Shown piece after piece: positions 1 to 64,000 of a DNA stretch of 64,000 bases. This stretch comes from Candidatus Moranbacteria bacterium GW2011_GWC2_40_12 (GTDB taxonomy: Bacteria > Patescibacteriota > Minisyncoccia > Moranbacterales > UBA11712): contig LBYD01000002.1 of NCBI GenBank assembly GCA_000995965.1, forward strand, positions 199,889 through 263,888, written 5' to 3'. Position numbers and translations under genes: made by a program. Numbering within the stretch: position 1 is the stretch's first letter; each line of letters starts with the position of its first letter. The notes under the pieces are model-generated. The model worked only from the letters and a program-made list of their open reading frames with translations, ran no database searches and had not been told where the DNA came from.

Positions 1-1347
1 GCAGAATTTTTTGATATGCAGGTTTTGCATTTCCGAATTGGTAATGATTCCATCAATATTTTGAAATCTTTCGCGCTGTTTTTTGCGGGCCGTTGTCACC
101 CGTTTGCGAACGGAAGCGCTCTCTTCGCCTACTTTCGTCTCGGCCAGTTTTTCAAATCTCATCCGCGGGACCTCGGCGTGGATATCAATCCGATCGAGAA
201 TAGGGCCGGAAATTTTGCGCTGATATTTCACTATTCCCGCCGGTGTGCAAGAGCAAAGTTTTTCCGGGTCAGTCGCATTGCCGCAGGGGCACGGGTTCAT
301 AGCGGCTATTAGCGTGAAGCGGGCTGGGAAAGAAAGCGTCGCCTGGGCGCGTGAGACGGAAATCATCCCGTCTTCGAGAGGTTGGCGCAAATTCTCGAGA
401 ACGTTTCGGGAAAATTCGGGAAACTCGTCGAGAAAAAGAACACCCCGATGAGACAAGCTGATCTCCCCGGGACGCGGAAATGTGCCTCCGCCGACAAGAG
501 AGACCGCCGAGGCGCTGTGATGAGGCGCGCGATAGGGCCGCTCGGAAATGAGCGATATCCCCCGAGAAAGTTTTCCGGCAATGGAGAATATTTTTGTGAT
601 TTCCAGAGCTTCAGGGAATGTAAGCGGCGGCATGATGGAAGGGAAGGTCCGGGCGAGAAGTGTCTTCCCTGATCCTGGCGGGCCGGAAAGAAGCACATTG
701 TGTCCGCCGGCCGCCGCCACCTCAAGGGCGCGTTTTGCGTATTCCTGGCCCTTGATATAAGCCATATCGGCGACATATTTTTGGGGTTCGAAAACTTTGG
801 AAAGGTCTTGGGGCGGTTCCGGGTCTATTTTTTTCTCTCCGGTGAGATGAAAGATCAGCTCTTTCAAATTGCTGGCCGGAATCACAGCAAGTCCCTCGAC
901 AATCGCCGCCTCCTTCGCATTTTTTTCCGGAACAATTATTTCGGTGACATTTTTTTCTTTGGCCATAATGGCGATTGGAAGGACTCCGTTTACTGGGCGA
1001 ATGGCGCCATTCAAAGAAAGTTCGCCGATAAAGAGCCGGTTTCCGATTTCAGCCCGAAGCTGTTTGGTGGCAAGAATAAATCCAAGGGCAATTGGAAGAT
1101 CATAGAGCGGACCCTCCTTTTTTATGTCGGCGGGAGCGAGATTCACAGTGATATGGCCGCAGCGGTGCGGCGGCCGGAAGCCGGAATTTTTGACAGCCGA
1201 ATCAACCCGGTCGCGTGATTCTTTCACGGCCGCATCAGGAAGCCCGACAATGGAAAAAATATGCGCTCCGGAATGAGTGTCAGCTTCAACCTCGACCAAG
1301 TGGCTCGTGAGTCCGAGAGTGGCGGCAGAGAGGACTTTGGAAGACAT
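1..1347 (-). CDS. comM: Mg-chelatase-like AAA+ ATPase YifB/ComM; start codon at 1347, C-terminus runs off the window start
   Basis: Reverse translation gives MSSKVLSAATLGLTSHLVEVEADTHS...GPPGSGKTLLAR (Walker A); N-terminal Lon-like domain plus AAA+, typical of YifB/ComM. Confidence 0.85.
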   Translation of the reverse strand, partial: MSSKVLSAATLGLTSHLVEVEADTHSGAHIFSIVGLPDAAVKESRDRVDSAVKNSGFRPPHRCGHITVNLAPADIKKEGPLYDLPIALGFILATKQLRAEIGNRLFIGELSLNGAIRPVNGVLPIAIMAKEKNVTEIIVPEKNAKEAAIVEGLAVIPASNLKELIFHLTGEKKIDPEPPQDLSKVFEPQKYVADMAYIKGQEYAKRALEVAAAGGHNVLLSGPPGSGKTLLARTFPSIMPPLTFPEALEITKIFSIAGKLSRGISLISERPYRAPHHSASAVSLVGGGTFPRPGEISLSHRGVLFLDEFPEFSRNVLENLRQPLEDGMISVSRAQATLSFPARFTLIAAMNPCPCGNATDPEKLCSCTPAGIVKYQRKISGPILDRIDIHAEVPRMRFEKLAETKVGEESASVRKRVTTARKKQRERFQNIDGIITNSEMQNLHIKKFC

Positions 1348-1383
1348 AAAAATAATTCAAAATTCAAAAATAAAAATGCAAAG

Positions 1384-1785
1384 TTATGGATTCGCTTCGC
1401 GACATTTACTTTTTATTGTATTTAATATCAGCATTGCCACTCCAATTGTAATATATATGTCAGCAAGATTGAATACGGGCCAGAAGTTTATATCTATAAA
1501 ATCGACCACACAGCCGCGAGCTATGCGGTCAATCATGTTTGAAATTGCGCCGGCAAGGATCAGAATGAAGGCTGTTTTATCAAAATATTTTCTACTTTTA
1601 AAAAATAAGAATGCCAGACAAACGATAATAATTATCCAGAAAAAATAAAAAAAACCCGGAGCAAGCGGGATGCTCCAGGCAAGGTTTTTGTTGCAGACTG
1701 AATTTTCTGAAAATAAAAATTTGAGAAATTGGTCCGACGCGATAAGCAGGATAAAAATAAAAAAAAGCTGAATACGATTTTTCAT
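1384..1785 (-). CDS. lspA: lipoprotein signal peptidase II
   Basis: 133-aa polytopic membrane ORF with NMIDR and FNLAD motifs characteristic of LspA. Confidence 0.8.
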   Translation of the reverse strand: MKNRIQLFFIFILLIASDQFLKFLFSENSVCNKNLAWSIPLAPGFFYFFWIIIIVCLAFLFFKSRKYFDKTAFILILAGAISNMIDRIARGCVVDFIDINFWPVFNLADIYITIGVAMLILNTIKSKCREANP

Positions 1786-1797
1786 TTTACTTTTTTC

Positions 1798-2154
1798 TTA
1801 TTTCTGACAGCCAAGGCAAGTATCAGCCTGGGGATAAGCCCGCAGTCTTTCAACCGGAATTTCCTGTTGGCAGTTTGAACATTTTCCATAAGTTCCTTTT
1901 TCCATTCGCAAAAGAGCCGCGTCTATTTTTTCAAGCTCTTTTTTCATTGATTCATCAACGGCCAGGTTGCTTTCATACATTTCCATCTCATCGGCGTTCT
2001 CTTCCTGGTCCCTTTCAATTTCAGGAAAAGATGTTTCATATTCGCGGTCAGTCCCTTTTTTGCCTGTTTCAGTTTTGGAAATATTTTCTTCGATTCGCTT
2101 TTTTTCTTCGAGAAGTTTTTGCTTGAGTTCTTCCTGTGTCTTTGAGTCGAGCAT
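1798..2154 (-). CDS. DksA/TraR-family C4-type zinc-finger protein
   Basis: 118 aa, acidic coiled-coil N-terminus, C-terminal CxxC-x17-CxxC (CSNCQQ...CLGCQ). Confidence 0.7.
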   Translation of the reverse strand: MLDSKTQEELKQKLLEEKKRIEENISKTETGKKGTDREYETSFPEIERDQEENADEMEMYESNLAVDESMKKELEKIDAALLRMEKGTYGKCSNCQQEIPVERLRAYPQADTCLGCQK

Positions 2155-2279
2155 ATGATTTCTTTACGAATTACGAATCTGCTTCGCTCTACGAATATAC
2201 GGATTACGAATATTTTTTGAATTATTATATTCGTAGGAGATCCGTAATCCGCAAAAGTTAGCTGCATTGAAAGTATAAC

Positions 2280-2669
2280 CTAGTAATATATATATTTCAA
2301 ATGCCGCAGTTTTGCTTTTCTTGAGCCCATATCCATTTCAATCGCTATTGCGTCAAGACGGTGCGGAGCATCATCGAGGTTATTTTGCCGCAAATACCGC
2401 CCGATAATGCGCGTGAGTTTTTTGTATTTCGCCCGAGTAATGGCGAGCTCGGGATTTTCCGCTCCCCAGCTTCCCTTTTTGCGCGCCTTCACTTCAACGA
2501 AAGCAAGCTCGCCCGTTTCATTTTCCCGGGCAATGATATCAATCTCGCCAACCCGATAGCCGAGGTTGTTTTGGAAATTCGTTTCCAGAATTTCGTATCC
2601 GTTTTTTTCGAGATAATCGGCGGCGATTGTTTCGCCCTGTTTGCCAATTGTCTTGATGTTCAGATCCAT
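2280..2669 (-). CDS. yraN: YraN-family (UPF0102) endonuclease-like protein
   Basis: 129 aa; GETIAADYL...GYEIL..N......GEIDIIA...E..FVEVK matches the UPF0102/YraN fold. Confidence 0.75.
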   Translation of the reverse strand: MDLNIKTIGKQGETIAADYLEKNGYEILETNFQNNLGYRVGEIDIIARENETGELAFVEVKARKKGSWGAENPELAITRAKYKKLTRIIGRYLRQNNLDDAPHRLDAIAIEMDMGSRKAKLRHLKYIYY

Positions 2670-3289
2670 GCATCAAGTATAACTTTTTTGGCTCGGCGAT
2701 CCAAGCGGATACTGATTGTCCCGGTTAATCAATAATTTTTAGCGTGGAACAAGGCAACAAAAAAACCGCCTATCAAAAGCCGATCTCTTCGCTACCCGTA
2801 TTTTCTAAATTGGTCAATCCGGCGGGCTCAAGCGCCCGCAAAAAATTATTTCAAGGCGGAGCCCGCCGGCGTTAGACATGTAACAACATGCCATAAGTAT
2901 CATTAGCCCGGGTGAAAGGCATTGTGATAACATTTTCAGCATGTAGTTTGACTACATGTCGTCTGTTATCATCAACTTTCCTACGGTTTTATAAGGAACC
3001 TATATTTTTATATTTATTTTATTCAACCCCGCACCGTTTTTCCGCAATGATTTTTTTGAGCAGGATATTTGCGAAGAAATGGCGCGGGGCAAGAATTTTT
3101 ATTTTTGTTTTTTACCCCTTCCGCGTTGGGAAGAAGAAATAGGAAAGCCAATGAGTTCCAATCGCAAATAGGGGGAAATTGCGATTGGAACTCATTGGCC
3201 AAGAAATATTGTGTTTTCAAGCTACATATACAGTATAGCAGATTTTTCGGAAAAGGTCAAATATATAATTTAAAATGAAAAAATCAAAA

Positions 3290-3400
3290 GTCAAAATGAC
3301 AGTGCAAAATGTAAAATTAGTTGAAAGCCAAAATGATTTTAATATTTGCCCAGTTTAAACTTTACATTGTCATTTCTCATTTTGATTTTTGAACTTTGCA
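3290..3400. repeat. ~110-130-bp AT-rich palindromic intergenic repeat (family with core aaaatgacagt.caaaatgtaaaatt ... tttgccca ... ttttacattgtcattt)
   Basis: Related copies at 25632-25765 and 53745-53875, and a half copy at 22925-22990. Confidence 0.6.
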
Positions 3401-3406
3401 TTCCTG

Positions 3407-4585
3407 CTATTTTTCCGACATATAGTCCAGGATTGCCCGAATGGAATCCTTGGAAGTGGAAAAAATGAAGTAACTGTTTTCCTTGCTGGAAAGGACCGTG
3501 TAGTCCAGGGAGGTATTGGCGGGGCTCGGAAAATTATAATATCGGATATCGGCATTCAAATATTTGCTGGAGTTGAAGTTTATCTGGGTGTCAGCTGGCA
3601 GCCTGTCAAGATAGAAAGAGTTCAAAATCGAGAAAAGGTCCCCCTCCTCGCTTTTCAGAGACTCAGCCAAATTTTCCGATTGCGCCAGTTTGAAAGCGGC
3701 ACCCAGTCGCGGCTCGCCGTTTTCATTAGAAACAAACAGGCTGTAGTCGCCTGTCAATTTTTCAGAAACGCTTGCCGGGAAAACGAAATCAAAAAATCCG
3801 GAAAAAACCTGGGGAGTGACCGGCTGGTCATCCTTTGAAACTAATTTCACCTCTGTTGCTTTTCCCTGAGAAACCGATCCGGCGAGGCTCTTTGCATATC
3901 TTTCGATGGCCAACTTATTGGCGATTTTGTCAGCTTCCAAGTCAAGAGCCCATTGTTTCAGATTGTTTTGGGCGGTATTTGTTGCTGATGCAGATGTTTT
4001 TTCGCTTTGGGAAGTTGTCGCGGGAGCTGTTGGTGCGGCCAATGGGCTGTCTGTTGCGGCGGATCTCATGAAAAACCACCAATAGCAAGCTCCGCCTCCT
4101 AAAATAACAAGGATTAGTAAGGATGAAAGGATTATACCAAGCTTGCTTGAAGATTTCGCAGGTGATTTTGCGGATTCTTTTTTCGGAACTCCCGCTTTTT
4201 CATCGAACGGCGAACGGGTTTGAAAAAAAGTATCTGAACCGAACGGATTGGGCATATCGCTTTTTTTTTCGCTCCTCGCCGCTGTTTCGGCCGATTCTTC
4301 CTTCTTCGCAGGGTTAGAATTGGGAAGAGGAACCATTTTTTCAGGTACCGGCGATTGGACCTCAAATTGCGGCCGGCCGGCCGGTTGGATTTCATCGGAA
4401 TGTGCCGGCATCGTCGGTTGGGAAAGCGGCTCCATTGGTGATTCTTTTTTCGCTGATTTTAGGTTCGCAAGGTCATCCTTGAGAGTGCGGATTTTGCCGT
4501 AGTTGTTCGGAAGAACTGTGCTTGTGAGATTGGCCGGGTTAGTCTCATTTAGGGGATGTTTCATTTGGAACATTTGTTTTTGCAA
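3407..4585 (-). CDS. hypothetical single-pass membrane protein with Pro/Ser-rich disordered N-terminus
   Basis: 392-aa ORF; one TM helix (LGIILSSLLILVILGGGACYWWFF); no recognisable catalytic motif. Confidence 0.6.
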   Translation of the reverse strand: MQKQMFQMKHPLNETNPANLTSTVLPNNYGKIRTLKDDLANLKSAKKESPMEPLSQPTMPAHSDEIQPAGRPQFEVQSPVPEKMVPLPNSNPAKKEESAETAARSEKKSDMPNPFGSDTFFQTRSPFDEKAGVPKKESAKSPAKSSSKLGIILSSLLILVILGGGACYWWFFMRSAATDSPLAAPTAPATTSQSEKTSASATNTAQNNLKQWALDLEADKIANKLAIERYAKSLAGSVSQGKATEVKLVSKDDQPVTPQVFSGFFDFVFPASVSEKLTGDYSLFVSNENGEPRLGAAFKLAQSENLAESLKSEEGDLFSILNSFYLDRLPADTQINFNSSKYLNADIRYYNFPSPANTSLDYTVLSSKENSYFIFSTSKDSIRAILDYMSEK

Positions 4586-4704
4586 ACGGGCTATGGCTCA
4601 TTTTGATTATACGAATTGCGAATGATGTTTTCCGCGCATTCGAATAAGCGCCTAATTCGTAAAGAGTTTTTAGCCCGTATTTTTTTGTTTTAAATAATGC
4701 AATA

Positions 4705-6831
4705 TTATTTTACACTATTTTCCAAACCTCGCATAGTAAGGTTGATTCTTCCGAGATTGTCTATTTCTTTTACTTTTACCGTGACCATTTGTCCGATCTT
4801 CAGCGCATCTTCGACTCGTTCGGTTCTTTTTTCGGAAATTTCAGAAATATGAACCATGCCTTCTTGTCCGGGGAGAATTTCGGCAAAAGCCCCAAAATTC
4901 ATTATACGCGTGATGCGACCCTGGAAAACTTCTCCGGGAACAACTTCATGCGTGAGATTTTTCACCCATTCGAGAGCTTTCGCGCCTGCCTCAGGATTAT
5001 CGGCAGTGATGAAAACCAAGCCATCGTCCTCAATATCAATTTCCACTCCGGTTTCATCAATAATCTGGTTGATGATTTTTCCTCCGGGGCCGATAACATC
5101 GCGAATTTTTTCCGGATTGATTTTAAGGGTGATAATGCGGGGTGCGTAGGCGGAAAGATCGGAACGAGGCGCGCCCAAAGTTTGGCTCATCACGTCGATG
5201 ATTTCAATCCGATTTTTCCTTGATTGTTCAAGAGTATCGCGGATCATTTCGGCTGTGAGTCCGTCGGTTTTCACATCAAGCTGGATCGCGGTGATTCCCT
5301 TTGTTGATCCTGCAATCTTGAAATCCATTCCGCCAAAATGATCTTCGGGTCCTTGAATATCTGTAAGGAGTTTGTATTTCCCGTCTTCGCCGATAACAAT
5401 TCCGACCGAAACGCCGCCGACCACTGATTTTATTGGAACGCCGGCATCAAGCAGAGCAAGGTTTGACCCGCAAGTGCTGGCCATTGAAGAAGAACCGTTT
5501 GAGGACAGTATTTCGCTTACCAGACGAATTGTATAAGGAAATGATTCTTTGTCCGGTATGACTGGCAGAAGGGCTTTTTCAGCCAAGGCTCCGTGTCCGA
5601 TTTCGCGCCGCCCCGGTCCGCGCATGGGACGGACTTCTCCGACTGAAAAGGGCGGGAAATTATAATGGTGCATAAAGCGTTTTTTTTCATCAAGCTCCAT
5701 GGTGTCGATAATTTGTTCCATGCCCGGAGCGCCGAGGGTCACGGTTGTGAGGGCTTGTGTTTCGCCCCGGGTGAAAAGGGCGCTTCCATGGGTGCGGGGC
5801 AAGATTCCAACTTGGCAGGAAATAGGACGAACTTCATCCAGCTTCCTTCCATCCGGCCGTTCGTCTTTCCCTAAAATCGCTTCATTGAAAAGCCTTTGTG
5901 TTTCGATGTCAACCGCAACGAGTGCCAGCTCTTTCTTTTGCGCACAGTCTTCCGGATATTTTTCCTTCACATAATCTCCGATCTCGGAGAAAAGCTCATT
6001 TTGGAGTTTCGTTTGGATGAAATAATCTTTTTGGAAAAGAGCCGGCCTGATACGCGCGGAAAATTTCTCCACGATTTCGCGTGCGAAATTTTCTTCCGGC
6101 AAAAACAAAATAGCCTCGGCTTTTGGTTTTCCAATTTCCTTTTGGATATTTTTTATGAAGCTGACGATTTGGTTGATAGTTTTTTGTCCTTCGGACAAAG
6201 CTTCAAAAATTTTCGCTTCCTCGGCTTCTTTGGCGCCTGTTTCAATCATGTTTATTTTTCCTTCAATTCCGCAGGCGAAAATATCATAAAGGCTTTTTTC
6301 TTTTTCTCCATTCACAGGGTTGACGACGGGCTGGCCGTTTTTTTCTCCGATTCGGACCGCAGCAATGGGGCCGTCCCAGGGGATGTCGGAGACAGTAAGC
6401 GCTGTGGAAGCGGCAATGGCGCCAACAAGCGCCGGATCATTTTCCTGGTCAATGGAAAGAACGGTGATGATCACCTGGACTTCATTTCGCATCTGCTGGT
6501 TGAAAAGCGGCCGGAGCGTCCGGTCGATAAGGCGGCCGTTTAGCACCGCTTCATCTGTTGGGCGGCCTTCGCGCTTGATAAAGCGGCTGCCTTTGATTTT
6601 TCCCGAAGCGTAGAATTTTTCTTCGTAGTCAACCATAAGAGGAAAATAATTCATTCCCTCTCTTGCTCCCGGGCTCATTACGGCAGTGGCGAGAACCATA
6701 GTATCGCCATAACGGACAGTGACAGAAGCGTTCGCTTGCTGCGCAAAAAGACCGGATTCAACGATTAGTTTTCGTCCGGCAATTTCCGTCTCGAATTTTT
6801 TTACTTTCTCCATTTTGAAGATTCTTTCCAA
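4705..6831 (-). CDS. pnp: polynucleotide phosphorylase (PNPase)
   Basis: 708 aa; two RNase PH domains plus C-terminal KH and S1 domains; located downstream of rpsO as in the canonical rpsO-pnp locus. Confidence 0.95.
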   Translation of the reverse strand: MERIFKMEKVKKFETEIAGRKLIVESGLFAQQANASVTVRYGDTMVLATAVMSPGAREGMNYFPLMVDYEEKFYASGKIKGSRFIKREGRPTDEAVLNGRLIDRTLRPLFNQQMRNEVQVIITVLSIDQENDPALVGAIAASTALTVSDIPWDGPIAAVRIGEKNGQPVVNPVNGEKEKSLYDIFACGIEGKINMIETGAKEAEEAKIFEALSEGQKTINQIVSFIKNIQKEIGKPKAEAILFLPEENFAREIVEKFSARIRPALFQKDYFIQTKLQNELFSEIGDYVKEKYPEDCAQKKELALVAVDIETQRLFNEAILGKDERPDGRKLDEVRPISCQVGILPRTHGSALFTRGETQALTTVTLGAPGMEQIIDTMELDEKKRFMHHYNFPPFSVGEVRPMRGPGRREIGHGALAEKALLPVIPDKESFPYTIRLVSEILSSNGSSSMASTCGSNLALLDAGVPIKSVVGGVSVGIVIGEDGKYKLLTDIQGPEDHFGGMDFKIAGSTKGITAIQLDVKTDGLTAEMIRDTLEQSRKNRIEIIDVMSQTLGAPRSDLSAYAPRIITLKINPEKIRDVIGPGGKIINQIIDETGVEIDIEDDGLVFITADNPEAGAKALEWVKNLTHEVVPGEVFQGRITRIMNFGAFAEILPGQEGMVHISEISEKRTERVEDALKIGQMVTVKVKEIDNLGRINLTMRGLENSVK

Positions 6832-6924
6832 ACAGCGCTAATAGACGAATAACACACAGCTGACACCAAAATTCAGTATCAATTGTGTGCGATTGGTTAT
6901 TAGGGCTGATAGAAATTAATTATT

Positions 6925-7040
6925 AGAATTGTGAATTCGGAATTTTGAATTGTGAATGGGAATCAAGAATAAAAATGCAGGATTCCATATTCAATATTCC
7001 TAATTCTATATTCTCAATTCTCAATTCCAAATTCTTTGAG
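6925..7040. repeat. GAAT(n)/ATTC(n) long imperfect palindrome upstream of pnp
   Basis: gaattgtgaattcggaattttgaattgtgaatgg...attcctaattctatattctcaattctcaattcc; a related block lies at 38255-38370 upstream of clpP. Confidence 0.55.
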
Positions 7041-7041
7041 T

Positions 7042-7545
7042 TTATATCAGGAACTTTCTCTTGTTTTCGCTTAAATTGATGAAATCGTCCGCGACTTCGA
7101 TCAGTTTTCCTGAAGCCGATTCCTGAAAAGCGATCACTTCCACGCGGCAACCCATGGTATTTTGGAGATAATGAACCAGGGGAATATAATCCCCGTCGCC
7201 TGTCACCAAAACGATAACATCGAGATGCCCGGCAAGCTTGACAGCGTCAACTGTGATGCCCACATCCCAATCCCCTTTTTTGGCGCCACCGGGGAAAATT
7301 TGAAGATCTTTTGTGCGGACTTCATAGCCGGACTTTTGGAGGGCGTCAAAAAAATTCTTCTCGAGGCCCTCAATCGTCTTGATGCCGTAGGCGATGGCGC
7401 GGATAAGCTTTCTCCCGGAAGTGGCCGTTTTGAGCACTTCTTTGAAATCAACCTTTTTTTTATAAAGAACCTTGGCGGAATAATACATATTCTGAATGTC
7501 CACCAAAACTCCAACCCGTTGTTCTGAAAATTTTCCAGTTGCCAT
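7042..7545 (-). CDS. NYN (LabA-like, PIN-related) domain protein
   Basis: 167 aa; GVLVDIQN...DxxxxGD...VLVTGDGDY pattern of PF01936. Confidence 0.7.
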   Translation of the reverse strand: MATGKFSEQRVGVLVDIQNMYYSAKVLYKKKVDFKEVLKTATSGRKLIRAIAYGIKTIEGLEKNFFDALQKSGYEVRTKDLQIFPGGAKKGDWDVGITVDAVKLAGHLDVIVLVTGDGDYIPLVHYLQNTMGCRVEVIAFQESASGKLIEVADDFINLSENKRKFLI

Positions 7546-7578
7546 GATAATCTGTTTTAAATAAAAATAAACTTGTTG

Positions 7579-7848
7579 CTACTCCTTTAATCCCAAGGAG
7601 GCCACAATCTTTTTGAGTCTCTTCGGATCTTTTCCCTTCAGATAAGCTAGAAGCTTTTTTCGCTTGGAGACCATCTTCAAAAGACCCCTGCGGGAGTGGT
7701 TGTCCTTCTTATTTTTTTTGAGATGAGAGGTCAGGCTCTTTATTTTTTCCGTGAAAAGGGAAATCTGGACTTCCGGTGAGCCAGTATCTTTCTCATGTGT
7801 TTTCGAGGTTGCGATAACTTTCGTCTTTTTCTGCTTGGTCAAAGCCAT
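7579..7848 (-). CDS. rpsO: 30S ribosomal protein S15
   Basis: 89 aa; [10 protein letters not shown]...[26 protein letters not shown] conserved S15 core. Confidence 0.95.
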
Positions 7849-7980
7849 AAGTTTTCCAATTTAGATTATTATTTCTGAAAAAAATGCCTGAGTTAATAAT
7901 ACCACCAATAGTGTAATTTGACAACTTTTTGGGGCGATATTTATTAATTTCGGCAGATGTTCTATTATACACAAGGTATC

Positions 7981-8060
7981 CCGGTAGTATAATAGTTTAC
8001 TTTCGGGTTTAGTCGTCTATCTGACAGAAACAAGCCAGTTAATCATTATACTACCGGGTA
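7981..8060 (+). promoter_or_regulatory. 14-bp perfect inverted repeat (ccggtagtataatag ... cattatactaccgg) spanning the putative -10 and the pcrA start codon
   Basis: Left arm contains tataat; right arm abuts the pcrA ATG; upstream ttgaca at ~7918. Confidence 0.4.
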
Positions 8061-10207
8061 TGGAAATAATCAAGGGCCTCAACGAACAGCAAAGGGAAGC
8101 GGTGCTCTCGACGGAAGGGCCGGTTTTGGTCGTGGCGGGTGCGGGAAGCGGAAAAACGCGGCTGCTTGTCCACCGAATCGCCTATCTGATCAAGGAGAAA
8201 AAAGTCAGTCCGCGTCAAATACTCGCGGTTACTTTCACGAACAAAGCGGCCGAAGAAATGAAAGAACGGATAAAGAAATTGCTGGTCGGCGATTTCCGTT
8301 TTCAGCCCTGGATGGGAACTTTTCATCATATTTGCGTGCGGATTTTGAGGTCCGAAATCGACAAAATCGGATATAAAAAAAATTTTGTGATTTATGACGA
8401 CTCGGACCAGCGGGCGCTGGTGAAGAAAATAATGAAAGAAAACGAGATCAGCGCCGAGCAATTCAATCCCCGGGCGATGCTGGCGGTGATTTCGAAAGCC
8501 AAAGGAGAGCTTATGAAAGTCGAGGACTACATTTCCGGCGAGAGCTACTTTGAAAGGATTGTCGCTCGGGTTTATGGCGCTTACCAAAAAAATCTTCTCG
8601 AGAACAACGCCCTTGATTTTGACGATATTTTGCAAAAAACAGTCGAACTCTTTCAAAAATTCCCTGATATTCTTGAAAAATACCAGAATGTTTTCCGCTA
8701 TATTCTGGTTGACGAATACCAGGACACAAACCAGGCCCAGTATGTTTTGGTGAATCTTTTAGCCCAGCGCCACCGCAATCTTTGCGTCGTGGGGGATGAT
8801 TGGCAGTCCATATACGCTTTCCGGGGAGCGGATGTGCGCAATATTCTTGATTTTGAAAAAGACTATCCGGAAGCAAAAGTCGTGAAACTGGAGCGGAATT
8901 ATCGCTCCACGCAGAAAATTCTTGATGCCGCCTACGGCGTCATTTCGAAAAATATCCGCCGCAAAGACAAGAAACTGTGGACGGATAACATCGAAGGGCA
9001 CGACGTGGTTTTGTACAAAGCCTCCGATGAGCAGGATGAGGCTGGTTTCATCATTCGCGAAATTCAAAGAATCGTTGAAGAAGAAGGTTTGAGTCTCGAT
9101 GATTTTGTGGTTCTATACCGTACCAATGCCCAGTCGCGGGCTATCGAGGAAGCTTTTCTCGAGTCGGCCGTTCCGTATCGAGTGGTTGGCGGCGTGCGTT
9201 TTTATGAGCGGCGGGAGATCAAAGACTTTTTGGCGTATTTGCGGTTTATAAGCAATCCTACTGACGAAATCAGCCTTGGAAGAATCGTCAATCTTCCGCC
9301 GCGGGGGATTGGGAATATTACGCTGGGGAAGTGGATAAGATTCACTCGGGAAAACAATCTTGATTTTGTGGCTTCAGCAAAAAAAACGGGTGACATTTGC
9401 GGTCTCAATGGGGCGAAAATGGACGCAATTGCAAAATTCGGAGCACAAATTGAGCGGCTGAGGAGTGAAGCCGGACGCGCAACGATCATTGATCTTATGG
9501 ATTCGATTCTGACAGAAACGGGATATCAAAAATTGCTGCTCTCTGAGGGTGAAGTGGGGCAAATCCGGTTTGAAAACGTCCGGGAACTGTTCACGGTGGC
9601 GGAAAAATACAAAAAAGAGGAAGGCCTTGAGGGACTCAATATGTTTTTGGAGGAAGTGGCGCTGATGGCCTCGACGGATAATATTGATTCAAAATCAGGC
9701 CTGGTGCATCTGATGACGCTTCACAGCGCAAAGGGACTCGAATTCAACACGGTTTTTATTGCTGGCATGGAAGAGGGCTTGTTTCCGCACTCAAGAGCGC
9801 TTCTCGATGAAAGAGAGCTCGAAGAGGAAAGAAGGCTCGCTTATGTCGGCATCACGAGGGCCAAAAAAAGAATTTATCTTCTTTGGGCGACAACGAGGAA
9901 CATTTTCGGGTCAACAAGGGTGAATGTCGCCTCGCGTTTTTTGGATGATATCCCAGCTGAGCTAAAGGCCGACTTTGAGGAATTTCGCGCTTTCCCAAAA
10001 GTGCGAAAGGGAAAAGCCGGACTTTTTGAAGAAAAAAAGGAAAAAAGCTTAGCTTTGGAAAAATTCAAAGACGGAGAAAGAGTCAGGCACTCTATATTCG
10101 GAGAAGGCATTGTGATTTCCACAAAGGATGACATTGTCACAGTCGCTTTCATGAAAGAGGGACTCAAAAAAATTTCTGCCAAGTTCGGGAAATTGAAGAA
10201 AATATAA
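8060..10207 (+). CDS. pcrA: ATP-dependent DNA helicase PcrA/UvrD (SF1)
   Basis: 715 aa; GAGSGKT Walker A, DEYQDTN, VGDDWQSIYAFRGA and other UvrD motifs. Confidence 0.95.
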   Translation: MEIIKGLNEQQREAVLSTEGPVLVVAGAGSGKTRLLVHRIAYLIKEKKVSPRQILAVTFTNKAAEEMKERIKKLLVGDFRFQPWMGTFHHICVRILRSEIDKIGYKKNFVIYDDSDQRALVKKIMKENEISAEQFNPRAMLAVISKAKGELMKVEDYISGESYFERIVARVYGAYQKNLLENNALDFDDILQKTVELFQKFPDILEKYQNVFRYILVDEYQDTNQAQYVLVNLLAQRHRNLCVVGDDWQSIYAFRGADVRNILDFEKDYPEAKVVKLERNYRSTQKILDAAYGVISKNIRRKDKKLWTDNIEGHDVVLYKASDEQDEAGFIIREIQRIVEEEGLSLDDFVVLYRTNAQSRAIEEAFLESAVPYRVVGGVRFYERREIKDFLAYLRFISNPTDEISLGRIVNLPPRGIGNITLGKWIRFTRENNLDFVASAKKTGDICGLNGAKMDAIAKFGAQIERLRSEAGRATIIDLMDSILTETGYQKLLLSEGEVGQIRFENVRELFTVAEKYKKEEGLEGLNMFLEEVALMASTDNIDSKSGLVHLMTLHSAKGLEFNTVFIAGMEEGLFPHSRALLDERELEEERRLAYVGITRAKKRIYLLWATTRNIFGSTRVNVASRFLDDIPAELKADFEEFRAFPKVRKGKAGLFEEKKEKSLALEKFKDGERVRHSIFGEGIVISTKDDIVTVAFMKEGLKKISAKFGKLKKI

Positions 10208-10453
10208 ACTATTTTTACTTTAAATAAGGCAAATTATTGGATTCGGAGATTCAAAAACTGGACAAAATTATAGAAATATGCTAACATAATCCGTTGGTTC
10301 TTTGTCATCCATGTTTGTGATAAGACGGGCATTTTGCGCGTTATTTTGGCTCTTAAAACGCTTGCCTCATAGAAGGGGCAAGTCTGTATCTGGCGGAACC
10401 AGAAGAATGGCGAACCCCATTAGGGAGAGCCTAAAAACCAAAGGAGGTCCGAT

Positions 10454-11227
10454 ATGGAAAGCCTGGTAAGAATTCCGCAGTCTGAGCTTAACGCAACACT
10501 GGAAAGGCTTAGCAAACTTGGTGTCACGCAAGAGCATTTCAAGCGTGTCCGCTCAAGCAGAAAATATGCTAAAGCCGTGGCGTCGGCATTTCTCGGCGAT
10601 GATGGTGTGGTGATGAGTTATAATGATGTTCGCACCATTCTCGGTCAGGATTTCATCACGCCCGAGGAAATCGCCATTGCTCGCAAGCTCACCTATGGCG
10701 ACGATGTGCTTCAGTATTTCACTGAAACGCTTCCGTCCGAGGAAGTGTTGCAGTGGCTCCGTGACAACGGCTTCGTGCTGATTGCGGGACCGCCCAGTCC
10801 GATGTCGCTCTTGGAAGTCCGCGACCTCAACGCCCAGCTCCTTTACACCAAGTCTGGCGGTTGGTATGCGGAAGCGAAGCAGAAATTCTCACGGGACGAT
10901 AAGGTGGTTTCTGAATGGCTTATGCTCCGCAAGGGCGTCGTGCCCAAATCCACGAGCAAAACGTGGGACGAACAGCAGAAGCTTCTTTCCGAGGCGGAAT
11001 GCGTTCCCAACGCTCCCGAAACGACGTGGGGCGAAACCACTTACAAGGAAGTCCGTAATGCGTGGCTGTTTCCCAGCATCTACGCCAGAACTTCTTCCGT
11101 GGACTCAGACGACAATCGCGTCTGCGTCGGCGATTCGGCGGGTGGCGGTGTCTACGTCGGCAGCGGCTGGGGCGACGACCGCCACGACGGCCTTGGTCTG
11201 GCGTCCGCTCAGAAACGAAACTCGTAA
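10454..11227 (+). CDS. DGR target protein (variable protein) with C-terminal variable region
   Basis: 257-aa ORF with a good RBS (aaaggaggt); the last ~40 codons (11095-11215) are a near-copy of the downstream TR with adenine-specific differences; GC (~52%) is higher than the surrounding genome; no signal peptide seen. Confidence 0.8.
   Translation: MESLVRIPQSELNATLERLSKLGVTQEHFKRVRSSRKYAKAVASAFLGDDGVVMSYNDVRTILGQDFITPEEIAIARKLTYGDDVLQYFTETLPSEEVLQWLRDNGFVLIAGPPSPMSLLEVRDLNAQLLYTKSGGWYAEAKQKFSRDDKVVSEWLMLRKGVVPKSTSKTWDEQQKLLSEAECVPNAPETTWGETTYKEVRNAWLFPSIYARTSSVDSDDNRVCVGDSAGGGVYVGSGWGDDRHDGLGLASAQKRNS
11095..11215 (+). other. DGR variable region (VR) inside the target gene
   Basis: 121-bp alignment to TR 11587-11707; 15 mismatches fall at TR adenines (to G, T or C), 1 T-to-G, 1 terminal G/A; the 3' 20 bp ccttggtctggcgtccgctc are identical (IMH-like). 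Confidence 0.85.
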
Positions 11228-11586
11228 CCTTGAAATCTTGTTCCTTTTGTATTCTTGAGCCTTCGGCGATTTTTTTTCTCGCTGGAGGCTCTTTTCTTTT
11301 GTCAAAAACACTGATAAGATAAAATCAATCTTGCTAATGCAAGTTAGGTTACGGCTTAACTTCGCGAGATGTCTTTTCTTTAGACCTTACCAGAATATCG
11401 TCGGCTACGGCTTGCGATAGCGTGCGAGCAAAGATGAGAGTTAATTTCTTGTTTGCTCTTAGTGGAGGTGTTCTGATTTTGTCATCGGAACTGCTCTCGA
11501 ATAAAATACAGGAAAGAGAGAATATAGTCCGCTTTTAGCGGAAGTAAATCTCAATTTCCAGTGGCTTTCAGACGGGAACAAACAAA

Positions 11587-11707
11587 TTCCGTGGACTCAG
11601 ACGACAATCACGTCAACGTCGGCAATTCGGCGAGTGGCGGTGTCAACGTCAACAACAACTGGGACGACAACCGCAACGACTACCTTGGTCTGGCGTCCGC
11701 TCGGAAA
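11587..11707 (+). other. DGR template region (TR), non-coding template repeat
   Basis: Direct repeat of VR, rich in AAC codons in the VR frame (NHVNVGNSASGGVNVNNNWDDNRND); lies between the target gene and avd, upstream of the RT. Confidence 0.85.
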
Positions 11708-11723
11708 TTATCTCAAGTCGAAA

Positions 11724-11756
11724 GTAAACGCTCTCCTTTTTTGGGAGAGCGTTTAC
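11724..11756. terminator. perfect hairpin (gtaaacgctctcc-tttttt-ggagagcgtttac) immediately 3' of avd on the minus strand and 3' of TR on the plus strand
   Basis: 13-bp stem with a 6-nt T/A loop, read directly from the sequence. Confidence 0.6.
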
Positions 11757-11757
11757 T

Positions 11758-12108
11758 TTAGCAGTCCTTTACGGATTTTATCCAGCCGCCGAGCATTCTT
11801 CCTATTTCATCCGTTTTTTCCTGAAGCAGGACATACTTTTTGCTGTCAATCGCTTTCACTTCTTTGGCAAGGCGGACAAAAATTCTGAAAAGGTTCAACT
11901 TCAAGCTGGCTTTTTCAAGGACTGGCAATTTTTCCACTTTGGACATTTGGCTGGCCAGCAGGATACTTTCCAGTGTTTCCAGCAAAATGTTTTCGCATTT
12001 CTGCCAGAGCGTATAGCGGTCTTGTTTGGGGACTGAATTTCTGAAGCTATAAAAGTTCCGATACAACTCGTAGATTTTTTTAAAGATCGGTATGTCAAAT
12101 TCTTCCAT
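11758..12108 (-). CDS. avd: Avd-like accessory variability determinant (four-helix-bundle protein)
   Basis: 117 aa from MEEFDIPIFKKIYELYRNFYSF...; basic helical protein of the 23S-rRNA-intervening-sequence/four-helix-bundle family that includes DGR Avd; adjacent to the DGR RT. Confidence 0.7.
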   Translation of the reverse strand: MEEFDIPIFKKIYELYRNFYSFRNSVPKQDRYTLWQKCENILLETLESILLASQMSKVEKLPVLEKASLKLNLFRIFVRLAKEVKAIDSKKYVLLQEKTDEIGRMLGGWIKSVKDC

Positions 12109-12120
12109 AGGTTTATTGTT

Positions 12121-13170
12121 ATGAAGATTTATAAAGATGTTTTTGAGAAAATAATTTCGCCTGAAAATCTTTTTTCGGCTTGGGACAATTTCAAAGTCGG
12201 AAAGATAAAAAAGAAAGATGTCCAGGCGTTTGAATCGAAGCTGGAACAAAACATTTTCCAGCTTCATCGGGAATTGAGGGGACGCTCGTATAGGCACGGC
12301 AGTTATGCCTCATTTTATATACGTGATCCGAAACAAAGACATATTCACAAAGCCGAAGTCAGAGACAGAATTTTGCATCATGCCGTTTTTTCTATCCTCA
12401 ACCCCATTTTTGAGGCAACCTTTATTTCCCATTCTTTTTCTTGCCGAATTGGAAAGGGAACGCATAAAGGCGTTATCGCTTTGGAAAAAATGATAAGAAA
12501 AGAGACGCAAAATTATTCCAGACGTTGCTTTATTTTGAAGTGCGACGTGAGGAAGTTTTTTGATACGGTTGACCACGGAATTTTGATGAGGATTTTGAAA
12601 AAGCGGATTAAGGACGAAAATGCACTCTGTCTGTTAAGAGAAATTATTAGCAGTTTTTCCTCCGAGCATTCGGACATTTTCACAGTCCGAGGTTTGCCGA
12701 TTGGCAATCTCACCTCCCAGCTTTTTGCCAATATCTTCCTCAACGAGCTTGACCAGTTTGTCAAAAACAAAATGCGTTTGAAATTCTATGCTCGCTATAC
12801 CGATGATTTCGTCATTGTCGGGAAAGACGAAAGAGAATTGAAAAATATGCTTTCGGAAATACGCTCATTCTTGAAAGATAGATTGTCCCTGGAACTCCAC
12901 CCGAAAAAAATCGTGATTAGAAAATATAGCCAAGGAATTGATTATCTTGGCTATATCGTTTTGCCTCACTATCAGCTACTCCGAACAAAAACGAAAAAGC
13001 GAGTGTTCAAAAAGTTGAAAATGCGGATTGGGCAATACAGGGCGGGGGAAATTAGCGAAAAATCTTTGAACCAATCCCTGCAATCCTATCTCGGCGTTTT
13101 TTCCCACGCCGACACGCACGAATTGGAGCAGGAACTTCTTAATCAATTTTGGTTTTGGTTGAATGAATAA
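12121..13170 (+). CDS. diversity-generating retroelement reverse transcriptase
   Basis: 349 aa; RT motifs including KCDVRKFFDTVDH and YARYTDDFVIVG (YxDD); DGR-hallmark motif LPIGNLTSQ ([I/L]GxxxSQ) replaces the group II intron QGxxxSP. Confidence 0.85.
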   Translation: MKIYKDVFEKIISPENLFSAWDNFKVGKIKKKDVQAFESKLEQNIFQLHRELRGRSYRHGSYASFYIRDPKQRHIHKAEVRDRILHHAVFSILNPIFEATFISHSFSCRIGKGTHKGVIALEKMIRKETQNYSRRCFILKCDVRKFFDTVDHGILMRILKKRIKDENALCLLREIISSFSSEHSDIFTVRGLPIGNLTSQLFANIFLNELDQFVKNKMRLKFYARYTDDFVIVGKDERELKNMLSEIRSFLKDRLSLELHPKKIVIRKYSQGIDYLGYIVLPHYQLLRTKTKKRVFKKLKMRIGQYRAGEISEKSLNQSLQSYLGVFSHADTHELEQELLNQFWFWLNE

Positions 13171-13212
13171 TATTTGCGCAAAATAACTCGCCTAAAATTT
13201 TTCATAAACAAA

Positions 13213-13248
13213 AAACGGGGCTCTTTCAGAGGCATCCCGTTTTGTATT
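13213..13248. terminator. bidirectional hairpin terminator between the RT (+) and the LysM-CHAP gene (-)
   Basis: aaaacgggg...ccccgtttt stem flanked by A/T runs. Confidence 0.5.
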
Positions 13249-13259
13249 TAGAAAATATT

Positions 13260-14489
13260 TTAATATATGAAACCCTTTACAGTCCGGCTGTTGGCATTGA
13301 TAGTCCGGGTTGATTTTTTTCCGAATCCGGCGTAGTTCATTTCGGAAATAGTTACGGAATTCCCGTTTACTTTCTCGACAATCCCGACATGGCCCCAGCG
13401 CGATTCTCCGGTTACGATAATCGCTCCTGCCTTTGGCGTCCGGCCGGTGGCCTTTCCGGAAGCGCGGGCGTTTGTCAGCCAGGCTCCGGCGTTTCCGCCC
13501 CAGGGAACGTATTTTCTTTGGGCTACGTACCATGTGCAATATCCGTATGGAAAGCGATGGCCGCCTCCAGCTCTTGCATCCATCCGATAAGAGCTTGACG
13601 CGGTTGCGTATTGCGCTCCATAAGCCCCTGTTCTGTAAGCAGGCGCTGTCGGAGCGGCAGATGGCGTCGGAGCTGAAATGTATCCGTCAGGAAGGATTAT
13701 TTCCTGGCCGACAGCTAGCTTTTCATCGGCTGGAAGCTCATTGTAAGCCAGAACCTTTTGCTTGTCAGAATTATATTTTGCCACAATAGCATCAAGAGTG
13801 TCACTTTTTTGGATTTTGTATCTAACGCCTGTAACTGGAAGAACAGAAAGCTTATCTCCCGGCTTGAGGAGCGAAGTATCAGAAAGATTGTTAGCCCAGA
13901 GTATCGTGCTTACGGAAATTCCATGTCGGGCGGCAATTGATCCGGCGGTATCCCCCTCCTTTACGATATAAGTCTTAGCCTCTCTTCCGTTTCCTCCCAT
14001 CACGGTTGGATTATAGGAAGCCAAAGTCACCTGGCTTTGAATGGTTGGAGCCCTGAAGTATGAAGCCGTATCATCATAACCTTCTTCTTGAATTTCCTCT
14101 AAAATAAAATACGCCGGATCAGCAAGTGGCGCAGTAGCAAGATTATTTTTGCTTTCGTTCTGAAGAGCGATTTTTTGCTTGAGCGTATTGTTTTCTTTTG
14201 AATTAATTCCAAAGGCGTCGAACAGCGAACCCGGAGCTCCCTTTGCAGAAGAAAAGTTTATGAGAGCCACGGTGGCAACACAGACCGCGACGACGATAGT
14301 TGCCGAATATTCCCTGAAAAATGAAAGAAGTTTTCGAGCGGCAAATCTTTTTTTGAGGAAAAAAACCAACCTTCTCTGAAGAGAGCGGTCGGTTCCATAA
14401 TGAATCACCTGATCCGCGCTGCGGATGGCGAGCGGATCTCCCAAAGTATTTTTTCCTCTTAGCACTATTCGCAATCTCTTCCAGGTCAT
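13260..14489 (-). CDS. membrane-anchored peptidoglycan hydrolase with two LysM domains and a C-terminal CHAP domain
   Basis: 409 aa; N-terminal TM anchor; two LysM repeats (YIVKEGDTAGSIAARHGISVSTILWANNL and YKIQKSDTLDAIVAKYN); CHAP-like Cys/His (GYCTWYV...GHVGIV). Confidence 0.8.
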   Translation of the reverse strand: MTWKRLRIVLRGKNTLGDPLAIRSADQVIHYGTDRSLQRRLVFFLKKRFAARKLLSFFREYSATIVVAVCVATVALINFSSAKGAPGSLFDAFGINSKENNTLKQKIALQNESKNNLATAPLADPAYFILEEIQEEGYDDTASYFRAPTIQSQVTLASYNPTVMGGNGREAKTYIVKEGDTAGSIAARHGISVSTILWANNLSDTSLLKPGDKLSVLPVTGVRYKIQKSDTLDAIVAKYNSDKQKVLAYNELPADEKLAVGQEIILPDGYISAPTPSAAPTAPAYRTGAYGAQYATASSSYRMDARAGGGHRFPYGYCTWYVAQRKYVPWGGNAGAWLTNARASGKATGRTPKAGAIIVTGESRWGHVGIVEKVNGNSVTISEMNYAGFGKKSTRTINANSRTVKGFIY

Positions 14490-14775
14490 TCGGAAAAAGC
14501 TTTTGAAAAAGTTGCTAATCGATTTTACCTTTCTCTTGGATCAGGGGCTCGTAGCCAGCTCGGCGTTTTTTGAATGTTCCGGTGCGATTTCCGCCTGATC
14601 CCTAATTTTTATGACGGGTAATAGGTTATCACAATCAGATATAATGTCAAGTCTCATTTTTTTGGAAAATATTGGGATAAACGGATATTTTGGCTTGTAT
14701 AAGCCATTATTGTAAATAGCACTCCACTCTGTATGTTTTTTCTGTTAATATAAATGTGCTACTAAGCATTTCGCG

Positions 14776-15696
14776 ATGAATTTGAGCCAGCTTAAAAATC
14801 AATATCTAGAGCATCTTGAAATTGAGAAGGATCGCTCGCAAAAAACAATCGAAAATTATGACCATTATCTTGAGCGTTTTTTGAAATGGGCAAAAATAAG
14901 TTCGGCAAGTGATATTACAGATGAATTGGTTCGCCGATATCGTCTCCAGCTCAACCGCTTTGCGGATGAGAAAGGTTCGTCACTCAAAAAAATTACTCAA
15001 AACTATCATGTTATCGCCCTTCGCAATTTTTTGAAGTATCTCGCGAGACATGACGTAAAGACTTTGCCGGCGGAAAAGGTGGAGCTTGGAAAAACAAGCG
15101 AGAGACAGATTGATTTTTTGGAAATGGAGGAAGTGGAGCGGATTTTTGAAGCGGCCGGCGGTTTAGATCAGAAATCTTTGAGGGACAGGGCCATACTTGA
15201 ATTGCTTTTTAGCTCCGGACTTCGAGTCTCAGAGCTTGTCGGCCTGAATCGCGATCAGGTGAACCTCAAAACGGGAGAATTCAGCGTTCGGGGGAAAGGA
15301 AGCAAAGTGAGGGTGGTGTTTGTGTCCGACCGAGCGAAAGCGACGCTTCAAAGATACATGGAAAAAAGACTCGATATTGATCCGGCGCTGTTTGTGAGAG
15401 TTGGAATAAAGCATCTTGAAAAAAAGAGCAAGGCCGACAATCTGCGGATTACTCCGCGGACGGTTCAGCGCATTGTGAAACACTGCGCGCTGAAAGCCGG
15501 GATCGTGAAAGACGTCCATCCGCATACTCTTCGCCACTCATTTGCCACTGATCTCATCCAAAACGGCGCCGATATCCGCTCGGTGCAGGAAATGCTCGGG
15601 CACTCCTCCGTCACCACGACGCAAATATATACGCACGTCACTAATAAGCAATTAAAAGAAGTTCATAAAGCTTTCCATGGGAAAAGACGCAAATAG
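14776..15696 (+). CDS. tyrosine site-specific recombinase (XerC/XerD family)
   Basis: 306 aa; N-terminal SAM-like core-binding domain; catalytic R...HTLRHSFATDL...GHSSVTTTQIYTHV with Tyr nucleophile. Confidence 0.9.
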   Translation: MNLSQLKNQYLEHLEIEKDRSQKTIENYDHYLERFLKWAKISSASDITDELVRRYRLQLNRFADEKGSSLKKITQNYHVIALRNFLKYLARHDVKTLPAEKVELGKTSERQIDFLEMEEVERIFEAAGGLDQKSLRDRAILELLFSSGLRVSELVGLNRDQVNLKTGEFSVRGKGSKVRVVFVSDRAKATLQRYMEKRLDIDPALFVRVGIKHLEKKSKADNLRITPRTVQRIVKHCALKAGIVKDVHPHTLRHSFATDLIQNGADIRSVQEMLGHSSVTTTQIYTHVTNKQLKEVHKAFHGKRRK

Positions 15697-15707
15697 TTTG
15701 TCTTTTC

Positions 15708-15775
15708 CAAAGCTCGGCTTTTCCCTTCCCCGACTAAACGCCCGGGAATTCCTCAAAGCCAAGCTTATAAGAAGT
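15708..15775. repeat. ~65-bp MITE-like element with 13-bp terminal inverted repeats (aaagctcggcttt ... aaagccaagctt), intergenic copy
   Basis: Termini match the copy at 52399-52466 inside the cca gene; the internal sequence differs. Confidence 0.55.
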
Positions 15776-15947
15776 CCGCAAAGCGTTTCACGAAAAAAGG
15801 CGGAAATAACCGAGAGCTTAGATCTTGGGTGAAGAACCCCGTGGCGGCGGGTATTTTTTCTTTTTCTCAATGAAACATCAAATTTCAAGGGAGTCAAATA
15901 TATTCACGTGGATTTAATTGACTACCTTGAAGAATAGCCAAGATAAA

Positions 15948-15990
15948 AAAGAGAACCCGGGAGGTCAAACCGCCCCGGGTTCTTTTGATA
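15948..15990 (-). terminator. rho-independent terminator of the purD-like gene
   Basis: gaacccggg-N13-cccgggttc hairpin followed by a T-run on the minus strand, just 3' of the stop at 16013. Confidence 0.6.
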
Positions 15991-16012
15991 ATGCTGAAAA
16001 TGAAAGTTTCCC

Positions 16013-17530
16013 CTACTTCGTTTTCAGTGCTTCGGCTTTGCTGAAGTGTGCCCCGATGTCCCTCCGGCAATCGAGGCGGTTGCCGGCGTCGTCTTCCCGG
16101 GGGATCACCCGGATTTTGCCGTTGTCGAAGGCCGCGAGCAGTCGCTGGCGCAGAATCTCGGCTGTCTGGCCCCGGGTTTGTCCGGACTTGACTGTGGTAT
16201 TGGCCAGAAGATAGGCCACGCGGGAGCCGTCGGATTTGAAGACGCCGTCTTCGTAGTCCATGGCGGACGGGATGACGGTGATCTTCTTCTTGTCGAAATA
16301 ATCGAAGTCGATCTCCATGACCTCGCCTTTGGTGAGCGACCAGGGGTAGCCTTTTTGCTGTTTAGGACCGCCTGGACCGGTAACCAGGGCAAAGCAAATC
16401 GAAATCTGATCCGTCCGTATTTCGGGCTCCACCTTGTGCAAGTTGCCCTGAACCGCAGCCTTAAGCAGAGCGCCCAAGTTCCGTATCCTCTTCACGACCG
16501 GCTGGAATTCCGGCTCGCCCGGGCGAACGTTGATCTCGCAGACCCGGATCGCTTTCGGCTTTCCGTCAGGCAGGAAAGATACGAAACATCCGGGGTATAT
16601 AACACATGGACGAAGGACATTCTTCAGCCACATAGCCTGGGTAAGAGGATAGATAATAGATTCGTCGACAAGTTTTAAAAGTTCTGGGGATTCCCAGGGA
16701 TGCGGGGAGATGGCACCCATTCCTCCGGTAATCGGGTTCCAAATTCCAGAGGGGCCGGGGAACCTTTCCGGGTAGTCCATCGCCGTGGGAAGAATTTGAT
16801 AATGCGCGTGTTCGTCGGCTAGAACTGTGAAGCTGATTTCAACTCCAGACATTCTGGCTTCGATAAGAAGCGGCCAAGGAGCCTTTTCACCGCAGACATT
16901 GGTGTAAGAATCCTTGAAGTCCTTGATCAGGAGGTCGTAGGTATCCCTGATGCCCCAGCTGTCGAGGATGACGCGGGATCCCTTGCCGCCGGCGCTGTAA
17001 GGATATTTCAGAACGGCGCCGCCATGTTCATGCAAATAGTCCAGACAGATACCGGCCACTGCCCGGAAATCACGGGCATCAACCTCGGCCGCGGGGGCGA
17101 CGGGAATATTTGCTTCGCGGCAAAAGCGTTTACATGCGATCTTATCGCCCTCAAGGGTGTTAGCGCCCACCTTTCCAAGACCTATGATGCGGTTGCCGAA
17201 ACCGGCTTCCGTCACCAGATCCACCAAGCCGTTGAAGAGCAGACCTTCGGGTCCGACCATTGCTATGTCCAATTGCCCGTTTCCGAAGGCTTCGATCAGG
17301 GCAGCAGCGTAATCTGCTGCTGAATTGCTCCTGGTTGGGATAAAGTCAATTGGCCATTGGTGGTTTGGCAGCCGTGCCCAAGGCTCCATCGCTGGGGTTC
17401 CCCGCACGACGACACCCCGATAGTTTCCGGGATGGAGTTCACTTTTAGCTCGGCTTGTTTCCAGCGCGGCCTCGAGCATTCTCCCGTCTGTTCCCGAAAA
17501 TGCAATTTTGCAAGGTTCTGATTCTGGCAT
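16013..17530 (-). CDS. phosphoribosylamine--glycine ligase (PurD/GARS)-like ATP-grasp protein, compositionally foreign
   Basis: 505 aa; GARS N-domain, ATP-grasp and C-domain order; ITGGMGAISP resembles the PurD GGMGAYSP motif; GC ~58-63% against ~40% in the neighbours. Confidence 0.7.
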   Translation of the reverse strand: MPESEPCKIAFSGTDGRMLEAALETSRAKSELHPGNYRGVVVRGTPAMEPWARLPNHQWPIDFIPTRSNSAADYAAALIEAFGNGQLDIAMVGPEGLLFNGLVDLVTEAGFGNRIIGLGKVGANTLEGDKIACKRFCREANIPVAPAAEVDARDFRAVAGICLDYLHEHGGAVLKYPYSAGGKGSRVILDSWGIRDTYDLLIKDFKDSYTNVCGEKAPWPLLIEARMSGVEISFTVLADEHAHYQILPTAMDYPERFPGPSGIWNPITGGMGAISPHPWESPELLKLVDESIIYPLTQAMWLKNVLRPCVIYPGCFVSFLPDGKPKAIRVCEINVRPGEPEFQPVVKRIRNLGALLKAAVQGNLHKVEPEIRTDQISICFALVTGPGGPKQQKGYPWSLTKGEVMEIDFDYFDKKKITVIPSAMDYEDGVFKSDGSRVAYLLANTTVKSGQTRGQTAEILRQRLLAAFDNGKIRVIPREDDAGNRLDCRRDIGAHFSKAEALKTK

Positions 17531-17692
17531 AAGCTTCTCCTTTAAGCTTTATTTTCTTTGATTTCAGCCTATCTTAGGAAGAGGAGTGATGTCAATAATT
17601 ATTCAACTGTTGCCGAAACAAAAAAGCGCTCAAATTTATCCAAGCGGATAGAGTTGAGCGCTATGCTTCAATGTCGCAAAAAGTCCATATTT

Positions 17693-17992
17693 TCAAATTT
17701 TTTTATCCTTTTTCTTCTTCATCTTCTCGACAATTCTTGTGAGGCGGTAAGTGACGATGACCACGGCCGCGGTAACGACGCCGGCATAGATAAACATGGC
17801 GGTGATGTCGCCTGCCCCCTGTGTTCCGAAGACGCGCTCGAAAAGTTTGCGGATGGCATCATTCCAGGCAAGAGCGGCCACGAGTCCCATCGCTCCTGTC
17901 ATGAGCGTCACCACTTTTTCAACAAAAAAGACATGAAGAGTTTCCTCTTCTTTCTTCGTAAGCTCTTTTTCCTTTGATTTTTCTTCGGACAT
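17693..17992 (-). CDS. small two-TM membrane protein (hypothetical)
   Basis: Start chosen at MSEEKSKEKE...; hydrophobic helices LMTGAMGLVAALAW and AMFIYAGVVTAAVVIV; terminator hairpin at 17620-17665. Confidence 0.55.
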   Translation of the reverse strand: MSEEKSKEKELTKKEEETLHVFFVEKVVTLMTGAMGLVAALAWNDAIRKLFERVFGTQGAGDITAMFIYAGVVTAAVVIVTYRLTRIVEKMKKKKDKKI

Positions 17993-18183
17993 AATCGTTG
18001 GGTTGAAATGAAAGACGGAATATTGGCTTCTTGGATTATAATATATCAAAAATTATCATTGACGCAACCCAATTATTACATTACGCTTTATATGAGAATT
18101 TAATTCCTCAGGAAAGGGGTCGAAAACAGGATTTTTTCCGGGTCGAAATTATTCAAGCCGGAGGTTTGAAAGAGCGTAACGAC

Positions 18184-18256
18184 GGGACTGTAGCTCAGCG
18201 GTTAGAGCGGCCGACTCATAATCGGTTGGTCGTAGGTTCGAATCCTACCAGTCCCA
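18184..18256 (+). tRNA. tRNA-Met (anticodon CAT; could instead be a lysidine-modified tRNA-Ile2)
   Basis: Cloverleaf folded by hand: acceptor gggactg/cagtccc, anticodon loop ctCATaa, T-loop ttcgaat; no encoded CCA. Confidence 0.85.
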
Positions 18257-18270
18257 CGTTGAAATATTGA

Positions 18271-18344
18271 GGGCGTATAGCTCAGTTGGTTAGAGCGTCT
18301 GCTCGACACGCAGAAGGTCTCCCGTTCGAGTCGGGATACGCCCA
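18271..18344 (+). tRNA. tRNA-Val (anticodon GAC) with unusual C at position 33
   Basis: acceptor gggcgta/tacgccc, anticodon stem tctgc/gcaga, loop tcGACac, T-arm tcccg-ttcgagt-cggga. Confidence 0.7.
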
Positions 18345-18473
18345 CAGCACAAGAGATTAAAAAGGAGCGCCCCGACGTCACGTCGGGGAGGTCAGTGGTC
18401 CGATCCCACTATTGCCCACGAAAAATCCGTCCCGCTATGCGGGACGGATTTGCTATGAGAAAATGCTTCAAGC

Positions 18474-19442
18474 CTACGCCTTTTCCGGTGCCGCGGCAAT
18501 TTCTTTTTCCGGCTCTTCTTCGGAAACTTTTTCAGCTTCAGGAATTTCGGCTTTGGCGATTTCACGGAAAAACAAAGTCCAGGCGGTAGTTTTGTAGGTG
18601 AGAAAGATGGAAGAGACGAAAAGCAAAACAGCAAGAGCGAGGAGAATTGCGAAAGCCAGGAAAATTCCAAAAATGATTTTGCTCAAGCTATAAAAGAGAA
18701 TACCGCTGGGGACAAGAATGAGAAGAGCGATTCCAAAAACAGGGAGAAGGGCAACGCCGGCAGCCATATTCACAGCGAGAATAAGGAGAGAAAACAAGAG
18801 AGAACTTTTTATGTTTTTGAGGAGCAAGTTATAGCCGGCTTCGACGGCACTCCAGACTTGAAGATCGGAGAGAATGATATAGAATTCAGCGAATAAATTT
18901 GTAAGCGCCAAAATAAACACGAGAGGAATAAAAATGGCAACCGCTAAAAGCCCTACCAGAACAGCACTCACCCACGATCCCTTGACGGCCAAAAATATTG
19001 TTGGAATGGCCAGAACCAAAACGATGACAATTGTCGCAAAAAAGAAAAGAAGAAAAAGTTTGAACAAATTTCGCATGTATTTCTTTCCCGATTTCCAACC
19101 TTCGCGGAAGTTCGCCTTTTTGTTTTGGGTTATGAGGCTAACTGACTGGATGAGCCCCGCTTTTCCAATAAGGGAGATCAAAAAAAGAACGATTCCAATC
19201 GCAAAGAGAATAAGCGTGACAATCAATACTATTTGCCAGTGAGTTTCAACGAAGTTTTGAACCATACTGCCTTTCTCTTCCCAACTTTCACTGCCTCCGA
19301 CGTTGAAACTTCCCGGAGATCCCAGAGCCAAAAGGACTCCAAACCAAAGAAGAAATTTGTTTTGCCAGACAATTCGGGCGGATTCTTTCAGAATCTCAAT
19401 ATATGGGATTTCTTTTTTCACGGGCTTATTTATTTCACTCAT
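18474..19442 (-). CDS. polytopic membrane protein (hypothetical)
   Basis: 322 aa with 7 or more hydrophobic helices; acidic C-terminal tail. Confidence 0.6.
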   Translation of the reverse strand: MSEINKPVKKEIPYIEILKESARIVWQNKFLLWFGVLLALGSPGSFNVGGSESWEEKGSMVQNFVETHWQIVLIVTLILFAIGIVLFLISLIGKAGLIQSVSLITQNKKANFREGWKSGKKYMRNLFKLFLLFFFATIVIVLVLAIPTIFLAVKGSWVSAVLVGLLAVAIFIPLVFILALTNLFAEFYIILSDLQVWSAVEAGYNLLLKNIKSSLLFSLLILAVNMAAGVALLPVFGIALLILVPSGILFYSLSKIIFGIFLAFAILLALAVLLFVSSIFLTYKTTAWTLFFREIAKAEIPEAEKVSEEEPEKEIAAAPEKA

Positions 19443-21355
19443 TTTTTTTCATTAGTAGTCGCGTCCGTGATATTTTCGCCTGCTTCGCTAAGCACGCCTG
19501 CCTTGTCAGGCGAATCCTTTTGGGCAGGTTCGTCTGCGTTTTTTCCAATCAATTCATTGAATTCATCTTGTTCAATTGTTTCTTTTTCAAGAAGTGTTTT
19601 GGCAATCTTCTCAAGTATCTCTTTTTTCTCGCTGATAATCTTACTGGCGGTCCGGAAAGCGCCTTCAATGAATTTTGAAACCTCCTGGTCAATTTTCGTG
19701 GCAGTCGATTCGGAATAATTTTTTTCTTCGCTGATTTCTTTTCCCAGGAAGACGAGTTCTTCTTTGTGCCCGAAGGTTCGCGGTCCAAGGGCGCTCATGC
19801 CGTATCTTGTGACGAGCTTTCGGGCTATGTTAGTCGCACGCTCAAGGTCATTTGAAGCGCCGGTGGTGACATCTCCAAAAGTTATTTTCTCGCTTACATA
19901 TCCGCCGAGAAGAACAGCCAGTTCATCAATGAAATAGGCGCGTGAATAGAGCCTTTTATCTTCCTGAGGAGCGGCAAGGGTATAACCGGCGGCTTGTCCC
20001 CGGGAAATGACGGAAACTTTCTGGACCGGGTCAGCATTCGGGAGACTGGCTCCGACAAGCGCGTGCCCGGCTTCATGAAAGGCAGTGATTTCCTTTTCTT
20101 TCAAGTTCAAGACTTTACTTTTTCGCTCAGGACCGAGGATCACTTTTTCGATTGAAATTCGCAGTTCATCCGGACCAATTTGTTTTTTTCCTTTGCGGGC
20201 GGCCAGAATCGCCGCTTCATTAACTAAATTGGATATATCTGCTCCGGAAAAACCAGGAGTGCGGGATGCGATTTGTTTCATATCAACGTTTTTTTCAAGA
20301 GGCTTGTTTTTGGCGTGAATTTTGAGAATGGCCTCACGCTCTTTTATATCGGGTAAATCCATAACGACGCGCCGGTCAAATCTTCCCGGCCGCAGAAGCG
20401 CCGGATCAAGAACATCCGGGCGGTTGGTAGCAGCAACAACGATGACGTTGGTATTGGTTTCAAAACCGTCCATTTCAACCAGAATCTGATTGAGAGTTTG
20501 CTCACGTTCATCGTGTCCTCCGCCAAGACCAGCGCCTCGGTGGCGCCCGACAGCGTCAATTTCATCAATAAAAACAATGGCCGGCGCGTTCTTCTTGGCT
20601 GTTTTAAAAAGGTCGCGTACGCGGCTGGCGCCCACGCCGACAAACATTTCCACAAATTCCGAACCAGAGATACTAAAGAAGGGGACATTGGCCTCTCCGG
20701 CGACGGCTTTGGCAATAAGGGTCTTTCCGGTTCCGGGAGAGCCGAGAAGAAGGACACCTTTGGGGATTCGTGCGCCGAGATCCAGAAATTTTTTCGGATG
20801 TTTCAAAAATTCAACGATTTCTTTGAGCTCTTCCTTTGCCTCCTCCGCTCCAGCCACGTCGGCGAAGGTTATTTTTTTCTTGCCGTTTTTTTGCGGCTGC
20901 GTGAGGCGCGCCCGGGACATGCCGAAAGACATGGCCTGGTTGTTTCCGCGCTGGGCCGAACGCATCATAAACCAGAGGAATACCCCGATGATTATAAAAG
21001 GGAGAAGAAAAGGGATGATCGTGTTTACCCAAAAAGCGGCAGTTGTCGTGTCCTTTATATCAACGCTGACCCCGCGCAGCTTTTCCGGGTCGACGCCATA
21101 GTTTTTGAGTGATTCAGAAAGCGAAGATTCGGCTTCTTTGCGGGAGCTTTCTTTGGTGTCGTCCATGAGCGTGATGTTCAATTTTTCGCCCTCAACCTGA
21201 ATATCTTTCACTTTTTGGTCGTTGATCTGGTTAGCCAGTTCGTTCAGCGTGATACTTTGCACCTTTTGGACAGGCGTGTTGTAAACCATCACGATTCCGG
21301 AGATGACGAAAAAGACCAGAAGGACGATTATTATATTCTTTGCGAAATTTTTCAT
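19439..21355 (-). CDS. ftsH: ATP-dependent zinc metalloprotease FtsH
   Basis: 638 aa; N-terminal TMs, AAA+ Walker [18 protein letters not shown] zinc-binding motif. Confidence 0.95.
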
Positions 21356-22335
21356 AATTTTTCTATATTTAACTTATCACCTTTTCTCTGAATTTTCAAT
21401 TTTTTAAATTTAATAACGTGTTTCTTGCTTTTCCTGCTCTTTATAATTTTCAAAATTTCATCAATGTGTCCCGATTCAATTTCCCGCAAATGAGGATTAT
21501 ATCTTTCAATCGCCAGGCGAAGAATTTCTCTTTGAATAGCCGGATGCAGACTGCCAAGCCTCGAAGCACGCAAATTTTTTTCCGACTCAAGCCATTCTTT
21601 CGAAAATCGGGTGATGAAATCATGATCTTCGGCGGCTGATTGCGAAAGCCTACACAAAACCTCTTCTATGTTGGGGTTATATTCTTTTACAATATATGGA
21701 AGAAGTTTGTTGCGGATTTTGTTTCGCGTGAAATCTGCCCCGAGGTTGGTTTTGTCAGTACGGAAAGGCAACTTATTCTTACGCAAATAGGCCAAAATCT
21801 CTTTTCGGGGAATGCTGAGCAGCGGCCGGATAATATTTCCATTTTTGAATTTAATCGCGCCTAGTCCCCGAAGTCCCGTGCCCCGCAAAATTCGCATCAA
21901 AACGGTTTCGGCCTGGTCGTTGAGGTTATGCCCGACAGCGATGGCGTCGGCGCCGTATTTTTCGCGGATTTTTTCGAAGAAATTGTAGCGAATGTTGCGA
22001 AGATAATCCTCAGAACGCTGAATGCTGAACGCTGAACGCTGAACATTTTTGATTTCGACTGGCAGAGAATATTTTTCAGCTATTTTTTTGACCAGTGCCT
22101 CGTCTTTTTCCGAATCTTTTCCCCGCAGGCTGTAATTCACGTGCGCGACGATGATTTCAAGGTCGTATTTATTTTTCAATTTATATAGCGCGTCCAAAAG
22201 GCAAACCGAATCCGGCCCGCCGGAAACGCCGACCACAATTTTTCCGCCGGAGGCGGATCCGCCTTTGGCGGATGCTCCTCTCCCAAACAACTCGTGGCGA
22301 AAAACATTTTCCTGGATTTTTTTGATGAGGTTCAT
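21352..22335 (-). CDS. tilS: tRNA(Ile)-lysidine synthetase
   Basis: 327 aa; PP-loop SGGPDS; overlaps ftsH by 4 nt; carries an in-frame tandem repeat SAFSIQRSAFSIQRS (gctgaac repeats at 22015-22045). Confidence 0.85.
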   Translation of the reverse strand: MNLIKKIQENVFRHELFGRGASAKGGSASGGKIVVGVSGGPDSVCLLDALYKLKNKYDLEIIVAHVNYSLRGKDSEKDEALVKKIAEKYSLPVEIKNVQRSAFSIQRSEDYLRNIRYNFFEKIREKYGADAIAVGHNLNDQAETVLMRILRGTGLRGLGAIKFKNGNIIRPLLSIPRKEILAYLRKNKLPFRTDKTNLGADFTRNKIRNKLLPYIVKEYNPNIEEVLCRLSQSAAEDHDFITRFSKEWLESEKNLRASRLGSLHPAIQREILRLAIERYNPHLREIESGHIDEILKIIKSRKSKKHVIKFKKLKIQRKGDKLNIEKL

Positions 22336-22356
22336 TACTGTAAAGAAGTTAAACCT

Positions 22357-22914
22357 CTATGATTTATGCTTTTTGATATAAGTAATCACTTGCTTGAAAA
22401 CTTCTTCGCGAGTCAATTTGGTCGTATCCAAAAAGAAATCGTAATTTTTCGAATTGCGGATATCTATTCCGTAATATTTTTTATACCGTAAATCGTCGGT
22501 TTCTTTTCGTTTGCGATTACTGGCGAGCACGTCTTCGAGAGAATCTATTTTTCTATCTTCGTTTCTTGAATTATTTTTCTGCAATTGCTTAAATATCCTT
22601 TTTGCGCCTTCTTTCTCGTCAACTTTCAGATATATTTTTAAAGATTGCGGAATGAGATGCCAAGCAGTCCGGCTTTCGATGATAAAGTCATTGCTTTCCT
22701 CTGCCAATTGAAGAAGATGATCATCTACTTCCTTATCTATATTCGGATCGACTTCTCCGAGTTTGAGATATTCTACAAGCGTCATCCCTCTTTTTTTCGC
22801 CATATCGCGAAAAATTTGACCCATATAATATCTAGGGTATCCAAGAACTTTTGCAACTTTTTCGGCAATAGTGCTTTTCCCTGAACCCTCATCGCCATTG
22901 AAAGAGATAATCAT
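22357..22914 (-). CDS. cmk: cytidylate kinase-like (d)CMP kinase
   Basis: 185 aa; P-loop GDEGSGKST; sits immediately upstream of rpsA as in the common cmk-rpsA arrangement. Confidence 0.75.
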   Translation of the reverse strand: MIISFNGDEGSGKSTIAEKVAKVLGYPRYYMGQIFRDMAKKRGMTLVEYLKLGEVDPNIDKEVDDHLLQLAEESNDFIIESRTAWHLIPQSLKIYLKVDEKEGAKRIFKQLQKNNSRNEDRKIDSLEDVLASNRKRKETDDLRYKKYYGIDIRNSKNYDFFLDTTKLTREEVFKQVITYIKKHKS

Positions 22915-22994
22915 TGAAAGCTATTTAATAATAACATAAAAGATATTTTTACATTTTGAAATGTAATTTTGATTTTTAATATTTGAATTTTGCA

Positions 22995-24263
22995 TTATTT
23001 CACAAGCCCCAATCCCATCCGGTGCTCTTTGGGCTCGATGGAAAGTATTTTCCATTTGTAGGTTTTTCCGGTCTCAAGGATGTCCTCGATGTTTTTTCCC
23101 GGATTTTGCTCAAGGAGCTCCGAGATATGGGCGAGGCCGTGAATATCATCGTCAAGATATACAAAAGCTCCGAAGTGGTTTATTTTTCGAACTTGTCCCT
23201 CGTAGGTTTCCCCGGCTTTGTATTTTTTCTCCACAATGGACCAGGGATCTTTCTGGAGGGCTTTGATGGAAAGCGAAACGCGGGTGTCGTCAATGCCGAT
23301 GATTTGGCACTTCACCCTGTCGCCGGTTTTCACCACTTCGCGAGGGTTGTCAATGAGTTGCCAGGCCAGTTCTGAAATATGGACCAGTCCTTCGAGCTTG
23401 TCTTCTTCGCGGGTTGAATCCAGCCTGCTCGGCGGAAGGAATTTCACAAAAGCGCCGAAGTCGACCACGCCGCTGACTTCGCCTTCAATGACGTCCCCCG
23501 CTTTAAGCTCGGAAATAGCCTTTTTTTCCTCATCGGAATAGGCTGCTTTTTCGCTCACAATCAGTTTCTCGCCCTCGCGGTCCGTATCAAGCACTTTCAC
23601 TTTCATTTCCGTCCCGATAAAAGAGCGTAATTTTTCAAGAATTTTGCTTTTTTCTCCCTCTTCGACACGCGGGTAATGCTCGTTGGTGAGCTGGGAAACA
23701 GGAAGAAAACCGTTGATGCCGTTTACTTCCACGATGAGTCCGCCCTTGTTGGCATCGAGAATTTTGGTTGAAAAAGATTCTCCATTTACCTGTTTTTCCT
23801 CAAGATCCTGCCAGGCACGATCAATGGAGGCTTCTCGGATAGAGAGTTCGATATATCCATCTTCATTTTCAAGGTCAGTCACGGTAGCGGAAACTTTGTC
23901 GCCGATCTTGATTTTGTCGGTCGCGCCGAGCCCGTCTTTGATTTCGCGCCCCATTACGATGCCTGTTCCGAAAACTCCCAGATCAAGATAGATGGCGTTT
24001 GAATCAAGGGCGATCACGCTGCCTTCGATTACGTCTCCCTCTTTAGGAAAAGCTATTTTTTGTTGGTTTAAAAAATCAGCCATCACGGAAGTTTGACTGA
24101 TTGGATCTTCGCGCAAGGCGGATCCGCTGCTGGTGGAATCTTCTGCTTTTTTCGCTTCAATTGTTTCTCTTGCTTCTTCCCTTTTTTCCAATCCGACTTC
24201 TTTCTTTTCATCGGAAATTTTGTCGACCTCTTGAGCCAGAGTGTCGAGAATGTCGTTTGCCAT
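22995..24263 (-). CDS. rpsA: 30S ribosomal protein S1 (four S1 domains)
   Basis: 422 aa with repeated S1 OB-fold domains (GDVIEGSVIAL..., GDRVKCQIIGID..., GETYEGQVRKINHFGAFV...). Confidence 0.9.
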   Translation of the reverse strand: MANDILDTLAQEVDKISDEKKEVGLEKREEARETIEAKKAEDSTSSGSALREDPISQTSVMADFLNQQKIAFPKEGDVIEGSVIALDSNAIYLDLGVFGTGIVMGREIKDGLGATDKIKIGDKVSATVTDLENEDGYIELSIREASIDRAWQDLEEKQVNGESFSTKILDANKGGLIVEVNGINGFLPVSQLTNEHYPRVEEGEKSKILEKLRSFIGTEMKVKVLDTDREGEKLIVSEKAAYSDEEKKAISELKAGDVIEGEVSGVVDFGAFVKFLPPSRLDSTREEDKLEGLVHISELAWQLIDNPREVVKTGDRVKCQIIGIDDTRVSLSIKALQKDPWSIVEKKYKAGETYEGQVRKINHFGAFVYLDDDIHGLAHISELLEQNPGKNIEDILETGKTYKWKILSIEPKEHRMGLGLVK

Positions 24264-24289
24264 TTGGTTTAATGGTTAGGTTAATAATT

Positions 24290-24345
24290 AGACTTCTCTA
24301 CGAATTACGAATCTGTACGAATATACGTAATAGCGCAACTCGTTA
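24290..24345. promoter_or_regulatory. cluster of TACGAAT/ATTCGTA heptamers in the rpsA promoter region
   Basis: ctacgaattacgaatctgtacgaatatacgtaat; near-identical composite at 2160-2270 (upstream of the dksA-like gene); related clusters at 4600-4660 and 59035-59100. Confidence 0.45.
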
Positions 24346-24491
24346 TTACTGGTGGAGTATATAATAGAATGATTAATTTGGCAAGGAGTGGGGTTGATAT
24401 GCGGATTATGATATGCTATCATTTCTATATCACCCCGGAAAGGTGATCACCCGCGAGGGTGATTAATTTTGGTTAATTTATTTTATAAAAT

Positions 24492-25160
24492 ATGACCATT
24501 CAATGGTACGGACACGCGTGTTTCAAGATTTCGACCAAGCCCGAGGGGCGCGGTTCGGGCGAGGACGTGGTGATTTTCACCGATCCCTTTGGCAAGGAAG
24601 TGGGGCTTCGTCCGCCGCAGGGACGGGCTGATATCGTCACTGTTAGCCATGATCATTTTGACCACAATAATTCCGCCGCGCTTCGAGGCGAACCGGCCGT
24701 TCTGGATCTGCCAGGAGAATATTCGATAAAAGGCGTTTCTATCAAAGGGGTGAATTCTTTCCATGACAAAAAAGAGGGCGCTGAACGCGGACTTAATACT
24801 ATTTTCGTTTTCGAAAGTGAGGGAATCCGGTTTTGCCATCTTGGGGACCTTGCAACAATGCTCGACAAAAAACAGCTCGAAGAAATAAACGGAGTGGATA
24901 TTCTGGCCGTTCCAGTCGGCGGGCCATTTTCGCTTATGTCGAAAGATGCCAAAGCGGTAGTTGACCAGGTTGAGCCGAAAATTGTCCTCCCGATGCATTA
25001 TCACACTCCGGGCAACAAATTGAAGCTCGAAGATGAGAAAAAATTCTGCAAAGAAATCGGAATCTGCCCGCGGGAAAAAATGCCAAAAATCATTCTCAAG
25101 AAAAAGGATTTGGAAAGCGAGAAAATTCAGGTTATTTTGATGGAAGCGGTGAATAGTTAG
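24492..25160 (+). CDS. MBL-fold metallo-hydrolase
   Basis: 222 aa; HDHFDHNN (HxHxDH) metallo-beta-lactamase motif. Confidence 0.8.
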   Translation: MTIQWYGHACFKISTKPEGRGSGEDVVIFTDPFGKEVGLRPPQGRADIVTVSHDHFDHNNSAALRGEPAVLDLPGEYSIKGVSIKGVNSFHDKKEGAERGLNTIFVFESEGIRFCHLGDLATMLDKKQLEEINGVDILAVPVGGPFSLMSKDAKAVVDQVEPKIVLPMHYHTPGNKLKLEDEKKFCKEIGICPREKMPKIILKKKDLESEKIQVILMEAVNS

Positions 25161-25256
25161 ATCAAAAATCAAATATCGAAAATCGAAAATGCGGTATGCG
25201 CCCGCCTGCAACAATATTGCATTTCGGGCGGGCTTCGCGCATGATTTTATAAATAT

Positions 25257-25631
25257 ATGAGTTTGCAGAGTTACATTGACAAGTTGAGAGAGAAACCAAT
25301 TCGTGAGCGGGAAAGAATCGCCGTGATTGCTACAGGCGTTGCTTTTTCTGTCGTTTTTGTGATTTGGCTGCTATCTTTTTCAGAAATGAACAAAAATGAA
25401 AGCCCGGAATCGGCAACTTCTCCGGTAACAAACCAGCTGGAGGATCTCAAAAAAAATATTGACAGCGACAAGCAATCAGTCCAGGAGATGCTTCAGAGCC
25501 TGCCGAAAAATTTTGATGAGGATGAGGAGGATATCAATGACGAAAGTTTTCCGAATAACGAGCCTGAAAACCAGAATCAAAATGCAAACGAGAGCCAGAA
25601 CAACTTGCCGGAGATACCGAGCCTGCCGTAG
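25257..25631 (+). CDS. hypothetical membrane-anchored acidic protein
   Basis: 124 aa; one N-terminal TM (IAVIATGVAFSVVFVIWLL); acidic, low-complexity C-terminus. Confidence 0.5.
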   Translation: MSLQSYIDKLREKPIRERERIAVIATGVAFSVVFVIWLLSFSEMNKNESPESATSPVTNQLEDLKKNIDSDKQSVQEMLQSLPKNFDEDEEDINDESFPNNEPENQNQNANESQNNLPEIPSLP

Positions 25632-25765
25632 TAAACGCAAAGTGCAAAAATCAAAATGCAAAATGACAGTTCAAAATGTAAAATTATCAGATATCAAAAT
25701 AGATTTCGATGTTTGCCCATTTTTAATTTTACATTGTAATTTTGAGCTTTGATTTTTAAATTTTG
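25632..25765. repeat. second copy of the AAAATG/CATTTT palindromic intergenic repeat family
   Basis: gcaaaatgacagttcaaaatgtaaaatta...tttgcccattttta attttacattgtaatttt; lies between a hypothetical gene and gyrA. Confidence 0.6.
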
Positions 25766-25775
25766 AATTATTATC

Positions 25776-28208
25776 GTGGAGATTGGCTACATAAAACCTC
25801 GTGAAATTACGTCCGAGATGAAAGAGTCTTATCTTGCCTATGCGATGAGCGTCATCGTGTCGCGGGCGCTTCCGGATGTCAGGGACGGGATGAAGCCGGT
25901 TCATCGCCGGATACTTTTTGCAATGCGCGAACTCGGCCTCACGCACTCGGCTAAATACAGAAAATCGGCGACGGTAGTCGGGGAGGTGCTTGGAAAATAC
26001 CACCCGCATGGAGACACAGCCGTTTACGACTCGATGGTGCGGCTCGCCCAGGATTTCTCAATGCGCTATCCCCTTGTCGACGGGCAGGGAAATTTCGGTT
26101 CGATGGACGGCGACAATGCGGCGGCGATGAGATACACGGAAGCGAAGCTCACGTCCCTTGCCGAAGAAATGATGGCCGATATTGAAAAAGACACGGTTGA
26201 TTTTGTTCCAAACTACGACGCGTCGCGAAAAGAGCCCTCCGTTCTTCCGGCCAAAGCGCCTCAATTGCTTCTCAATGGAACGATGGGAATCGCAGTCGGA
26301 ATGGCGACGAATATTCCTCCGCACAATCTTGGTGAATTGGTTGATGGGATTGCCCATATTATCGAAAATCCGGATTGCGAAGTGAAAGATCTCGTGAAAT
26401 TTGTGAAAGGCCCCGATTTTCCGACCGGCGGGACAATATACAACCAGTCGGATATCAATCAGGCTTATCTCACCGGACGGGGAAGTATTGTCACCCGGGC
26501 CGAAGCGGAAATCGTGGAAACGAAAAACGGGCAATTTCAAATTATTGTGACGGAGATGACTTATGCCTCCAACAAGGCGACGACAATCACAAAGATTGCC
26601 GAACTCGTGAAGACGGGAAAACTGGAGGGCATCCGGGATATCCGTGACGAATCCGACAAGGACGGGGTGCGGATCGTGATAGAACTCAAAAAAGAGGCTT
26701 TCCCGAAGAAAATTCTCAACAAACTCTATACTCTCACTGACCTTCAAAAATCGTTTCACGTGAATATGCTGGCGCTGGTGGACGGAATCGAGCCCAAGAT
26801 CCTGAATCTCAAAGCCGCTTTGGAACATTTTATCGAACATAGAAAAGTTGTTGTCACCCGCCGCACGAAATTTGACCTTGAAAAAGCAAAAGACAGGGCT
26901 CATATTCTCGAAGGCCTCAAGAAAGCGCTCGACCGCATTGACGCGGTCATAAGCGTAATCAGAAAATCGGCCACGAAAGAAATTGCCCACCAGAATTTGA
27001 TGAAGCGCTTCAAATTGTCGGACAAGCAGTCAGCGGCGATTCTTGAGATGAGGCTTCAGACGCTGGCGGGCCTTGAGCGAAAAAAAATCGAAGATGAGCT
27101 CAAAGAAAAAAAGAGGCTGATTGCCGAACTCGAAGATCTCCTCAAGAGTCCCAAGAAAATATTGGGTGTAATTAAAAAAGAACTCCAGGATCTCAAAGAA
27201 AAATACGGAGATGAGCGGAAAACGAGGGTGGTGAAATCGGCAGTGGGCGAATTCAAGCAGGAAGATCTGATACCCAACGAAGAAACGATCATCGTGCTGA
27301 CAGAGGATGACTATGTCAAGCGGATGCCGCCTTCGCTCTATCGTGTCCAAAAGCGGGGCGGAAAGGGCGTGATAGGCGCGACGACTAAGGAAGGCGACAC
27401 GATTGATAAGGTCGTCTCTGCAATGACGCATGACGATCTGTTCTTCTTCACGAACAGCGGAAAAGTCTTTCAATCAAAAGCTTATGAAATTCCGGTCTCA
27501 TCGAGAACTGCCAAAGGGCAGGCCATTGTGAATTTTCTTCAGGTCGCTCCGGGCGAAAATATAACGGCTATTATTTCGACAGGAAGAGACAGTGAAGCCA
27601 AATATCTTTTTATGGCCACAAAATCCGGAACCGTCAAAAAATCGGCCATTTCTGATTTTGAAAAGGTGCGCCGAAGCGGCCTGATCGCGATAAATCTGCC
27701 CAAGGACGATGAATTGCGTTGGATTTCTCCCACGACCGGGAAAGACGAGGTGATCATCACAACTTCCGGCGGACAAGCCATTCATTTCAAAGAAACTGAC
27801 GTTCGCCCGATGGGGCGCGGCGCAGCCGGGGTGCGAGGAATCAGGCTGAAAAAGGACGACGAAGTGGTTGGAATGGACGTTGTTCTGAAAAATCAAAAGG
27901 GAAATCAGCTTTTAGTTTTTGCTCAAAACGGATTTGGAAAAAGGTCGGACCTAAAGGGATACAAGATTCAAAAACGCGGTGGCAGCGGAATCAAGACGGC
28001 CAAGGTTACATCCAAAACCGGAAAACTTGTTTCGGCGCATATCGTGAACACGGACAATCTTGAAACGGATCTGATTTGCTCGAGCGCAAAAGGACAAATT
28101 ATACGCGTGCCTTTGAAAAGTGTTCCGGCTCTTGGCCGGGCGACACAAGGAGTCAGGGTAATGCGTTTCAACGCCGACGACAAGATAGCCGCAACTGCGG
28201 TCTTATAA
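25776..28208 (+). CDS. gyrA: DNA gyrase subunit A
   Basis: 810 aa; [10 protein letters not shown] active-site Tyr region and C-terminal beta-pinwheel repeats. Confidence 0.95.
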
Positions 28209-28362
28209 CCTGTAGTTTAAAATTGATAAAATGCGCTCAAAGCCCTCACCTTCCGAAAAGTGAGGGCTTTTGGCATGTTGTTGGATTATTCTAAATAGTG
28301 TAAAATTATATCGAGGGAAAAACTTGCGGTATACGCCATTTGTTGCGAGCCGTATTCATTAT

Positions 28363-29838
28363 ATGAAAAAGAAAAACAAAAAATATCTTGAAAATAAAAT
28401 TATAATTCTTTTTTTTGCTGTGTTTATTGCGCTGACGCTTTCCGGATGCGGCGCTCCGAAGGAAACTAGCTATAAAGTTGACCTTGAAATTTGGGGGCTT
28501 TTTGACGATTCGGATGCGTTTTCAAAAGCAATCCAAGAATACAAAAAAAGAAACAGCAGGGTAGGCGCGATTACCTATAAAAAAATGCCGGTTGATTCCT
28601 ATGAAAATGACCTTCGGGACGCTTTGGCGATCGGGAAAGGGCCGGATATCTTTCTTATCCATCACACCTGGCTGGCAAAGCATCTCGACAAACTTGAGCC
28701 TGCGCCACTGGAAATGGGAACCGGCAATGGCGAAAAGGCTGTCTTCATCACGCCAAGAAAAGTCCAGGAATATTTTGCGGATGTTGTCCAGAAAGATTTC
28801 GTGAACGGCTCAAATGTTTATGCGCTGCCCCTCTCGGTCGATTCTTTGGCTCTTTATTATAATAAAGATATTCTCAATCAGGCGGGGATTTCACGTCCTC
28901 CAAAAACGTGGGAAGAATTTGACAGTGATGTCCAGAAAATCACCAAGATTGACTCATTTGGGAACATCATTCTTGCCGGAGCGGCGATGGGAGTCTCCAG
29001 CGACCGTCCCGAAAATCTCGGCGGCGGAAAAATCAACCGGGCTACCGACATCTTGACGCTTCTTATGATGCAGGCAGGAACCGAAATGTTTGATTCCGAG
29101 AGAAAAATGGCCAAGTTTTCCGAATTCTCTTCTTCTGATACCGGAAAAGACAAATTTCCCGGACAAATGGCGCTTGAATACTACACGAAATTTTCAAATC
29201 TCAATTCAAGCCAATATACTTGGAATGCGCAAATGCATAATTCGATTGATGCTTTCGTAGAAGGAAAGACAGCTATGACAATCAACTATTCTTGGCTTAT
29301 TCCGCGAATCCAAGACAAAGCTCCGAAGCTCAATTTTGGCATTGCCCCAGTTCCTCAAAATAAGGATCAAAACAATAAAGGAATCAACGCTAACTTTGCC
29401 AATTATTGGGGCTTGGCAGTTTCAAAAAGCAAGATTATGGCAACTGACGAGGGGCAACCAGCCACGGCGACAAATGAACAGAGGATCACCGAAGCCTGGA
29501 GGTTTCTTGCTTATCTCACGATGGGTTCTGAAGAAATTTCTCCTTTTATCGGAGCAGCATCCAGTGAAGTGGCTGGATACAATCCAGCGGAGGAATATGC
29601 CGAAAAACAAAGAAAGCCCGCAGCGCGGCGGGACCTTATTGAAAAGCAGAAAGAAGATTTGCTTCTCTCGCCTTTTGCCCAAGGGAACCTCATTGCCCGT
29701 TCCTGGCCGGAACCGGACAATCTGGCGGTGGAGAAAATATTTGATGAGATGATTGACGATGTGGTTCTCCGGAATGAAAAATCAGGTGAAGTCATCCGCC
29801 AAGCCCAAAATAGCGTCAATCTGCTGATAAAGAGATAA
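28363..29838 (+). CDS. ABC-transporter-type extracellular solute-binding lipoprotein (family 1, sugar-type); no permease or ATPase adjacent
   Basis: Start chosen at MKKKNKKYLENKIIILFFAVFIALTLSGCG (lipobox LSGC); SBP_bac_1-like sequence; stop overlaps the start of the next gene (taATGtcc). Confidence 0.7.
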   Translation: MKKKNKKYLENKIIILFFAVFIALTLSGCGAPKETSYKVDLEIWGLFDDSDAFSKAIQEYKKRNSRVGAITYKKMPVDSYENDLRDALAIGKGPDIFLIHHTWLAKHLDKLEPAPLEMGTGNGEKAVFITPRKVQEYFADVVQKDFVNGSNVYALPLSVDSLALYYNKDILNQAGISRPPKTWEEFDSDVQKITKIDSFGNIILAGAAMGVSSDRPENLGGGKINRATDILTLLMMQAGTEMFDSERKMAKFSEFSSSDTGKDKFPGQMALEYYTKFSNLNSSQYTWNAQMHNSIDAFVEGKTAMTINYSWLIPRIQDKAPKLNFGIAPVPQNKDQNNKGINANFANYWGLAVSKSKIMATDEGQPATATNEQRITEAWRFLAYLTMGSEEISPFIGAASSEVAGYNPAEEYAEKQRKPAARRDLIEKQKEDLLLSPFAQGNLIARSWPEPDNLAVEKIFDEMIDDVVLRNEKSGEVIRQAQNSVNLLIKR

Positions 29839-30518
29839 TGTCCCAAGTTACAAAAATTATAAAGGAAAATAAAATTTTGATGAAAACGATATATTTTACA
29901 GGAAAGAAATATATTATCGGATTATTTTTGATTGTCTTGTTTATCCTTAGTGCAAAAATATCTGAAGCGGCTTATTTAACAAACGCTCAGTGTGCTGCAC
30001 AGGGAGGAAGATGTAATTGGGTTTCAAATATTTGCTCATCTGACGAGACACTGGTGGGTCTCTGTGAAGGAGGAGCTTTTTCACAGGGAGCCTGTTGTAA
30101 ACCAAACACAACCCCATCACCTACCCCATCACCTACCCCATCACCTACCCCATCACCTACCCCATCACCTACCCCATCACCTACCCCAATATCAACAGCA
30201 GATACTAGCGGATCACTTGTCCCCTGCACCAATAATTGCACACTTTGCGACATTATCGTCGGCCTCAACAGAATTTTCAAATATCTGGGCACTCTTTTGG
30301 TCATTGTTGCGATTCTTTTCATCATAATTGCCGGAATTGCCTATATGGTTTCGGGCGGAAGCAAGAATTTGACTGAATGGGCGAAAAAAGCGCTGATGTA
30401 CGCTCTGGTCGGTTTTGTAATATATCTCGCTTCCTGGATGATTGTTGGTTCGATTCTTTCAGCTATGGGATACAACAGAACTGGCTGGTCGACATTTGAT
30501 TGCGAAAGCGGATCTTAG
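29838..30518 (+). CDS. secreted protein: signal peptide, Cys-rich domain, (PTPS)n linker, T4SS-pilin-like (TrbC/VirB2-type, PF18895-like) two-TM domain
   Basis: 226 aa; CAAQGGRCNWVSNICSSDETLVGLCEGGAFSQGACC, then PSPTPSPTPS..., then LVPCTNNCTLCDIIVGLNRIFKYLG plus two TM helices; an alternative start is MKTIYF at 29880. Confidence 0.7.
   Translation: MSQVTKIIKENKILMKTIYFTGKKYIIGLFLIVLFILSAKISEAAYLTNAQCAAQGGRCNWVSNICSSDETLVGLCEGGAFSQGACCKPNTTPSPTPSPTPSPTPSPTPSPTPSPTPISTADTSGSLVPCTNNCTLCDIIVGLNRIFKYLGTLLVIVAILFIIIAGIAYMVSGGSKNLTEWAKKALMYALVGFVIYLASWMIVGSILSAMGYNRTGWSTFDCESGS
30111..30190 (+). repeat. 12-bp tandem repeat (cccatcacctac x ~6) encoding the PSPT linker
   Basis: Direct perfect tandem copies within a CDS; a degenerate copy lies at 30976-31020 in the next gene. 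Confidence 0.8.
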
Positions 30519-30535
30519 CCGAAAAAAAACAAAAA

Positions 30536-31621
30536 ATGAAAAAGTCATATTTTCAACCCGTTATCGTTTTCACGATTGTTCTTTTGACAATAATATTTTT
30601 TTTGCAAATCGCAATTTTATCCCCGGCCGTGCTTGCCGATGACGACAGCACCGGAGGACTGGTTCCCTGCAACAACAAATGCACCCTTTGCCATATTCTG
30701 ATCGGTCTTCAAAACATATTCAAATATCTCATTGGCCTGCTTTTTGTCGCTACGATGTTTTTTGTCACCTTAAATGGCGCGCTGATGATGGTTTCAGCCG
30801 GAAGCAAGAAGATTATCGGCCAGGTAAAAACCGCTCTTGGCTACTGCCTGAAAGGTTTCCTCCTTTTTCTTATCTGCTGGGTTATTGTCACGGGTATCAT
30901 GAAAACACTGGGCTACAGGCAACTCAACAATTGGTGGCAGTTTGAATGTGACACGACTCAAGCAGAACCACCGGTATCACCTACCCCATCACCAACCCCG
31001 TCACCGACCCCAACTCCTACAAATAAATCATGCAAAGACATTGGCGGTATCTGTCGAATTTGGCATCCTTCGATGGAGGGGCAATCGAAGTGCGAGGAAG
31101 GAGAGCAGCCCCGAGAAGATTACAAGTGCCCAAATTCGGGAGAAATTTGCTGTATCACAAAGGCAATCTGGAATTGTGCCGACGCTGCGGCCGCGGCTCG
31201 AGAAGTAATTAATAATTATATGAAACTAGTAAACAGTGGCCAGCAATATGGTGCTAAGTTACCAGGCGATATAATAAAGGAAACTGCAAACTGTGGTTCA
31301 TCGTGCAATTGGTCTTGGCAGTCTGCCGGTCTGCCGGATTTCTGGAGTCTGAAACGGAGTGAATGGGACGGAAACCCAAATTCTTTGCAGCCGGGCGACA
31401 TTTGCTTACTAGTTTCGAATGATCCTAACGCACAAGGTGACGCTAAATATCCGCATGCGTTTATGATTTTGGATCAAAATGGCATGACAACTATGGCAAG
31501 CCCTAAAATCAATATCACATATAGTAAGGATGGGTTAAACTATAATATTAATCGACTAAAACCAGAAAATTTACATATTGAAGTAGTTCGTATTTCAGAC
31601 GTGGTTTGCAAGAACAAATAG
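30536..31621 (+). CDS. secreted fusion protein: T4SS-pilin-like domain, PT linker, Cys-rich domain, C-terminal putative papain-like (CHAP/NlpC-P60-like) cysteine peptidase domain
   Basis: Start chosen at MKKSYFQPVIVFTIVLL; LVPCNNKCTLCHILIGLQNIFKYL pilin core; CKDIGGICRIW...CEEGEQPREDYKCPNSGEICC; C-terminal domain with candidate catalytic Cys (ANCGSSCNWSW) and His (PHAFMIL). Confidence 0.6.
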   Translation: MKKSYFQPVIVFTIVLLTIIFFLQIAILSPAVLADDDSTGGLVPCNNKCTLCHILIGLQNIFKYLIGLLFVATMFFVTLNGALMMVSAGSKKIIGQVKTALGYCLKGFLLFLICWVIVTGIMKTLGYRQLNNWWQFECDTTQAEPPVSPTPSPTPSPTPTPTNKSCKDIGGICRIWHPSMEGQSKCEEGEQPREDYKCPNSGEICCITKAIWNCADAAAAAREVINNYMKLVNSGQQYGAKLPGDIIKETANCGSSCNWSWQSAGLPDFWSLKRSEWDGNPNSLQPGDICLLVSNDPNAQGDAKYPHAFMILDQNGMTTMASPKINITYSKDGLNYNINRLKPENLHIEVVRISDVVCKNK

Positions 31622-31641
31622 AATTAAGGTGGAATAAACTC

Positions 31642-32379
31642 ATGTCTCTCAAAAAAATTTTTATTGCTACCGGAATTGTTATAATCATCGCCGTTTCGGT
31701 GATTTGGCTCTATCTCTCGTCCCAAAAAGAGGAAAATATTTCCCCAGAGCCAACGCAAAACGAGGAGAGTGCTGTTCCGGCCGCTCTTCCCTCTGGAACA
31801 GAATCTTCTGGAAATTTGGAAAATGTCGAAAAAGCGCGAAAAATATTTGAAAATCTCATTCAGGAAAAGATTTCCGACAAAACAAAAAAAGACGGATCAA
31901 AAAAAGTTGATTTCAGGGATCAAAAAGGGAATCTGATCCCCCTTTCGGATTTCGAAAATGCGCTTGGCGTCGAAATATACCCTAAACTTAAGGAATATTT
32001 GAACAATGGATATCAAGTATTTTATTGCCCTGGAGCGGACGGGGAAAAAACATTCGGTGTTTATCTGGAGTATAATCAAGAAAAAGTTTATAAGGGGTTC
32101 ACTTATGATGTTTTGGATATGATGAAAGGTTGGGAAAATTCAATTTTCCCCAATTTTCACACAGTTTTGTTTCCCGATTTTGATTTCAATAAAGACAGCT
32201 TGAATCAAAAAATCGAGTTTCGAGATGGAAAATACAGATATGCCGAAGTAAATTTTCCCGACGGAAAAAAGAGCTCCATTCAATACGATGCTGTTGAATC
32301 TGGAATTATTATCGCCGCTTCCTCCTCTTGTCTCGACAATGTGCATCAATATTATGAACCCATATTGCCGCAGCCATAA
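31642..32379 (+). CDS. hypothetical N-terminally membrane-anchored protein
   Basis: Start chosen at MSLKKIFIATGIVIIIAVSVIW (TM anchor); no recognisable domain. Confidence 0.5.
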   Translation: MSLKKIFIATGIVIIIAVSVIWLYLSSQKEENISPEPTQNEESAVPAALPSGTESSGNLENVEKARKIFENLIQEKISDKTKKDGSKKVDFRDQKGNLIPLSDFENALGVEIYPKLKEYLNNGYQVFYCPGADGEKTFGVYLEYNQEKVYKGFTYDVLDMMKGWENSIFPNFHTVLFPDFDFNKDSLNQKIEFRDGKYRYAEVNFPDGKKSSIQYDAVESGIIIAASSSCLDNVHQYYEPILPQP

Positions 32380-32400
32380 TCATAATTTTTTTACAAAACA

Positions 32401-32985
32401 ATGAAAAAAATCATACTCCCCCTCGTTATTCTCTTGGCAATATTTTTTCTTCAAGCCAGGCCGGCATTTGCCGCCTCCATTGATTTCACAAACCCTTTGA
32501 CTGCCACCGATCTCAAGACCGTTTTGACGAATATCATGACATACCTCAGAAACATTGCCGGATCAATCGCCCTCCTTTTTATCGTTATCGGCGGGATTAT
32601 GTATATTGTCTCAACCGGCGACAAGGATAGAATGGAGCGCGCGAAAAACACTCTCATTTACGCCCTTGCCGGGTTTGCCATCGTATTAGCCGCATCTACT
32701 TTCACCTCCGAAATTCAGACGGCTCTCGGAGAGAGCGTGACATCCACCGGCGGACCCACTCTAGCGCAGATTATCCTCAATGTTTTGAGACTCCTTTTGT
32801 CAATCGTGGGATCTCTTGCTATAATAAGCATAGTGATCGGCGCCATTTGGATGTTCTCCGCCGGGGGAGATAAAGAAAGGTATGAGCTCGGGAAAAAAAC
32901 TGTGATCTATTCAATAGTCGGCGTGACGGTCGTTTTGATTTCCGTAATCGTCCTCAACCAAATCAAGACATTGATTGGCGGATAA
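32401..32985 (+). CDS. tandem-duplicated T4SS-pilin-like (PF18895-like) protein, two pilin modules
   Basis: 194 aa; signal peptide; two repeats of the pattern [amphipathic helix]-TM-SxGD/GGDKER-AK.T.IY-TM. Confidence 0.7.
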   Translation: MKKIILPLVILLAIFFLQARPAFAASIDFTNPLTATDLKTVLTNIMTYLRNIAGSIALLFIVIGGIMYIVSTGDKDRMERAKNTLIYALAGFAIVLAASTFTSEIQTALGESVTSTGGPTLAQIILNVLRLLLSIVGSLAIISIVIGAIWMFSAGGDKERYELGKKTVIYSIVGVTVVLISVIVLNQIKTLIGG

Positions 32986-33035
32986 AAACCCGAAAAAAAA
33001 TAATTTCGATGAAATTTGTGAGAGGAGGTGAATAA

Positions 33036-33392
33036 ATGAAAAAGAAAATACAATCTGTTGTGAGAAAAGTTTGGGCGGTGGCCTTTCTGTTTCCGCTGGT
33101 GGCATCGGCTCAATTTACAAAGCCCGGGAATACTGGTTTGCCTACTGGAACAATTTTCAACATTATCAAAGGTATTATGAACTGGCTTTTGGGAATTCTG
33201 GGGTTTGTGGCCGTTATTGGTTTTGTCGTAAGCGGAATCATGTTTCTTATTGCAGCTGGTGATGAAGACCGCCAAAAAACCGCCAAAAAAGCCATGTTTT
33301 ATTCAATTACGGGTGTCATTGTGGGCTTGGTTGGTTATGTAGCCTTGTTGGCGATTGAGGCAATGTTGAACGCGTCATCCGCGACATTCTGA
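33036..33392 (+). CDS. T4SS-pilin-like (PF18895-like) protein
   Basis: 118 aa; signal peptide (AVAFLFPLVASAQ); IIKGIMNWLLGILGFVAVIGFVVSGIMFLIAAGDEDRQKTAKKAMFYSITGVIVGLVGY. Confidence 0.7.
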   Translation: MKKKIQSVVRKVWAVAFLFPLVASAQFTKPGNTGLPTGTIFNIIKGIMNWLLGILGFVAVIGFVVSGIMFLIAAGDEDRQKTAKKAMFYSITGVIVGLVGYVALLAIEAMLNASSATF

Positions 33393-33532
33393 CCAGATAA
33401 ATATTTCTGAAAAGGTTTCCTTTGCGGCTTCGTTTCCAATGGAGCCGCTTTTTATTTGGATTGTATATTGCATAGTCTTCCTCGAAAAGCTATAATAAGC
33501 TCGGCGAGAAAAATAATTATTTTGAGACAAAA

Positions 33533-33931
33533 ATGAAAAAGACAATATGTTGCTATCTCACAACGACTAGAAATAAAAAGAAAATATTTATCGAAATATT
33601 TTTTGCTGTTTTCTTTTTAGTTATTTTTCTTCCAGGAGCGATTTTTGCTCAAGGTGTGCCCATTCCATCCGAGAGCCTGCCCGCGGGCAGTGATTTGAAA
33701 ACGGTGGTTGAGAATTTCATGAAGTGGCTTCTTGGCATCTTTGGTTTTTTGGCAATTATCGCTTTTATCGTAAGTGGAATAATGTATCTTACTTCTGGCG
33801 GTGACAAGGAGAGAGCGGAAACAGCTAAAAAAGCCATGAATTATTCCGTCATAGGGGTAATTGCAGGTTTATCGGGATATCTGATTATCCAAGCCATTGA
33901 AAGCTGGCTCGGTGGTTCTACTACTTTTTAG
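33533..33931 (+). CDS. T4SS-pilin-like (PF18895-like) protein
   Basis: 132 aa; signal peptide; MKWLLGIFGFLAIIAFIVSGIMYLTSGGDKERAETAKKAMNYSVIGVIAGLSGY. Confidence 0.7.
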   Translation: MKKTICCYLTTTRNKKKIFIEIFFAVFFLVIFLPGAIFAQGVPIPSESLPAGSDLKTVVENFMKWLLGIFGFLAIIAFIVSGIMYLTSGGDKERAETAKKAMNYSVIGVIAGLSGYLIIQAIESWLGGSTTF

Positions 33932-34072
33932 CCACAGCGCAGGCAATGCTTGTTTTTAAATTTCTCTGCGCGAAACTTTTCGCTCCGCGCTTTTTTATGG
34001 CTTGATTATATAATGAGCAGGAGTTATTATAATAAATGCTTCTGGAATGGCAGATTCACCCCGCACCATTTT

Positions 34073-34154
34073 GGGTGAGTGGCGAAATTGGCATACGCAC
34101 TAGCCTTAGGAGCTAGCGGGGCGACCCATGGAGGTTCGAGTCCTCTCTCACCCA
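34073..34154 (+). tRNA. tRNA-Leu (anticodon TAG), class II with long variable arm
   Basis: acceptor gggtgag/ctcaccc, 3-bp D-stem, anticodon arm ctagc-ctTAGga-gctag, variable arm gggg-cga-ccc, T-arm ggagg-ttcgagt-cctct. Confidence 0.8.
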
Positions 34155-34214
34155 AAAAATTAGATCAAAAAATGGTGCGGGGCACACCAGCCCCCGCACT
34201 AAATTGCTCCGCAA

Positions 34215-34272
34215 TTAGTGCGGGGTAAACTTAGGAGCTAGCGCCGCAAGGCATGAGGGTTCAACTCCCTCC
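34215..34272 (+). pseudogene. tRNA-Leu 3'-half-like element (anticodon loop to acceptor 3' strand); no cognate 5' half found
   Basis: cttaggagctag + gcc-gcaa-ggc variable arm + gaggg-ttcaact-ccctc T-arm + cctgccca; compensatory changes relative to tRNA-Leu(TAG); preceded by gtgcgggg. Confidence 0.4.
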
Positions 34273-34364
34273 CTGCCCACAAGATATTTCAAATGGAGGT
34301 TTTTACCCCGACTTTACGTCGGGGCAAGTCCCTGCCTGCCGGCAGGCAGGCTCTCCCCGGCACA

Positions 34365-35072
34365 ATGCTCAAAATTATTTTTCAAAACAAAGGTTATATT
34401 GTCGTCAACAAGCCAGCGGGGCTGGCTGTTCACTCCGGCGTGGGGATCAAAGAAAAAACTCTGGTTGATTTTTTAGTCGACAAATTTCCCGAAATCAAAA
34501 ATGTTGGCGATGAGCCGGAAATGAGGCCGGGAATTGTTCACCGCCTCGACAAAGATACTTCCGGCGTGATGGTTGTGGCGCGAAATCAGAAAACTTTTGA
34601 ATATCTCAAAAACCTTTTCAAAAAGCGCGAAGTCGAAAAAAAATATCTGGCATTGGTTTATGGGGAGCTGAAAAACAAGGAAGGAAAAATTGAAGGAGAA
34701 ATGGGCCGGTCAAAAAGGGACTTCCGGAAACAATCTTTCGTAAGAGGAAAAGTCGAAGTCAGAAAAGAAAGGTATTCCCTGACGCATTATATGGTTATTA
34801 AAGAATTTGGGAATTATTCCCTTCTTGAAGTATCCCCGAAAACTGGCCGGACGCACCAAATCCGGGTCCATCTTCATTCTATTGGCCATCCAGTCGTGGG
34901 AGATAGAAAATATTCTTTCAAAGAATATAAGCGCCAAAAATGCGCTCGGATGTTCCTCCACGCAAATGAAATAGTATTTGTTGGCCAGGAAGGGAAAAAA
35001 ATGAGATTTGTTTCTCCCGCGCCAAAAGAAATGAAAGAGCATCTAGGCGGGGTTGACTGCGGAGGAAAATAA
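34365..35072 (+). CDS. RluA-family pseudouridine synthase
   Basis: Start chosen at MLKIIFQNKGYIVVNKPAG; HRLDKDTSGVMVVA catalytic Asp motif; the ORF extends upstream to 34293 across a palindromic repeat. Confidence 0.8.
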   Translation: MLKIIFQNKGYIVVNKPAGLAVHSGVGIKEKTLVDFLVDKFPEIKNVGDEPEMRPGIVHRLDKDTSGVMVVARNQKTFEYLKNLFKKREVEKKYLALVYGELKNKEGKIEGEMGRSKRDFRKQSFVRGKVEVRKERYSLTHYMVIKEFGNYSLLEVSPKTGRTHQIRVHLHSIGHPVVGDRKYSFKEYKRQKCARMFLHANEIVFVGQEGKKMRFVSPAPKEMKEHLGGVDCGGK

Positions 35073-35124
35073 TTATATGATATACTGGCTTGTAAGAAGC
35101 GGTTTTTTTATTTAATCTAATACT

Positions 35125-35607
35125 ATGAAGAAGGTGACGGAATACAATCAAAAAGTGCGGGCCTCAAGAAAAATGCCCCAGCTGCGGTCCGGTGATATCG
35201 TTAAGGTGCATAGGAAAGTAAAAGAGGGAGAGAAAGAAAGAACGCAGGTCTTTGAAGGGATCATTATTTCCATAAAGGGAAAACAAAGCTCTTCACCAAT
35301 GATCACAGTGAGGAAAGTTTCTTTCGGAGTGGGAGTGGAGATTATCGTGCCAGTTTTTTCTCCGCTAATTGAAAAGATCGAAGTTATCAAGAAAGCGAAA
35401 ACAAAGCAATCGAAACTCTATTATCTCCGGCGCAAAGACTTCAAACTTTCGAAGCTCAAAATGAAAGAACTGGATAAATTTATTGCAGAAGACAAGGAAG
35501 AAGAGATAGAAGAGCCGCCTGAAGAGAAAGCTGAAAAAATTGGCGAGGGAGAAAACAATGTGGCAAAAAAAGAAATTGCTGAAGAGAAAGAGATTAAAAA
35601 AGATTAG
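35125..35607 (+). CDS. rplS: 50S ribosomal protein L19 with a ~45-aa Lys/Glu-rich C-terminal extension
   Basis: L19 core MPQLRSGDIVKVH...ERTQVFEGIIISIKG...ITVRKVSFGVGVE; total 160 aa. Confidence 0.9.
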   Translation: MKKVTEYNQKVRASRKMPQLRSGDIVKVHRKVKEGEKERTQVFEGIIISIKGKQSSSPMITVRKVSFGVGVEIIVPVFSPLIEKIEVIKKAKTKQSKLYYLRRKDFKLSKLKMKELDKFIAEDKEEEIEEPPEEKAEKIGEGENNVAKKEIAEEKEIKKD

Positions 35608-35621
35608 ATTTTTTATATCTT

Positions 35622-35705
35622 GCCGTGGTGCCGGAACTGGTAGACGGGCCAGCTTGAGGGGCTGGTGTCCATTAGGGCGTGGGAGTTCGAGTCTCCCCCA
35701 CGGCA
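35622..35705 (+). tRNA. tRNA-Leu (anticodon GAG), class II
   Basis: acceptor gccgtgg/ccacggc, anticodon arm ccagc-ttGAGgg-gctgg, long variable arm, T-arm gggag-ttcgagt-ctccc. Confidence 0.8.
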
Positions 35706-35775
35706 CTCGAACAGGAAAATTATTCCTGTTGGAAAGCAGATGTTCTCACAAAATATATTTAGAAAGCAAAACGAC

Positions 35776-35849
35776 GGGCGCGTAGCTCAGTTGGTTAGAG
35801 CATCTGTCTTACAAACAGAGGGTCAGAGGTTCGAGTCCTCTCGCGCCCA
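35776..35849 (+). tRNA. tRNA-Val (anticodon TAC)
   Basis: acceptor gggcgcg/cgcgccc, anticodon arm tctgt-ctTACaa-acaga, T-arm agagg-ttcgagt-cctct. Confidence 0.85.
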
Positions 35850-35858
35850 CGAGTATAT

Positions 35859-35874
35859 GCCGGGCTAGCTCAGT
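35859..35874 (+). pseudogene. 16-nt duplicate of the tRNA-Phe 5' end (gccgggctagctcagt) followed by a cccgcc motif, 88 nt upstream of the real tRNA-Phe start
   Basis: Exact direct repeat of 35947-35962. Confidence 0.6.
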
Positions 35875-35946
35875 CCCGCCAGAGGCGGATAAAGTCCGAG
35901 CAGAGGACTTGAGGTTAGCGTCGGAATTAACAATCGAATAATTTTT

Positions 35947-36314
35947 GCCGGGCTAGCTCAGTGGTAGAGCAGAAGACTGATTTTCGGTCCATTCCGCAGC
36001 GATGCGGAAAAGAAAAATCGGGTGAATTCGAGGAAACCTAATCTCCGACGTTATGTTGGAGCAGGGCAATCTCGAGCCAATCCTTCGCCGGGAGGCTACG
36101 GATTGCAAGCAAGCTAATTTTAGAAGGCTTGCCTGCCGTAGCTTTAGCGGAGGCAGGTGTAGAGACTAGCAGGTGAGTTCCAACAATAATCCTGCGCCAG
36201 CGCCCGACCGCTCCCTTCGCGAAGGGAGGGGATGAAATAGTCCGATCCTTGGGGAAACTCAAGCAAACGACGAGGAAAATCTTTGTGTGCCCAGTTCGAT
36301 TCTGGGGCCCGGCA
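35947..36314 (+). tRNA. tRNA-Phe (anticodon GAA) interrupted by a group I intron between positions 33 and 34
   Basis: Exon 1 is 35947-35978 (acceptor gccgggc, D-arm tagctcagtggtagagca ~ E. coli tRNA-Phe, anticodon stem gaaga, ct). Exon 2 is 36275-36314 (gaaaa-tcttt, variable gtgtg, T-arm cccag-ttcgatt-ctggg, acceptor gcccggc, a). The spliced loop is ctGAAaa. Confidence 0.75.
35979..36274 (+). ncRNA. group I self-splicing intron (~296 nt, no ORF) in the tRNA-Phe anticodon loop
   Basis: P1 with U.G at the 5' splice site (exon gacu / intron gguc); P7 halves gAGACUAg (36163-36169) and auAGUCC (36237-36243); terminal G before exon 2. Confidence 0.7.
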
Positions 36315-36388
36315 CAAACAATTTATAAACTACGCCAAAGCGGGATTGCCCGCCGAAGCCTGCCTGCCAGCAGGCAGGCGTAGCGCAG

Positions 36389-36460
36389 GCGGGTATCGTA
36401 TAGCGGCTATTATGTGTCCTTGCCAAGGACAAGATACGGGTTCGACTCCCGTTACCCGCT
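36389..36460 (+). tRNA. tRNA-Gly (anticodon GCC)
   Basis: acceptor gcgggta/tacccgc, anticodon arm tgtcc-ttGCCaa-ggaca, T-arm acggg-ttcgact-cccgt, discriminator U. Confidence 0.8.
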
Positions 36461-36645
36461 CACGAAACGAAAATCTTCTTCAGGGGATTTATGTTTCGCT
36501 GAAAATCAGAATTGGATTGACAAGAATATTTTTCTGCGCTATACTGTCATAGTGCCAATTTAAAATAAGGCACCCGAAATGAATAAAAACTACTTTCCAG
36601 CGAAGTTGTTTTTTGTTTTTCAAAAATTATAAAATAACATAAAAA

Positions 36646-36813
36646 TATGTCAAAATTCGAACTTCTGAAACAACTGGAATATCTCATCGCCTTTCAGGCA
36701 AATTGTCTTGATAGCGGAGACTGGGAGAGTTTTGACAAGACGGAAAACGAGATAAAGAAGATTGAAGAAAGAATTATAAATTGGGATAAAAATATAGCCA
36801 ATATAGCGTGAAA
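36646..36813 (+). CDS. small hypothetical protein (55 aa)
   Basis: ORF MSKFELLKQLEYLIAFQANCLDSGDWESFDKTENEIKKIEERIINWDKNIANIA; below the ORF-track cutoff; weak evidence. Confidence 0.3.
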
Positions 36814-36998
36814 CACTTGAATTTACCGTGAAACAATAGGCACCCGGGACGCTTGACATTTTTGGATTAGAGTGATATAATTGTCCGTTAAGTCCTGAAA
36901 AGGGCTTTTTTGATTGGAGAGCTTGCTCGACAATCAATCCGCCTTTGGCGGATAGGCCTGAAGTAAAGATTTAACTTTAACAATTCACTCATTTTGCC

Positions 36999-37550
36999 AT
37001 GCGTATTTTGGCGACGCTGGCTCTTTTGGGGGCAGTCTTCGCAAATCCTCAATTTTCCTCGAAGGCTTTGGCCCAGGGAGCCTCTGACCAAAATATAGAG
37101 CAAAAATCAAAAAGTGAATCAAATACAATTGAAAACAAGATAATTTCAGCAAATGATAATTTTATCGCTTCAGCTTATATTCCGGAAGTGAATCCCAAGA
37201 AGCTTGCGTATTTCGAACGATTGAGAAAAAATATCAAGCTAATTGACTATTCAAAGCTTCCCAGCGGCGATTTCACCATCAATGCTTCTGCCTATACGGC
37301 GGCGGCTGATGAGTGCGGAAAGTCAGACGGGATTACCGCCAGCGGACGGAAAGTTATGGAAGGCCGGACGCTCGCTTGTCCTCCGGGATATACTTTTGGA
37401 ACCAAGATTGAGATTGACGGAATGGGAACCTATGTCTGTGAGGACCGCGGCGGAGCGATCAAAGGAAACCACTTTGACATCTATGTTGAGACAAAAAAAC
37501 AAGCTTTCGCTTTCGGACGAAGAAATCTTTTGGCGAGAGTCGTGAAATAA
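36999..37550 (+). CDS. secreted 3D-domain (MltA/YuiC-like) cell-wall protein
   Basis: 183 aa; signal peptide; C-terminal ADECGKSDGITASG...GTYVCEDRGGAIKGNHFDIYV with three conserved Asp (3D domain). Confidence 0.75.
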   Translation: MRILATLALLGAVFANPQFSSKALAQGASDQNIEQKSKSESNTIENKIISANDNFIASAYIPEVNPKKLAYFERLRKNIKLIDYSKLPSGDFTINASAYTAAADECGKSDGITASGRKVMEGRTLACPPGYTFGTKIEIDGMGTYVCEDRGGAIKGNHFDIYVETKKQAFAFGRRNLLARVVK

Positions 37551-37551
37551 A

Positions 37552-37576
37552 CAAACGCCCCCGATCGGGGGCGTTT
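37552..37576. terminator. bidirectional hairpin terminator (aaacgccccc-gatc-gggggcgttt)
   Basis: 10-bp GC-rich stem between convergent genes, read from sequence. Confidence 0.7.
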
Positions 37577-37662
37577 GTTGTAATTAGCAATCTGCAATTT
37601 GTAATGCGGATAATAAAAGGAAAATCCCGATTACCAATTACGAATTGCCGGTTGCGATAAGA

Positions 37663-38250
37663 TCATTTTATTATCTTATCCACCACTCCATAATCCCTGG
37701 CTTCCTCCGCGCTCATGAAATAATCGCGGTCGGTGTCTTTTTCGATTCTTGAAAGAGACTGTCCGGTGTGCTTGGCCAGAATTTTGTTTATCCGATCCTT
37801 GGTCTTGATGATTTGCCTCGCGTGAATAGCCACGTCAGCTGCCTGTCCGGTCGCTCCTCCCATCACCTGATGAAGAAGGACTTCGCTGTTGGGGAGGCAC
37901 AGCCTTTTTCCTTTAGCGCCGGCGGTGAGAAGTAGTGCGCCTGCTGAAGCGGCGAGGCCAACACAGATTGTGGAAACATCGCACTTCACGTATTGCATCG
38001 TATCATAGATGGCAAGTGCCGCGCTCACCGACCCGCCGGGAGAGTTGACATAAATCCGGATGTCTTCTTTTGAATTTTGGTTATAGAGGAAAAGAAGCTG
38101 GGCAATGATTGAGTTGGCGACGTGGTCGTCAATCGGCCCGCCGAGAAAAATAATCCGTTCCTTGAGAAGCCGGGAATAAATGTCATACGCCCGCTCGCCA
38201 TAGGCGGTTTTTTCAATGACAGTGGGGATGAGAAGTTGGTTTTTGATCAT
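37663..38250 (-). CDS. clpP: ATP-dependent Clp protease proteolytic subunit
   Basis: 195 aa; Ser-His-Asp triad context GLAASAG...H; tig-clpP gene order. Confidence 0.95.
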
Positions 38251-38254
38251 TTGA

Positions 38255-38370
38255 ATTGAGAATCATGAATTGTGAATTCTGAATGTGAATATTGAATATT
38301 GAATTTAGTTAATGACTTTTTATTCTAAATTCTTTATTCTCATTCTCAATTCTAAATTCCCAATTCGCAA
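38255..38370. repeat. second GAAT(n)/ATTC(n) palindromic block, upstream of clpP
   Basis: ttgaattgagaatcatgaattgtgaattctgaatgtgaatattgaat...ttctttattctcattctcaattctaaattcccaattcgcaattc. Confidence 0.55.
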
Positions 38371-38375
38371 TTCTT

Positions 38376-39665
38376 TTACAATTTTTCTAAAAATTCAAAT
38401 ACTTTTTGATTTGTCAACGTGCCTTTTACATAATCATATAGCCTTTCCATATCAACATTTCTTTCCATATCTCGCTGGCCTTTGAAATAAGCAAGGGTCT
38501 TGTTCATCTCCTCTTCAATTTCGGCGCTCTCGGGGCTAAGATTTTCGAGCTTGGCGATTTCACGAAGAGCAAGGGCTGATTTCACCCTTTTTTCAGCGCT
38601 TTCTTTCCAGCTGTTTCGCACCTCGCTCCGAGTCTTCTTTATATTTACGAAATAGTCGTCCACTTTCATTCCCATTCCCGCGATATTCTGCTCAAATTCG
38701 GCCATCATTTTGTCGATTTCGTTTTCAAGGAGAATCTCCGGAATTTCCGTTTTGTAATCGGAGATTATTTTTTCAATAATCTCCTGCCGCCTTTTTTCCT
38801 TATTCTTTTTTCTCTGCTCTATTTCCATTCCTTCGAAGACGCTCTTTTTCAGACTTTCGAGGTTTTCAAATTTACCGAGGCTTTTGGCGAAGTCATCGTT
38901 CATTTCCGGAAGTATTTTTTCCTGCACGAGATTCATCTTCACTTTGAACTTGGCGGGCTTTCCGGCTAATTCTTTTTTGTGGTAATCTCTTGGGAACTCG
39001 AGGTCGAATTCTTTCTCGTCATTCGCCTTCATTCCAATGAGATTTTCCTCAAAACCGGGAATAAAGTAGCTCTCGCCGATGGTGAGCGGATGATTTTGGC
39101 TTTTTCCTCCTTCAATCCGCCGGCTGGCGGACTTTTCTTCAATCAAAAAAACATCGAAATCAATTTCGACATAATCATTTTTTCTTGCTTCACGCGAAAC
39201 AGTGATGAGTTTGGCCCGGCTTTTTCTCAAGATGTCGAGCTCTTTTTTGATTTCCTCCGGTTTGATTTTTTCCAGTTCACTTTTTTTGAGACCTTTGATG
39301 CTTTTTTTGTAGTCCCCCAGGCTGATTTCTGGCATTATGGCGATAACCGCCTTAAATTCGAGGTCGTTTCCGGGAGCAATTTTTGTGATGGTGATTTTTG
39401 GCTCTCCGATCGCCTCAATTTTGTTTTTTATGATCGATTCGGTATAGGTTTTTCTGACTGCTTTTTCGGCGGCGTGCGCCAAAACTTTTTCAGAACCAAC
39501 CTGTTGCTCAACTATTTTCCGAGGAGCTTTTCCGGGGCGGAATCCGGCTATTTTAAAATCTTTCGAAAGCTCTTCGGCGGCCATATCCAAAAATTTTTCA
39601 AGCTCTTTAGCCGGAACGGTGATCTTTAGTTCAAGCTGGGATTTAGGAAGTTTGCGAATGATCAT
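38376..39665 (-). CDS. tig: trigger factor
   Basis: 429 aa; N-terminal ribosome-binding domain (GFRPGKAPRKIVE), FKBP-like PPIase, C-terminal arm. Confidence 0.9.
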   Translation of the reverse strand: MIIRKLPKSQLELKITVPAKELEKFLDMAAEELSKDFKIAGFRPGKAPRKIVEQQVGSEKVLAHAAEKAVRKTYTESIIKNKIEAIGEPKITITKIAPGNDLEFKAVIAIMPEISLGDYKKSIKGLKKSELEKIKPEEIKKELDILRKSRAKLITVSREARKNDYVEIDFDVFLIEEKSASRRIEGGKSQNHPLTIGESYFIPGFEENLIGMKANDEKEFDLEFPRDYHKKELAGKPAKFKVKMNLVQEKILPEMNDDFAKSLGKFENLESLKKSVFEGMEIEQRKKNKEKRRQEIIEKIISDYKTEIPEILLENEIDKMMAEFEQNIAGMGMKVDDYFVNIKKTRSEVRNSWKESAEKRVKSALALREIAKLENLSPESAEIEEEMNKTLAYFKGQRDMERNVDMERLYDYVKGTLTNQKVFEFLEKL

Positions 39666-41659
39666 TAGACGATGAAACCGGCGATTAGAAGCGCCACAAT
39701 ATTGATTATCTTGATCATCGGGTTGATGGCCGGGCCAGCCGTATCCTTATATGGATCACCTACCGTGTCGCCGGTGACAGCCGCTTGGTGGGCGAGAGAT
39801 CCCTTTCCCCCATAATGTCCTTCTTCAATATATTTTTTGGCATTGTCCCAGGCGCCCCCTCCAGAAGTCATGGAAATCGCCACGAAAATTCCAGTGATGA
39901 TTGAGCCAACCAAAAGACCGCCCAGCGCCGCAGGACCCAAGATAAACCCGACCAGAATCGGAGCGGCAACCGGAAGAAGAGCTGGAACAATCATTTCTTT
40001 GATGGCCGCTTTGGTCACGATGTCAACACTTGTCGCGTAGTCAGGTTTGGCTGTTCCTTCAAGGAGTCCCTTGATTTCACGGAATTGCCTTCGAACTTCC
40101 TCAACCACGGCTCCGGCCGCTTTTGAGACTGCCCGCATGCAGATTGATCCGAAAAGATAAGGAATGAGTCCGCCGATGAAAAGTCCGATCAAAACATAAA
40201 CATCATCTAGCTGAAAGGTTATGTTTTTGGCGCCTTTTTCAGAAAGCTCCTGAACGTAGGAAGCGAAAAGAACCACGGCGGCCAGTCCAGCGGAAGCAAT
40301 AGCATATCCTTTCGTGACAGCTTTGGTAGTGTTTCCAACTGCGTCGAGCGCATCAGTCACTTTTCGGACTTCTTCATTCATGCCGGACATCTCCGCGATT
40401 CCGCCGGCATTGTCGGTGATTGGCCCGAACGAATCAATTGCGACGATGATGCCGGTCATCGAAAGCATGCTCATCACCGCGACCGCCACACCATAAAGGC
40501 CGGCGAGCCAGAAAGAGCCCAAAATTCCGGCAACAATGAGAATCACCGGGCCAGCGGTTGACTCCATGCTCATGGCGAGACCCATGATGATATTGGTTCC
40601 ATGTCCGGTCTTGGACGCTTTGGCAATTTCCTTTACTGGCCGGTATTTTTTGGAGGTGTAGTATTCGGTTATGATCACCATTCCGGCAGTTACAAAAATT
40701 CCAATTGCCGAAGCGAGGTATAGATTTGTAAAACTATAAAGCCCGTTTTCTCCCATCAGGCTTTTTGTTAGCGGATAAAAAACAACAAGCGAAATTGCAG
40801 AAGAAGCAATAAGCCCTTTATAAAGAGCGCCCATAATATTTTTCCCCCGGCCCAAGCGGACGAAATAAATTCCGATGATGGATGCAATGATTGAAACCGC
40901 TCCGATCATAAGAGGAAAGAAAATCGCGTTTGGAAAACTGGCAAAAGTAAGTGAACCCAAAATCATAGCCGCGATCGCCGTGACAGCGTATGTTTCAAAA
41001 AGATCAGCCGCCATCCCTGCGCAGTCTCCCACGTTATCTCCGACGTTGTCGGCAATCACAGCCGGGTTGCGGGGATCATCCTCGGGAATTCCAGCTTCAA
41101 TTTTTCCAACGAGATCTGCTCCAACGTCGGCCGCTTTGGTGAAAATGCCTCCGCCGAGCCGGGCAAAGACACTAATAAGACTTCCTCCGAATCCCACTCC
41201 GATAAGCGCTCTTACGTCTCCGGTTAAGAGATAAAAAACAGATACAACGAGAAGTCCAAGTCCGATTACCAGAAGGCCGGTGACCGCGCCTCCCTTGAAA
41301 GCAATATCAAGAGCGTTTCGAAGGCTCTTTTTGGCTCCTTCAGCTGTCCGAACATTGGCTCTTACTGCCACATTCATTCCGATATATCCGGCTAAGGCAG
41401 AAGCAACCGCGCCGATCAAAAATCCGACGGCTGTGTTGAAGCCAAGAAAAAAATAAAGAACCAATGCGACGGCGACTGCCACATAAGCGACAGTTTTATA
41501 TTGGCGGTTTAAAAAGGCCTTGGCGCCCTCTTTTATGGCACCGGCTATTTCAACCATTTTTCCTTCTCCCTCAGGAAAACTATTTACTTTCCAGCTCAGA
41601 TAAAGGGCGAAGGCAACGGCAATAAGCGATGCAGCGATGGGATAGAGTTCGATGTTCAT
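39665..41659 (-). CDS. hppA: membrane-bound proton/sodium-translocating pyrophosphatase
   Basis: 664 aa, ~16 TMs; motifs [17 protein letters not shown] and DNVGDNVGD. Confidence 0.9.
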
Positions 41660-41695
41660 TTTTTATGAATTAAGAATTAGGAATTATGAAACTAA

Positions 41696-43174
41696 TTACT
41701 CATCAATTGCCTTTTCTTCTGAATCTTCTTTTATCTCTTCGGCCTTCTCTCCTTTCGAATCCCCTTTTTCTTCCCGTTTTACTTCTTTTTCAGTTTTCGC
41801 TGTCTTTTTTGCGGCTTTTTTCTTTTTTTCCGGAGATTTATTCTCCTCCGCGTTTTCTTCGTCACCTTTTTCTTCAAGCTCCCCTATTTTTTCATTTCCA
41901 GCAGTTTCTTTTTTCTCCTCGCCTGAAACAACATCAATTTTCCAGCCGGTGAGTTTGGCGGCGAGTCGGACATTTTGTCCCTGCTTTCCAATAGCGAGGG
42001 AAAGCTGATCGGAGGGAACGGAAACCCGCGCCTCTTTTTTGCTTTCAATGACTTTCACCCCCAAAACTTTGGCTGGAGAAAGCGCATTTGAAATGAATTT
42101 TGCCACATCGTCGTTCCATTCGATAATATCAATTTTCTCCCCGCCCAATTCGTCAATGACTGCCTGGACGCGAGTCCCTTTTTGCCCGACGCAGGAGCCA
42201 ATCGGATCAATTCCATCTTCATTTGAAGCTACGGCAATTTTGGTCCGTGATCCGGCTTCCCGGGCCATAGCTCGAATTTCAACAGTTCCGGCAAAAATTT
42301 CCGGAACCTCGATTTCAAAAAGTTTCTGAACCAAGGCCGAATGAGAACGTGAGAGAAGGATTCCCGGACCTTTCGGATCAGCCTCGACTTTCATAACATA
42401 GACCTTGAGGCGCTGGCCGATGCGGTATCTTTCGTTTTCAACCTGCTCTGAGGGAAAAAGGACGCCAACTGATTTTCCAAGATCAACAAAAATATTTCGT
42501 CCTTCGATTCTTTGGATAACTCCGCTCACAACCTCACCTTCTTTTTGCTTGTATTCGTCATACATTGCGTCTCGTTCCGCCTCACGGATTTTTTGGATAA
42601 TCACCTGCTTGGCGGTTTGAGCAGCCACACGGCCGTAGTCGCTCTTTTCCTCCAATTTCGTTTCAATAATATCCCCCGCCTTGGCGCCCGTTTTAAGTTC
42701 TCGGGCTTCTTCCAAAGTCAAATCTCTCTCCGGATTATAACGGGGTATTTTTATTTCTTCCCCGTCTGTTGTAATCTTAGCGGAAGCAGACTCGTCTTCC
42801 TTTTTTTCAAGTTCTTTATACTCCTTTTTTTTACTTTGTTCTTTTTGTTCGGTCACAGTCTTGGCGTTTTCTTTCTCTACCTCTGAATCTTTATCCTCCT
42901 CGGTTTCAAAAACGCGTGTAGTTTCGTCAACCACTTCTTTCACAAGAAAAAAATTGGCGCCACCGGTTACTTCATCAAATTCAGCGCGGATATGCTGGCC
43001 TCTCTTCCCGTAGTCTTTTTTATAGGCGGCGGCGAGCGCAGATTCAATTGCTTCAACCACTTTTTCTTTTGGAATCCCTTTTTCTTCGCAAATTTGGGCA
43101 ATAGCACTGCCAAATTGGCCCAGCCGGCCTGATTGCGCCTCTTCGTCCTGTGTTATTTTTTTTCGTTTAGCCAT
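41696..43174 (-). CDS. nusA: transcription termination/antitermination factor NusA with a long Lys/Glu-rich C-terminal tail
   Basis: N-terminal domain, S1 and two KH domains (GSCVGQKGTRVQAV, AIGKQGQNVRLAAKLTG); C-terminal ~120 aa low-complexity KE-rich. Confidence 0.9.
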   Translation of the reverse strand: MAKRKKITQDEEAQSGRLGQFGSAIAQICEEKGIPKEKVVEAIESALAAAYKKDYGKRGQHIRAEFDEVTGGANFFLVKEVVDETTRVFETEEDKDSEVEKENAKTVTEQKEQSKKKEYKELEKKEDESASAKITTDGEEIKIPRYNPERDLTLEEARELKTGAKAGDIIETKLEEKSDYGRVAAQTAKQVIIQKIREAERDAMYDEYKQKEGEVVSGVIQRIEGRNIFVDLGKSVGVLFPSEQVENERYRIGQRLKVYVMKVEADPKGPGILLSRSHSALVQKLFEIEVPEIFAGTVEIRAMAREAGSRTKIAVASNEDGIDPIGSCVGQKGTRVQAVIDELGGEKIDIIEWNDDVAKFISNALSPAKVLGVKVIESKKEARVSVPSDQLSLAIGKQGQNVRLAAKLTGWKIDVVSGEEKKETAGNEKIGELEEKGDEENAEENKSPEKKKKAAKKTAKTEKEVKREEKGDSKGEKAEEIKEDSEEKAIDE

Positions 43175-43390
43175 GGTAATTAGATAAGAAATTAGAAATA
43201 AGATAGAAGATATATTTTTGAATTATTTCTTCTATTTTATATCTTATATCTCATTTGATAATAAAATGCCCGTTCACACGGACATCGCAAACAGCTTCAG
43301 GATCAGTAATTATAATCTAATTGATAATCAATCTTCTGTCAAATAAAAACCCCCGCTTTTTGAGCGAGGGTTATTATTCAATAATCAGTT

Positions 43391-46009
43391 TTATGGATTT
43401 GGATTCGGCTGTTCTGCGGGCGGGTTCTGCTCCTGATTCTGTTCTGTGGATGGGCTCTGGATGGGTGTTTCAGGTGGAACAGGCTCCTGTTCGCGCCTGA
43501 CAGTCGGGGCATTTTGTCCACTCTGTGCTCCTTGATCTGAATCGGTCACGTCCAAACCGTCAAGAGCGTTATTGCCGGACTTGAGATTAGAAACGATTTT
43601 TTTCACGTCCTCATTGTCCGGATTGAGCTCGGCGACTTTTTCAAATTGTTCAAGAGCTTTCGCTTTATCGTTCTTTTTGTCATAAACAAGGCCCAGGAAA
43701 TATCGGGCGTTAGAATAGTTTTCCGCCAACTTCACGGTTTGCTCCAGCTCCGTCTGAGCCTGGTCATATTTTTCCGCTTTGTAGTAGAAAACCCCGAGCT
43801 GGAAGGTGATTCCCGGATCCTGCGGATTCATTTTCTTGCTTTCTTCGAGTTTGGCGATAGCCTGGTCTATTTCGCCGAGACGGTCAAGGCAAACCGCAAT
43901 CATGAATTGAGCAGGAATATAGTTTCCCTTTTGCTCAACTGATTTTTCAAAATTTTGCCGGGCTGAAGCGATATATTCCTTAGCCTTTTCTGGAAGCTGA
44001 ACACTTTTTCCGGTTTGTTGCTGACCAGCGCTCTTAGCAGTTTCGATATCAGCCATCATGAGATAAATTTGACCGATTTGATAATAGACCGAAGGATTCT
44101 TTGGATCGTATTTCAATGCTTCCATATAATTATCGCGGGCAGTTTGGTCAGCGCCGTCCTTTGAGCCTACAACGTTTTGATTTATCTGGGCCATTTGGAC
44201 CAGGTTATCGGGATTTTTTGGATTGAGATTGATAGCGGCTCGAGCTTGATCTTCAGCAGCAAAATAAAGGCTTGAAATTTGAGCCCTGTCATCGTCGCTC
44301 AAATTGGCAAGGCCTTTTTCGGAAACTTTTTGGTTGAGCATCGCGAAAAGAGCCACTGACAAATTGCGATGATAAAGATCCCTCGAGGGGTCGAGGTTGA
44401 CCACCTTCGAGAGATTATTGACTAAATCCTCGACATTTCCTCCCTGAACGTCGCTTGCAAGAGCCTTATTGTAAGCGGCGGCGGCAACGTACCTTTGGCC
44501 TTCAAGAAAGATAAGAGAGATAAAGCCGACAATAATCAGGACAAAGACGAAAGAAAGTATCAGAGACACCCGAGGCGAAGAAGTTTCACTGATGAGCTCT
44601 TCTTTTTTTCGAAAAACAATTGATGTCAGAACAACCATTGAAGCCGTAATTACCCACCAAAGAAAATCTAAAGTGATATTTGACGGATAGAAGAAGAAAG
44701 CGATAGTGAGATATATCCAAACAGCCGCAATTCCTATCAATGTATAAGCTCCCTCTTCGCTTCGGCCGAAGATTTTTACAAACGAGGAAAATATGTGAAC
44801 TAGGATTGCCCCCATAAGAAAAATAATCGCCAAAGCCCCAAGAAATCCAGTTGATGTGGCCAAAGTGAAGAATCGGCTGCTTCCCTCATTGAACTTCACC
44901 GACCAAAAATTTGTAAGATTGATTTCAGCAGGTTTGCTCTTCAAATAAGCAAGGTCATAAGCCGAAAGTCCGGATCCCAAAAGAAATTTATCTTTCCATG
45001 TTCCTTTGATAACGTCAAAAGAAGCACTTTGAGAAAGGCCGACTTCAACCGGAAGTTGGACGCTTACGATGGAACGGCTTTTTCCAATAAGAGCTGCTAA
45101 AAGAACAAGAGTGAGTATAACCATAGGAAAAACCAAGGTTCGATTTTTCTCTTCATTTCCTCCAGTTATGATTGAAAGTCCCAAGAGGACTGCCATACCG
45201 ACCAAGAAAATAACGAGTGTTGTGGAAAAATTGATCATAATCAGAGTAAAAGTAAAAAGAAGAGCCAGAATGATCAGGGCAATTTTCACAATAATAGGCT
45301 GCTTCTCAAGAAGCATAGCGACAGAGATTATCAGGATTGCTCCAATAAAAATAGAAAAGGCATAAATAGAACCAACCGAGTTAAAAGAGTTTTGGGCGAT
45401 CGCTGGATTTTTAAACATAAACTTTCCGAAAAGCTGGAAGAGGGCATAAATATTGGCAATGGCCGCGGAACCAATCAAAGTGAGAATAAGAATCTGTATT
45501 TTCTTCCTCGAGTTAAAATTATTAGTTATAACAAAAAATAGGGCAATAAGACCAATAAAACTAACAAGAGACAAACTTTCTGTTCCGAGGGCTCCCCACA
45601 TGCTTTGGTCACGGTAGGTAGAAAATATTGTACTTAAAGAATAAATTAGAAGAAGCAGCAACAAAGGCACAAGAAGAAAATTTTTCTTTATACGAATCCG
45701 GCCCTCCCAGGCAAGTTTTCCTATCCATGCAAGAAAAGCAATCCCGCCCAAACCCACAATCAGAAGCTGCTTATTGAGTTCAAGAATACTCGGTACCGTG
45801 GGAAGAAAAAATAAAGGAGTTAAAAAAGCCAGCAAATAGACAACTCCGATGATTATCCAGTCAATGACTATTGGTATTCGAGTGTCCTTTTTGAAATTAG
45901 GAGCCGGAGAGTGCGGCGTTGACGCGTTTTTTTGTTCAGGTCTGGGACCAGTAAAACTAATTTCGGGCCTTTTTGGCGCAATTCCCTCTCTTCTAAGATC
46001 GATTTTCAT
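43391..46009 (-). CDS. large polytopic membrane protein with O-antigen-ligase-like TM core and C-terminal TPR repeats
   Basis: Start chosen at MKIDLRREG; ~12 TMs followed by ~8 TPR-like repeats (AEDQARAAINLNPKNPDN...YYKAEKYDQAQTELEQ...). Confidence 0.65.
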   Translation of the reverse strand: MKIDLRREGIAPKRPEISFTGPRPEQKNASTPHSPAPNFKKDTRIPIVIDWIIIGVVYLLAFLTPLFFLPTVPSILELNKQLLIVGLGGIAFLAWIGKLAWEGRIRIKKNFLLVPLLLLLLIYSLSTIFSTYRDQSMWGALGTESLSLVSFIGLIALFFVITNNFNSRKKIQILILTLIGSAAIANIYALFQLFGKFMFKNPAIAQNSFNSVGSIYAFSIFIGAILIISVAMLLEKQPIIVKIALIILALLFTFTLIMINFSTTLVIFLVGMAVLLGLSIITGGNEEKNRTLVFPMVILTLVLLAALIGKSRSIVSVQLPVEVGLSQSASFDVIKGTWKDKFLLGSGLSAYDLAYLKSKPAEINLTNFWSVKFNEGSSRFFTLATSTGFLGALAIIFLMGAILVHIFSSFVKIFGRSEEGAYTLIGIAAVWIYLTIAFFFYPSNITLDFLWWVITASMVVLTSIVFRKKEELISETSSPRVSLILSFVFVLIIVGFISLIFLEGQRYVAAAAYNKALASDVQGGNVEDLVNNLSKVVNLDPSRDLYHRNLSVALFAMLNQKVSEKGLANLSDDDRAQISSLYFAAEDQARAAINLNPKNPDNLVQMAQINQNVVGSKDGADQTARDNYMEALKYDPKNPSVYYQIGQIYLMMADIETAKSAGQQQTGKSVQLPEKAKEYIASARQNFEKSVEQKGNYIPAQFMIAVCLDRLGEIDQAIAKLEESKKMNPQDPGITFQLGVFYYKAEKYDQAQTELEQTVKLAENYSNARYFLGLVYDKKNDKAKALEQFEKVAELNPDNEDVKKIVSNLKSGNNALDGLDVTDSDQGAQSGQNAPTVRREQEPVPPETPIQSPSTEQNQEQNPPAEQPNPNP

Positions 46010-46360
46010 TTTAGTGTCTTTGATAATTATTAAAAAATGTATTTTTAGGCATAACAATACCCCGCTTCTTCCATGGGTCAAGAAATATATCCTATTCGGT
46101 TGTTTTTTTACCCCTCACCAATTCCAACCAGCTTCTTTATTTATTCACAGCAGATAGCGGTGCGACTGCCTTCTTTCCGCGTGAATTAAGTAAAAATGTA
46201 TTCAGAATTAGTGAGAAGTGAATTTTGACCCGAGACTGCGGGGTGGTTTTGTAATTTCATTATAACAGTTCAAAATAAATACGCAAACCCATTAAATAAT
46301 CTAAACATTTTGCAGGTTTTTGTCTTTGCAATTTTCGTGCTGGAGCTAATCATAAAATAA

Positions 46361-47854
46361 CTATGCTTCATTCTTTTCTCCGTATGGGAAACTTATTTGC
46401 GACAAAATAAAAGGAATCGCGAAAATTATTATTCCCGGTTTGATATCCCAAAAGTAGTGGTCGAAAAAAGAGATGAACAGATAGCAAAGAATTATAATAC
46501 AATAAGGATAGTTTGTCAATAATACGGATTTAATACGCATAAAGCAACAATTATATAATAATGTCAATAGATATAGCAGGAAAAACATAAGCCCCGTCAT
46601 CCCCAGCTCCGAAGTTATTAATAGATAAATATTATGGACCGGTTGATATTGCCAACCAGCCCAAGAGGGTTGGGAAATTATTTCTTGATATATAAATTGA
46701 CCCAACCCAACCCCAAGCCATGGATGTTCAGAAATTGTTTCTCGTGAAACATTCAGAAATAGAACTCTTTCTTCAAGCGATTGGGTCGAGTATAAAGAAT
46801 AATTTAAATTTAGTGAGGCTAAAATATATCCAAGCAATAAAAGAATTATGAATGTTGTGAATATAAGCAAAATTCGATTCCTTATGAGTCTGATATTTAC
46901 TATCAAAAGTGCCAAACCTGCTAAAAAGATGCTTAGAAAAGCAGATCGAGAAAATGTCAGAAAAAAGCTTGATAAATTGATAACTAAAACAGAAATAAAT
47001 AACCACGTGGGAATTTTTGACAAAATTGTTTCATGTGGAACATTTTTGTCACCTCGCTTGTTCTGTATCTGACGCTTCACAAGCACAGAAATGAGCAAGA
47101 TAATCTGAAGAACAAGAAAGCCGGCAAGTATATTCGGGTGAGGAAATGTTCCATAAGCCCGGATATGTTTCATGCCTGAAACAACAATCTTAGCAACGCC
47201 CGGAATATCTGGACCCAGCAGGCTCTCGCCGAAAAACTTAAAACCCAAAGAACGGTTGAGGATAAACTGCAAAATTCCTATTAAGGATTGGATAATTCCA
47301 CCCATAAACAGACCTAGATAAATAAATTCGGCTTTTATATACCCTTTTTTAGCCTGATTTCTAATAATAATCGAAAAGTTGACAATTAAAAGTATTATAA
47401 GCAAGCGATAAGCCGCGATAAGTTGTAACGGTGCCCAAAATATAGAAATAGCCATCCAGATCATAAAAAGCTTCAAAAAAAATGTTTCACTGCGGGCTGA
47501 AAAAATCATGATCTTAAATGAACCTGTAATACGGTGTAAGAGAACCGTAATACAGTTCGTATTACTTGACAACGTACCATTATTGTTGTTTACATAATGT
47601 AATGCTTTTTCTGGCTTTGCCTCTTGACTGAAAATGTATTTTATTATATAAATAATTATGACAGATAAGATCAAGACATCTGACCAACTTAGACTCGGCG
47701 TCATATATTCATTGAACTCCCCATGGAAGTATGATAAAAACGTGGGAAAAACTTTTCGAAGATTAAACGAGAAAGTGGCAAAGAAGAGGAAAATCAGAAT
47801 TTTCTCTGCGTTGTTCCATAGCCAGCTTGTTTTTGTCGTGAAACTGTTTCTCAT
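46361..47854 (-). CDS. polytopic membrane protein, O-antigen ligase (Wzy_C)-like
   Basis: 497 aa, 10 or more TMs, large periplasmic loop; second paralogue adjacent to the first. Confidence 0.55.
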   Translation of the reverse strand: MRNSFTTKTSWLWNNAEKILIFLFFATFSFNLRKVFPTFLSYFHGEFNEYMTPSLSWSDVLILSVIIIYIIKYIFSQEAKPEKALHYVNNNNGTLSSNTNCITVLLHRITGSFKIMIFSARSETFFLKLFMIWMAISIFWAPLQLIAAYRLLIILLIVNFSIIIRNQAKKGYIKAEFIYLGLFMGGIIQSLIGILQFILNRSLGFKFFGESLLGPDIPGVAKIVVSGMKHIRAYGTFPHPNILAGFLVLQIILLISVLVKRQIQNKRGDKNVPHETILSKIPTWLFISVLVINLSSFFLTFSRSAFLSIFLAGLALLIVNIRLIRNRILLIFTTFIILLLLGYILASLNLNYSLYSTQSLEERVLFLNVSRETISEHPWLGVGLGQFIYQEIISQPSWAGWQYQPVHNIYLLITSELGMTGLMFFLLYLLTLLYNCCFMRIKSVLLTNYPYCIIILCYLFISFFDHYFWDIKPGIIIFAIPFILSQISFPYGEKNEA

Positions 47855-47921
47855 ATGACAAGTCTAACACATACTTTTCATTGACTGAAAGCGTTTTTAG
47901 AAATAGTATAGAAAAGTATAT

Positions 47922-47994
47922 GGGCCGTTGGCGCAGTTGGTAGCGCGTCTCGATGGCATCGAGAAGGTCACCGGTTCAAGTCCGGTACGGTCCA
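47922..47994 (+). tRNA. tRNA-Ala (anticodon GGC)
   Basis: G3.U70 identity pair in acceptor gggccgt/acggtcc; anticodon arm tctcg-atGGCat-cgaga. Confidence 0.8.
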
Positions 47995-48040
47995 CTGGAT
48001 TAAGTCCTTCGTGAAACTGTTTCACAGATAACATTCAAAA

Positions 48041-48343
48041 ATGACAGATCAAAGAAAATTCCAACGTCGAATCGAGAACTTTGTTTGCGAGAACTGCGGA
48101 GCGGAAGTGAAAGGCAATGGTTTCACAGACCATTGCCCCGTTTGCCTTTGGGGGCGCCACGTGGATGTGAATCCGGGTGATCGCGCGTCGAGTTGCCGCG
48201 GTATGATGAGACCGATAAGGGTAGAAGCAAAAAGCGGAAAATATCTGCTCTATTATAAATGTAAGGAATGTAGGCATAAGTTTCGAGTAAGATCAGCACC
48301 AAATGATGAATTCGATTTGATTATTAAATTGATTAACAAATAA
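48041..48343 (+). CDS. RNHCP-domain zinc-ribbon protein
   Basis: 100 aa; CENCG...FTDHCPVCLWGRH...CRGMM...YKCKECRHKF. Confidence 0.7.
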   Translation: MTDQRKFQRRIENFVCENCGAEVKGNGFTDHCPVCLWGRHVDVNPGDRASSCRGMMRPIRVEAKSGKYLLYYKCKECRHKFRVRSAPNDEFDLIIKLINK

Positions 48344-48348
48344 TATTT

Positions 48349-48389
48349 GCCCCCGTAGTTCAATGACAAGGGACTCCTAAGCCCTAGAT
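48349..48389 (+). pseudogene. truncated 5' two-thirds copy of tRNA-Arg(CCT) (acceptor 5' through variable region) followed by ccatgcccgcccg
   Basis: gcccccgtagttcaatgacaagggactcctaagccctagat matches the intact tRNA at 48415 over the D and anticodon arms but lacks a T-arm and acceptor 3' strand. Confidence 0.55.
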
Positions 48390-48414
48390 CCATGCCCGCC
48401 CGTTCACTTTTTTA

Positions 48415-48486
48415 CTCCTCATAGTTCAATGGATAGAACAAGGGACTCCTAAGCCCTAGATGCAGGTCCGATTCCTGCTGAGGAGA
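48415..48486 (+). tRNA. tRNA-Arg (anticodon CCT), C1:G72
   Basis: acceptor ctcctca/tgaggag, anticodon arm aggga-ctCCTaa-gccct (31:39 A.G mismatch), T-arm gcagg-tccgatt-cctgc. Confidence 0.65.
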
Positions 48487-48544
48487 CAAAAAGTGTTCGG
48501 GTGAAACTCATGACGGGGACACATAAAATTTTTAAATTATAATT

Positions 48545-49624
48545 ATGAACAAAAAAATCAATCTTGCGGTCATCTTTGGCGGGCGGTCTGGAGAGCATGA
48601 AGTTTCGCTTTCCTCGGCGCGGGGAGTGATGAAAAATCTGGACAAGGAAAAATATAATGTGATTCCGATCGCGATAACGAAGAAAGGGAACTGGCTGATC
48701 GGGGACAAAGGAAAAAAATACATCGAAATGAACGAGGATAAGATCGGAAAAGAAGGGGCGATCAGCCTTGAAGAATCGCAGAGCCTTGTAACAATAAAAG
48801 ATGACGACAGAAGTTTGGCCAATTACGCGGAAGGAAACGCGGGAGCGAAAATTGATTTGGTTTTTCCGATTCTCCACGGACCGTTTGGCGAGGATGGTAG
48901 GCTGCAAGGGATGCTTGATATGCTTGGCATGCCATATGTTTTTTCGGGAGTGCTGGCGCACGCGATCGGAATGAACAAACCGAAAGCCAAAATCATTGCC
49001 GCAAAGTTTGGAGTGCCGGTGCCAAAAGATATCGTTATAAAAAAAGAAGAGAAGCGTGATCTTGACGAAATAACTGAAAAACTGTCGCTTCCCATGATGG
49101 TGAAGCCGTCGGAGCTGGGCTCCTCGGTCGGAATATCTCTCGTGAAAACAAAAGAAGAATTGGAGAGGGGAATTGAAGACGCATTTTCGCATGGAGACGA
49201 AGTAATTTTGGAGCAGTATATAAAAGGAAGAGAGTTTACGGTGACAGTAATGGGAAATGAAAGGCCTGAAGCTTTGGCTATCACTGAAATTATTCCCGTC
49301 GTTTCCGAATTTTATGACTATAAAGCCAAATACGAAGACGGCGGATCAAAGCATGTTTGCCCGGCCGAAATTTCAAAAGAGGATGAAGAAAAACTCAAGG
49401 GCTATGCCGCAGCCACTTTCAAGGCGATTGGCTGCGCTGACCTTGCCCGAGTCGATTTTCTCTGGGATGAGAAAAAAAATGAATATTATTTCACCGACAT
49501 CAACACCATTCCCGGCATGACCCCAACGAGCCTTGCGCCTGAAGCGGCGGCTCTCGCCGGCATGAATTTCACGCAGTTTTTGGATGCGCTGATTGAAGGG
49601 GCGATGAAACGCGTGAGAAAATAA
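48545..49624 (+). CDS. ddl: D-alanine--D-alanine ligase
   Basis: 359 aa; VIFGGRSGEHEVSL N-terminus, ATP-grasp core. Confidence 0.9.
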   Translation: MNKKINLAVIFGGRSGEHEVSLSSARGVMKNLDKEKYNVIPIAITKKGNWLIGDKGKKYIEMNEDKIGKEGAISLEESQSLVTIKDDDRSLANYAEGNAGAKIDLVFPILHGPFGEDGRLQGMLDMLGMPYVFSGVLAHAIGMNKPKAKIIAAKFGVPVPKDIVIKKEEKRDLDEITEKLSLPMMVKPSELGSSVGISLVKTKEELERGIEDAFSHGDEVILEQYIKGREFTVTVMGNERPEALAITEIIPVVSEFYDYKAKYEDGGSKHVCPAEISKEDEEKLKGYAAATFKAIGCADLARVDFLWDEKKNEYYFTDINTIPGMTPTSLAPEAAALAGMNFTQFLDALIEGAMKRVRK

Positions 49625-49796
49625 TCAACATTTGGAATTTAGCCAATCACATGATAAACTTTTTGTATGAATACGGTGACAAAAGAATCAGTAATAGCCC
49701 AGGAAGTGCAAGACAAAATTTTTCGCCGGATGCCGGTGGAGAAAAAGCTTGAAATGCTTGGCGATTTTTACTATTTAGCAAAAGATTTAAATCGGA

Positions 49797-50360
49797 TTGG
49801 CGATAAAAATGGATCAGCTGACACTTCTAAAAAAAATCACAAAAACATTAGGCGATCTTGAGGTTCCATATCTCGTCACTGGAGGGGTGGCGGTGACTGT
49901 CTGGGGCCGGCCGCGCTTCACGGCGGATATTGATATTGTCATCGAAATATCCTTGCCGCAATCAAAAAATCTGATCAAGGTTCTGCGAAAGATTAATAAG
50001 AAAATTTATCTTAGCGAAACGGCAGTCAACCAAGCCATTCATAACAGCGGGGAATTCAATCTCATTCATCCGGATGGATTGAAAGTTGATTTTTGGATTT
50101 TAGAGAACGATATTTTTGATCGATCTCGCTTAAAAAGAAAGATAACAAAAAAAGTCTGGGGGGAAAATATCTCATTTATCTCTCCAGAAGATCTAATTAT
50201 TTCTAAACTTGATTGGTATAAAAAAAGCCGTTCCACGCGGCATTTGGAAGATGTCGAATCTGTCATAGCAATCCAAAAAAAAATGGACTGGAGATATATC
50301 AGAAAATGGGTGAGGATCCAATCAACGGAAAAATACTTGAAACTGATTTTGAAAAAATAA
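49797..50360 (+). CDS. putative minimal nucleotidyltransferase (MNT-fold) protein
   Basis: 187 aa; TGGVAVTVWGRPRFTADIDIVIE matches hG[GS]...D.D of the Pol-beta-like NTase fold; overlapped by a 64-aa upstream ORF (49667-49861). Confidence 0.55.
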   Translation: MAIKMDQLTLLKKITKTLGDLEVPYLVTGGVAVTVWGRPRFTADIDIVIEISLPQSKNLIKVLRKINKKIYLSETAVNQAIHNSGEFNLIHPDGLKVDFWILENDIFDRSRLKRKITKKVWGENISFISPEDLIISKLDWYKKSRSTRHLEDVESVIAIQKKMDWRYIRKWVRIQSTEKYLKLILKK

Positions 50361-50560
50361 GGAAAGATTTCGAAAGTGCTCAAATTTATCCATATGGATA
50401 TAAATGAGCACTTTTTTTATTTTGTAATAATGGATGCACCAGTATACCAGTTTACTGGTGTGAGGATTCGCGGGCCATTGTTTCAGGTTGTGATTTTCCA
50501 AAAAGAAAAACCCCAACCGCCGCGAGGGCAAGTTGGGGATAATTTAGGGCATTCAACCCT

Positions 50561-51082
50561 TTAAGATCTCAGTTCCATTTCTTGTTTTGCAATTTTCTTT
50601 TCTAGGTTGGTTAGATCTTCCTTTTCGCAAACCAGCCTTTCCTTGAGCCGAAGAACTTCGCGGATTTTGCAAAGTTTTTCCGCTAGTCTTCCCCCATCAT
50701 CAGTTGTTAAGGTATCTTGAACCAGAGGATCGAGAATGTCCGCAAACTCTGGTCTCTCCTTTATGATGGCTTGCGCATTTTGCGCAACCACTTCGGGAAG
50801 ATTTTCTTTCTCGGTTATGAGCGCTATAGACTTAATAAGCAGAAAAAACGACAAAGTGAACAAGGGAATCAGCCAATAGATTAAGTATTGGTCCAATGAA
50901 AGGGAAGCTAACAGGCTACCAACGGCTGCCTGCTCCGAAAGCTCCTTGTTCGACAGCGTGAGCTTGTAAAGAAGCAGCATCCCACTAACATCCGCAGCCG
51001 CAACAGAAACAGCAACAATAACAACCCTGATCCAAACGGCTGACCTCAACACCCATTTTTGCCAAGGCTTTAGTGTTTTCAT
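50561..51082 (-). CDS. hypothetical membrane protein
   Basis: 173 aa; three predicted TMs, C-terminal coiled coil. Confidence 0.5.
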   Translation of the reverse strand: MKTLKPWQKWVLRSAVWIRVVIVAVSVAAADVSGMLLLYKLTLSNKELSEQAAVGSLLASLSLDQYLIYWLIPLFTLSFFLLIKSIALITEKENLPEVVAQNAQAIIKERPEFADILDPLVQDTLTTDDGGRLAEKLCKIREVLRLKERLVCEKEDLTNLEKKIAKQEMELRS

Positions 51083-51393
51083 GGCAGTCTCCTTTCGTTA
51101 GTTTGCAGTATTTATCCTGCGAGCAGGTTCAACAACCAATGTATCAAAATCCAAATACCACCCAAACTCATACCGATTATAAAATACCATCCATGCGGTC
51201 GCATATGCGCATTCTCCTGTTATCAAAGAATTTGCCAAACTATTTTTAGCCTGACTGGCTATTATATAAGATTATTCTATAGTAGTCAATAATAATATTA
51301 GTATATATTATTTATAATGGCTTATATAAAGCATTACTAAATATATTTGTCATAATTATTGACAATATGGCTATATTTTGCTAGGCTACTGGC

Positions 51394-52134
51394 ATGGACA
51401 ATGACCTATTGAAAACAATCGAATCCATCGGTTTTCGGCCGAAAGAATCGCAGGTATATTTGGCGCTTTTGGAATTGGGCACGGGAACTGTGTCGCAGAT
51501 AGCAAAAACGGCCGAGCTTAAGCGACCAGTGACTTATATAATTCTTGAAAACTTGATTGGGCAGGGATACGCGACGCAAGTTCCCGGAGGGAAAATAAAT
51601 CGCTATCAGGCAATCGATCCGTCGGCGATTCTCATTCGCCAAAAAACAAATCTCAAAAATTTTTCCGAAATGCTTCCCCTGCTTCAGACACTGCATAACA
51701 AGGGAAAACAGCGGCCGAAGATTCATTATGTCGAAACAAAAGAAGGAATAGAAGATATTTATGAAAGTCTGAATTACGCGAAGGAAGCTTTCTATGTCTC
51801 CTCCTATAAAAAACTTCATGAGCATTTTCCAAAAAAAGTTGAAGAGTGGATGAAAGACTATGGCAAGGGAATATACAATGTGGATGCCAAGCATATCATT
51901 CCGGACGATCCCGAAGAATTGAAATTCGGAAAAACATATGCCGAAAGCGGTCAGAAAGTCAGAATTTTGCCAAAACAAAAAAATTTCGATACGGATATTG
52001 TTTTAACAGAGAATAAATTTTCGGTATCTTCGCTTGAAGAAGAACCCTTTTTGGTTTTGATAGAATCAGAAAAACTGGCAAAGTCTCTCAAGCCGCTTTT
52101 CGAAATAATTTGGGAAGCGAGCCGGGAAATTTGA
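51394..52134 (+). CDS. TrmB-family transcriptional regulator
   Basis: 246 aa; N-terminal wHTH (ESQVYLALLELGTGTVSQIAKTAELKRPVTYIIL) typical of TrmB. Confidence 0.7.
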   Translation: MDNDLLKTIESIGFRPKESQVYLALLELGTGTVSQIAKTAELKRPVTYIILENLIGQGYATQVPGGKINRYQAIDPSAILIRQKTNLKNFSEMLPLLQTLHNKGKQRPKIHYVETKEGIEDIYESLNYAKEAFYVSSYKKLHEHFPKKVEEWMKDYGKGIYNVDAKHIIPDDPEELKFGKTYAESGQKVRILPKQKNFDTDIVLTENKFSVSSLEEEPFLVLIESEKLAKSLKPLFEIIWEASREI

Positions 52135-52164
52135 AATATATCTTTGCCGTGTTAGGATAAATTT

Positions 52165-53736
52165 ATGGTCAAGAAAATTCCGAAACCCATAATCGAAATT
52201 ATCCAAAAACTCGAAGCCGCTGGTTTTGAGGCTTTTGTCGTGGGCGGGTGCGTTCGGGACTTGCTGATGGGCGTTGAGCCCAAGGATTGGGACGTGACGA
52301 CAAACGCAAAGCCGGAGGAAGTATCAAAATTATTTCCGGATAGTTTTTATGAGAACAAGTTTGGGACGGTAGGTGTAAAGATTCCGAAGCTTACGAATCA
52401 AAGCTCGGCTTTACCCTCGCGAGAGCGGAGCTCTCGCGATTCCTCAAAGCCAAGCTTTTCAGAAGTTGTTGAAGTGACAACCTATCGAATCGAAAGCAAG
52501 TATTTGGACAAGCGGCATCCGGATGAGGTGCGGTTCGCGAAGACGCTCGAAGAGGATTTATCGAGGCGGGATTTTACGATCAATGCGCTGGCACTTAAAA
52601 TCGTTAATTCTGATTTTGAAATAGTGGATCTCTTCGATGGCCAGAAAGATCAGAAGAAAAATATAATTCGGGCAGTGGGAAATGCGAACGAGCGTTTTGA
52701 TGAGGATGCGCTTCGAATGATGCGGGCAATTCGTTTTGCGACAACACTCACAAATGAAAGCGAAGTAAAGCGAAGCAGAGCGAATAGTGGCCCAAGAAAA
52801 TTAGCAAAGAAAACACCATTTGAGATTGAAGAAAAAACGAAAAAAGCAATTGCAAAGAATGCGAAAAACTTGAAACATATCGCTCTCGAAAGAATCCAGG
52901 ATGAGCTGAACAAAATCATGCTGTCTGATTTTGCGGCGGAAGGAATTGAACTTTTGCGCGAACTAAAATTATTGCAATATATCATTTCCGAGCTTGAGAA
53001 AGGCTATGGCGTCGGCCAAAACCGGCACCATATCTATACCATCTGGGAGCACTCGATTTTGTCCCTCAAAAATTGCCCGTCGGAAAAGTTGGAAGTTAGA
53101 TTAGCAACCCTTTTACATGACATTGCGAAGCCCGATACGAAAAGAGGCGAAGGCGCTTATTCGACATTCTATAATCACGACCATGTCGGAGCGCGGGTGG
53201 TCGAAAAAATTTTGAAACGCTTGAAATATTCTTCGGACATAATCAAAAAAGTTCGATTGCTTGTCGATAATCATATGTTCTACTACAACGTTGAGGAAGT
53301 GGGGGCTTCGAGTGTGCGGCGCCTCGTGAAAAAAGTGGGACTTGAAAACATCGATGACCTCATTGATCTTCGCGTGGGTGACCGGCTGGGAAGCGGCGTG
53401 CCCAAAGCCGTGCCGTACAAGCTCCGCCATTTCAAATATATGGTCGACAAGATTTCAAGCGACCCGCTCTCGGTCAAAATGCTGAAAGTCAACGGCAACG
53501 ATTTGATGCGTGAATTGAAACTCAAACCAGGCCCGATGCTCGGAGCGATTTTAGACGTGCTTCTTTCGGAAGTTATAGAAAATCCAGAGGAAAACAAAAA
53601 AGATATATTGCTGAACCGAGCGAAAGAACTCGCAAAAGAAAACTTGACGAAACTTCGTGAGATGGCGAAGGAGAAAATTGAAGAGAAAAAAGAAGAAGAA
53701 GACAAAGAGATTAAGAGCAAGTATTGGGTCAAGTGA
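52165..53736 (+). CDS. cca: CCA-adding enzyme (tRNA nucleotidyltransferase head domain plus HD domain) carrying an in-frame ~22-aa low-complexity insertion
   Basis: GGCVRDLLMG...DWDV NTase motif; HD motif (LLHDIAKP); the insertion NQSSALPSRERSSRDSSKPSFSE is encoded by the MITE-like element at 52399-52466. Confidence 0.85.
   Translation: MVKKIPKPIIEIIQKLEAAGFEAFVVGGCVRDLLMGVEPKDWDVTTNAKPEEVSKLFPDSFYENKFGTVGVKIPKLTNQSSALPSRERSSRDSSKPSFSEVVEVTTYRIESKYLDKRHPDEVRFAKTLEEDLSRRDFTINALALKIVNSDFEIVDLFDGQKDQKKNIIRAVGNANERFDEDALRMMRAIRFATTLTNESEVKRSRANSGPRKLAKKTPFEIEEKTKKAIAKNAKNLKHIALERIQDELNKIMLSDFAAEGIELLRELKLLQYIISELEKGYGVGQNRHHIYTIWEHSILSLKNCPSEKLEVRLATLLHDIAKPDTKRGEGAYSTFYNHDHVGARVVEKILKRLKYSSDIIKKVRLLVDNHMFYYNVEEVGASSVRRLVKKVGLENIDDLIDLRVGDRLGSGVPKAVPYKLRHFKYMVDKISSDPLSVKMLKVNGNDLMRELKLKPGPMLGAILDVLLSEVIENPEENKKDILLNRAKELAKENLTKLREMAKEKIEEKKEEEDKEIKSKYWVK
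52399..52466. repeat. ~65-bp MITE-like element with 13-bp TIRs and an internal perfect hairpin (cgcgagagc-gga-gctctcgcg), inserted in-frame in cca
   Basis: Termini aaagctcggcttt / aaagccaagcttt shared with the intergenic copy at 15708-15775. Confidence 0.55.
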
Positions 53737-53744
53737 ATGCAAAT

Positions 53745-64000: not shown

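Follow-up and report, generated by a model that had tools for sequence, protein, structure and literature searches.

Truncated tRNA copies in a Candidatus Moranbacteria genome: probable leftovers of resident tRNA genes split by miniature palindromic cassettes with a replacement tRNA

The window, i.e., the whole 64-kb stretch of DNA analysed here, derives from Candidatus Moranbacteria, an ultra-small bacterium of the CPR, and carries 12 tRNA genes. Partial copies of the 5' part of a tRNA lie upstream of the intact Phe, Arg, and Pro genes, just where the preliminary description had placed them, and CCCGCC directly follows the Phe, the Arg, and the first Pro piece (Table 1). The related sequence CCCGCACC stands 5' of tRNA-Leu(TAG) (34060), tRNA-Pro (54934), and tRNA-Ser (57932), again as described. 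The Phe copy comprises 16 nt at 35859-35874, which match the tRNA-Phe at 35947 with a blastn-short E value of 0.001 in 64 kb and have an orthologue in a related locus (L088), but it does not end there: past a 19-nt hairpin it resumes at 35894-35912, reading GTCC GAGC A GAGGA CT. The Arg copy starts at 48349 as reported, with a 5' piece of 46 nt (48349-48394), and the two Pro units, correctly placed at 54852 and 54899, span 54852-54881 and 54899-54928. Matching 3' remnants downstream of the intact Pro, Arg, and Leu genes had been overlooked.

Table 1. Features of the tRNA loci in the window; remnants, cassettes, and generations are named according to the reading preferred in the text, and L numbers are handles of related loci
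Feature	Position	Strand	Support
Older tRNA-Leu(TAG), 5' remnant, D-loop region, decayed	34042..34054	+	CTGGAATGGCAGA against GGTGGAACGGCAGA of the L086/L090 allele; weak
Leu cassette TTCA-CCCCGCACC-ATTTT, tRNA-Leu(TAG) 34072-34155, ..AAAAT-GGTGCGGGG	34055..34182	+	perfect ~14-bp inverted repeat; fold z=-5.2
Hairpin-only element CCCCGCAC..GTGCGGGG-TAAA adjoining old Leu anticodon loop	34192..34229	+	fold -15.5 kcal/mol, z=-6.2
Older tRNA-Leu(TAG), 3' remnant, anticodon loop to 3' end	34230..34279	+	94% over 51 nt against L090 stand-alone tRNA-Leu(TAG)
Older tRNA-Phe, 5' remnant, nt 1-16, GCCGGGCTAGCTCAGT	35859..35874	+	16/16 against tRNA-Phe at 35947 and against L084 Phe
Hairpin-only element CCCGCC-AGA-GGCGG-A-TAAA in old Phe D loop (motif of the preliminary description)	35875..35893	+	5-bp hairpin fold, z=-2.9
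Old Phe gene continued: D-stem 3' strand, anticodon-stem 5' strand GAGGA, loop start	35894..35912	+	GAGC-A-GAGGA-CT as in the L085/L086 Phe allele
A/T-rich spacer 5' of new tRNA-Phe	35913..35946	+	direct sequence reading
Current tRNA-Phe(GAA) with group I intron ~35980-36275	35947..36315	+	ARAGORN, introns allowed; Rfam RF00028, 57 bits, 35969-36264
Nested GC-rich hairpins directly upstream of tRNA-Gly, CCCGCC GAAGC[CTGCCTGCCAGCAGGCAG]GCGTAG..GGCGGG	36340..36388	+	same hairpin family as L071 T-loop insert
Older tRNA-Arg(CCT), 5' remnant, nt 1-53, 8-nt D-arm deletion	48349..48394	+	matches intact L006/L011/L030 gene
Arg cassette, left arm and spacer CCCG-CCCGTTCAC-TTTTTTA	48395..48414	+	pairs with 48488-48505; fold z=-5.4
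Current cassette-borne tRNA-Arg(CCT)	48415..48487	+	ARAGORN, Rfam
Arg cassette, spacer and right arm AAAAA-GTGTTCGGG-TGAA	48488..48505	+	pairs with left arm
Older tRNA-Arg, 3' remnant: T-loop ACT, T-stem, acceptor CGGGGAC-A	48506..48521	+	intact relatives: CCATG-TTCG-ACTCATGGCGGGGGCA
Pro generation 1: ancestral resident tRNA-Pro(CGG), 5' remnant, nt 1-30	54852..54881	+	30/30 against intact L001/L002/L004/L005 tRNA-Pro
First Pro cassette, degenerate left arm and spacer CCCG-CCCTG-TTAAATAT	54882..54898	+	same place: L009 CCCG-CCCCTCACC-AATTTAC; L007 TTCACCCCG-TTAAATAT
Pro generation 2: second tRNA-Pro(CGG) allele, 5' half and CGCG (L007: TTCG)	54899..54932	+	65/71 against L024 stand-alone gene
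Pro generation 3 cassette CCCCGCACC-AAAAATAT, tRNA-Pro(CGG) 54949-55021, AAGCGGTATTTT-GGTGCTAGGG-TGAA	54933..55046	+	arms pair, fold z=-2.7
Generation-2 tRNA-Pro, 3' half GGT-TCGTG..TGTCCCG-A-CCA	55047..55086	+	94% against L024 over 36 nt; acceptor strand complements CGGGACA at 54899
Older tRNA-Ser, 5' fragment, acceptor to D loop, GGAGAGGTGCCAGAGTGG	56839..56857	+	17/18 against L001 tRNA-Ser(CGA)
Double-motif LAGLIDADG homing-endonuclease ORF in Ser insert	56892..57887	+	Pfam PF14528, 8e-13; motifs LGIFVGDGH, LRGLFDTDG
CCCGCACC arm and A/T-rich spacer upstream of tRNA-Ser(CGA) 57966-58055	57932..57965	+	sequence motif

The motif is enriched within 100 nt upstream of tRNA genes, in line with the pattern first noticed: 7 of the 20 plus-strand CCCGC[AC]C/CCCGCC sites of the window lie in this distance of one of its 12 tRNAs (0.38 expected, P=5e-8), and in 24 related loci 7 of 93 sites lie as near to a tRNA (1.3 expected, P=3e-4). 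It is missing at six of the 12 (Met, both Val, Leu(GAG), and both Ala). The motif does not stand by itself as a box but forms one arm of an inverted repeat rich in GC. The left arm reads CCCGCC or CCCCGCACC. The right arm, GGCGG(G) or GGTGCGGGG, follows either a few bases on, in elements that consist of the hairpin only, or beyond the new tRNA, and its tail is TRAA (or CAAG) in most copies. Inverted repeats of 9-14 bp bound the Leu, Pro, and Arg cassettes as well as an Ala cassette in L009. The arms pair across the new tRNA and the fold is a cloverleaf on a long stalk (z -2.7 to -5.4), as is also seen at Leu. A right end (G)GGGT[GA]AA recurs at Pro and Arg of the window and in L002 (Ser), L007 (Pro), and L015 (Arg). 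Hairpin-only elements with the same arms are 19-40 nt long and occur, in both orientations, throughout the loops (D, anticodon, and T) of dead remnants; a 13-15-mer of the Phe hairpin is also present in the D loops of dead tRNA-Ala, tRNA-Arg, tRNA-Ser, and tRNA-Val remnants (L002, L006, L007, L038, L071, L085, L088). In the regular-expression scan for CCC...GGG-TRAA, many matches with 5-bp arms were noise, and we kept arms of >=7 bp or sites at tRNA remnants. Rfam, searched over the whole window at E<=10, returned no family for hairpins, cassettes, or partial tRNAs. Similar arms also surround an intergenic non-tRNA core of ~80-100 nt that is conserved in several genomes (window 46109-46222, L008, L012). 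Two other identities of these sequences were rejected. CCCCGCACCA resembles the 3' end of a tRNA-like minihelix (acceptor strand, discriminator, CCA), but no 5' strand lies upstream and its partner lies downstream of the new tRNA. Judged by eye, the hairpins are not terminators, as an A-rich and not a T-rich run follows on the tRNA strand and T runs precede on the other strand.

Three generations of tRNA-Pro(CGG) are stacked in the Pro locus. The first departs from its intact relatives exactly where CCCGCC starts, at the end of the 5' strand of the anticodon stem. The 5' half of the second, joined via TTCG to 55047-55083, is called as tRNA-Pro(CGG) by ARAGORN, and the inner tRNA of the third agrees at 65/71 positions with a stand-alone gene in L014/L020. 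Each of the three exists elsewhere as a plain, arm-less, stand-alone gene at the orthologous locus, the first in L001, the second in L024, and the third in L014/L020. The outer Pro tRNA is not called as an intron-containing gene by ARAGORN, which with introns of up to 1.4 kb allowed reports only the Phe intron. An ORF with an RNHCP domain upstream of the Arg remnant was considered as a nuclease and dismissed; no match supports this function, and the ORF is widely conserved there in relatives. The current tRNA-Phe escaped default ARAGORN because a group I intron lies in its anticodon loop. The group I intron model RF00028 matches only within this gene (35969-36264), and none of the cassettes matches it even at E<=10.

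The Ser locus is the only one of the five at which an endonuclease ORF adjoins the replacement gene; none does at Phe, Arg, Pro, or Leu. Its LAGLIDADG ORF matches endonuclease domains of inteins, and neither a partner arm nor a 3' remnant was found downstream of tRNA-Ser. ORFs with an N-terminal HTH and an 'LYWGEGD' motif occupy tRNA spacers in L017, L035, L085, and L086. We examined these as potential LAGLIDADG enzymes and retain them as no more than a lead, as they gave no significant match to the LAGLIDADG ORF of the window, Pfam, PDB sequences, or NCBIfam except for the HTH.

The older genes are found whole in relatives, at the same loci, which provides pairs of empty and filled sites. tRNA-Ala(CGC) is intact in the window, whereas the copy in L009 is split into pieces of 32 and 36 nt, both 100% identical, by an insert of 114 nt that holds a whole new tRNA-Ala(CGC) and replaces 4 nt, CGCA. 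tRNA-Arg is intact in L006/L011/L030 and split in the window and in L019; L008-L010 show a different, independent interruption of the same gene. The tRNA-Pro of which the first window unit repeats 30 of 30 nt is intact in L001/L002/L005. Inserts measured by such comparisons are 114-165 nt long. The cassette always has the orientation of the old gene, and its tRNA has the same anticodon as the old gene and is an allele that resides ordinarily at the same locus in other Moranbacteria lineages. Two types of tRNA-Ala(GGC) have exchanged these roles: the GGGCCGT type, intact in the window, is a remnant in L006/L007/L071, where the GGGGATA type provides the inner gene; in L038, the GGGGATA type is itself the remnant. 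As a counter-example to the link between arms and remnants, the Ala(CGC) allele of the window has arms and no recognisable remnant in L020. Across ~40 related contigs (about 1.2 Mb), an intact tRNA of the same anticodon lies <=300 nt from 31 of the 36 distinct remnants, in all 31 cases on the same strand; among the five exceptions, one is at a contig end, one is >300 nt away, and three are chance-level matches. The 3' remnants stand just past the right arm and their acceptor strands complement the 5' remnants. The 5' and 3' remnants are complementary halves without overlap, with a whole functional tRNA inside the insert. Such nested structures recur in independent NCBI, JGI, and ENA assemblies.

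The preliminary description had suggested an element or a replacement process that strikes at varying points inside tRNA genes and delivers a substitute tRNA, and the empty/filled comparisons support this. We consider it probable that the truncated pieces are leftover halves of older resident tRNA genes, which were split by miniature palindromic cassettes with a replacement tRNA. The observation is well above chance level, and about half of the tRNA genes in this 64-kb stretch of a minimal genome appear to have been overwritten in place. In this reading, a small cassette inserts into the resident gene and splits it into halves; it consists of a complete tRNA with the anticodon of that gene, bordered by short A/T runs and by the GC-rich inverted repeat. 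A promoter would not fit into the cassette, which invariably runs in the direction of the old gene, so that the new tRNA would presumably be transcribed from the promoter of the old gene and released by RNase P and 3' processing. An essential single-copy gene could tolerate the entry of the cassette without death of the cell because the insert brings its own substitute. Repeated invasions would then yield nested loci such as the three-generation Pro locus.

In the best-resolved cases the insertion lies in or adjoins a TTCG that belongs either to the T loop or, in tRNAs with a CGN anticodon, to the anticodon loop, and D-loop hairpins follow AGT(T). The 5' flanks of the elements include TTCG, GTCG, CTCG, GTAG, ATAG, and TTAG, but also CAGT, AGTT, and TGGA; left breakpoints vary between nt 10 and nt 57. 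The junctions are not uniform, with TTCG retained in L007, changed to CGCG or CCCG in the window, and 4 nt lost in L009, and in L008 the old gene is interrupted after nt 27 by an inner tRNA that has no arms of its own, and continues with nt 28. No target-site duplication was found at any resolved junction; the junctions are either exact or short of up to 4 nt. Such variation is as compatible with break repair or illegitimate recombination as it is with transposition. The comparisons show the insertions as such, with their orientation and ends, the agreement in anticodon and strand, and the repeated occurrence in different genomes. The hairpin-armed units are inferred to be mobile elements themselves, of a type similar to REP, MITE, or IS200-IS605, moved in trans by some enzyme, and would have spread between lineages via DNA transfer. 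The cassettes are too small to encode a mobilising enzyme, and no transposase, recombinase, or other candidate was found among the ORFs scanned in the 64-kb window and in ~20-kb pieces of relatives. We saw no tRNA-bearing cassette at a non-tRNA site or on a virus. The right end TTGGTGCGGGGTRAA occurs on 45 viral contigs, which is the chance level, in no case with a CCCCGCACC partner within 220 nt, and the D-loop hairpin CCGCCARRGGCGGATAAAGT had no viral match. Why different tRNAs share the same arms is left unexplained by the cassette reading. A phage origin of the window itself was rejected, as blastn against phages gave only tRNA-sized matches and the encoded proteins are cellular (L19, Ddl, GyrA, FtsH).

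The LAGLIDADG ORF at the Ser locus makes replacement driven by a homing endonuclease the chief rival to the mobile-cassette reading, albeit an unlikely one. A LAGLIDADG-type or other endonuclease would cut the resident allele, repair would import the endonuclease gene together with a linked, resistant tRNA, and later decay of the endonuclease would leave remnant, spacer, and new tRNA, with the GC hairpins as a separate, secondary coloniser of dead DNA. The ORF occupies precisely the interval that separates the tRNA-Ser 5' fragment from the new tRNA-Ser, which agrees with this sequence of events, but the Pro, Arg, Leu, and Phe inserts of the window hold neither an ORF nor a remnant of one. Likewise, the 'LYWGEGD' ORFs with their HTH are suggestively placed in tRNA spacers of relatives, yet they match nothing in Pfam, NCBIfam, or PDB beyond the HTH. 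LAGLIDADG enzymes produce 4-nt overhangs, and the stretch swapped by the L009 insert, CGCA, is exactly 4 nt long, while the Arg and Pro remnants of the window have an altered TTCG; homing does not, however, predict that inserts measure 114-165 nt and end in conserved inverted repeats at either junction. The serial replacement by diverged alleles resembles an arms race, and the SegB endonuclease of phage T4 is a precedent for the promoted inheritance of a tRNA region (PMC2330249), although homing would normally be expected to convert seamlessly and not to leave nested halves.

A leader or promoter module was the alternative that the preliminary description had held to be equally possible. That the motif and the A/T run form a lineage-specific leader, promoter, or processing stem, with the partial copies as unrelated debris, is very improbable and already largely refuted. 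The pairing of leader and trailer does extend right to the acceptor stem, and the similar arms around the conserved intergenic non-tRNA core could be read in the same way. However, half of the tRNAs in the window lack the motif, and stand-alone orthologues of the same alleles lack it as well (L014, L020, L024, L001). The motif begins exactly at the breakpoint of the old gene, and the same hairpins occur without a tRNA within dead remnants. The arms decay, with the partner arm mutated to GGTGCTAGGG in the window and the right arm missing in L009. The motif is also too near for a promoter, its distance to the tRNA 5' end being only 4-8 nt at Leu, Arg, and Pro and 26 nt at Ser, and the spacer is too short for one in the arm-flanked Leu, Arg, and Pro cassettes.

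We give hardly any credence to the view that the inserts are intervening sequences at the RNA level, comparable to archaeal bulge-helix-bulge introns or split tRNAs, such that the outer tRNA is functional after excision and the inner one is freed from the intron. Complementary GC-rich sequences do adjoin both exon-like halves, as in archaeal split and intron-containing tRNAs, and the second-generation Pro halves rejoin as a valid tRNA-Pro(CGG) with TTCG restored. This, however, is the only case in which outer halves can be rebuilt into a complete tRNA, and only by restoring TTCG, which reads CGCG or CCCG. The outer genes are damaged, as Arg of the window lacks 8 nt of the D arm and the outer Ala(CGC) of L009 lacks the anticodon (CGCA); the first Pro generation and Phe lack a 3' half. 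The junctions lie in or next to a continuous helix and not at a pair of 3-nt bulges with 4 bp in between. The inserts match none of the intron families in Rfam, and next to the inner tRNA a second, outer one would be superfluous. Similarly far-fetched is an origin by local tandem duplication, by replication slippage, or by template switching followed by decay, without imported DNA or a mobile element: in L032, partial tRNA-Lys units with hairpins do form a genuine tandem array, and at Phe and in L038 the remnant repeats the start of the neighbouring gene without a difference, but the general layout is nested (5' half, whole gene, 3' half) and not tandem, identical hairpin sequences occur at different tRNAs and in different genomes, and inner and outer alleles differ at 16-20 of 71 nt while outer remnants are up to 100% identical to functional genes of relatives. 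These identities argue against a derivation of the inner genes from their own outer remnants.

The cassettes that we favour as the cause of the split genes share single traits with several known systems. Elements with a tyrosine integrase (phages, genomic islands, archaeal SSV-type) target the anticodon-loop/T-loop region of tRNA genes, leave partial copies, and keep the tRNA working, and successive events result in several remnants; Williams reportedly described the sublocation of such integration sites in tRNA genes in 2002. The window inserts resemble them in the targeted anticodon and T loops, the partial copies, and the preserved working tRNA. Integrative elements, however, span kilobases, encode an integrase, and restore only the 3' part of the gene via a direct repeat (attL/attR), whereas the window inserts comprise about 0.1-0.2 kb without an ORF, supply a whole tRNA, and have non-overlapping 5' and 3' halves immediately around them. 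No integrase gene is present in the Pro, Arg, and Leu inserts of the window or in the 114-165-nt inserts of L008/L009, which consist of the tRNA and short flanks only; the LAGLIDADG ORF at Ser is the sole ORF in any insert. A direct repeat of the tRNA 3' segment at both insert ends was not found.

Insertion of the IS200/IS605 type involves a single strand and occurs next to a tetranucleotide, of which the window hairpins are reminiscent through the lack of a target duplication and the 4-nt TRAA tail. MITEs, which depend on a DDE transposase, have terminal inverted repeats in common with the cassettes but differ from these by their target-site duplication. REPINs are tiny, GC-rich, non-autonomous palindromes with a short conserved end tag that are often nested (PMC3116915), and palindromes tagged with GTAG/CGTC have also been described (PMC3733652). 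The window hairpins are like REP/REPIN elements, IS200/IS605-derived palindromes, and very small cyanobacterial hairpin repeats in being tiny and GC-rich and in having an end tag and nesting. Elements of the REP/REPIN type are, however, extragenic and free of cargo, while the window hairpins lie in loops of tRNA genes and some enclose a complete tRNA gene.

The Ser insert with its LAGLIDADG ORF is comparable to SegB of phage T4, the gene of which lies among tRNA genes and promotes the inheritance of the linked tRNA region (PMC2330249). SegB acts by seamless co-conversion between phage genomes, in contrast to the nested tRNA halves and mostly ORF-less inserts of the window. In archaea, the D, anticodon, and T regions are broken up by tRNA introns at non-canonical positions, by split tRNAs, and by 'transposing' tRNA introns; their flanks are rich in GC and complementary, and there is evidence that they have moved between tRNA genes (PMC10714607, PMC4390854). 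They are removed from the RNA at a bulge-helix-bulge motif and leave a functional host tRNA, whereas the window inserts have no such motif, defective outer genes, and another tRNA inside. Within the same group of organisms, insertions in rRNA genes of CPR bacteria invade structural RNA genes at the tips of stem-loops, and some encode LAGLIDADG enzymes (PMC11270868). These are introns or are excised and bring no replacement gene, unlike the tRNA-carrying inserts of the window, and the survey that describes them nowhere mentions tRNA (PMC11270868).

We tentatively propose, as a possibility to which we assign somewhat less than an even chance, that the inserts belong to a new class of miniature palindromic elements in CPR bacteria (Parcubacteria). 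Such elements would home into the single-stranded loops of tRNA genes and prefer the TTCG that nearly all T loops contain and anticodon loops that resemble it, and some would carry a complete tRNA as 'antidote' cargo. This would permit the invasion of essential single-copy genes, the use of host promoters, serial allele replacement between lineages, and the build-up of nested 'Russian-doll' tRNA loci. In the literature that we searched, we found no description of nested or disrupted tRNA genes in CPR/Patescibacteria and none of a self-compensating invasion of essential tRNA genes by inserts that bear a substitute.

By common view, no part of a genome is more stable than its tRNA genes, and large integrating elements use them as passive landing sites. 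If driven by an element, the process would amount to an addiction-like strategy for invading essential genes and would open a route for the horizontal turnover of tRNA alleles among CPR bacteria. Gene finders overlook or mis-call nested tRNA loci, the remnants could pass for tRNA pseudogenes or att sites, and imported alleles may confound phylogenetic or codon-usage inference based on tRNAs in CPR genomes. The conserved arms CCCCGCAC...GTGCGGGG-TRAA offer a handle for tracking down the enzyme that recognises them. Arms of the CCCCGCAC type are also present in a Harrisonbacteria genome (L098), where tRNA-Ile has the same architecture.

The partial tRNA copies in the window are very probably remnants of resident tRNA genes that were split by inserted replacement cassettes. 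Every copy listed in the preliminary description is present where it had been placed, and the CCCGCC-type motif following such copies is tied to tRNAs as proposed: 7 of 20 + strand sites in the window lie within 100 nt upstream of a tRNA (0.38 expected, P=5e-8), as do 7 of 93 sites in 24 related loci (1.3 expected upstream of tRNAs, P=3e-4). Partial copies that had been overlooked also lie 3' of the intact Pro, Arg, and Leu genes (Table). The acceptor strand of the Pro 3' half is complementary to the start of Pro unit 2. At Leu, Pro, and Arg, the complement of the upstream motif is found between the intact gene and the downstream remnant, which gives the paired arms CCCCGCACCATTTT...AAAATGGTGCGGGG (Leu, perfect over ~14 bp), CCCCGCACCAAAAATA...TATTTTGGTGCTAGGG (Pro), and CCCGTTCAC...GTGTTCGGG (Arg). 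Upon folding, the tRNA cloverleaf sits atop a long stalk of arm, A/T run, and acceptor stem (z=-2.7 for Pro, -5.2 for Leu, and -5.4 for Arg). From the downstream remnants, the paired arms, and these folds it follows that the loci are ordered as old 5' half, arm, whole new tRNA, arm, and old 3' half, i.e., an inner gene nested within an outer, older one.

Table. Positions of remnants, arms, and neighboring features (window coordinates unless a locus of a related genome or metagenome, L001 to L098, is named)
Feature	Position	Remark
Phe 5' piece, 16 nt	35859-35874	CCCGCC directly after
Phe hairpin CCCGCC-AGA-GGCGG-A-TAAA	35875-35893	D loop of old Phe gene
Old Phe gene continuation GTCC-GAGC-A-GAGGA-CT	35894-35912	anticodon stem of L085/L086 allele
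Arg 5' piece, 46 nt	48349-48394	CCCGCC directly after
Arg 3' remnant	48506-48521	downstream of tRNA-Arg; ACT-CATGA-CGGGGAC-A; completes upstream piece
Pro unit 1	54852-54881	CCCGCC directly after
Pro unit 2	54899-54928	starts CGGGACA
Pro 3' half	55047-55086	downstream of tRNA-Pro; GGT-TCGTG-TAGA-CTGGGTTCGATTCCCAG-TGTCCCG-A-CCA
Leu 3' remnant	34230-34279	downstream of tRNA-Leu(TAG); different tRNA-Leu(TAG) allele, anticodon loop to end
CCCGCACC	upstream of tRNA-Leu(TAG), tRNA-Pro, tRNA-Ser	
Inverted repeat CCCCGCACC...GGCGCGGGG, ~45-nt loop	3027-3089	650-nt intergenic region with further palindromes; sole CCCGCACC copy in window not adjoining a tRNA
T-loop hairpin	34302-34324	TT^CA position
Nested hairpins	34295-34350, 36340-36388	in loops of other hairpins
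Second palindrome family CCTGCCTGCC-NGC-GGCAGGCAGG	34328-34350, 36355-36378	in or beside loops of CCCGCC-type hairpins
Orphan tRNA 3' remnant	34295-34364	T arm and acceptor strand CCCCGGC-A; two hairpin insertions
Element TTTA-CCCCTCACCAATTC...GAATTGGTGCGGGG-TGAA	46109-46222; L008 ~4100-4235; L012 5511-5624	intergenic, between TPR and Wzy genes; right arm decayed in window
LAGLIDADG ORF, double-motif	56892-57887	between tRNA-Ser 5' fragment and new tRNA-Ser
HTH/'LYWGEGD/S' ORFs	L017 1539-2159; L035 537-1160; L085 and L086	between tRNA-Phe and tRNA-Gly (L085, L086)
tRNA-Phe(GAA)	35947-36315	detected with introns allowed
Group I intron	~35980-36275	anticodon loop of tRNA-Phe(GAA); Rfam RF00028, 57 bits
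~80-nt module GGAAAGGGGTCGGGAAAACGGGAGTTTTCCCG...AACGAC	18107-18183; L088 11431-11511; L086 5374-5451; L005 15235-15301	
Diversity-generating retroelement (DGR)	10454-13170	
DGR variable repeat	11095-11215	3' end of ORF 10454-11227
DGR template repeat	11587-11707	15/17 mismatches at template adenines
DGR reverse transcriptase ORF	12121-13170	RVT_1, 5.5e-27
RNHCP-domain zinc-ribbon ORF	48041-48343	between tRNA-Ala(GGC) and tRNA-Arg remnant

Syntenic loci from ~40 related metagenome and genome contigs provide the comparison of orthologous sites that the preliminary description had called for. Plain tRNA-Pro(CGG) genes in L001, L002, and L005 share their first 30 nt with Pro unit 1, which parts from them at the very point where the anticodon-stem 5' strand ends and CCCGCC starts. 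Likewise, the outer-type tRNA-Arg(CCT) is uninterrupted in L006, L011, and L030 (...CCATG-TTCG-ACTCATGGCGGGGGCA), split in the T loop in the window and L019, and split elsewhere by an independent event in L008-L010. The cleanest pair runs in the reverse direction, as the window's intact tRNA-Ala(CGC) is divided in L009 into a 32-nt and a 36-nt half, each 100% identical to the window sequence, with a 114-nt insert in place of the four bases CGCA. This insert reads TTCA-CCCCAGCACC, spacer, a different tRNA-Ala(CGC), spacer, and GGTGCGGGG-CAAG. These empty and filled sites show the inner gene plus arms to be the insertion and the partial copies to be the leftovers of the resident gene.

Junctions of the best-resolved tRNA-bearing inserts lie at TTCG, either in the T loop or, in a CGN-anticodon tRNA, in the anticodon loop. 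L007 retains ...GCGCGA-TTCG|CCCCGCACC...GGTACGGGG-TAAA|GGT-TCGTG, and the window reads CGCG (Pro) or CCCG (Arg) in place of TTCG. Behind the G-rich arm there is usually TAAA, TGAA, or CAAG, and no target duplication was seen at the insertion sites. Arms also occur alone, as 19-40-nt hairpins without tRNA, in either orientation in the loops of dead remnants. At Phe, the 16-nt piece of the preliminary description holds, but its supposed motif is such a hairpin, behind which the old gene resumes. In other genomes, near-identical hairpins occupy the D loops of dead Ala, Arg, Ser, and Val genes. Others are found in T loops between TT and CG (L005, L007, L086, L089), with one at the equivalent position in the window. 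Hairpins are also nested in one another. The orphan remnant with two such hairpins abuts the true pseudouridine synthase start (ATGCTCAAAATT, ~34365), is conserved in L084, L086, and L089, and contains within its region the mechanically listed ORF start at 34293. The same-armed element of ~115-150 nt that is shared with L008 and L012 has a conserved non-tRNA core of ~80-100 nt.

Small armed cassettes with a whole tRNA are shown to have entered resident tRNA genes of matching anticodon, repeatedly, independently, and in the resident gene's own orientation, and insertion of arm-family hairpins into the remnants is shown as well. In the arm-flanked cassettes (Leu, Arg, Pro), only 4-8 nt separate the arm from the mature 5' end, into which a promoter does not fit, and cassette and old gene are co-oriented without exception. 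Both observations suggest that transcription of the new tRNA presumably starts at the old promoter and runs through the 5' remnant; RNase P and 3' processing would then free the tRNA. The cell would survive insertion into a tRNA gene that is essential and probably single-copy only if the insert brings the same anticodon, and such selection would explain the same-anticodon rule. The hairpin-armed units are most likely miniature mobile elements that are non-autonomous and resemble REP/REPIN, MITE, or IS200/IS605-derived palindromes; they would be mobilized in trans, with the tRNA-bearing units as putative cargo-carrying members. No transposase or recombinase was found among the ORFs scanned in the window. 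The nested halves and the empty and filled sites in relatives support the original suggestion of an element or replacement process that strikes tRNA genes and supplies a substitute. We regard the overall explanation, mobile elements included, as probable, and a dedicated, self-compensating mobile element family as a tentative proposal that is nearly as apt to be right as wrong.

The strongest rival, homing-endonuclease-driven replacement as the prime mover, is unlikely, even though a LAGLIDADG ORF follows the 19-nt tRNA-Ser 5' fragment (its first 18 nt 17/18 identical to L001 tRNA-Ser), the L009 junction swaps exactly 4 nt, TTCG is changed in the window's Arg and Pro remnants, and HTH-containing ORFs of no assigned family occur in the tRNA spacers of relatives. 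Most inserts lack an ORF, however, and their conserved inverted-repeat ends are contrary to what homing predicts. The HTH-containing ORFs between tRNA genes (~205-220 aa) combine an N-terminal helix-turn-helix with an 'LYWGEGD/S' motif, match nothing in Pfam, NCBIfam, or PDB outside the HTH, and may represent a divergent homing-endonuclease family.

The reading of the inserts as RNA-level introns fails, as the outer genes are defective (anticodon missing, D-arm deletion, 3' halves missing) and the bulge-helix-bulge motif is absent. The leader or promoter module that the preliminary description had offered as an alternative fails on three counts: the motif is missing from stand-alone orthologues of the same alleles, the arms decay, and the start of the motif coincides exactly with the breakpoint.

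All three successive tRNA-Pro(CGG) alleles (generations 1-3) are ordinary stand-alone genes without arms at the orthologous locus in other lineages: generation 1 in L001/L002/L005, generation 2 in L024 (65/71 identical to the window halves rejoined via TTCG, which ARAGORN calls as tRNA-Pro(CGG)), and generation 3 in L014/L020 (65/71 identical). The inner alleles differ from the outer ones at 16-20 of 71 positions, while functional genes of relatives match the outer remnants at up to 100% identity, which argues that the inner genes are imports from diverged lineages, not local duplicates. Roles are even swapped for tRNA-Ala(GGC), of which one type, the working gene in the window, is a remnant in L006/L007/L071, while the other works in L006/L007/L071 but is a remnant in L038. 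Local duplication of tRNA genes fails on the nested order and the allele identities.

Searching masked loci with all intact tRNAs revealed 36 distinct remnants, 31 of them within 300 nt of an intact same-anticodon tRNA and all 31 on its strand; the five exceptions comprise one at a contig end, one more distant copy, and three chance-level matches. Among the genes hit are Ser(CGA), Ala(CGC), Ala(GGC), Pro(CGG), Arg(CCT), Leu(TAG), Phe, and Val. In the Harrisonbacteria genome L098, tRNA-Ile is enclosed by arms in the same way (CCCCGCAC...GTACGGGG), and related partial-copy structures occur at tRNA-Lys in two further CPR contigs. The structures recur in independent assemblies of different projects, which argues against an assembly artefact. 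In another CPR contig (L032, 8243-8690), tRNA-Lys(CTT) is followed by a tandem, not nested, array of units, each combining GTTAG with two or three hairpins and tRNA sequence that starts at nt 11.

The affinity of these inserts is with tRNA-targeting mobile DNA and miniature palindromic elements, and each of the nearest known systems resembles them only in part. Integrase-borne elements target the same tRNA-gene loops and preserve tRNA function; unlike the inserts described here, they are large, encode an integrase, and restore only the 3' end, via a direct repeat. Tiny palindromes such as REP/REPIN are like our hairpins in size, tag, and nesting but are extragenic and carry no cargo (PMC3116915, PMC3733652). 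The phage T4 endonuclease SegB can drive inheritance of a tRNA region, yet through conversion that is seamless, unlike the nested loci (PMC2330249). Archaeal mobile tRNA introns and split tRNAs are alike in positions and GC-rich complementary flanks but are spliced (PMC10714607, PMC4390854). A survey of rRNA-gene insertions in CPR bacteria makes no mention of tRNAs (PMC11270868). The full-text literature searched describes no CPR bacteria in which tRNA genes are nested or serially replaced, but the limited coverage of that library leaves absence unproven.

The window (43.8% G+C) has ordinary cellular protein content, including L19, an RluA-type pseudouridine synthase, the CCA-adding enzyme, GyrA, FtsH, PNPase, UvrD, and a D-Ala-D-Ala ligase that is 100% identical to a protein of Candidatus Moranbacteria bacterium GW2011_GWC1_45_18 (CPR/Parcubacteria). 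Directly downstream of the ligase gene, ORF 49797-50360, missing at that position in L001, weakly matches AbiEii/DUF6036-type nucleotidyltransferases (toxin-antitoxin-like). ARAGORN and Rfam identified 11 tRNAs, all on the + strand, and tRNA-Phe(GAA) is the twelfth. Its group I intron, also present in L086 and L088 and absent from L084 and L085, is polymorphic among Moranbacteria. The tRNA-Val(CAC) between tRNA-Ala(CGC) and tRNA-Ser(CGA) in L001, L002, and L007 is absent from the window, L005, and L009 (compared: window 56828-57965 and L001 14235-14917). A conserved ~80-nt module without Rfam match sits 1-4 nt 5' of three different tRNAs, those for Met, Val(TAC), and Phe, in three genomes and could be another mobile leader or small RNA. 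The window also encodes a diversity-generating retroelement. The tRNA-Ala(GGC) and tRNA-Arg genes, between which the window has the RNHCP-domain ORF, are adjacent (12-18 nt apart) in L001, L002, L007, and L014, and in many other relatives this ORF co-occurs with the outer-type tRNA-Arg.

Follow-up and report, generated by a model that had tools for sequence, protein, structure and literature searches.

The window analysed here, which is the whole 64-kb stretch of DNA, carries 12 tRNA genes. The gene for tRNA-Phe(GAA) is split in its anticodon loop, between U33 and G34, by an intron of 296 nt, as determined both by reading the sequence and with ARAGORN. The 5' exon (35947-35978, on the plus strand like the intron, its structural elements and the other exon) is 32 nt long, GCCGGGCUAGCUCAGUGGUAGAGCAGAAGACU, and comprises the acceptor 5' strand, the D arm, the 5' strand of the anticodon stem, C32 and U33, so that its end, ...GAAGACU, falls at U33. 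The intron occupies positions 35979-36274 and is followed by the 3' exon (36275-36314), GAAAAUCUUUGUGUGCCCAGUUCGAUUCUGGGGCCCGGCA, which begins GAAAAUCUUU with G34, A35 and A36 and ends GCCCGGCA with the discriminator A. When the exons are joined they form a canonical cloverleaf of 72-73 nt that ARAGORN calls tRNA-Phe(gaa), and when the unspliced DNA is searched in intron mode the same program reports tRNA-Phe(gaa)i(34,296) with the loop CU↓GAAAA (arrows mark splice sites). The earlier note, which had placed an intron of this length directly after U33, had the coordinates right. Neither default-mode ARAGORN nor the Rfam tRNA model detects the gene. The position of the intron boundary is ambiguous by a single G (either ACU↓G...G↓G or ACUG↓...GG↓), and the first option is preferred because it is the only one with a U at position -1 facing a G.

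CCA is absent from the 3' exon as encoded, and a candidate gene for a CCA-adding enzyme (PolyA_pol head domain and tRNA_NucTran2_2) is located at 52165-53736. A second tRNA-Phe gene was not seen within the 64-kb window, and the interrupted gene is presumed to be the sole tRNA-Phe gene of the genome. Proteins encoded in the window include GyrA, L19, ClpP, trigger factor, H+-pyrophosphatase, NusA, IF-2, PNPase, FtsH and S1 in addition to the candidate CCA-adding enzyme. An identical L19 protein is encoded on GCA_001000395.1 (LCHJ01000014.1) and on JGI and ENA metagenome contigs, and the tRNA-Phe region in all of these is identical to that of the window except for one base. Upstream of the pseudouridine synthase and L19 genes the window also contains three small tandem genes (32401-33931) with Pfam matches to TrbC/T4SS pilin in the precomputed annotation of the identical contigs.

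The region between the tRNA-Val(UAC) gene and the tRNA-Phe gene (35859-35945) holds a decayed duplicate of the tRNA-Phe 5' exon (35859-35909, plus strand) that lies outside the functional gene. This pseudo-exon opens with an exact 17-nt direct repeat, TGCCGGGCTAGCTCAGT, found at 35858 and again at 35946. Its D-loop GGTA is replaced by a 23-nt insert with the hairpin CCGCC-AGA-GGCGG, followed by GAGCAGAGGACT, and its likeness to the real gene reaches precisely as far as the 5' splice site (after U33) and no further. The pseudo-exon has the family-consensus G (GAGGACT) at a position where the working gene has an A, and GAGGACU is the ancestral state. The GACU that matches the intron guide is still present, and the pseudo-exon could in principle serve as a cryptic 5' splice site. 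Neither L118, the closest intron relative described below, nor any of the 16 other related genomes has such a pseudo-exon (0/17). An origin of its 36-nt tail from the P7/P7.1 region of the intron by deletion was considered and rejected, since the best local alignment of 14 was equalled by 430 of 1000 shuffles.

A second repeat found in the window is the GC-rich motif GCYTGCCTGCC, which has six copies (at most one mismatch) against 1.3 expected and may be a small repeated palindromic element. The copies are mostly short perfect palindromes, and the window has an excess of small GC-rich palindromes based on GCCTGCCTGCC. Sites are found at 36127-36137, 36344-36379, 34330-34351 and 55637-55647; one lies in the P6 extension of the intron and two lie in the spacer between the tRNA-Phe and tRNA-Gly genes, which folds into a stable multi-hairpin structure (z = -2.9).

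Core structure and covariation of the intron

The Rfam group I model RF00028 (Intron_gpI) matches positions 35969-36264 with 57.0 bits, above the gathering score of 50, and with E = 7.9e-12 for the whole 64-kb window. The match extends over the whole length of the model (positions 1-253), at a level far above that expected by chance. Additionally, the unconstrained minimum free energy (MFE) fold recovers P2, P3, P4, P5, P5a, P6a, P8, P9 and P10, and its energy is 4.2 standard deviations below that of dinucleotide shuffles (z = -4.2). No credible ORF was found in the intron, and homologues are as short as 208 nt. The only mechanical ORF is a 74-aa antisense frame with a TTG start (36038-36262), which was rejected as an intron-encoded protein because it has no Pfam match at E <= 1 and is not conserved, given that family members are without the corresponding P6 segment.

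A P1-P10 model was built by hand and mapped onto the window coordinates. In the P1 hairpin (35975-35989) the exon bases GACU and the first intron base G (35975-35979) pair with the internal guide CGGUC (35985-35989) around the loop AUUUU, and the U33.G wobble marks the 5' splice site. The first seven intron nucleotides (35979-35985, GAUUUUC) constitute the P10 guide, which is complementary at 7/7 positions to GAAAAUC (36275-36281) and is also paired in this way in the MFE fold. P2 (35992-36009) consists of 7 bp, UUCCGCA/UGCGGAA, closed by the GNRA loop GCGA. P3 (36018-36024 / 36201-36207, UCGGGUG/CGCCCGA) is a long-range pairing that crosses P7 and thereby forms a pseudoknot. The P4-P5-P5a domain (36029-36074) has P4, CGAGG/UCUCG, enclosing J4/5, P5 (CCU/AGG) and the P5a hairpin (36043-36061), which is present with variable length in the family and is found in the MFE fold as well. 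P6, P6a and an extension occupy 36076-36158, with P6 formed by GCC/GGU and P6a by CCUUCGC/GCGGAGG; the long lineage-specific extension (36089-36146) is found only in the window and L118 among 18 genomes. P7 (36162-36168 / 36238-36243), the expected guanosine-binding helix, was identified by sequence reading as G(A)GACUA/UAGUCC. Between P7 and P3' the intron has an extra hairpin, P7.1 (36169-36195), with the stem GCAGG/CCUGC and the 17-nt loop UGAGUUCCAACAAUAAU. P8 (36211-36228, CUCCCUU/AAGGGAG) is supported by sequence reading and the MFE fold, and all family members have a hairpin at this position. The P9 hairpin (36248-36263, CUUGGG/CUCAAG) carries a GAAA loop, and the intron closes with the terminal G (omega G) at 36274.

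The model was tested on an 18-genome alignment (A2, MAFFT) using 51 modelled pairs. Standard pairs were found in 97.6% of the cells, versus 30-45% when the 3' partners were slid by 1-3 columns, and 27 pairs had changes on both sides versus 6-11 in the slid controls; the observed covariation score was reached by 0/500 shuffles. The compensatory changes were distributed over P2 (7/7 pairs), P3 (3/7), P4 (1), P6 (1), P6a (7/7), P7.1 (4/5) and P9 (4/6). Pairing reaches 100% in P3 and P9 and 98-100% in P4, P6 and P6a, the last three having changes on both sides, and P4, itself 100% paired, shows a switch between A-U and G-C that divides the set into 8 and 10 genomes. P5a and P8 were left out of this count because MAFFT mis-registers hairpins of variable length. 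P1 and P7 do not vary across the 18 genomes, and their support within this set is therefore from sequence only. The pattern used for the genome search (GATTTT after U33) forced P1 and P10 to be constant, and P1 does covary in a wider comparison with the tRNA-Phe intron Mba55.Phe.2Ug from the Williams seed alignment, which has GCCCU↓AA/UUGGGGC where the window has GACU↓G/CGGUC. P7 is perfectly complementary, and GUAGAGACUA is present in 56/56 distinct copies of the intron.

The 18 aligned genomes likewise show no variation in the U at position -1, in the G that pairs with it or in the terminal G, and it is this alignment that provides the independent evidence for the terminal G, as the pooled set of 64 copies was chosen by a pattern that requires it. 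The loop of P7.1 follows the motif UGAGYCCCAACAAUAAY in 54/56 distinct introns (the motif is present in L099), and the L2 and L9 loops are each of the GNRA type in 54/56.

Selection is also apparent in the flanking exons. The acceptor, D, anticodon and T stems of the tRNA are paired in 100% of the cells across the 18 genomes, and the anticodon stem of the window (GAAGA/UCUUU) differs from that of its relatives (GAGGA/UCCUU) by a compensatory A-U versus G-C change whose two sides are separated by the intron. As judged from the alignment, the tRNA exons are under selection as a single molecule.

The agreement between the Rfam model, ARAGORN, the hand-built P1-P10 model with its 18-genome covariation and the co-evolution of the exons supports the assignment of this element as an ORF-less group I intron of the tRNA-Phe(GAA) anticodon loop, inserted directly after U33, and its features are those of a functional group I ribozyme. 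The earlier note had described the U.G pair in P1, the two P7 halves, the terminal G and the lack of an ORF from the sequence alone, and all four observations were borne out; the Rfam scan and the manual P1-P9 modelling that it had proposed gave, respectively, a score above the gathering score and a foldable core.

Distribution and inheritance

Relatives of the intron were sought in a set with a single genome for each species, using a pattern in which the tRNA-Phe D arm precedes U33-GATTTT. Among the 120 matches listed, the same interrupted tRNA-Phe gene was found in at least 17 other species-level genomes, with introns of 224-297 nt as determined by ARAGORN. The hosts among the matches listed are Moranbacteria/Moraniibacteriota, Falkowbacteria, Magasanikbacteria and MAGs labelled Parcubacteria or Patescibacteria group, and almost all genomes with the interrupted gene among these matches belong to the Patescibacteria. 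The closest intron relative among the matches listed is L118, a Moraniibacteriota MAG. A more specific junction pattern returned 61 metagenome contigs, and in 52 of the 61 ARAGORN identified complete tRNA-Phe introns of 208-304 nt. The pooled set contains at least 64 complete copies with 56 distinct intron sequences of 224-304 nt, the shortest ARAGORN call in the metagenomes being 208 nt. This type of intron is common within the Patescibacteria, and the view in the earlier note that a Phe host is uncommon does not stand in light of these genomes and contigs.

Two short contigs of MAGs labelled 'uncultured Gammaproteobacteria' (L015 and L084) also have a Patescibacteria-type interrupted tRNA-Phe gene, set in a tRNA cluster that is likewise of the Patescibacteria type. 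They are probably mis-binned, because their sequences cluster with the Patescibacteria copies. Two Microcoleus loci that matched the pattern, L024 and L081, were rejected as instances of the intron. L024 holds two HEARO RNAs (RF02033, 90-92 bits) at 3682-3910 and 5666-5895 that adjoin a tRNA-Phe-like fragment and are unrelated to the intron.

The gene order Leu(GAG)-Val(UAC)-Phe-Gly(GCC) is kept in the window and in the Moranbacteria-like loci, and a second group of loci has the order Ile-Met-Phe-Pro. In a number of related loci (L011, L027, L031, L052, L076, L099, L118 and others) the tRNA-Phe gene is directly followed by a promoter-like TTGAACC...TATAAT element and an inverted repeat. A conserved small gene that starts ATGAGAAAAGATAAA lies after this promoter-like element in related loci, and the window has the tRNA-Gly gene there instead.

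These data bear on whether the intron is a decayed relic that no longer splices, in which case this copy of tRNA-Phe would be a pseudogene and a second, uninterrupted tRNA-Phe gene elsewhere in the genome would serve translation. The pseudo-exon just upstream does show that duplication and degeneration have taken place at the locus. However, no core element has been lost and compensatory selection on them is evident in the 18-genome set, the exons on either side of the intron co-evolve, and the interrupted gene fills the tRNA-Phe slot of a conserved tRNA cluster in 17 genome loci and 52 metagenome contigs, none of which has an uninterrupted copy nearby. CPR genomes, moreover, usually hold single-copy tRNA genes. 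Taken with the intact core, we regard a relic as extremely improbable and the reading of a functional intron is retained.

Group I introns can be mobile, and a recent invasion of tRNA-Phe in this lineage by reverse splicing or endonuclease homing was weighed against long residence at the site. That tRNA introns come and go in these bacteria is indicated by L091, a Moranbacteria MAG in which the tRNA-Met(CAU) gene directly downstream of the interrupted tRNA-Phe gene (7145-7837, miscalled Leu(caa) by ARAGORN) has a 620-nt insertion that likewise follows U33 and contains a group I core at 7570-7777 (63 bits with Rfam); at the matching position in the relatives L011 and L117 the tRNA-Met gene is uninterrupted. 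For the tRNA-Phe intron itself the evidence points the other way: none of the 56 distinct sequences is long enough for or contains an ORF, the intron sequence groups track both the exon sequence groups and the gene order, and the junction pattern had no match in viral contigs. An active mobile element is thus highly unlikely. The lack of an endonuclease ORF, the conserved synteny and the intron groups that track exon groups suggest instead that the tRNA-Phe intron is old, vertically inherited and now immobile. An origin of the locus from a phage was also rejected, as a blastn search of 50,697 phage records with the tRNA cluster gave matches to the flanking tRNAs only and the genes of the window are bacterial housekeeping genes.

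Comparison with known introns of bacterial tRNAs

The Azoarcus tRNA-Ile intron and the Anabaena/cyanobacterial tRNA-Leu(UAA) introns have been proven experimentally to self-splice, whereas splicing of the window intron is only predicted. We take these introns, which belong to subgroup IC3, to be very similar to the window intron in J4/5-P5, GAGCCAAG and GGUGUAGAGACUAG, and they share with it a compact size, a location in the anticodon loop and, presumably, GNRA loops on P2 and P9. They differ in their insertion sites (after U36 in tRNA-Ile and after U34 in tRNA-Leu(UAA), as opposed to U33 in the window) and, on the same assumption, in having no P7.1. With regard to the subgroup, the core strings of the window intron resemble those of the L091 tRNA-Met intron and presumably those of Azoarcus, yet the window intron has the covarying P7.1 hairpin, whereas the IC3-type core of the four classical bacterial tRNA introns is one without P7.1/P7.2; at the level of sequence, the core resembles IC3-type introns in other bacterial tRNAs. 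In L091 P7 leads straight into P3' (AGACUAGACGGCAG) without P7.1, and in the Crocosphaera tRNA-Arg(CCU) intron (L101) the P7/P3' junction carries an insertion that is larger and of another kind.

In a survey of about 80,000 bacterial genomes, Williams (bioRxiv 2020, 10.1101/2020.01.27.920355) extended the known host/site types of tRNA group I introns from 4 to 21. The four classical types are Leu.3Ug, Arg.5Ug, fMet.2Ug and Ile2.5Ug, all IC3, and a high frequency was noted in metagenomic assemblies from unnamed phyla (10.1101/2020.01.27.920355). The list of hosts in the earlier note, which was confined to tRNA-Leu, fMet, Ile and Arg, is therefore outdated, as 21 types are now listed and the type Phe.2Ug, which the preprint text covered here does not discuss, is catalogued by name in the supplement and represented in the seed alignment by the tRNA-Phe intron 'Mba55.Phe.2Ug' (10.1101/2020.01.27.920355). 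The presence of group I introns in some CPR tRNAs has also been remarked on (Lui et al. 2021, PMC8172020). Outside the Williams seed alignment, the literature covered here holds no explicit mention of a named group I intron in a bacterial tRNA-Phe. In view of the catalogue in the preprint, the tRNA-Phe intron described here is not new and is an instance of the Phe.2Ug type.

As given in the seed alignment, Mba55.Phe.2Ug agrees with the window intron in its tRNA-Phe host, in the site after the second loop nucleotide U33, in the U at position -1 and in the terminal G. By inspection its core strings match the window closely (P3 CUGGGUG, AAUUCGGGGAAA, GUAGAGACUA, AGCGCCC and GAUAGUCC), and its P7.1 hairpin has the same loop, ugagucccaacaauaau. 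It differs in the anticodon stem and, in step with this, in the P1 guide, and the P6 arm of the window intron is much longer than that of Mba55.Phe.2Ug, the long arm being common to L118 only among the relatives compared. The insertion site after U33 was at one point considered to be new, and this was rejected since the classical type fMet.2Ug, as catalogued in the preprint, has the same site and the L091 tRNA-Met intron is located there too. The cyanobacterial tRNA-fMet intron of this type (IC3) is, like the window intron, compact, ORF-less and inserted after U33 of a bacterial tRNA; it differs in having another host tRNA and hence another P1/P10 guide.

Hairpins between P7 and P3' are found elsewhere in the seed alignment, where the extra element is annotated as helices P7.1/P7.2 (10.1101/2020.01.27.920355). 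Introns of the types Lys.2Ug, Asn.4Ug and Leu.1Ug and the Cbo40 and Tsu4 tmRNA introns have one or more hairpins at this place, as in the window, but reside in other RNAs and at other sites; in the tmRNA introns the place is taken by two long hairpins, unlike in the window intron. Lys.2Ug and Asn.4Ug share with the window intron the same P3/J3-4 strings and a related P7.1 loop (gagga...aauaa). In the seed alignment, the P7.1 module thus occurs in related form in the Lys and Asn tRNA introns of Patescibacteria, and modules of a similar kind are otherwise found in tmRNA introns.

Predicted splicing and its consequences

Taken together, we predict that the tRNA-Phe(GAA) gene, that of a Patescibacteria (CPR) bacterium, is interrupted between U33 and G34 by a group I intron that splices itself out, and we assign to this reading a probability of roughly 0.92. 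That the intron actually removes itself is inferred. Before splicing, P1 would form between the guide CGGUC and the end of the 5' exon (its final four bases, GACU) extended by the first base of the intron, and the U33.G pair in this helix would mark the 5' splice site. If the reaction follows the pathway established for group I introns, the first attack, after U33, would be made by an exogenous guanosine bound by P7. In the next step P10 (GAUUUUC with GAAAAUC) would hold the 3' exon while the terminal G at 36274 enters the G-site, and finally the 3'-OH of U33 would attack after the terminal G, so that the exons are ligated with the anticodon loop CUGAAAA and the 296-nt intron is released. Removal of the intron would be required for a working tRNA-Phe and hence for translation.

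In vivo, the splicing of some group I introns requires protein cofactors, and what is termed self-splicing may be assisted; such assistance is established for mitochondrial introns. It is conceivable in this case that a genuine group I ribozyme depends in vivo on a host protein or chaperone, with the P7.1 loop serving as the binding site. The near invariance of this loop (54/56) on a stem that covaries would fit either a tertiary or a protein contact. However, efficient self-splicing in vitro is known for compact bacterial tRNA introns with a similar core (Azoarcus, Anabaena), the GNRA loops that close P2 and P9 point to stabilisation by RNA-only tertiary contacts, and a candidate cofactor gene linked to the locus was not found. 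Dependence on a protein is for these reasons considered unlikely, and autonomous splicing along the pathway above is the preferred reading.

A related and tentative proposal, which we think doubtful, is that the P7.1 module combined with an IC3-like core defines a distinct, undescribed subclass in which the loop makes a new tertiary contact or binds a host protein. If this is true, maturation of the presumed sole tRNA-Phe could be a controllable step in reduced genomes.

Because standard tRNA finders miss the interrupted gene, genomes can be wrongly scored as lacking tRNA-Phe. As the type is on record (10.1101/2020.01.27.920355, supplement and seed alignment), what the window contributes is chiefly one more case, well documented, together with a model of the structure drawn from comparison. 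The family, with 56 distinct sequences, is a compact, ORF-less and well-sampled set of ribozymes that is useful for structural and evolutionary work. If the intron splices as predicted and the interrupted gene is the sole tRNA-Phe gene, the translation of every Phe codon in this organism would depend on a ribozyme reaction, and the same dependence would hold for many other Patescibacteria if the interrupted gene is their only tRNA-Phe as well.

Follow-up and report, generated by a model that had tools for sequence, protein, structure and literature searches.

REP and REPIN elements are mobilised by RAYT (Y1 HUH) transposases, as reportedly described by Nunvar in 2010 and by Bertels and Rainey in 2011, and to our knowledge are strictly extragenic. 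The attC sites of integrons are 57–141 nt long, carry RYYYAAC and GTTRRRY boxes, and are organised in cassette arrays with an intI-attI platform. In-frame protein-coding palindromes have so far been essentially a Rickettsia-only phenomenon, represented by the Rickettsia palindromic elements (RPE; Ogata et al., 2000, Science; Ogata et al., 2002, Genome Res; reviewed in PMC10969869), which measure ~100–150 bp and are described as coding for a conserved peptide. The same review, which covered prokaryotic MITEs in 2024, merely speculated that this process takes place outside Rickettsia (PMC10969869), and a full-text literature search retrieved no report of in-frame protein-coding palindromes for CPR/Patescibacteria.

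The element described here was found in a 64-kb stretch of Moranbacteria DNA (the window), where one copy lies in the gene of the CCA-adding enzyme (cca). Like the RPE it is a small non-coding palindromic repeat that has about half of its copies in frame within unrelated housekeeping genes, occupies fold-compatible positions (here a loop at a β-hairpin tip of CCA and a linker of PcrA), has no known transposase, and resides in reduced genomes of host-dependent bacteria. Unlike the RPE it has a length of only 59–85 bp, occurs in CPR Moranbacteria with a sequence that shows no apparent relationship, is read in three sense and two antisense frames, and shows prominent reoccupation of the same loops by multiple families, nesting, and in-place swaps. 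Compared by description, it is an analogue and not a member of the RPE, because all copies found are in CPR-type MAGs. With REPs and REPINs it shares a pair of short, imperfect palindromes that are inverted relative to each other and together form a single long hairpin, conserved ends with a less conserved but compensated middle, long persistence in a clade, and the lack of a target-site duplication, but 47% of its copies are intragenic, a GT[AG]G head is missing, and the window contains no RAYT gene. The label MITE-like, under which an earlier note had listed the cca insert, fits insofar as the classical MITEs (Correia/NEMIS, ERIC, RUP, and the Coxiella QMITE; PMC10969869) also are small, have terminal inverted repeats and many dispersed copies, and occasionally form in-frame ORF fusions; in the strict sense it is not established, since neither a target-site duplication nor, in the window and the fetched loci, a cognate parent IS was found. 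The interior of the Moranbacteria element moreover is a freely varying hairpin kept only as a structure instead of a conserved IS relic. The folded single-stranded tyrosine recombinase substrates attC and CTX-phage attP resemble it in their size, imperfect inverted repeats, conserved asymmetry (a mismatch or extrahelical bases), and variable centre of which only the structure is kept, and both copy 2 of the window and a copy at locus L111 lie directly 3′ of tyrosine recombinase genes. In contrast to attC, the Moranbacteria copies are solitary and lack RYYYAAC and GTTRRRY boxes (the element ends are AAAGCTCGGCTTT and AAAGCCAAGCTTT, without GTTRRRY), cassette arrays, and an intI-attI platform.

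The element thus takes in-frame protein-coding palindromes beyond Rickettsia into a second lineage with reduced genomes and a host-dependent life, unrelated to the first, and affects essential genes there. It offers a tractable system, as its hotspots are defined and have filled and empty alleles in close relatives, nested intermediates exist, and its conservation exceeds that of the host gene. The system bears on how small genomes tolerate and recycle selfish DNA, on the origin of new protein loops, and on the odd inserts that are frequent in CPR proteins. It also cautions annotators that a low-complexity insert in a CPR enzyme may consist of repeat DNA.

The window contains three copies of the element (Table 1). 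Of the two that had been listed before, both are real. The arm-interior-arm sequence at 52399–52466 in cca is as described, with the order caaagctcggcttt, interior, aaagccaagctt, although the interior has a length of 33 nt and not 35 nt; the perfect internal hairpin attributed to it (cgcgagagc-gga-gctctcgcg) is present, and its translation in the cca frame is NQSSALPSRERSSRDSSKPSFSE, with LTNQSSALPSR and DSSKPSFSEVVEVTTYR as predicted element-derived peptides. The second copy, at 15708–15775 after the recombinase gene, indeed has the same ends and exactly the same length with a different interior, which also is a hairpin; it starts 13 nt past the stop codon of that gene. The 19-mer right end common to both occurs twice (0.05 occurrences expected), and the arms of the two copies are complementary at 12 of 13 positions. 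Copies 1 and 2 are one repeat, and their match is beyond chance. The third copy, antisense in pcrA, had been overlooked. It belongs to a subfamily with the arms AAAGTCCGGCTTT and AAAGTCGGCCTTT and is read in the pcrA frame as ..LKADFEEFRAFPKVRKGKAGLF.. within the linker before the C-terminal domain, a linker that is variable according to orthologue comparison; the solo arm next to copy 3 probably is left over from a further copy or a nested one. The covariance model used for scoring was built from 36 copies, with copies 1 and 2 among its training rows and copy 3 untrained. The hexamer AAGCTT does occur on both sides of the cca copy, as had been noted, but it is not a target duplication, since the right hexamer belongs to the arm and the left hexamer is absent from the orthologous copy L001, which has AAAATT, and from other copies.

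Table 1. Positions of element copies, their parts, and host or neighbouring genes in the 64-kb window
Feature	Position	Strand	Context or product	Model match or domains
Element copy 1	52391–52467	+	within cca, in frame, residues ~76–101	covariance model 87.5 bits, E 1e-23
Copy 1, left arm	52400–52412			
Copy 1, internal loop ACCC				
Copy 1, inner hairpin	52417–52439			
Copy 1, internal loop TTCCTC	52440–52445			
Copy 1, right arm	52446–52458			
Element copy 2	15700–15776	+	spacer between convergent genes, 3′ of XerC/D-like gene	covariance model 75.2 bits, E 6.5e-20
Element copy 3	9955–10034	-	antisense within pcrA	covariance model 53 bits, E 4e-13
Solo arm with terminal extension AAAGCTTAGCTTTGGAAAAAT	10044–10064	+	adjoins copy 3 in pcrA linker	weak model match 10035–10065, E 0.045
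cca (host gene)	52165–53736	+	class II CCA-adding enzyme with HD domain, 523 aa	PolyA_pol, PolyA_pol_RNAbd, HD, tRNA_NucTran2_2
Second cca hotspot (site 2)	52606–52611	+	vacant in this genome; codon junction N148/S149	
pcrA (host gene)	8060–10207	+	UvrD/PcrA helicase, 715 aa	
XerC/D-like gene	14776–15696	+	tyrosine recombinase, upstream of copy 2	

The element has a size of 59 nt from arm to arm and of ~77–85 nt including terminal extensions; in many copies the inverted-repeat ends reach ~20 nt (ATTTTCC[TC]AAAGC..). Its two 13-nt arms form an inverted repeat, and each arm on its own is a 5-3-5 mini-palindrome in every subfamily. The internal loops TCCC and TTCCTC are conserved among copies, a central C·A mismatch between the arms is retained in 34 of 36, and the 10-bp inner stem varies freely in sequence while its pairing is maintained. 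Double changes were observed at 17 of 23 pairs and 88% of cells were paired, values that none of 500 shuffles reached, and pairing dropped to 19–55% in slid controls; the folding z-scores range from -2.6 to -5.5. The arms pair better with each other than with themselves, and a self-hairpin (cloverleaf) reading of the arms was rejected on the basis of the central triplets and the AAGG subfamily, both of which favour arm-to-arm pairing. Inverted repeats recognised as double-stranded DNA would be expected to show the same covariation. No Rfam 15 family matched at the gathering score, and only chance-level matches were obtained around copies 1 and 2 at E <= 10.

Further inverted-repeat-bounded copies, for which the earlier note had proposed a search, exist in considerable number: an 18-mer scan yielded, among the matches listed, about 50 copies with both arms, all in MAGs of the Moranbacteria/Parcubacteria (CPR) type, two of which are mislabelled, whereas other taxa and viral contigs gave only single-arm chance 18-mers. 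At least nine exact copies of the right arm are present in MFSH01 and at least three to seven in several other MAGs. In a set of 49 copies sampled solely by the 18-mer, and hence unbiased toward cca, 23 (47%) were intragenic and in frame, a call that required an open frame of at least 150 codons through the copy. Their Pfam-confirmed hosts comprise Mur ligase, LigA, TsaD, MnmA, TatD, MiaB, MiaA, P-type ATPase, and LepA. The copies occupy two settings, namely short spacers at gene 3′ ends and permissive surface loops or linkers within housekeeping genes. The element has no transposase ORF and no coding capacity of its own, and the conserved parts are free of stop codons in five of the six reading frames. 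At least five combinations of frame and orientation are in use, three sense (QSSAFP..NSSKPSF, KARLFP..IPQSQAL, and KLGFSL..FLKAKL) and two antisense; therefore no particular peptide is under selection.

The loop in CCA proved to be lineage-specific. Many orthologues with 80–85% identity have a four-residue turn (SEVG) in place of the insert, and solved CCA enzymes among the PDB homologues lack the segment. In the AlphaFold model, whose fold matches 1MIV, 6QY6, and 4X4W, insert residues 79–97 have a pLDDT below 50 and are located between strands 69–74 and 98–106, at a β-hairpin tip within the catalytic head domain. A functionally important flexible loop lies between motifs A and B of CCA enzymes (PMC2910056); it is further downstream than the insert site, and copy 1, as modelled, adds a disordered loop of ~24 residues between motif A and the flexible loop. 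CCA is not encoded in ten of the window's 11 tRNA genes, and cca is therefore needed. The lineage-specific loop and its modelled location, together with the copies elsewhere, support the earlier reading of a miniature element that would persist as an in-frame protein insertion.

Three features go beyond the earlier note: hotspots recur, copies are nested, and the element is better conserved than the gene that hosts it. Among cca orthologues, the insertion site of copy 1 (site 1) and a second site, which corresponds to the turn between strands 143–147 and 150–154, show a mosaic occupancy by at least three hairpin families as typed by peptide motif, and the same family was found at both sites in about 10 of the 14 genomes in which both are filled. 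Of 15 strong matches in the cca-centred loci, 14 were within cca. Comparison of filled and empty alleles at site 2 revealed an insertion of exactly 60 nt at the N148/S149 junction. Between sister lineages, the subfamily present in the pcrA linker differs, and so does that in the xerC 3′ spacer; the orthologous spacer copy of the sister genome L202, for instance, belongs to a different subfamily. Nested L-L-interior-R-R composites account for 8 of ~44 intragenic copies and remain in frame. The arms and internal loops of orthologous cca copies are identical at 33–35 of 36 positions (92–97%), compared to 62–78% for the flanking cca coding sequence; conservation above that of the host gene is unexpected for neutral junk and suggests that the copies were recently re-inserted, evolve in concert, or are under real constraint. 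No consistent direct repeats were detected in 67 flank pairs, and no target-site duplication of more than 1 nt was present at cca site 2, where the compared orthologues are proteins of ~85% identity and not recent alleles. An all-against-all megablast of the fetched CPR loci found no presence/absence polymorphism between near-identical genomes. Since neither polymorphism nor target-site duplications were observed and the window has no transposase, the mobility of the element is deduced from its distribution.

Taken together, the feature in cca probably is a copy of a dispersed family of small non-coding hairpin repeats, an RPE-like or REPIN-like selfish palindromic element. That the loop is instead a native, fast-evolving low-complexity region of the Moranbacteria CCA and unrelated to repeats has practically no probability left: loop length does vary across the family, and more distant relatives have a native loop of 12–18 residues, but at least ten gene families besides cca, as well as intergenic DNA, contain the same 59-nt module with identical arms, which refutes this reading. 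It is unlikely that the hairpin is a selected functional nucleic-acid module, such as an mRNA 3′-end stabiliser or terminator-like structure, a site for an RNase or RNA-binding protein, or a DNA site, double-stranded or cruciform, to which a host protein binds, with intragenic copies either functional themselves or by-products of spread. Such a role would agree with the excess conservation of arms and loops over the surrounding essential gene, with the fact that an order-level clade has retained both the loop sequences and the C·A mismatch, and with the 5-3-5 palindrome in each arm, which is like the site of a dimeric protein. Furthermore, 15 of 28 intergenic copies are situated no more than 18 nt from the stop codon of a convergent gene; in the transcript of that gene, the hairpin would take its more stable form with G·U pairs (-33 to -39 kcal/mol). 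However, coding sequence hosts nearly half of all copies, which lie there in both orientations and several frames, no Rfam family matches, and presence and absence are mosaic among close relatives, so that no single position of the element is required. Moreover, no U-run follows the copies in the window, and downstream of copy 2 there is a terminator-like hairpin that belongs to xerC itself (15838–15851); a terminator scan of 15500–16200 called this separate hairpin and skipped the element, whose right flanks are heterogeneous, and a role of the window copies as intrinsic terminators is not supported.

A somewhat unlikely explanation, but one that would account for the turnover at the hotspots, is that transposition does not occur at all and that copies are spread or refreshed by recombination, either through template switching at stalled hairpins or through gene conversion between palindromes, each hotspot being one ancient insertion that was repeatedly overwritten. 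The in-place subfamily swaps at both cca sites, in the pcrA linker, and in the xerC spacer, the nested and partly deleted composites, and the lack of target-site duplications and of a transposase in the window are all consistent with this. Yet the swaps also replace the outermost arms, the loci share no homology beyond the arms that could guide a conversion tract, and the element has reached new sites in many unrelated genes, for which some mechanism of de novo insertion is needed. Removal of the segment before the protein is made or matured, by a hairpin-defined mini-intron or an intein-like excision, is highly improbable. The transcript would contain a strong conserved hairpin, and the genome hosts a self-splicing group I intron elsewhere; but catalytic RNA motifs, intein motifs, and Rfam matches are lacking, and frame preservation counts against excision because excision would impose no such constraint. 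The intragenic copies are open through at least 150 codons (by definition of the call), the clean filled/empty case comprises exactly 60 nt, and the nested composites are in frame as well.

If the feature is a selfish palindromic element, it may spread as DNA through a structure-specific mechanism that recognises hairpins or cruciforms, with the enzyme acting in trans. New copies would preferentially target palindromic copies already in place, inserting into them or displacing them (‘nest and prune’), which together with selection against insertion elsewhere in the gene could produce the recurrent hotspots. The insert in CCA is predicted to be translated and would be tolerated rather than useful to the enzyme. 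By analogy with REPIN-RAYT and attC-IntI, it is tentatively suggested as a possibility that the element is the non-decaying substrate of a hairpin-specific CPR system which, other than those, is allowed in genes, homes to resident palindromes, conserves arms and loops over order-level divergence, and continually rewrites a few surface loops of essential enzymes (CCA, LigA, PcrA, TsaD, and others) as a side effect. Such a system would give minimal genomes an inbuilt source of variation in protein loops.

A Pfam search of the 49 ORFs in the window revealed no transposase, HUH, RAYT, or integrase partner and offered as candidates only the XerC/D-like recombinase, a DGR-type reverse transcriptase, and a LAGLIDADG endonuclease; no transposase was noticed in an unsystematic look at the fetched loci of other genomes. 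Carriage by phages was rejected, the five IMG/VR matches being chance 18-mers without a left arm. A general link to tyrosine recombinases was rejected as well: the copy that had been reported downstream of xerC is present in the window, but copies occur in only two of nine orthologous xerC 3′ spacers, L202 alone having one among the eight further orthologues. The XerC/D-like gene is a mere neighbour of copy 2, with no consistent tie to the element. The GC skew is positive over the entire window, within which three copies are too few to infer a strand bias. The PcrA protein encoded in the window is 100% identical to that of Candidatus Moranbacteria GW2011_GWC1_45_18.

The cca gene of the window, which according to its Pfam domains encodes a class II CCA-adding enzyme with an HD domain, carries a structured DNA element in frame (translated as NQSSALPSRERSSRDSSKPSFSE). 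Since CCA is not encoded in 10 of the window's 11 tRNA genes, calling cca essential is a fair inference. Matches of the CCA and PcrA proteins were found in Candidatus Moranbacteria, with PcrA being 100% identical to a protein of GW2011_GWC1_45_18. An alignment of 120 CCA homologs bore out the earlier suggestion that the extra loop is lineage-specific: many orthologs with 80–85% identity have a short turn (FGTVGVK-SEVG-VVEVTTYR) instead of the 28-residue stretch in the window. The alignment to solved enzymes is interrupted exactly at the insert (query residues 60–99 correspond to residues 98–114 of 6IBP, leaving approximately 23 extra). In the AlphaFold model (mean pLDDT 80; resembling 1MIV, 6QY6, and 4X4W with a TM of about 0.7 on the target), residues 79–97 (pLDDT <50) form a low-confidence bridge between strands 69–74 and 98–106. 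The insert is thus lineage-specific and situated in a loop. The functionally critical "flexible loop" of CCA enzymes lies between motifs A and B (PMC2910056). Judged by sequence comparison, which places it upstream of the EVTTYR strand, the insert appears to be distinct from this loop, which sits further downstream.

The earlier note had correctly described the cca copy apart from its interior, which is 33 and not 35 nt long. The second copy it had reported, behind the recombinase gene, was aligned to the first without gaps and has the same ends (CAAAGCTCGGCTTTnCCCT, left; ATTCCTCAAAGCCAAGCTTnTnAGAAGT, right) and a different interior, which likewise forms a hairpin. For the 19-nt right end, the window contains two occurrences (0.05 expected). 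Folding energies of both copies are well below those of shuffled controls, and owing to the replacement of a C·A mismatch by a G·U pair, the reverse strand folds more stably (-38.8 and -32.8 kcal/mol). A covariance model trained on 36 ungapped family copies detected three sites in the window, including one within pcrA that had been overlooked.

Features of the window
Feature	Position	Strand	Remarks
cca ORF	52165–53736	+	523 codons; contains element at 52399–52466
Element copy, cca site 1	52391–52467	+	filled in window
Element copy after recombinase gene	15700–15776	+	aligned part 15708–15775
Third element copy	9955–10034	-	covariance model, E 4e-13; within pcrA
Solo arm	10044–10064		adjoins third copy in pcrA
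cca site 2	52608/52609		turn between strands 143–147 and 150–154; empty in window
A/T-rich repeats, ~131 nt	3272–3402, 25639–25769, 53733–53863		intergenic
Probable diversity-generating retroelement	10454–13170
ORF of the retroelement	10454–11227		no Pfam match
121-nt repeats	11095–11215, 11587–11707		first copy at 3' end of the ORF
Reverse transcriptase ORF	12121–13170		RVT_1; downstream of repeat pair
tRNA-Val	35776–35850
Group I intron match	35969–36264		Rfam, 57 bits (gathering score 50)
tRNA-Gly	36389
tRNA-Ala	56754–56827		sole tRNA gene in window with encoded CCA
LAGLIDADG homing-endonuclease-like ORF	56853–57887		344 aa
40-nt palindromic motif	17623–17662, 50373–50412		two intergenic regions
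Similar motif	near 15887–15926
12-nt tandem repeats	30092–30223, 30964–31047		several units
T4SS-pilin-like genes	29838–30518, 32401–32985, 33533–33931

When a single genome of each species was scanned, the 18-mer TTCCTCAAAGCCAAGCTT matched at least 113 stretches. Among the matches listed, approximately 50 in other genomes are accompanied by a correctly spaced left arm, as expected for further copies bounded by the same inverted repeats, and several genomes contain 3–9 copies. All listed two-armed copies belong to MAGs labeled Moranbacteria, Parcubacteria, or Patescibacteria, one "bacterium" MAG, and two evidently mislabeled bins with CPR-type genes; the other listed matches are chance single arms in unrelated taxa. 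The element has the layout (ATTTTTCC)-AAAGCTCGGCTTT-TCCC-[10-bp stem, 3-nt loop, free sequence]-TTCCTC-AAAGCCAAGCTTT-(GGAAAAAT), with a modal arm-to-arm length of 59 nt, and its subfamilies are distinguished by compensating changes in both arms (e.g., AAGGTTCGGCCTT/AAGGCCAAACCTT, AAAGTCCGACTTT/AAAGTCGGACTTT, and AGAGCCCGGCTCT/AGAGCCAGGCTCT). In the 36 ungapped copies 88% of the cells are paired and 17 of 23 pairs changed on both sides; none of 500 shuffles matched this pairing and covariation, and sliding the partner reduced pairing to 19–55%. The C·A mismatch at the center of the outer stem is conserved in 34 of these copies. No Rfam family matched the element, and it was not present in the viral contigs checked. 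Two MAGs that contain the element together with Moranbacteria-type genes (Mur ligase, LigA, MiaA) are named "Candidatus Bathyarchaeia archaeon SMAG_U10653" (DATGZC01; loci L005, L037, and L044) and "uncultured Bdellovibrionales bacterium" (CAZFIH01; L050 and L091); their CCA is 81% identical to that of the window, and these labels are probably wrong.

In-frame insertion of the element is the rule and not an accident. Among the listed matches, 23 of the 49 copies found by the 18-mer only are located inside long ORFs, 18 in sense and 5 in antisense orientation. Hosts confirmed by Pfam are Mur ligase, LigA, TsaD, MnmA, TatD, MiaB, MiaA, P-type ATPase, and LepA, besides a predicted membrane protein without Pfam match; LigA has three insertion sites (eight genomes), and TsaD and MiaB have two each among the matches listed. 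Direct reading showed the conserved parts to be free of stop codons in five of six frames. As the same DNA is read as several peptides in both orientations (QSSAFP..NSSKPSF, KARLFP..IPQSQAL, and KLGFSL..FLKAKL in sense; KLGFEE.. and SLALRN.. in antisense), the propagated entity is DNA and not a peptide. The commonest host, ligA, accounts for 8 of the 23 listed intragenic copies (L032, L036, L038, L050, L065, L090, L095, and L113), which recur before the adenylation domain, after the FIYDID motif, and within the zinc-finger CPICGG..AATYC; ligA of L032 contains two nested copies, each with an additional unrelated hairpin inserted. At another locus, L045, a stretch of 820 nt contains three copies, each antisense to the genes, and copies bracket a small gene (2357–2893) upstream of the ATP synthase operon; by eye, this gene resembles those for four-helix-bundle proteins of the "23S rRNA intervening-sequence protein" family.

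Insertion sites are occupied recurrently. At cca site 2, the filled allele of L001, a locus from another genome, is exactly 60 nt longer than the empty one of the window; the extra sequence sits between codons N148 and S149, with no target duplication. All four combinations of filled and empty states of the two cca sites exist among close relatives (protein distance 0.08–0.2), and the inserted sequence comes from this family (in three frames), from a family rich in A/T (KNQKSK..), or from a family of "PHPSPLL..KERE" hairpins. Of 14 genomes in which both sites are filled and could be typed by peptide motif, about 10 have the same family at the two sites. Within 554 kb of cca-centered loci, 14 of 15 strong covariance-model matches lie within cca. 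In many PcrA orthologs, copies in either orientation are found in the linker that joins SRFLDDIP to FKDGxRVxH, and LigA shows the same pattern. Nested copies, in which two left arms are followed by an interior and two right arms and the outer interior is often partly lost, account for 8 of approximately 44 intragenic copies, but none of 23 intergenic ones. The spacer 3' of xerC holds orthologous copies in the window and in L202, a sister genome, which differ in subfamily and interior. More distant relatives (L144/L145 with a 6-frame loop, L169, and L123) have other, unrelated hairpin repeats in frame at cca site 1, such as GAGCCCGCCTCG..CGAGGCGGGC, read as EPASTRGD..RGGH, and CCCTCTCCTTAGTAAGGAGAGGG, read as PDPLLSKERE. 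One copy of the A/T-rich intergenic repeat (TTTTGAATTTTGAATTGTAATTT..) in the window begins at the cca stop codon; judged by eye, similar A/T-rich repeats in translated form (KNQKSKIKITNQNAK..) appear to occupy both cca sites and ligA in other Moranbacteria.

The element is a structured, dispersed repeat that is tolerated in frame, with recurrent sites and turnover in place. Between orthologous copies, 33–35 of the 36 nt of arms and internal loops are identical (up to 56 of 59 in whole elements), whereas the surrounding 600 nt of cca coding sequence are only 62–78% identical. This slower evolution is unexpected, as the sequence of a passenger in a disordered loop would be expected to change faster than that of the host gene; it may be caused by concerted evolution, by conserved master copies being re-inserted repeatedly at these sites, or by a real constraint on the nucleic acid. 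A functional hairpin is one alternative account; the element does not have the defining features of an intrinsic terminator, and 15 of 28 copies outside genes lie within 18 nt of a convergent gene's stop codon. Other accounts would have it spread by recombination only, or excised at the RNA or protein level. In the mechanism we propose, the element would spread at the DNA level through a trans-acting activity specific for hairpins or cruciforms, resident palindromes would be the preferred landing place of new copies, with deletion pruning them afterwards, and insertions elsewhere in genes would be purged by selection. The window contains no transposase. Copies directly 3' of two tyrosine recombinase genes had suggested a link to these enzymes, which is not general (a copy at one of eight further xerC orthologs).

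Among known systems, REPINs consist of two mini-palindromes in inverted order that together make up a single hairpin; its ends are conserved, and changes in its middle are compensated. The element shares this architecture most closely, but differs from REP/REPIN sequences in not being extragenic and lacking the GTAG head; no RAYT gene was found in the window. The functionally closest systems are the Rickettsia palindromic elements, palindromic repeats of which about half the copies are inserted in frame into housekeeping genes, at positions the protein fold can accommodate (PMC10969869). "MITE-like", as proposed earlier, suits the inverted-repeat termini and dispersed copies, which do not establish a MITE in the strict sense, since neither a target duplication nor, in the window, a parent IS was found. 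It also differs from attC sites by the absence of core boxes and cassettes. Full-text literature searches turned up no report of elements of this type from CPR/Patescibacteria.

The window contains several other features. The two 121-nt repeats are 86% identical and form a candidate VR/TR pair; a reverse transcriptase 52% identical to that of the window was found in L116, a locus from another genome. The group I intron match is located approximately 120 nt after tRNA-Val and before tRNA-Gly, and the homing-endonuclease-like ORF begins right after tRNA-Ala. The two copies of the 40-nt palindromic motif (AAAGTGCTCAAATTTATCCATATGGATATAAATGAGCACT) are 80% identical and may represent an operator or promoter motif; the similar motif is CACGTGGATTTAATTGACTAC. 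The 12-nt tandem repeats (ATCACCTACCCC) lie beside the T4SS-pilin-like genes.
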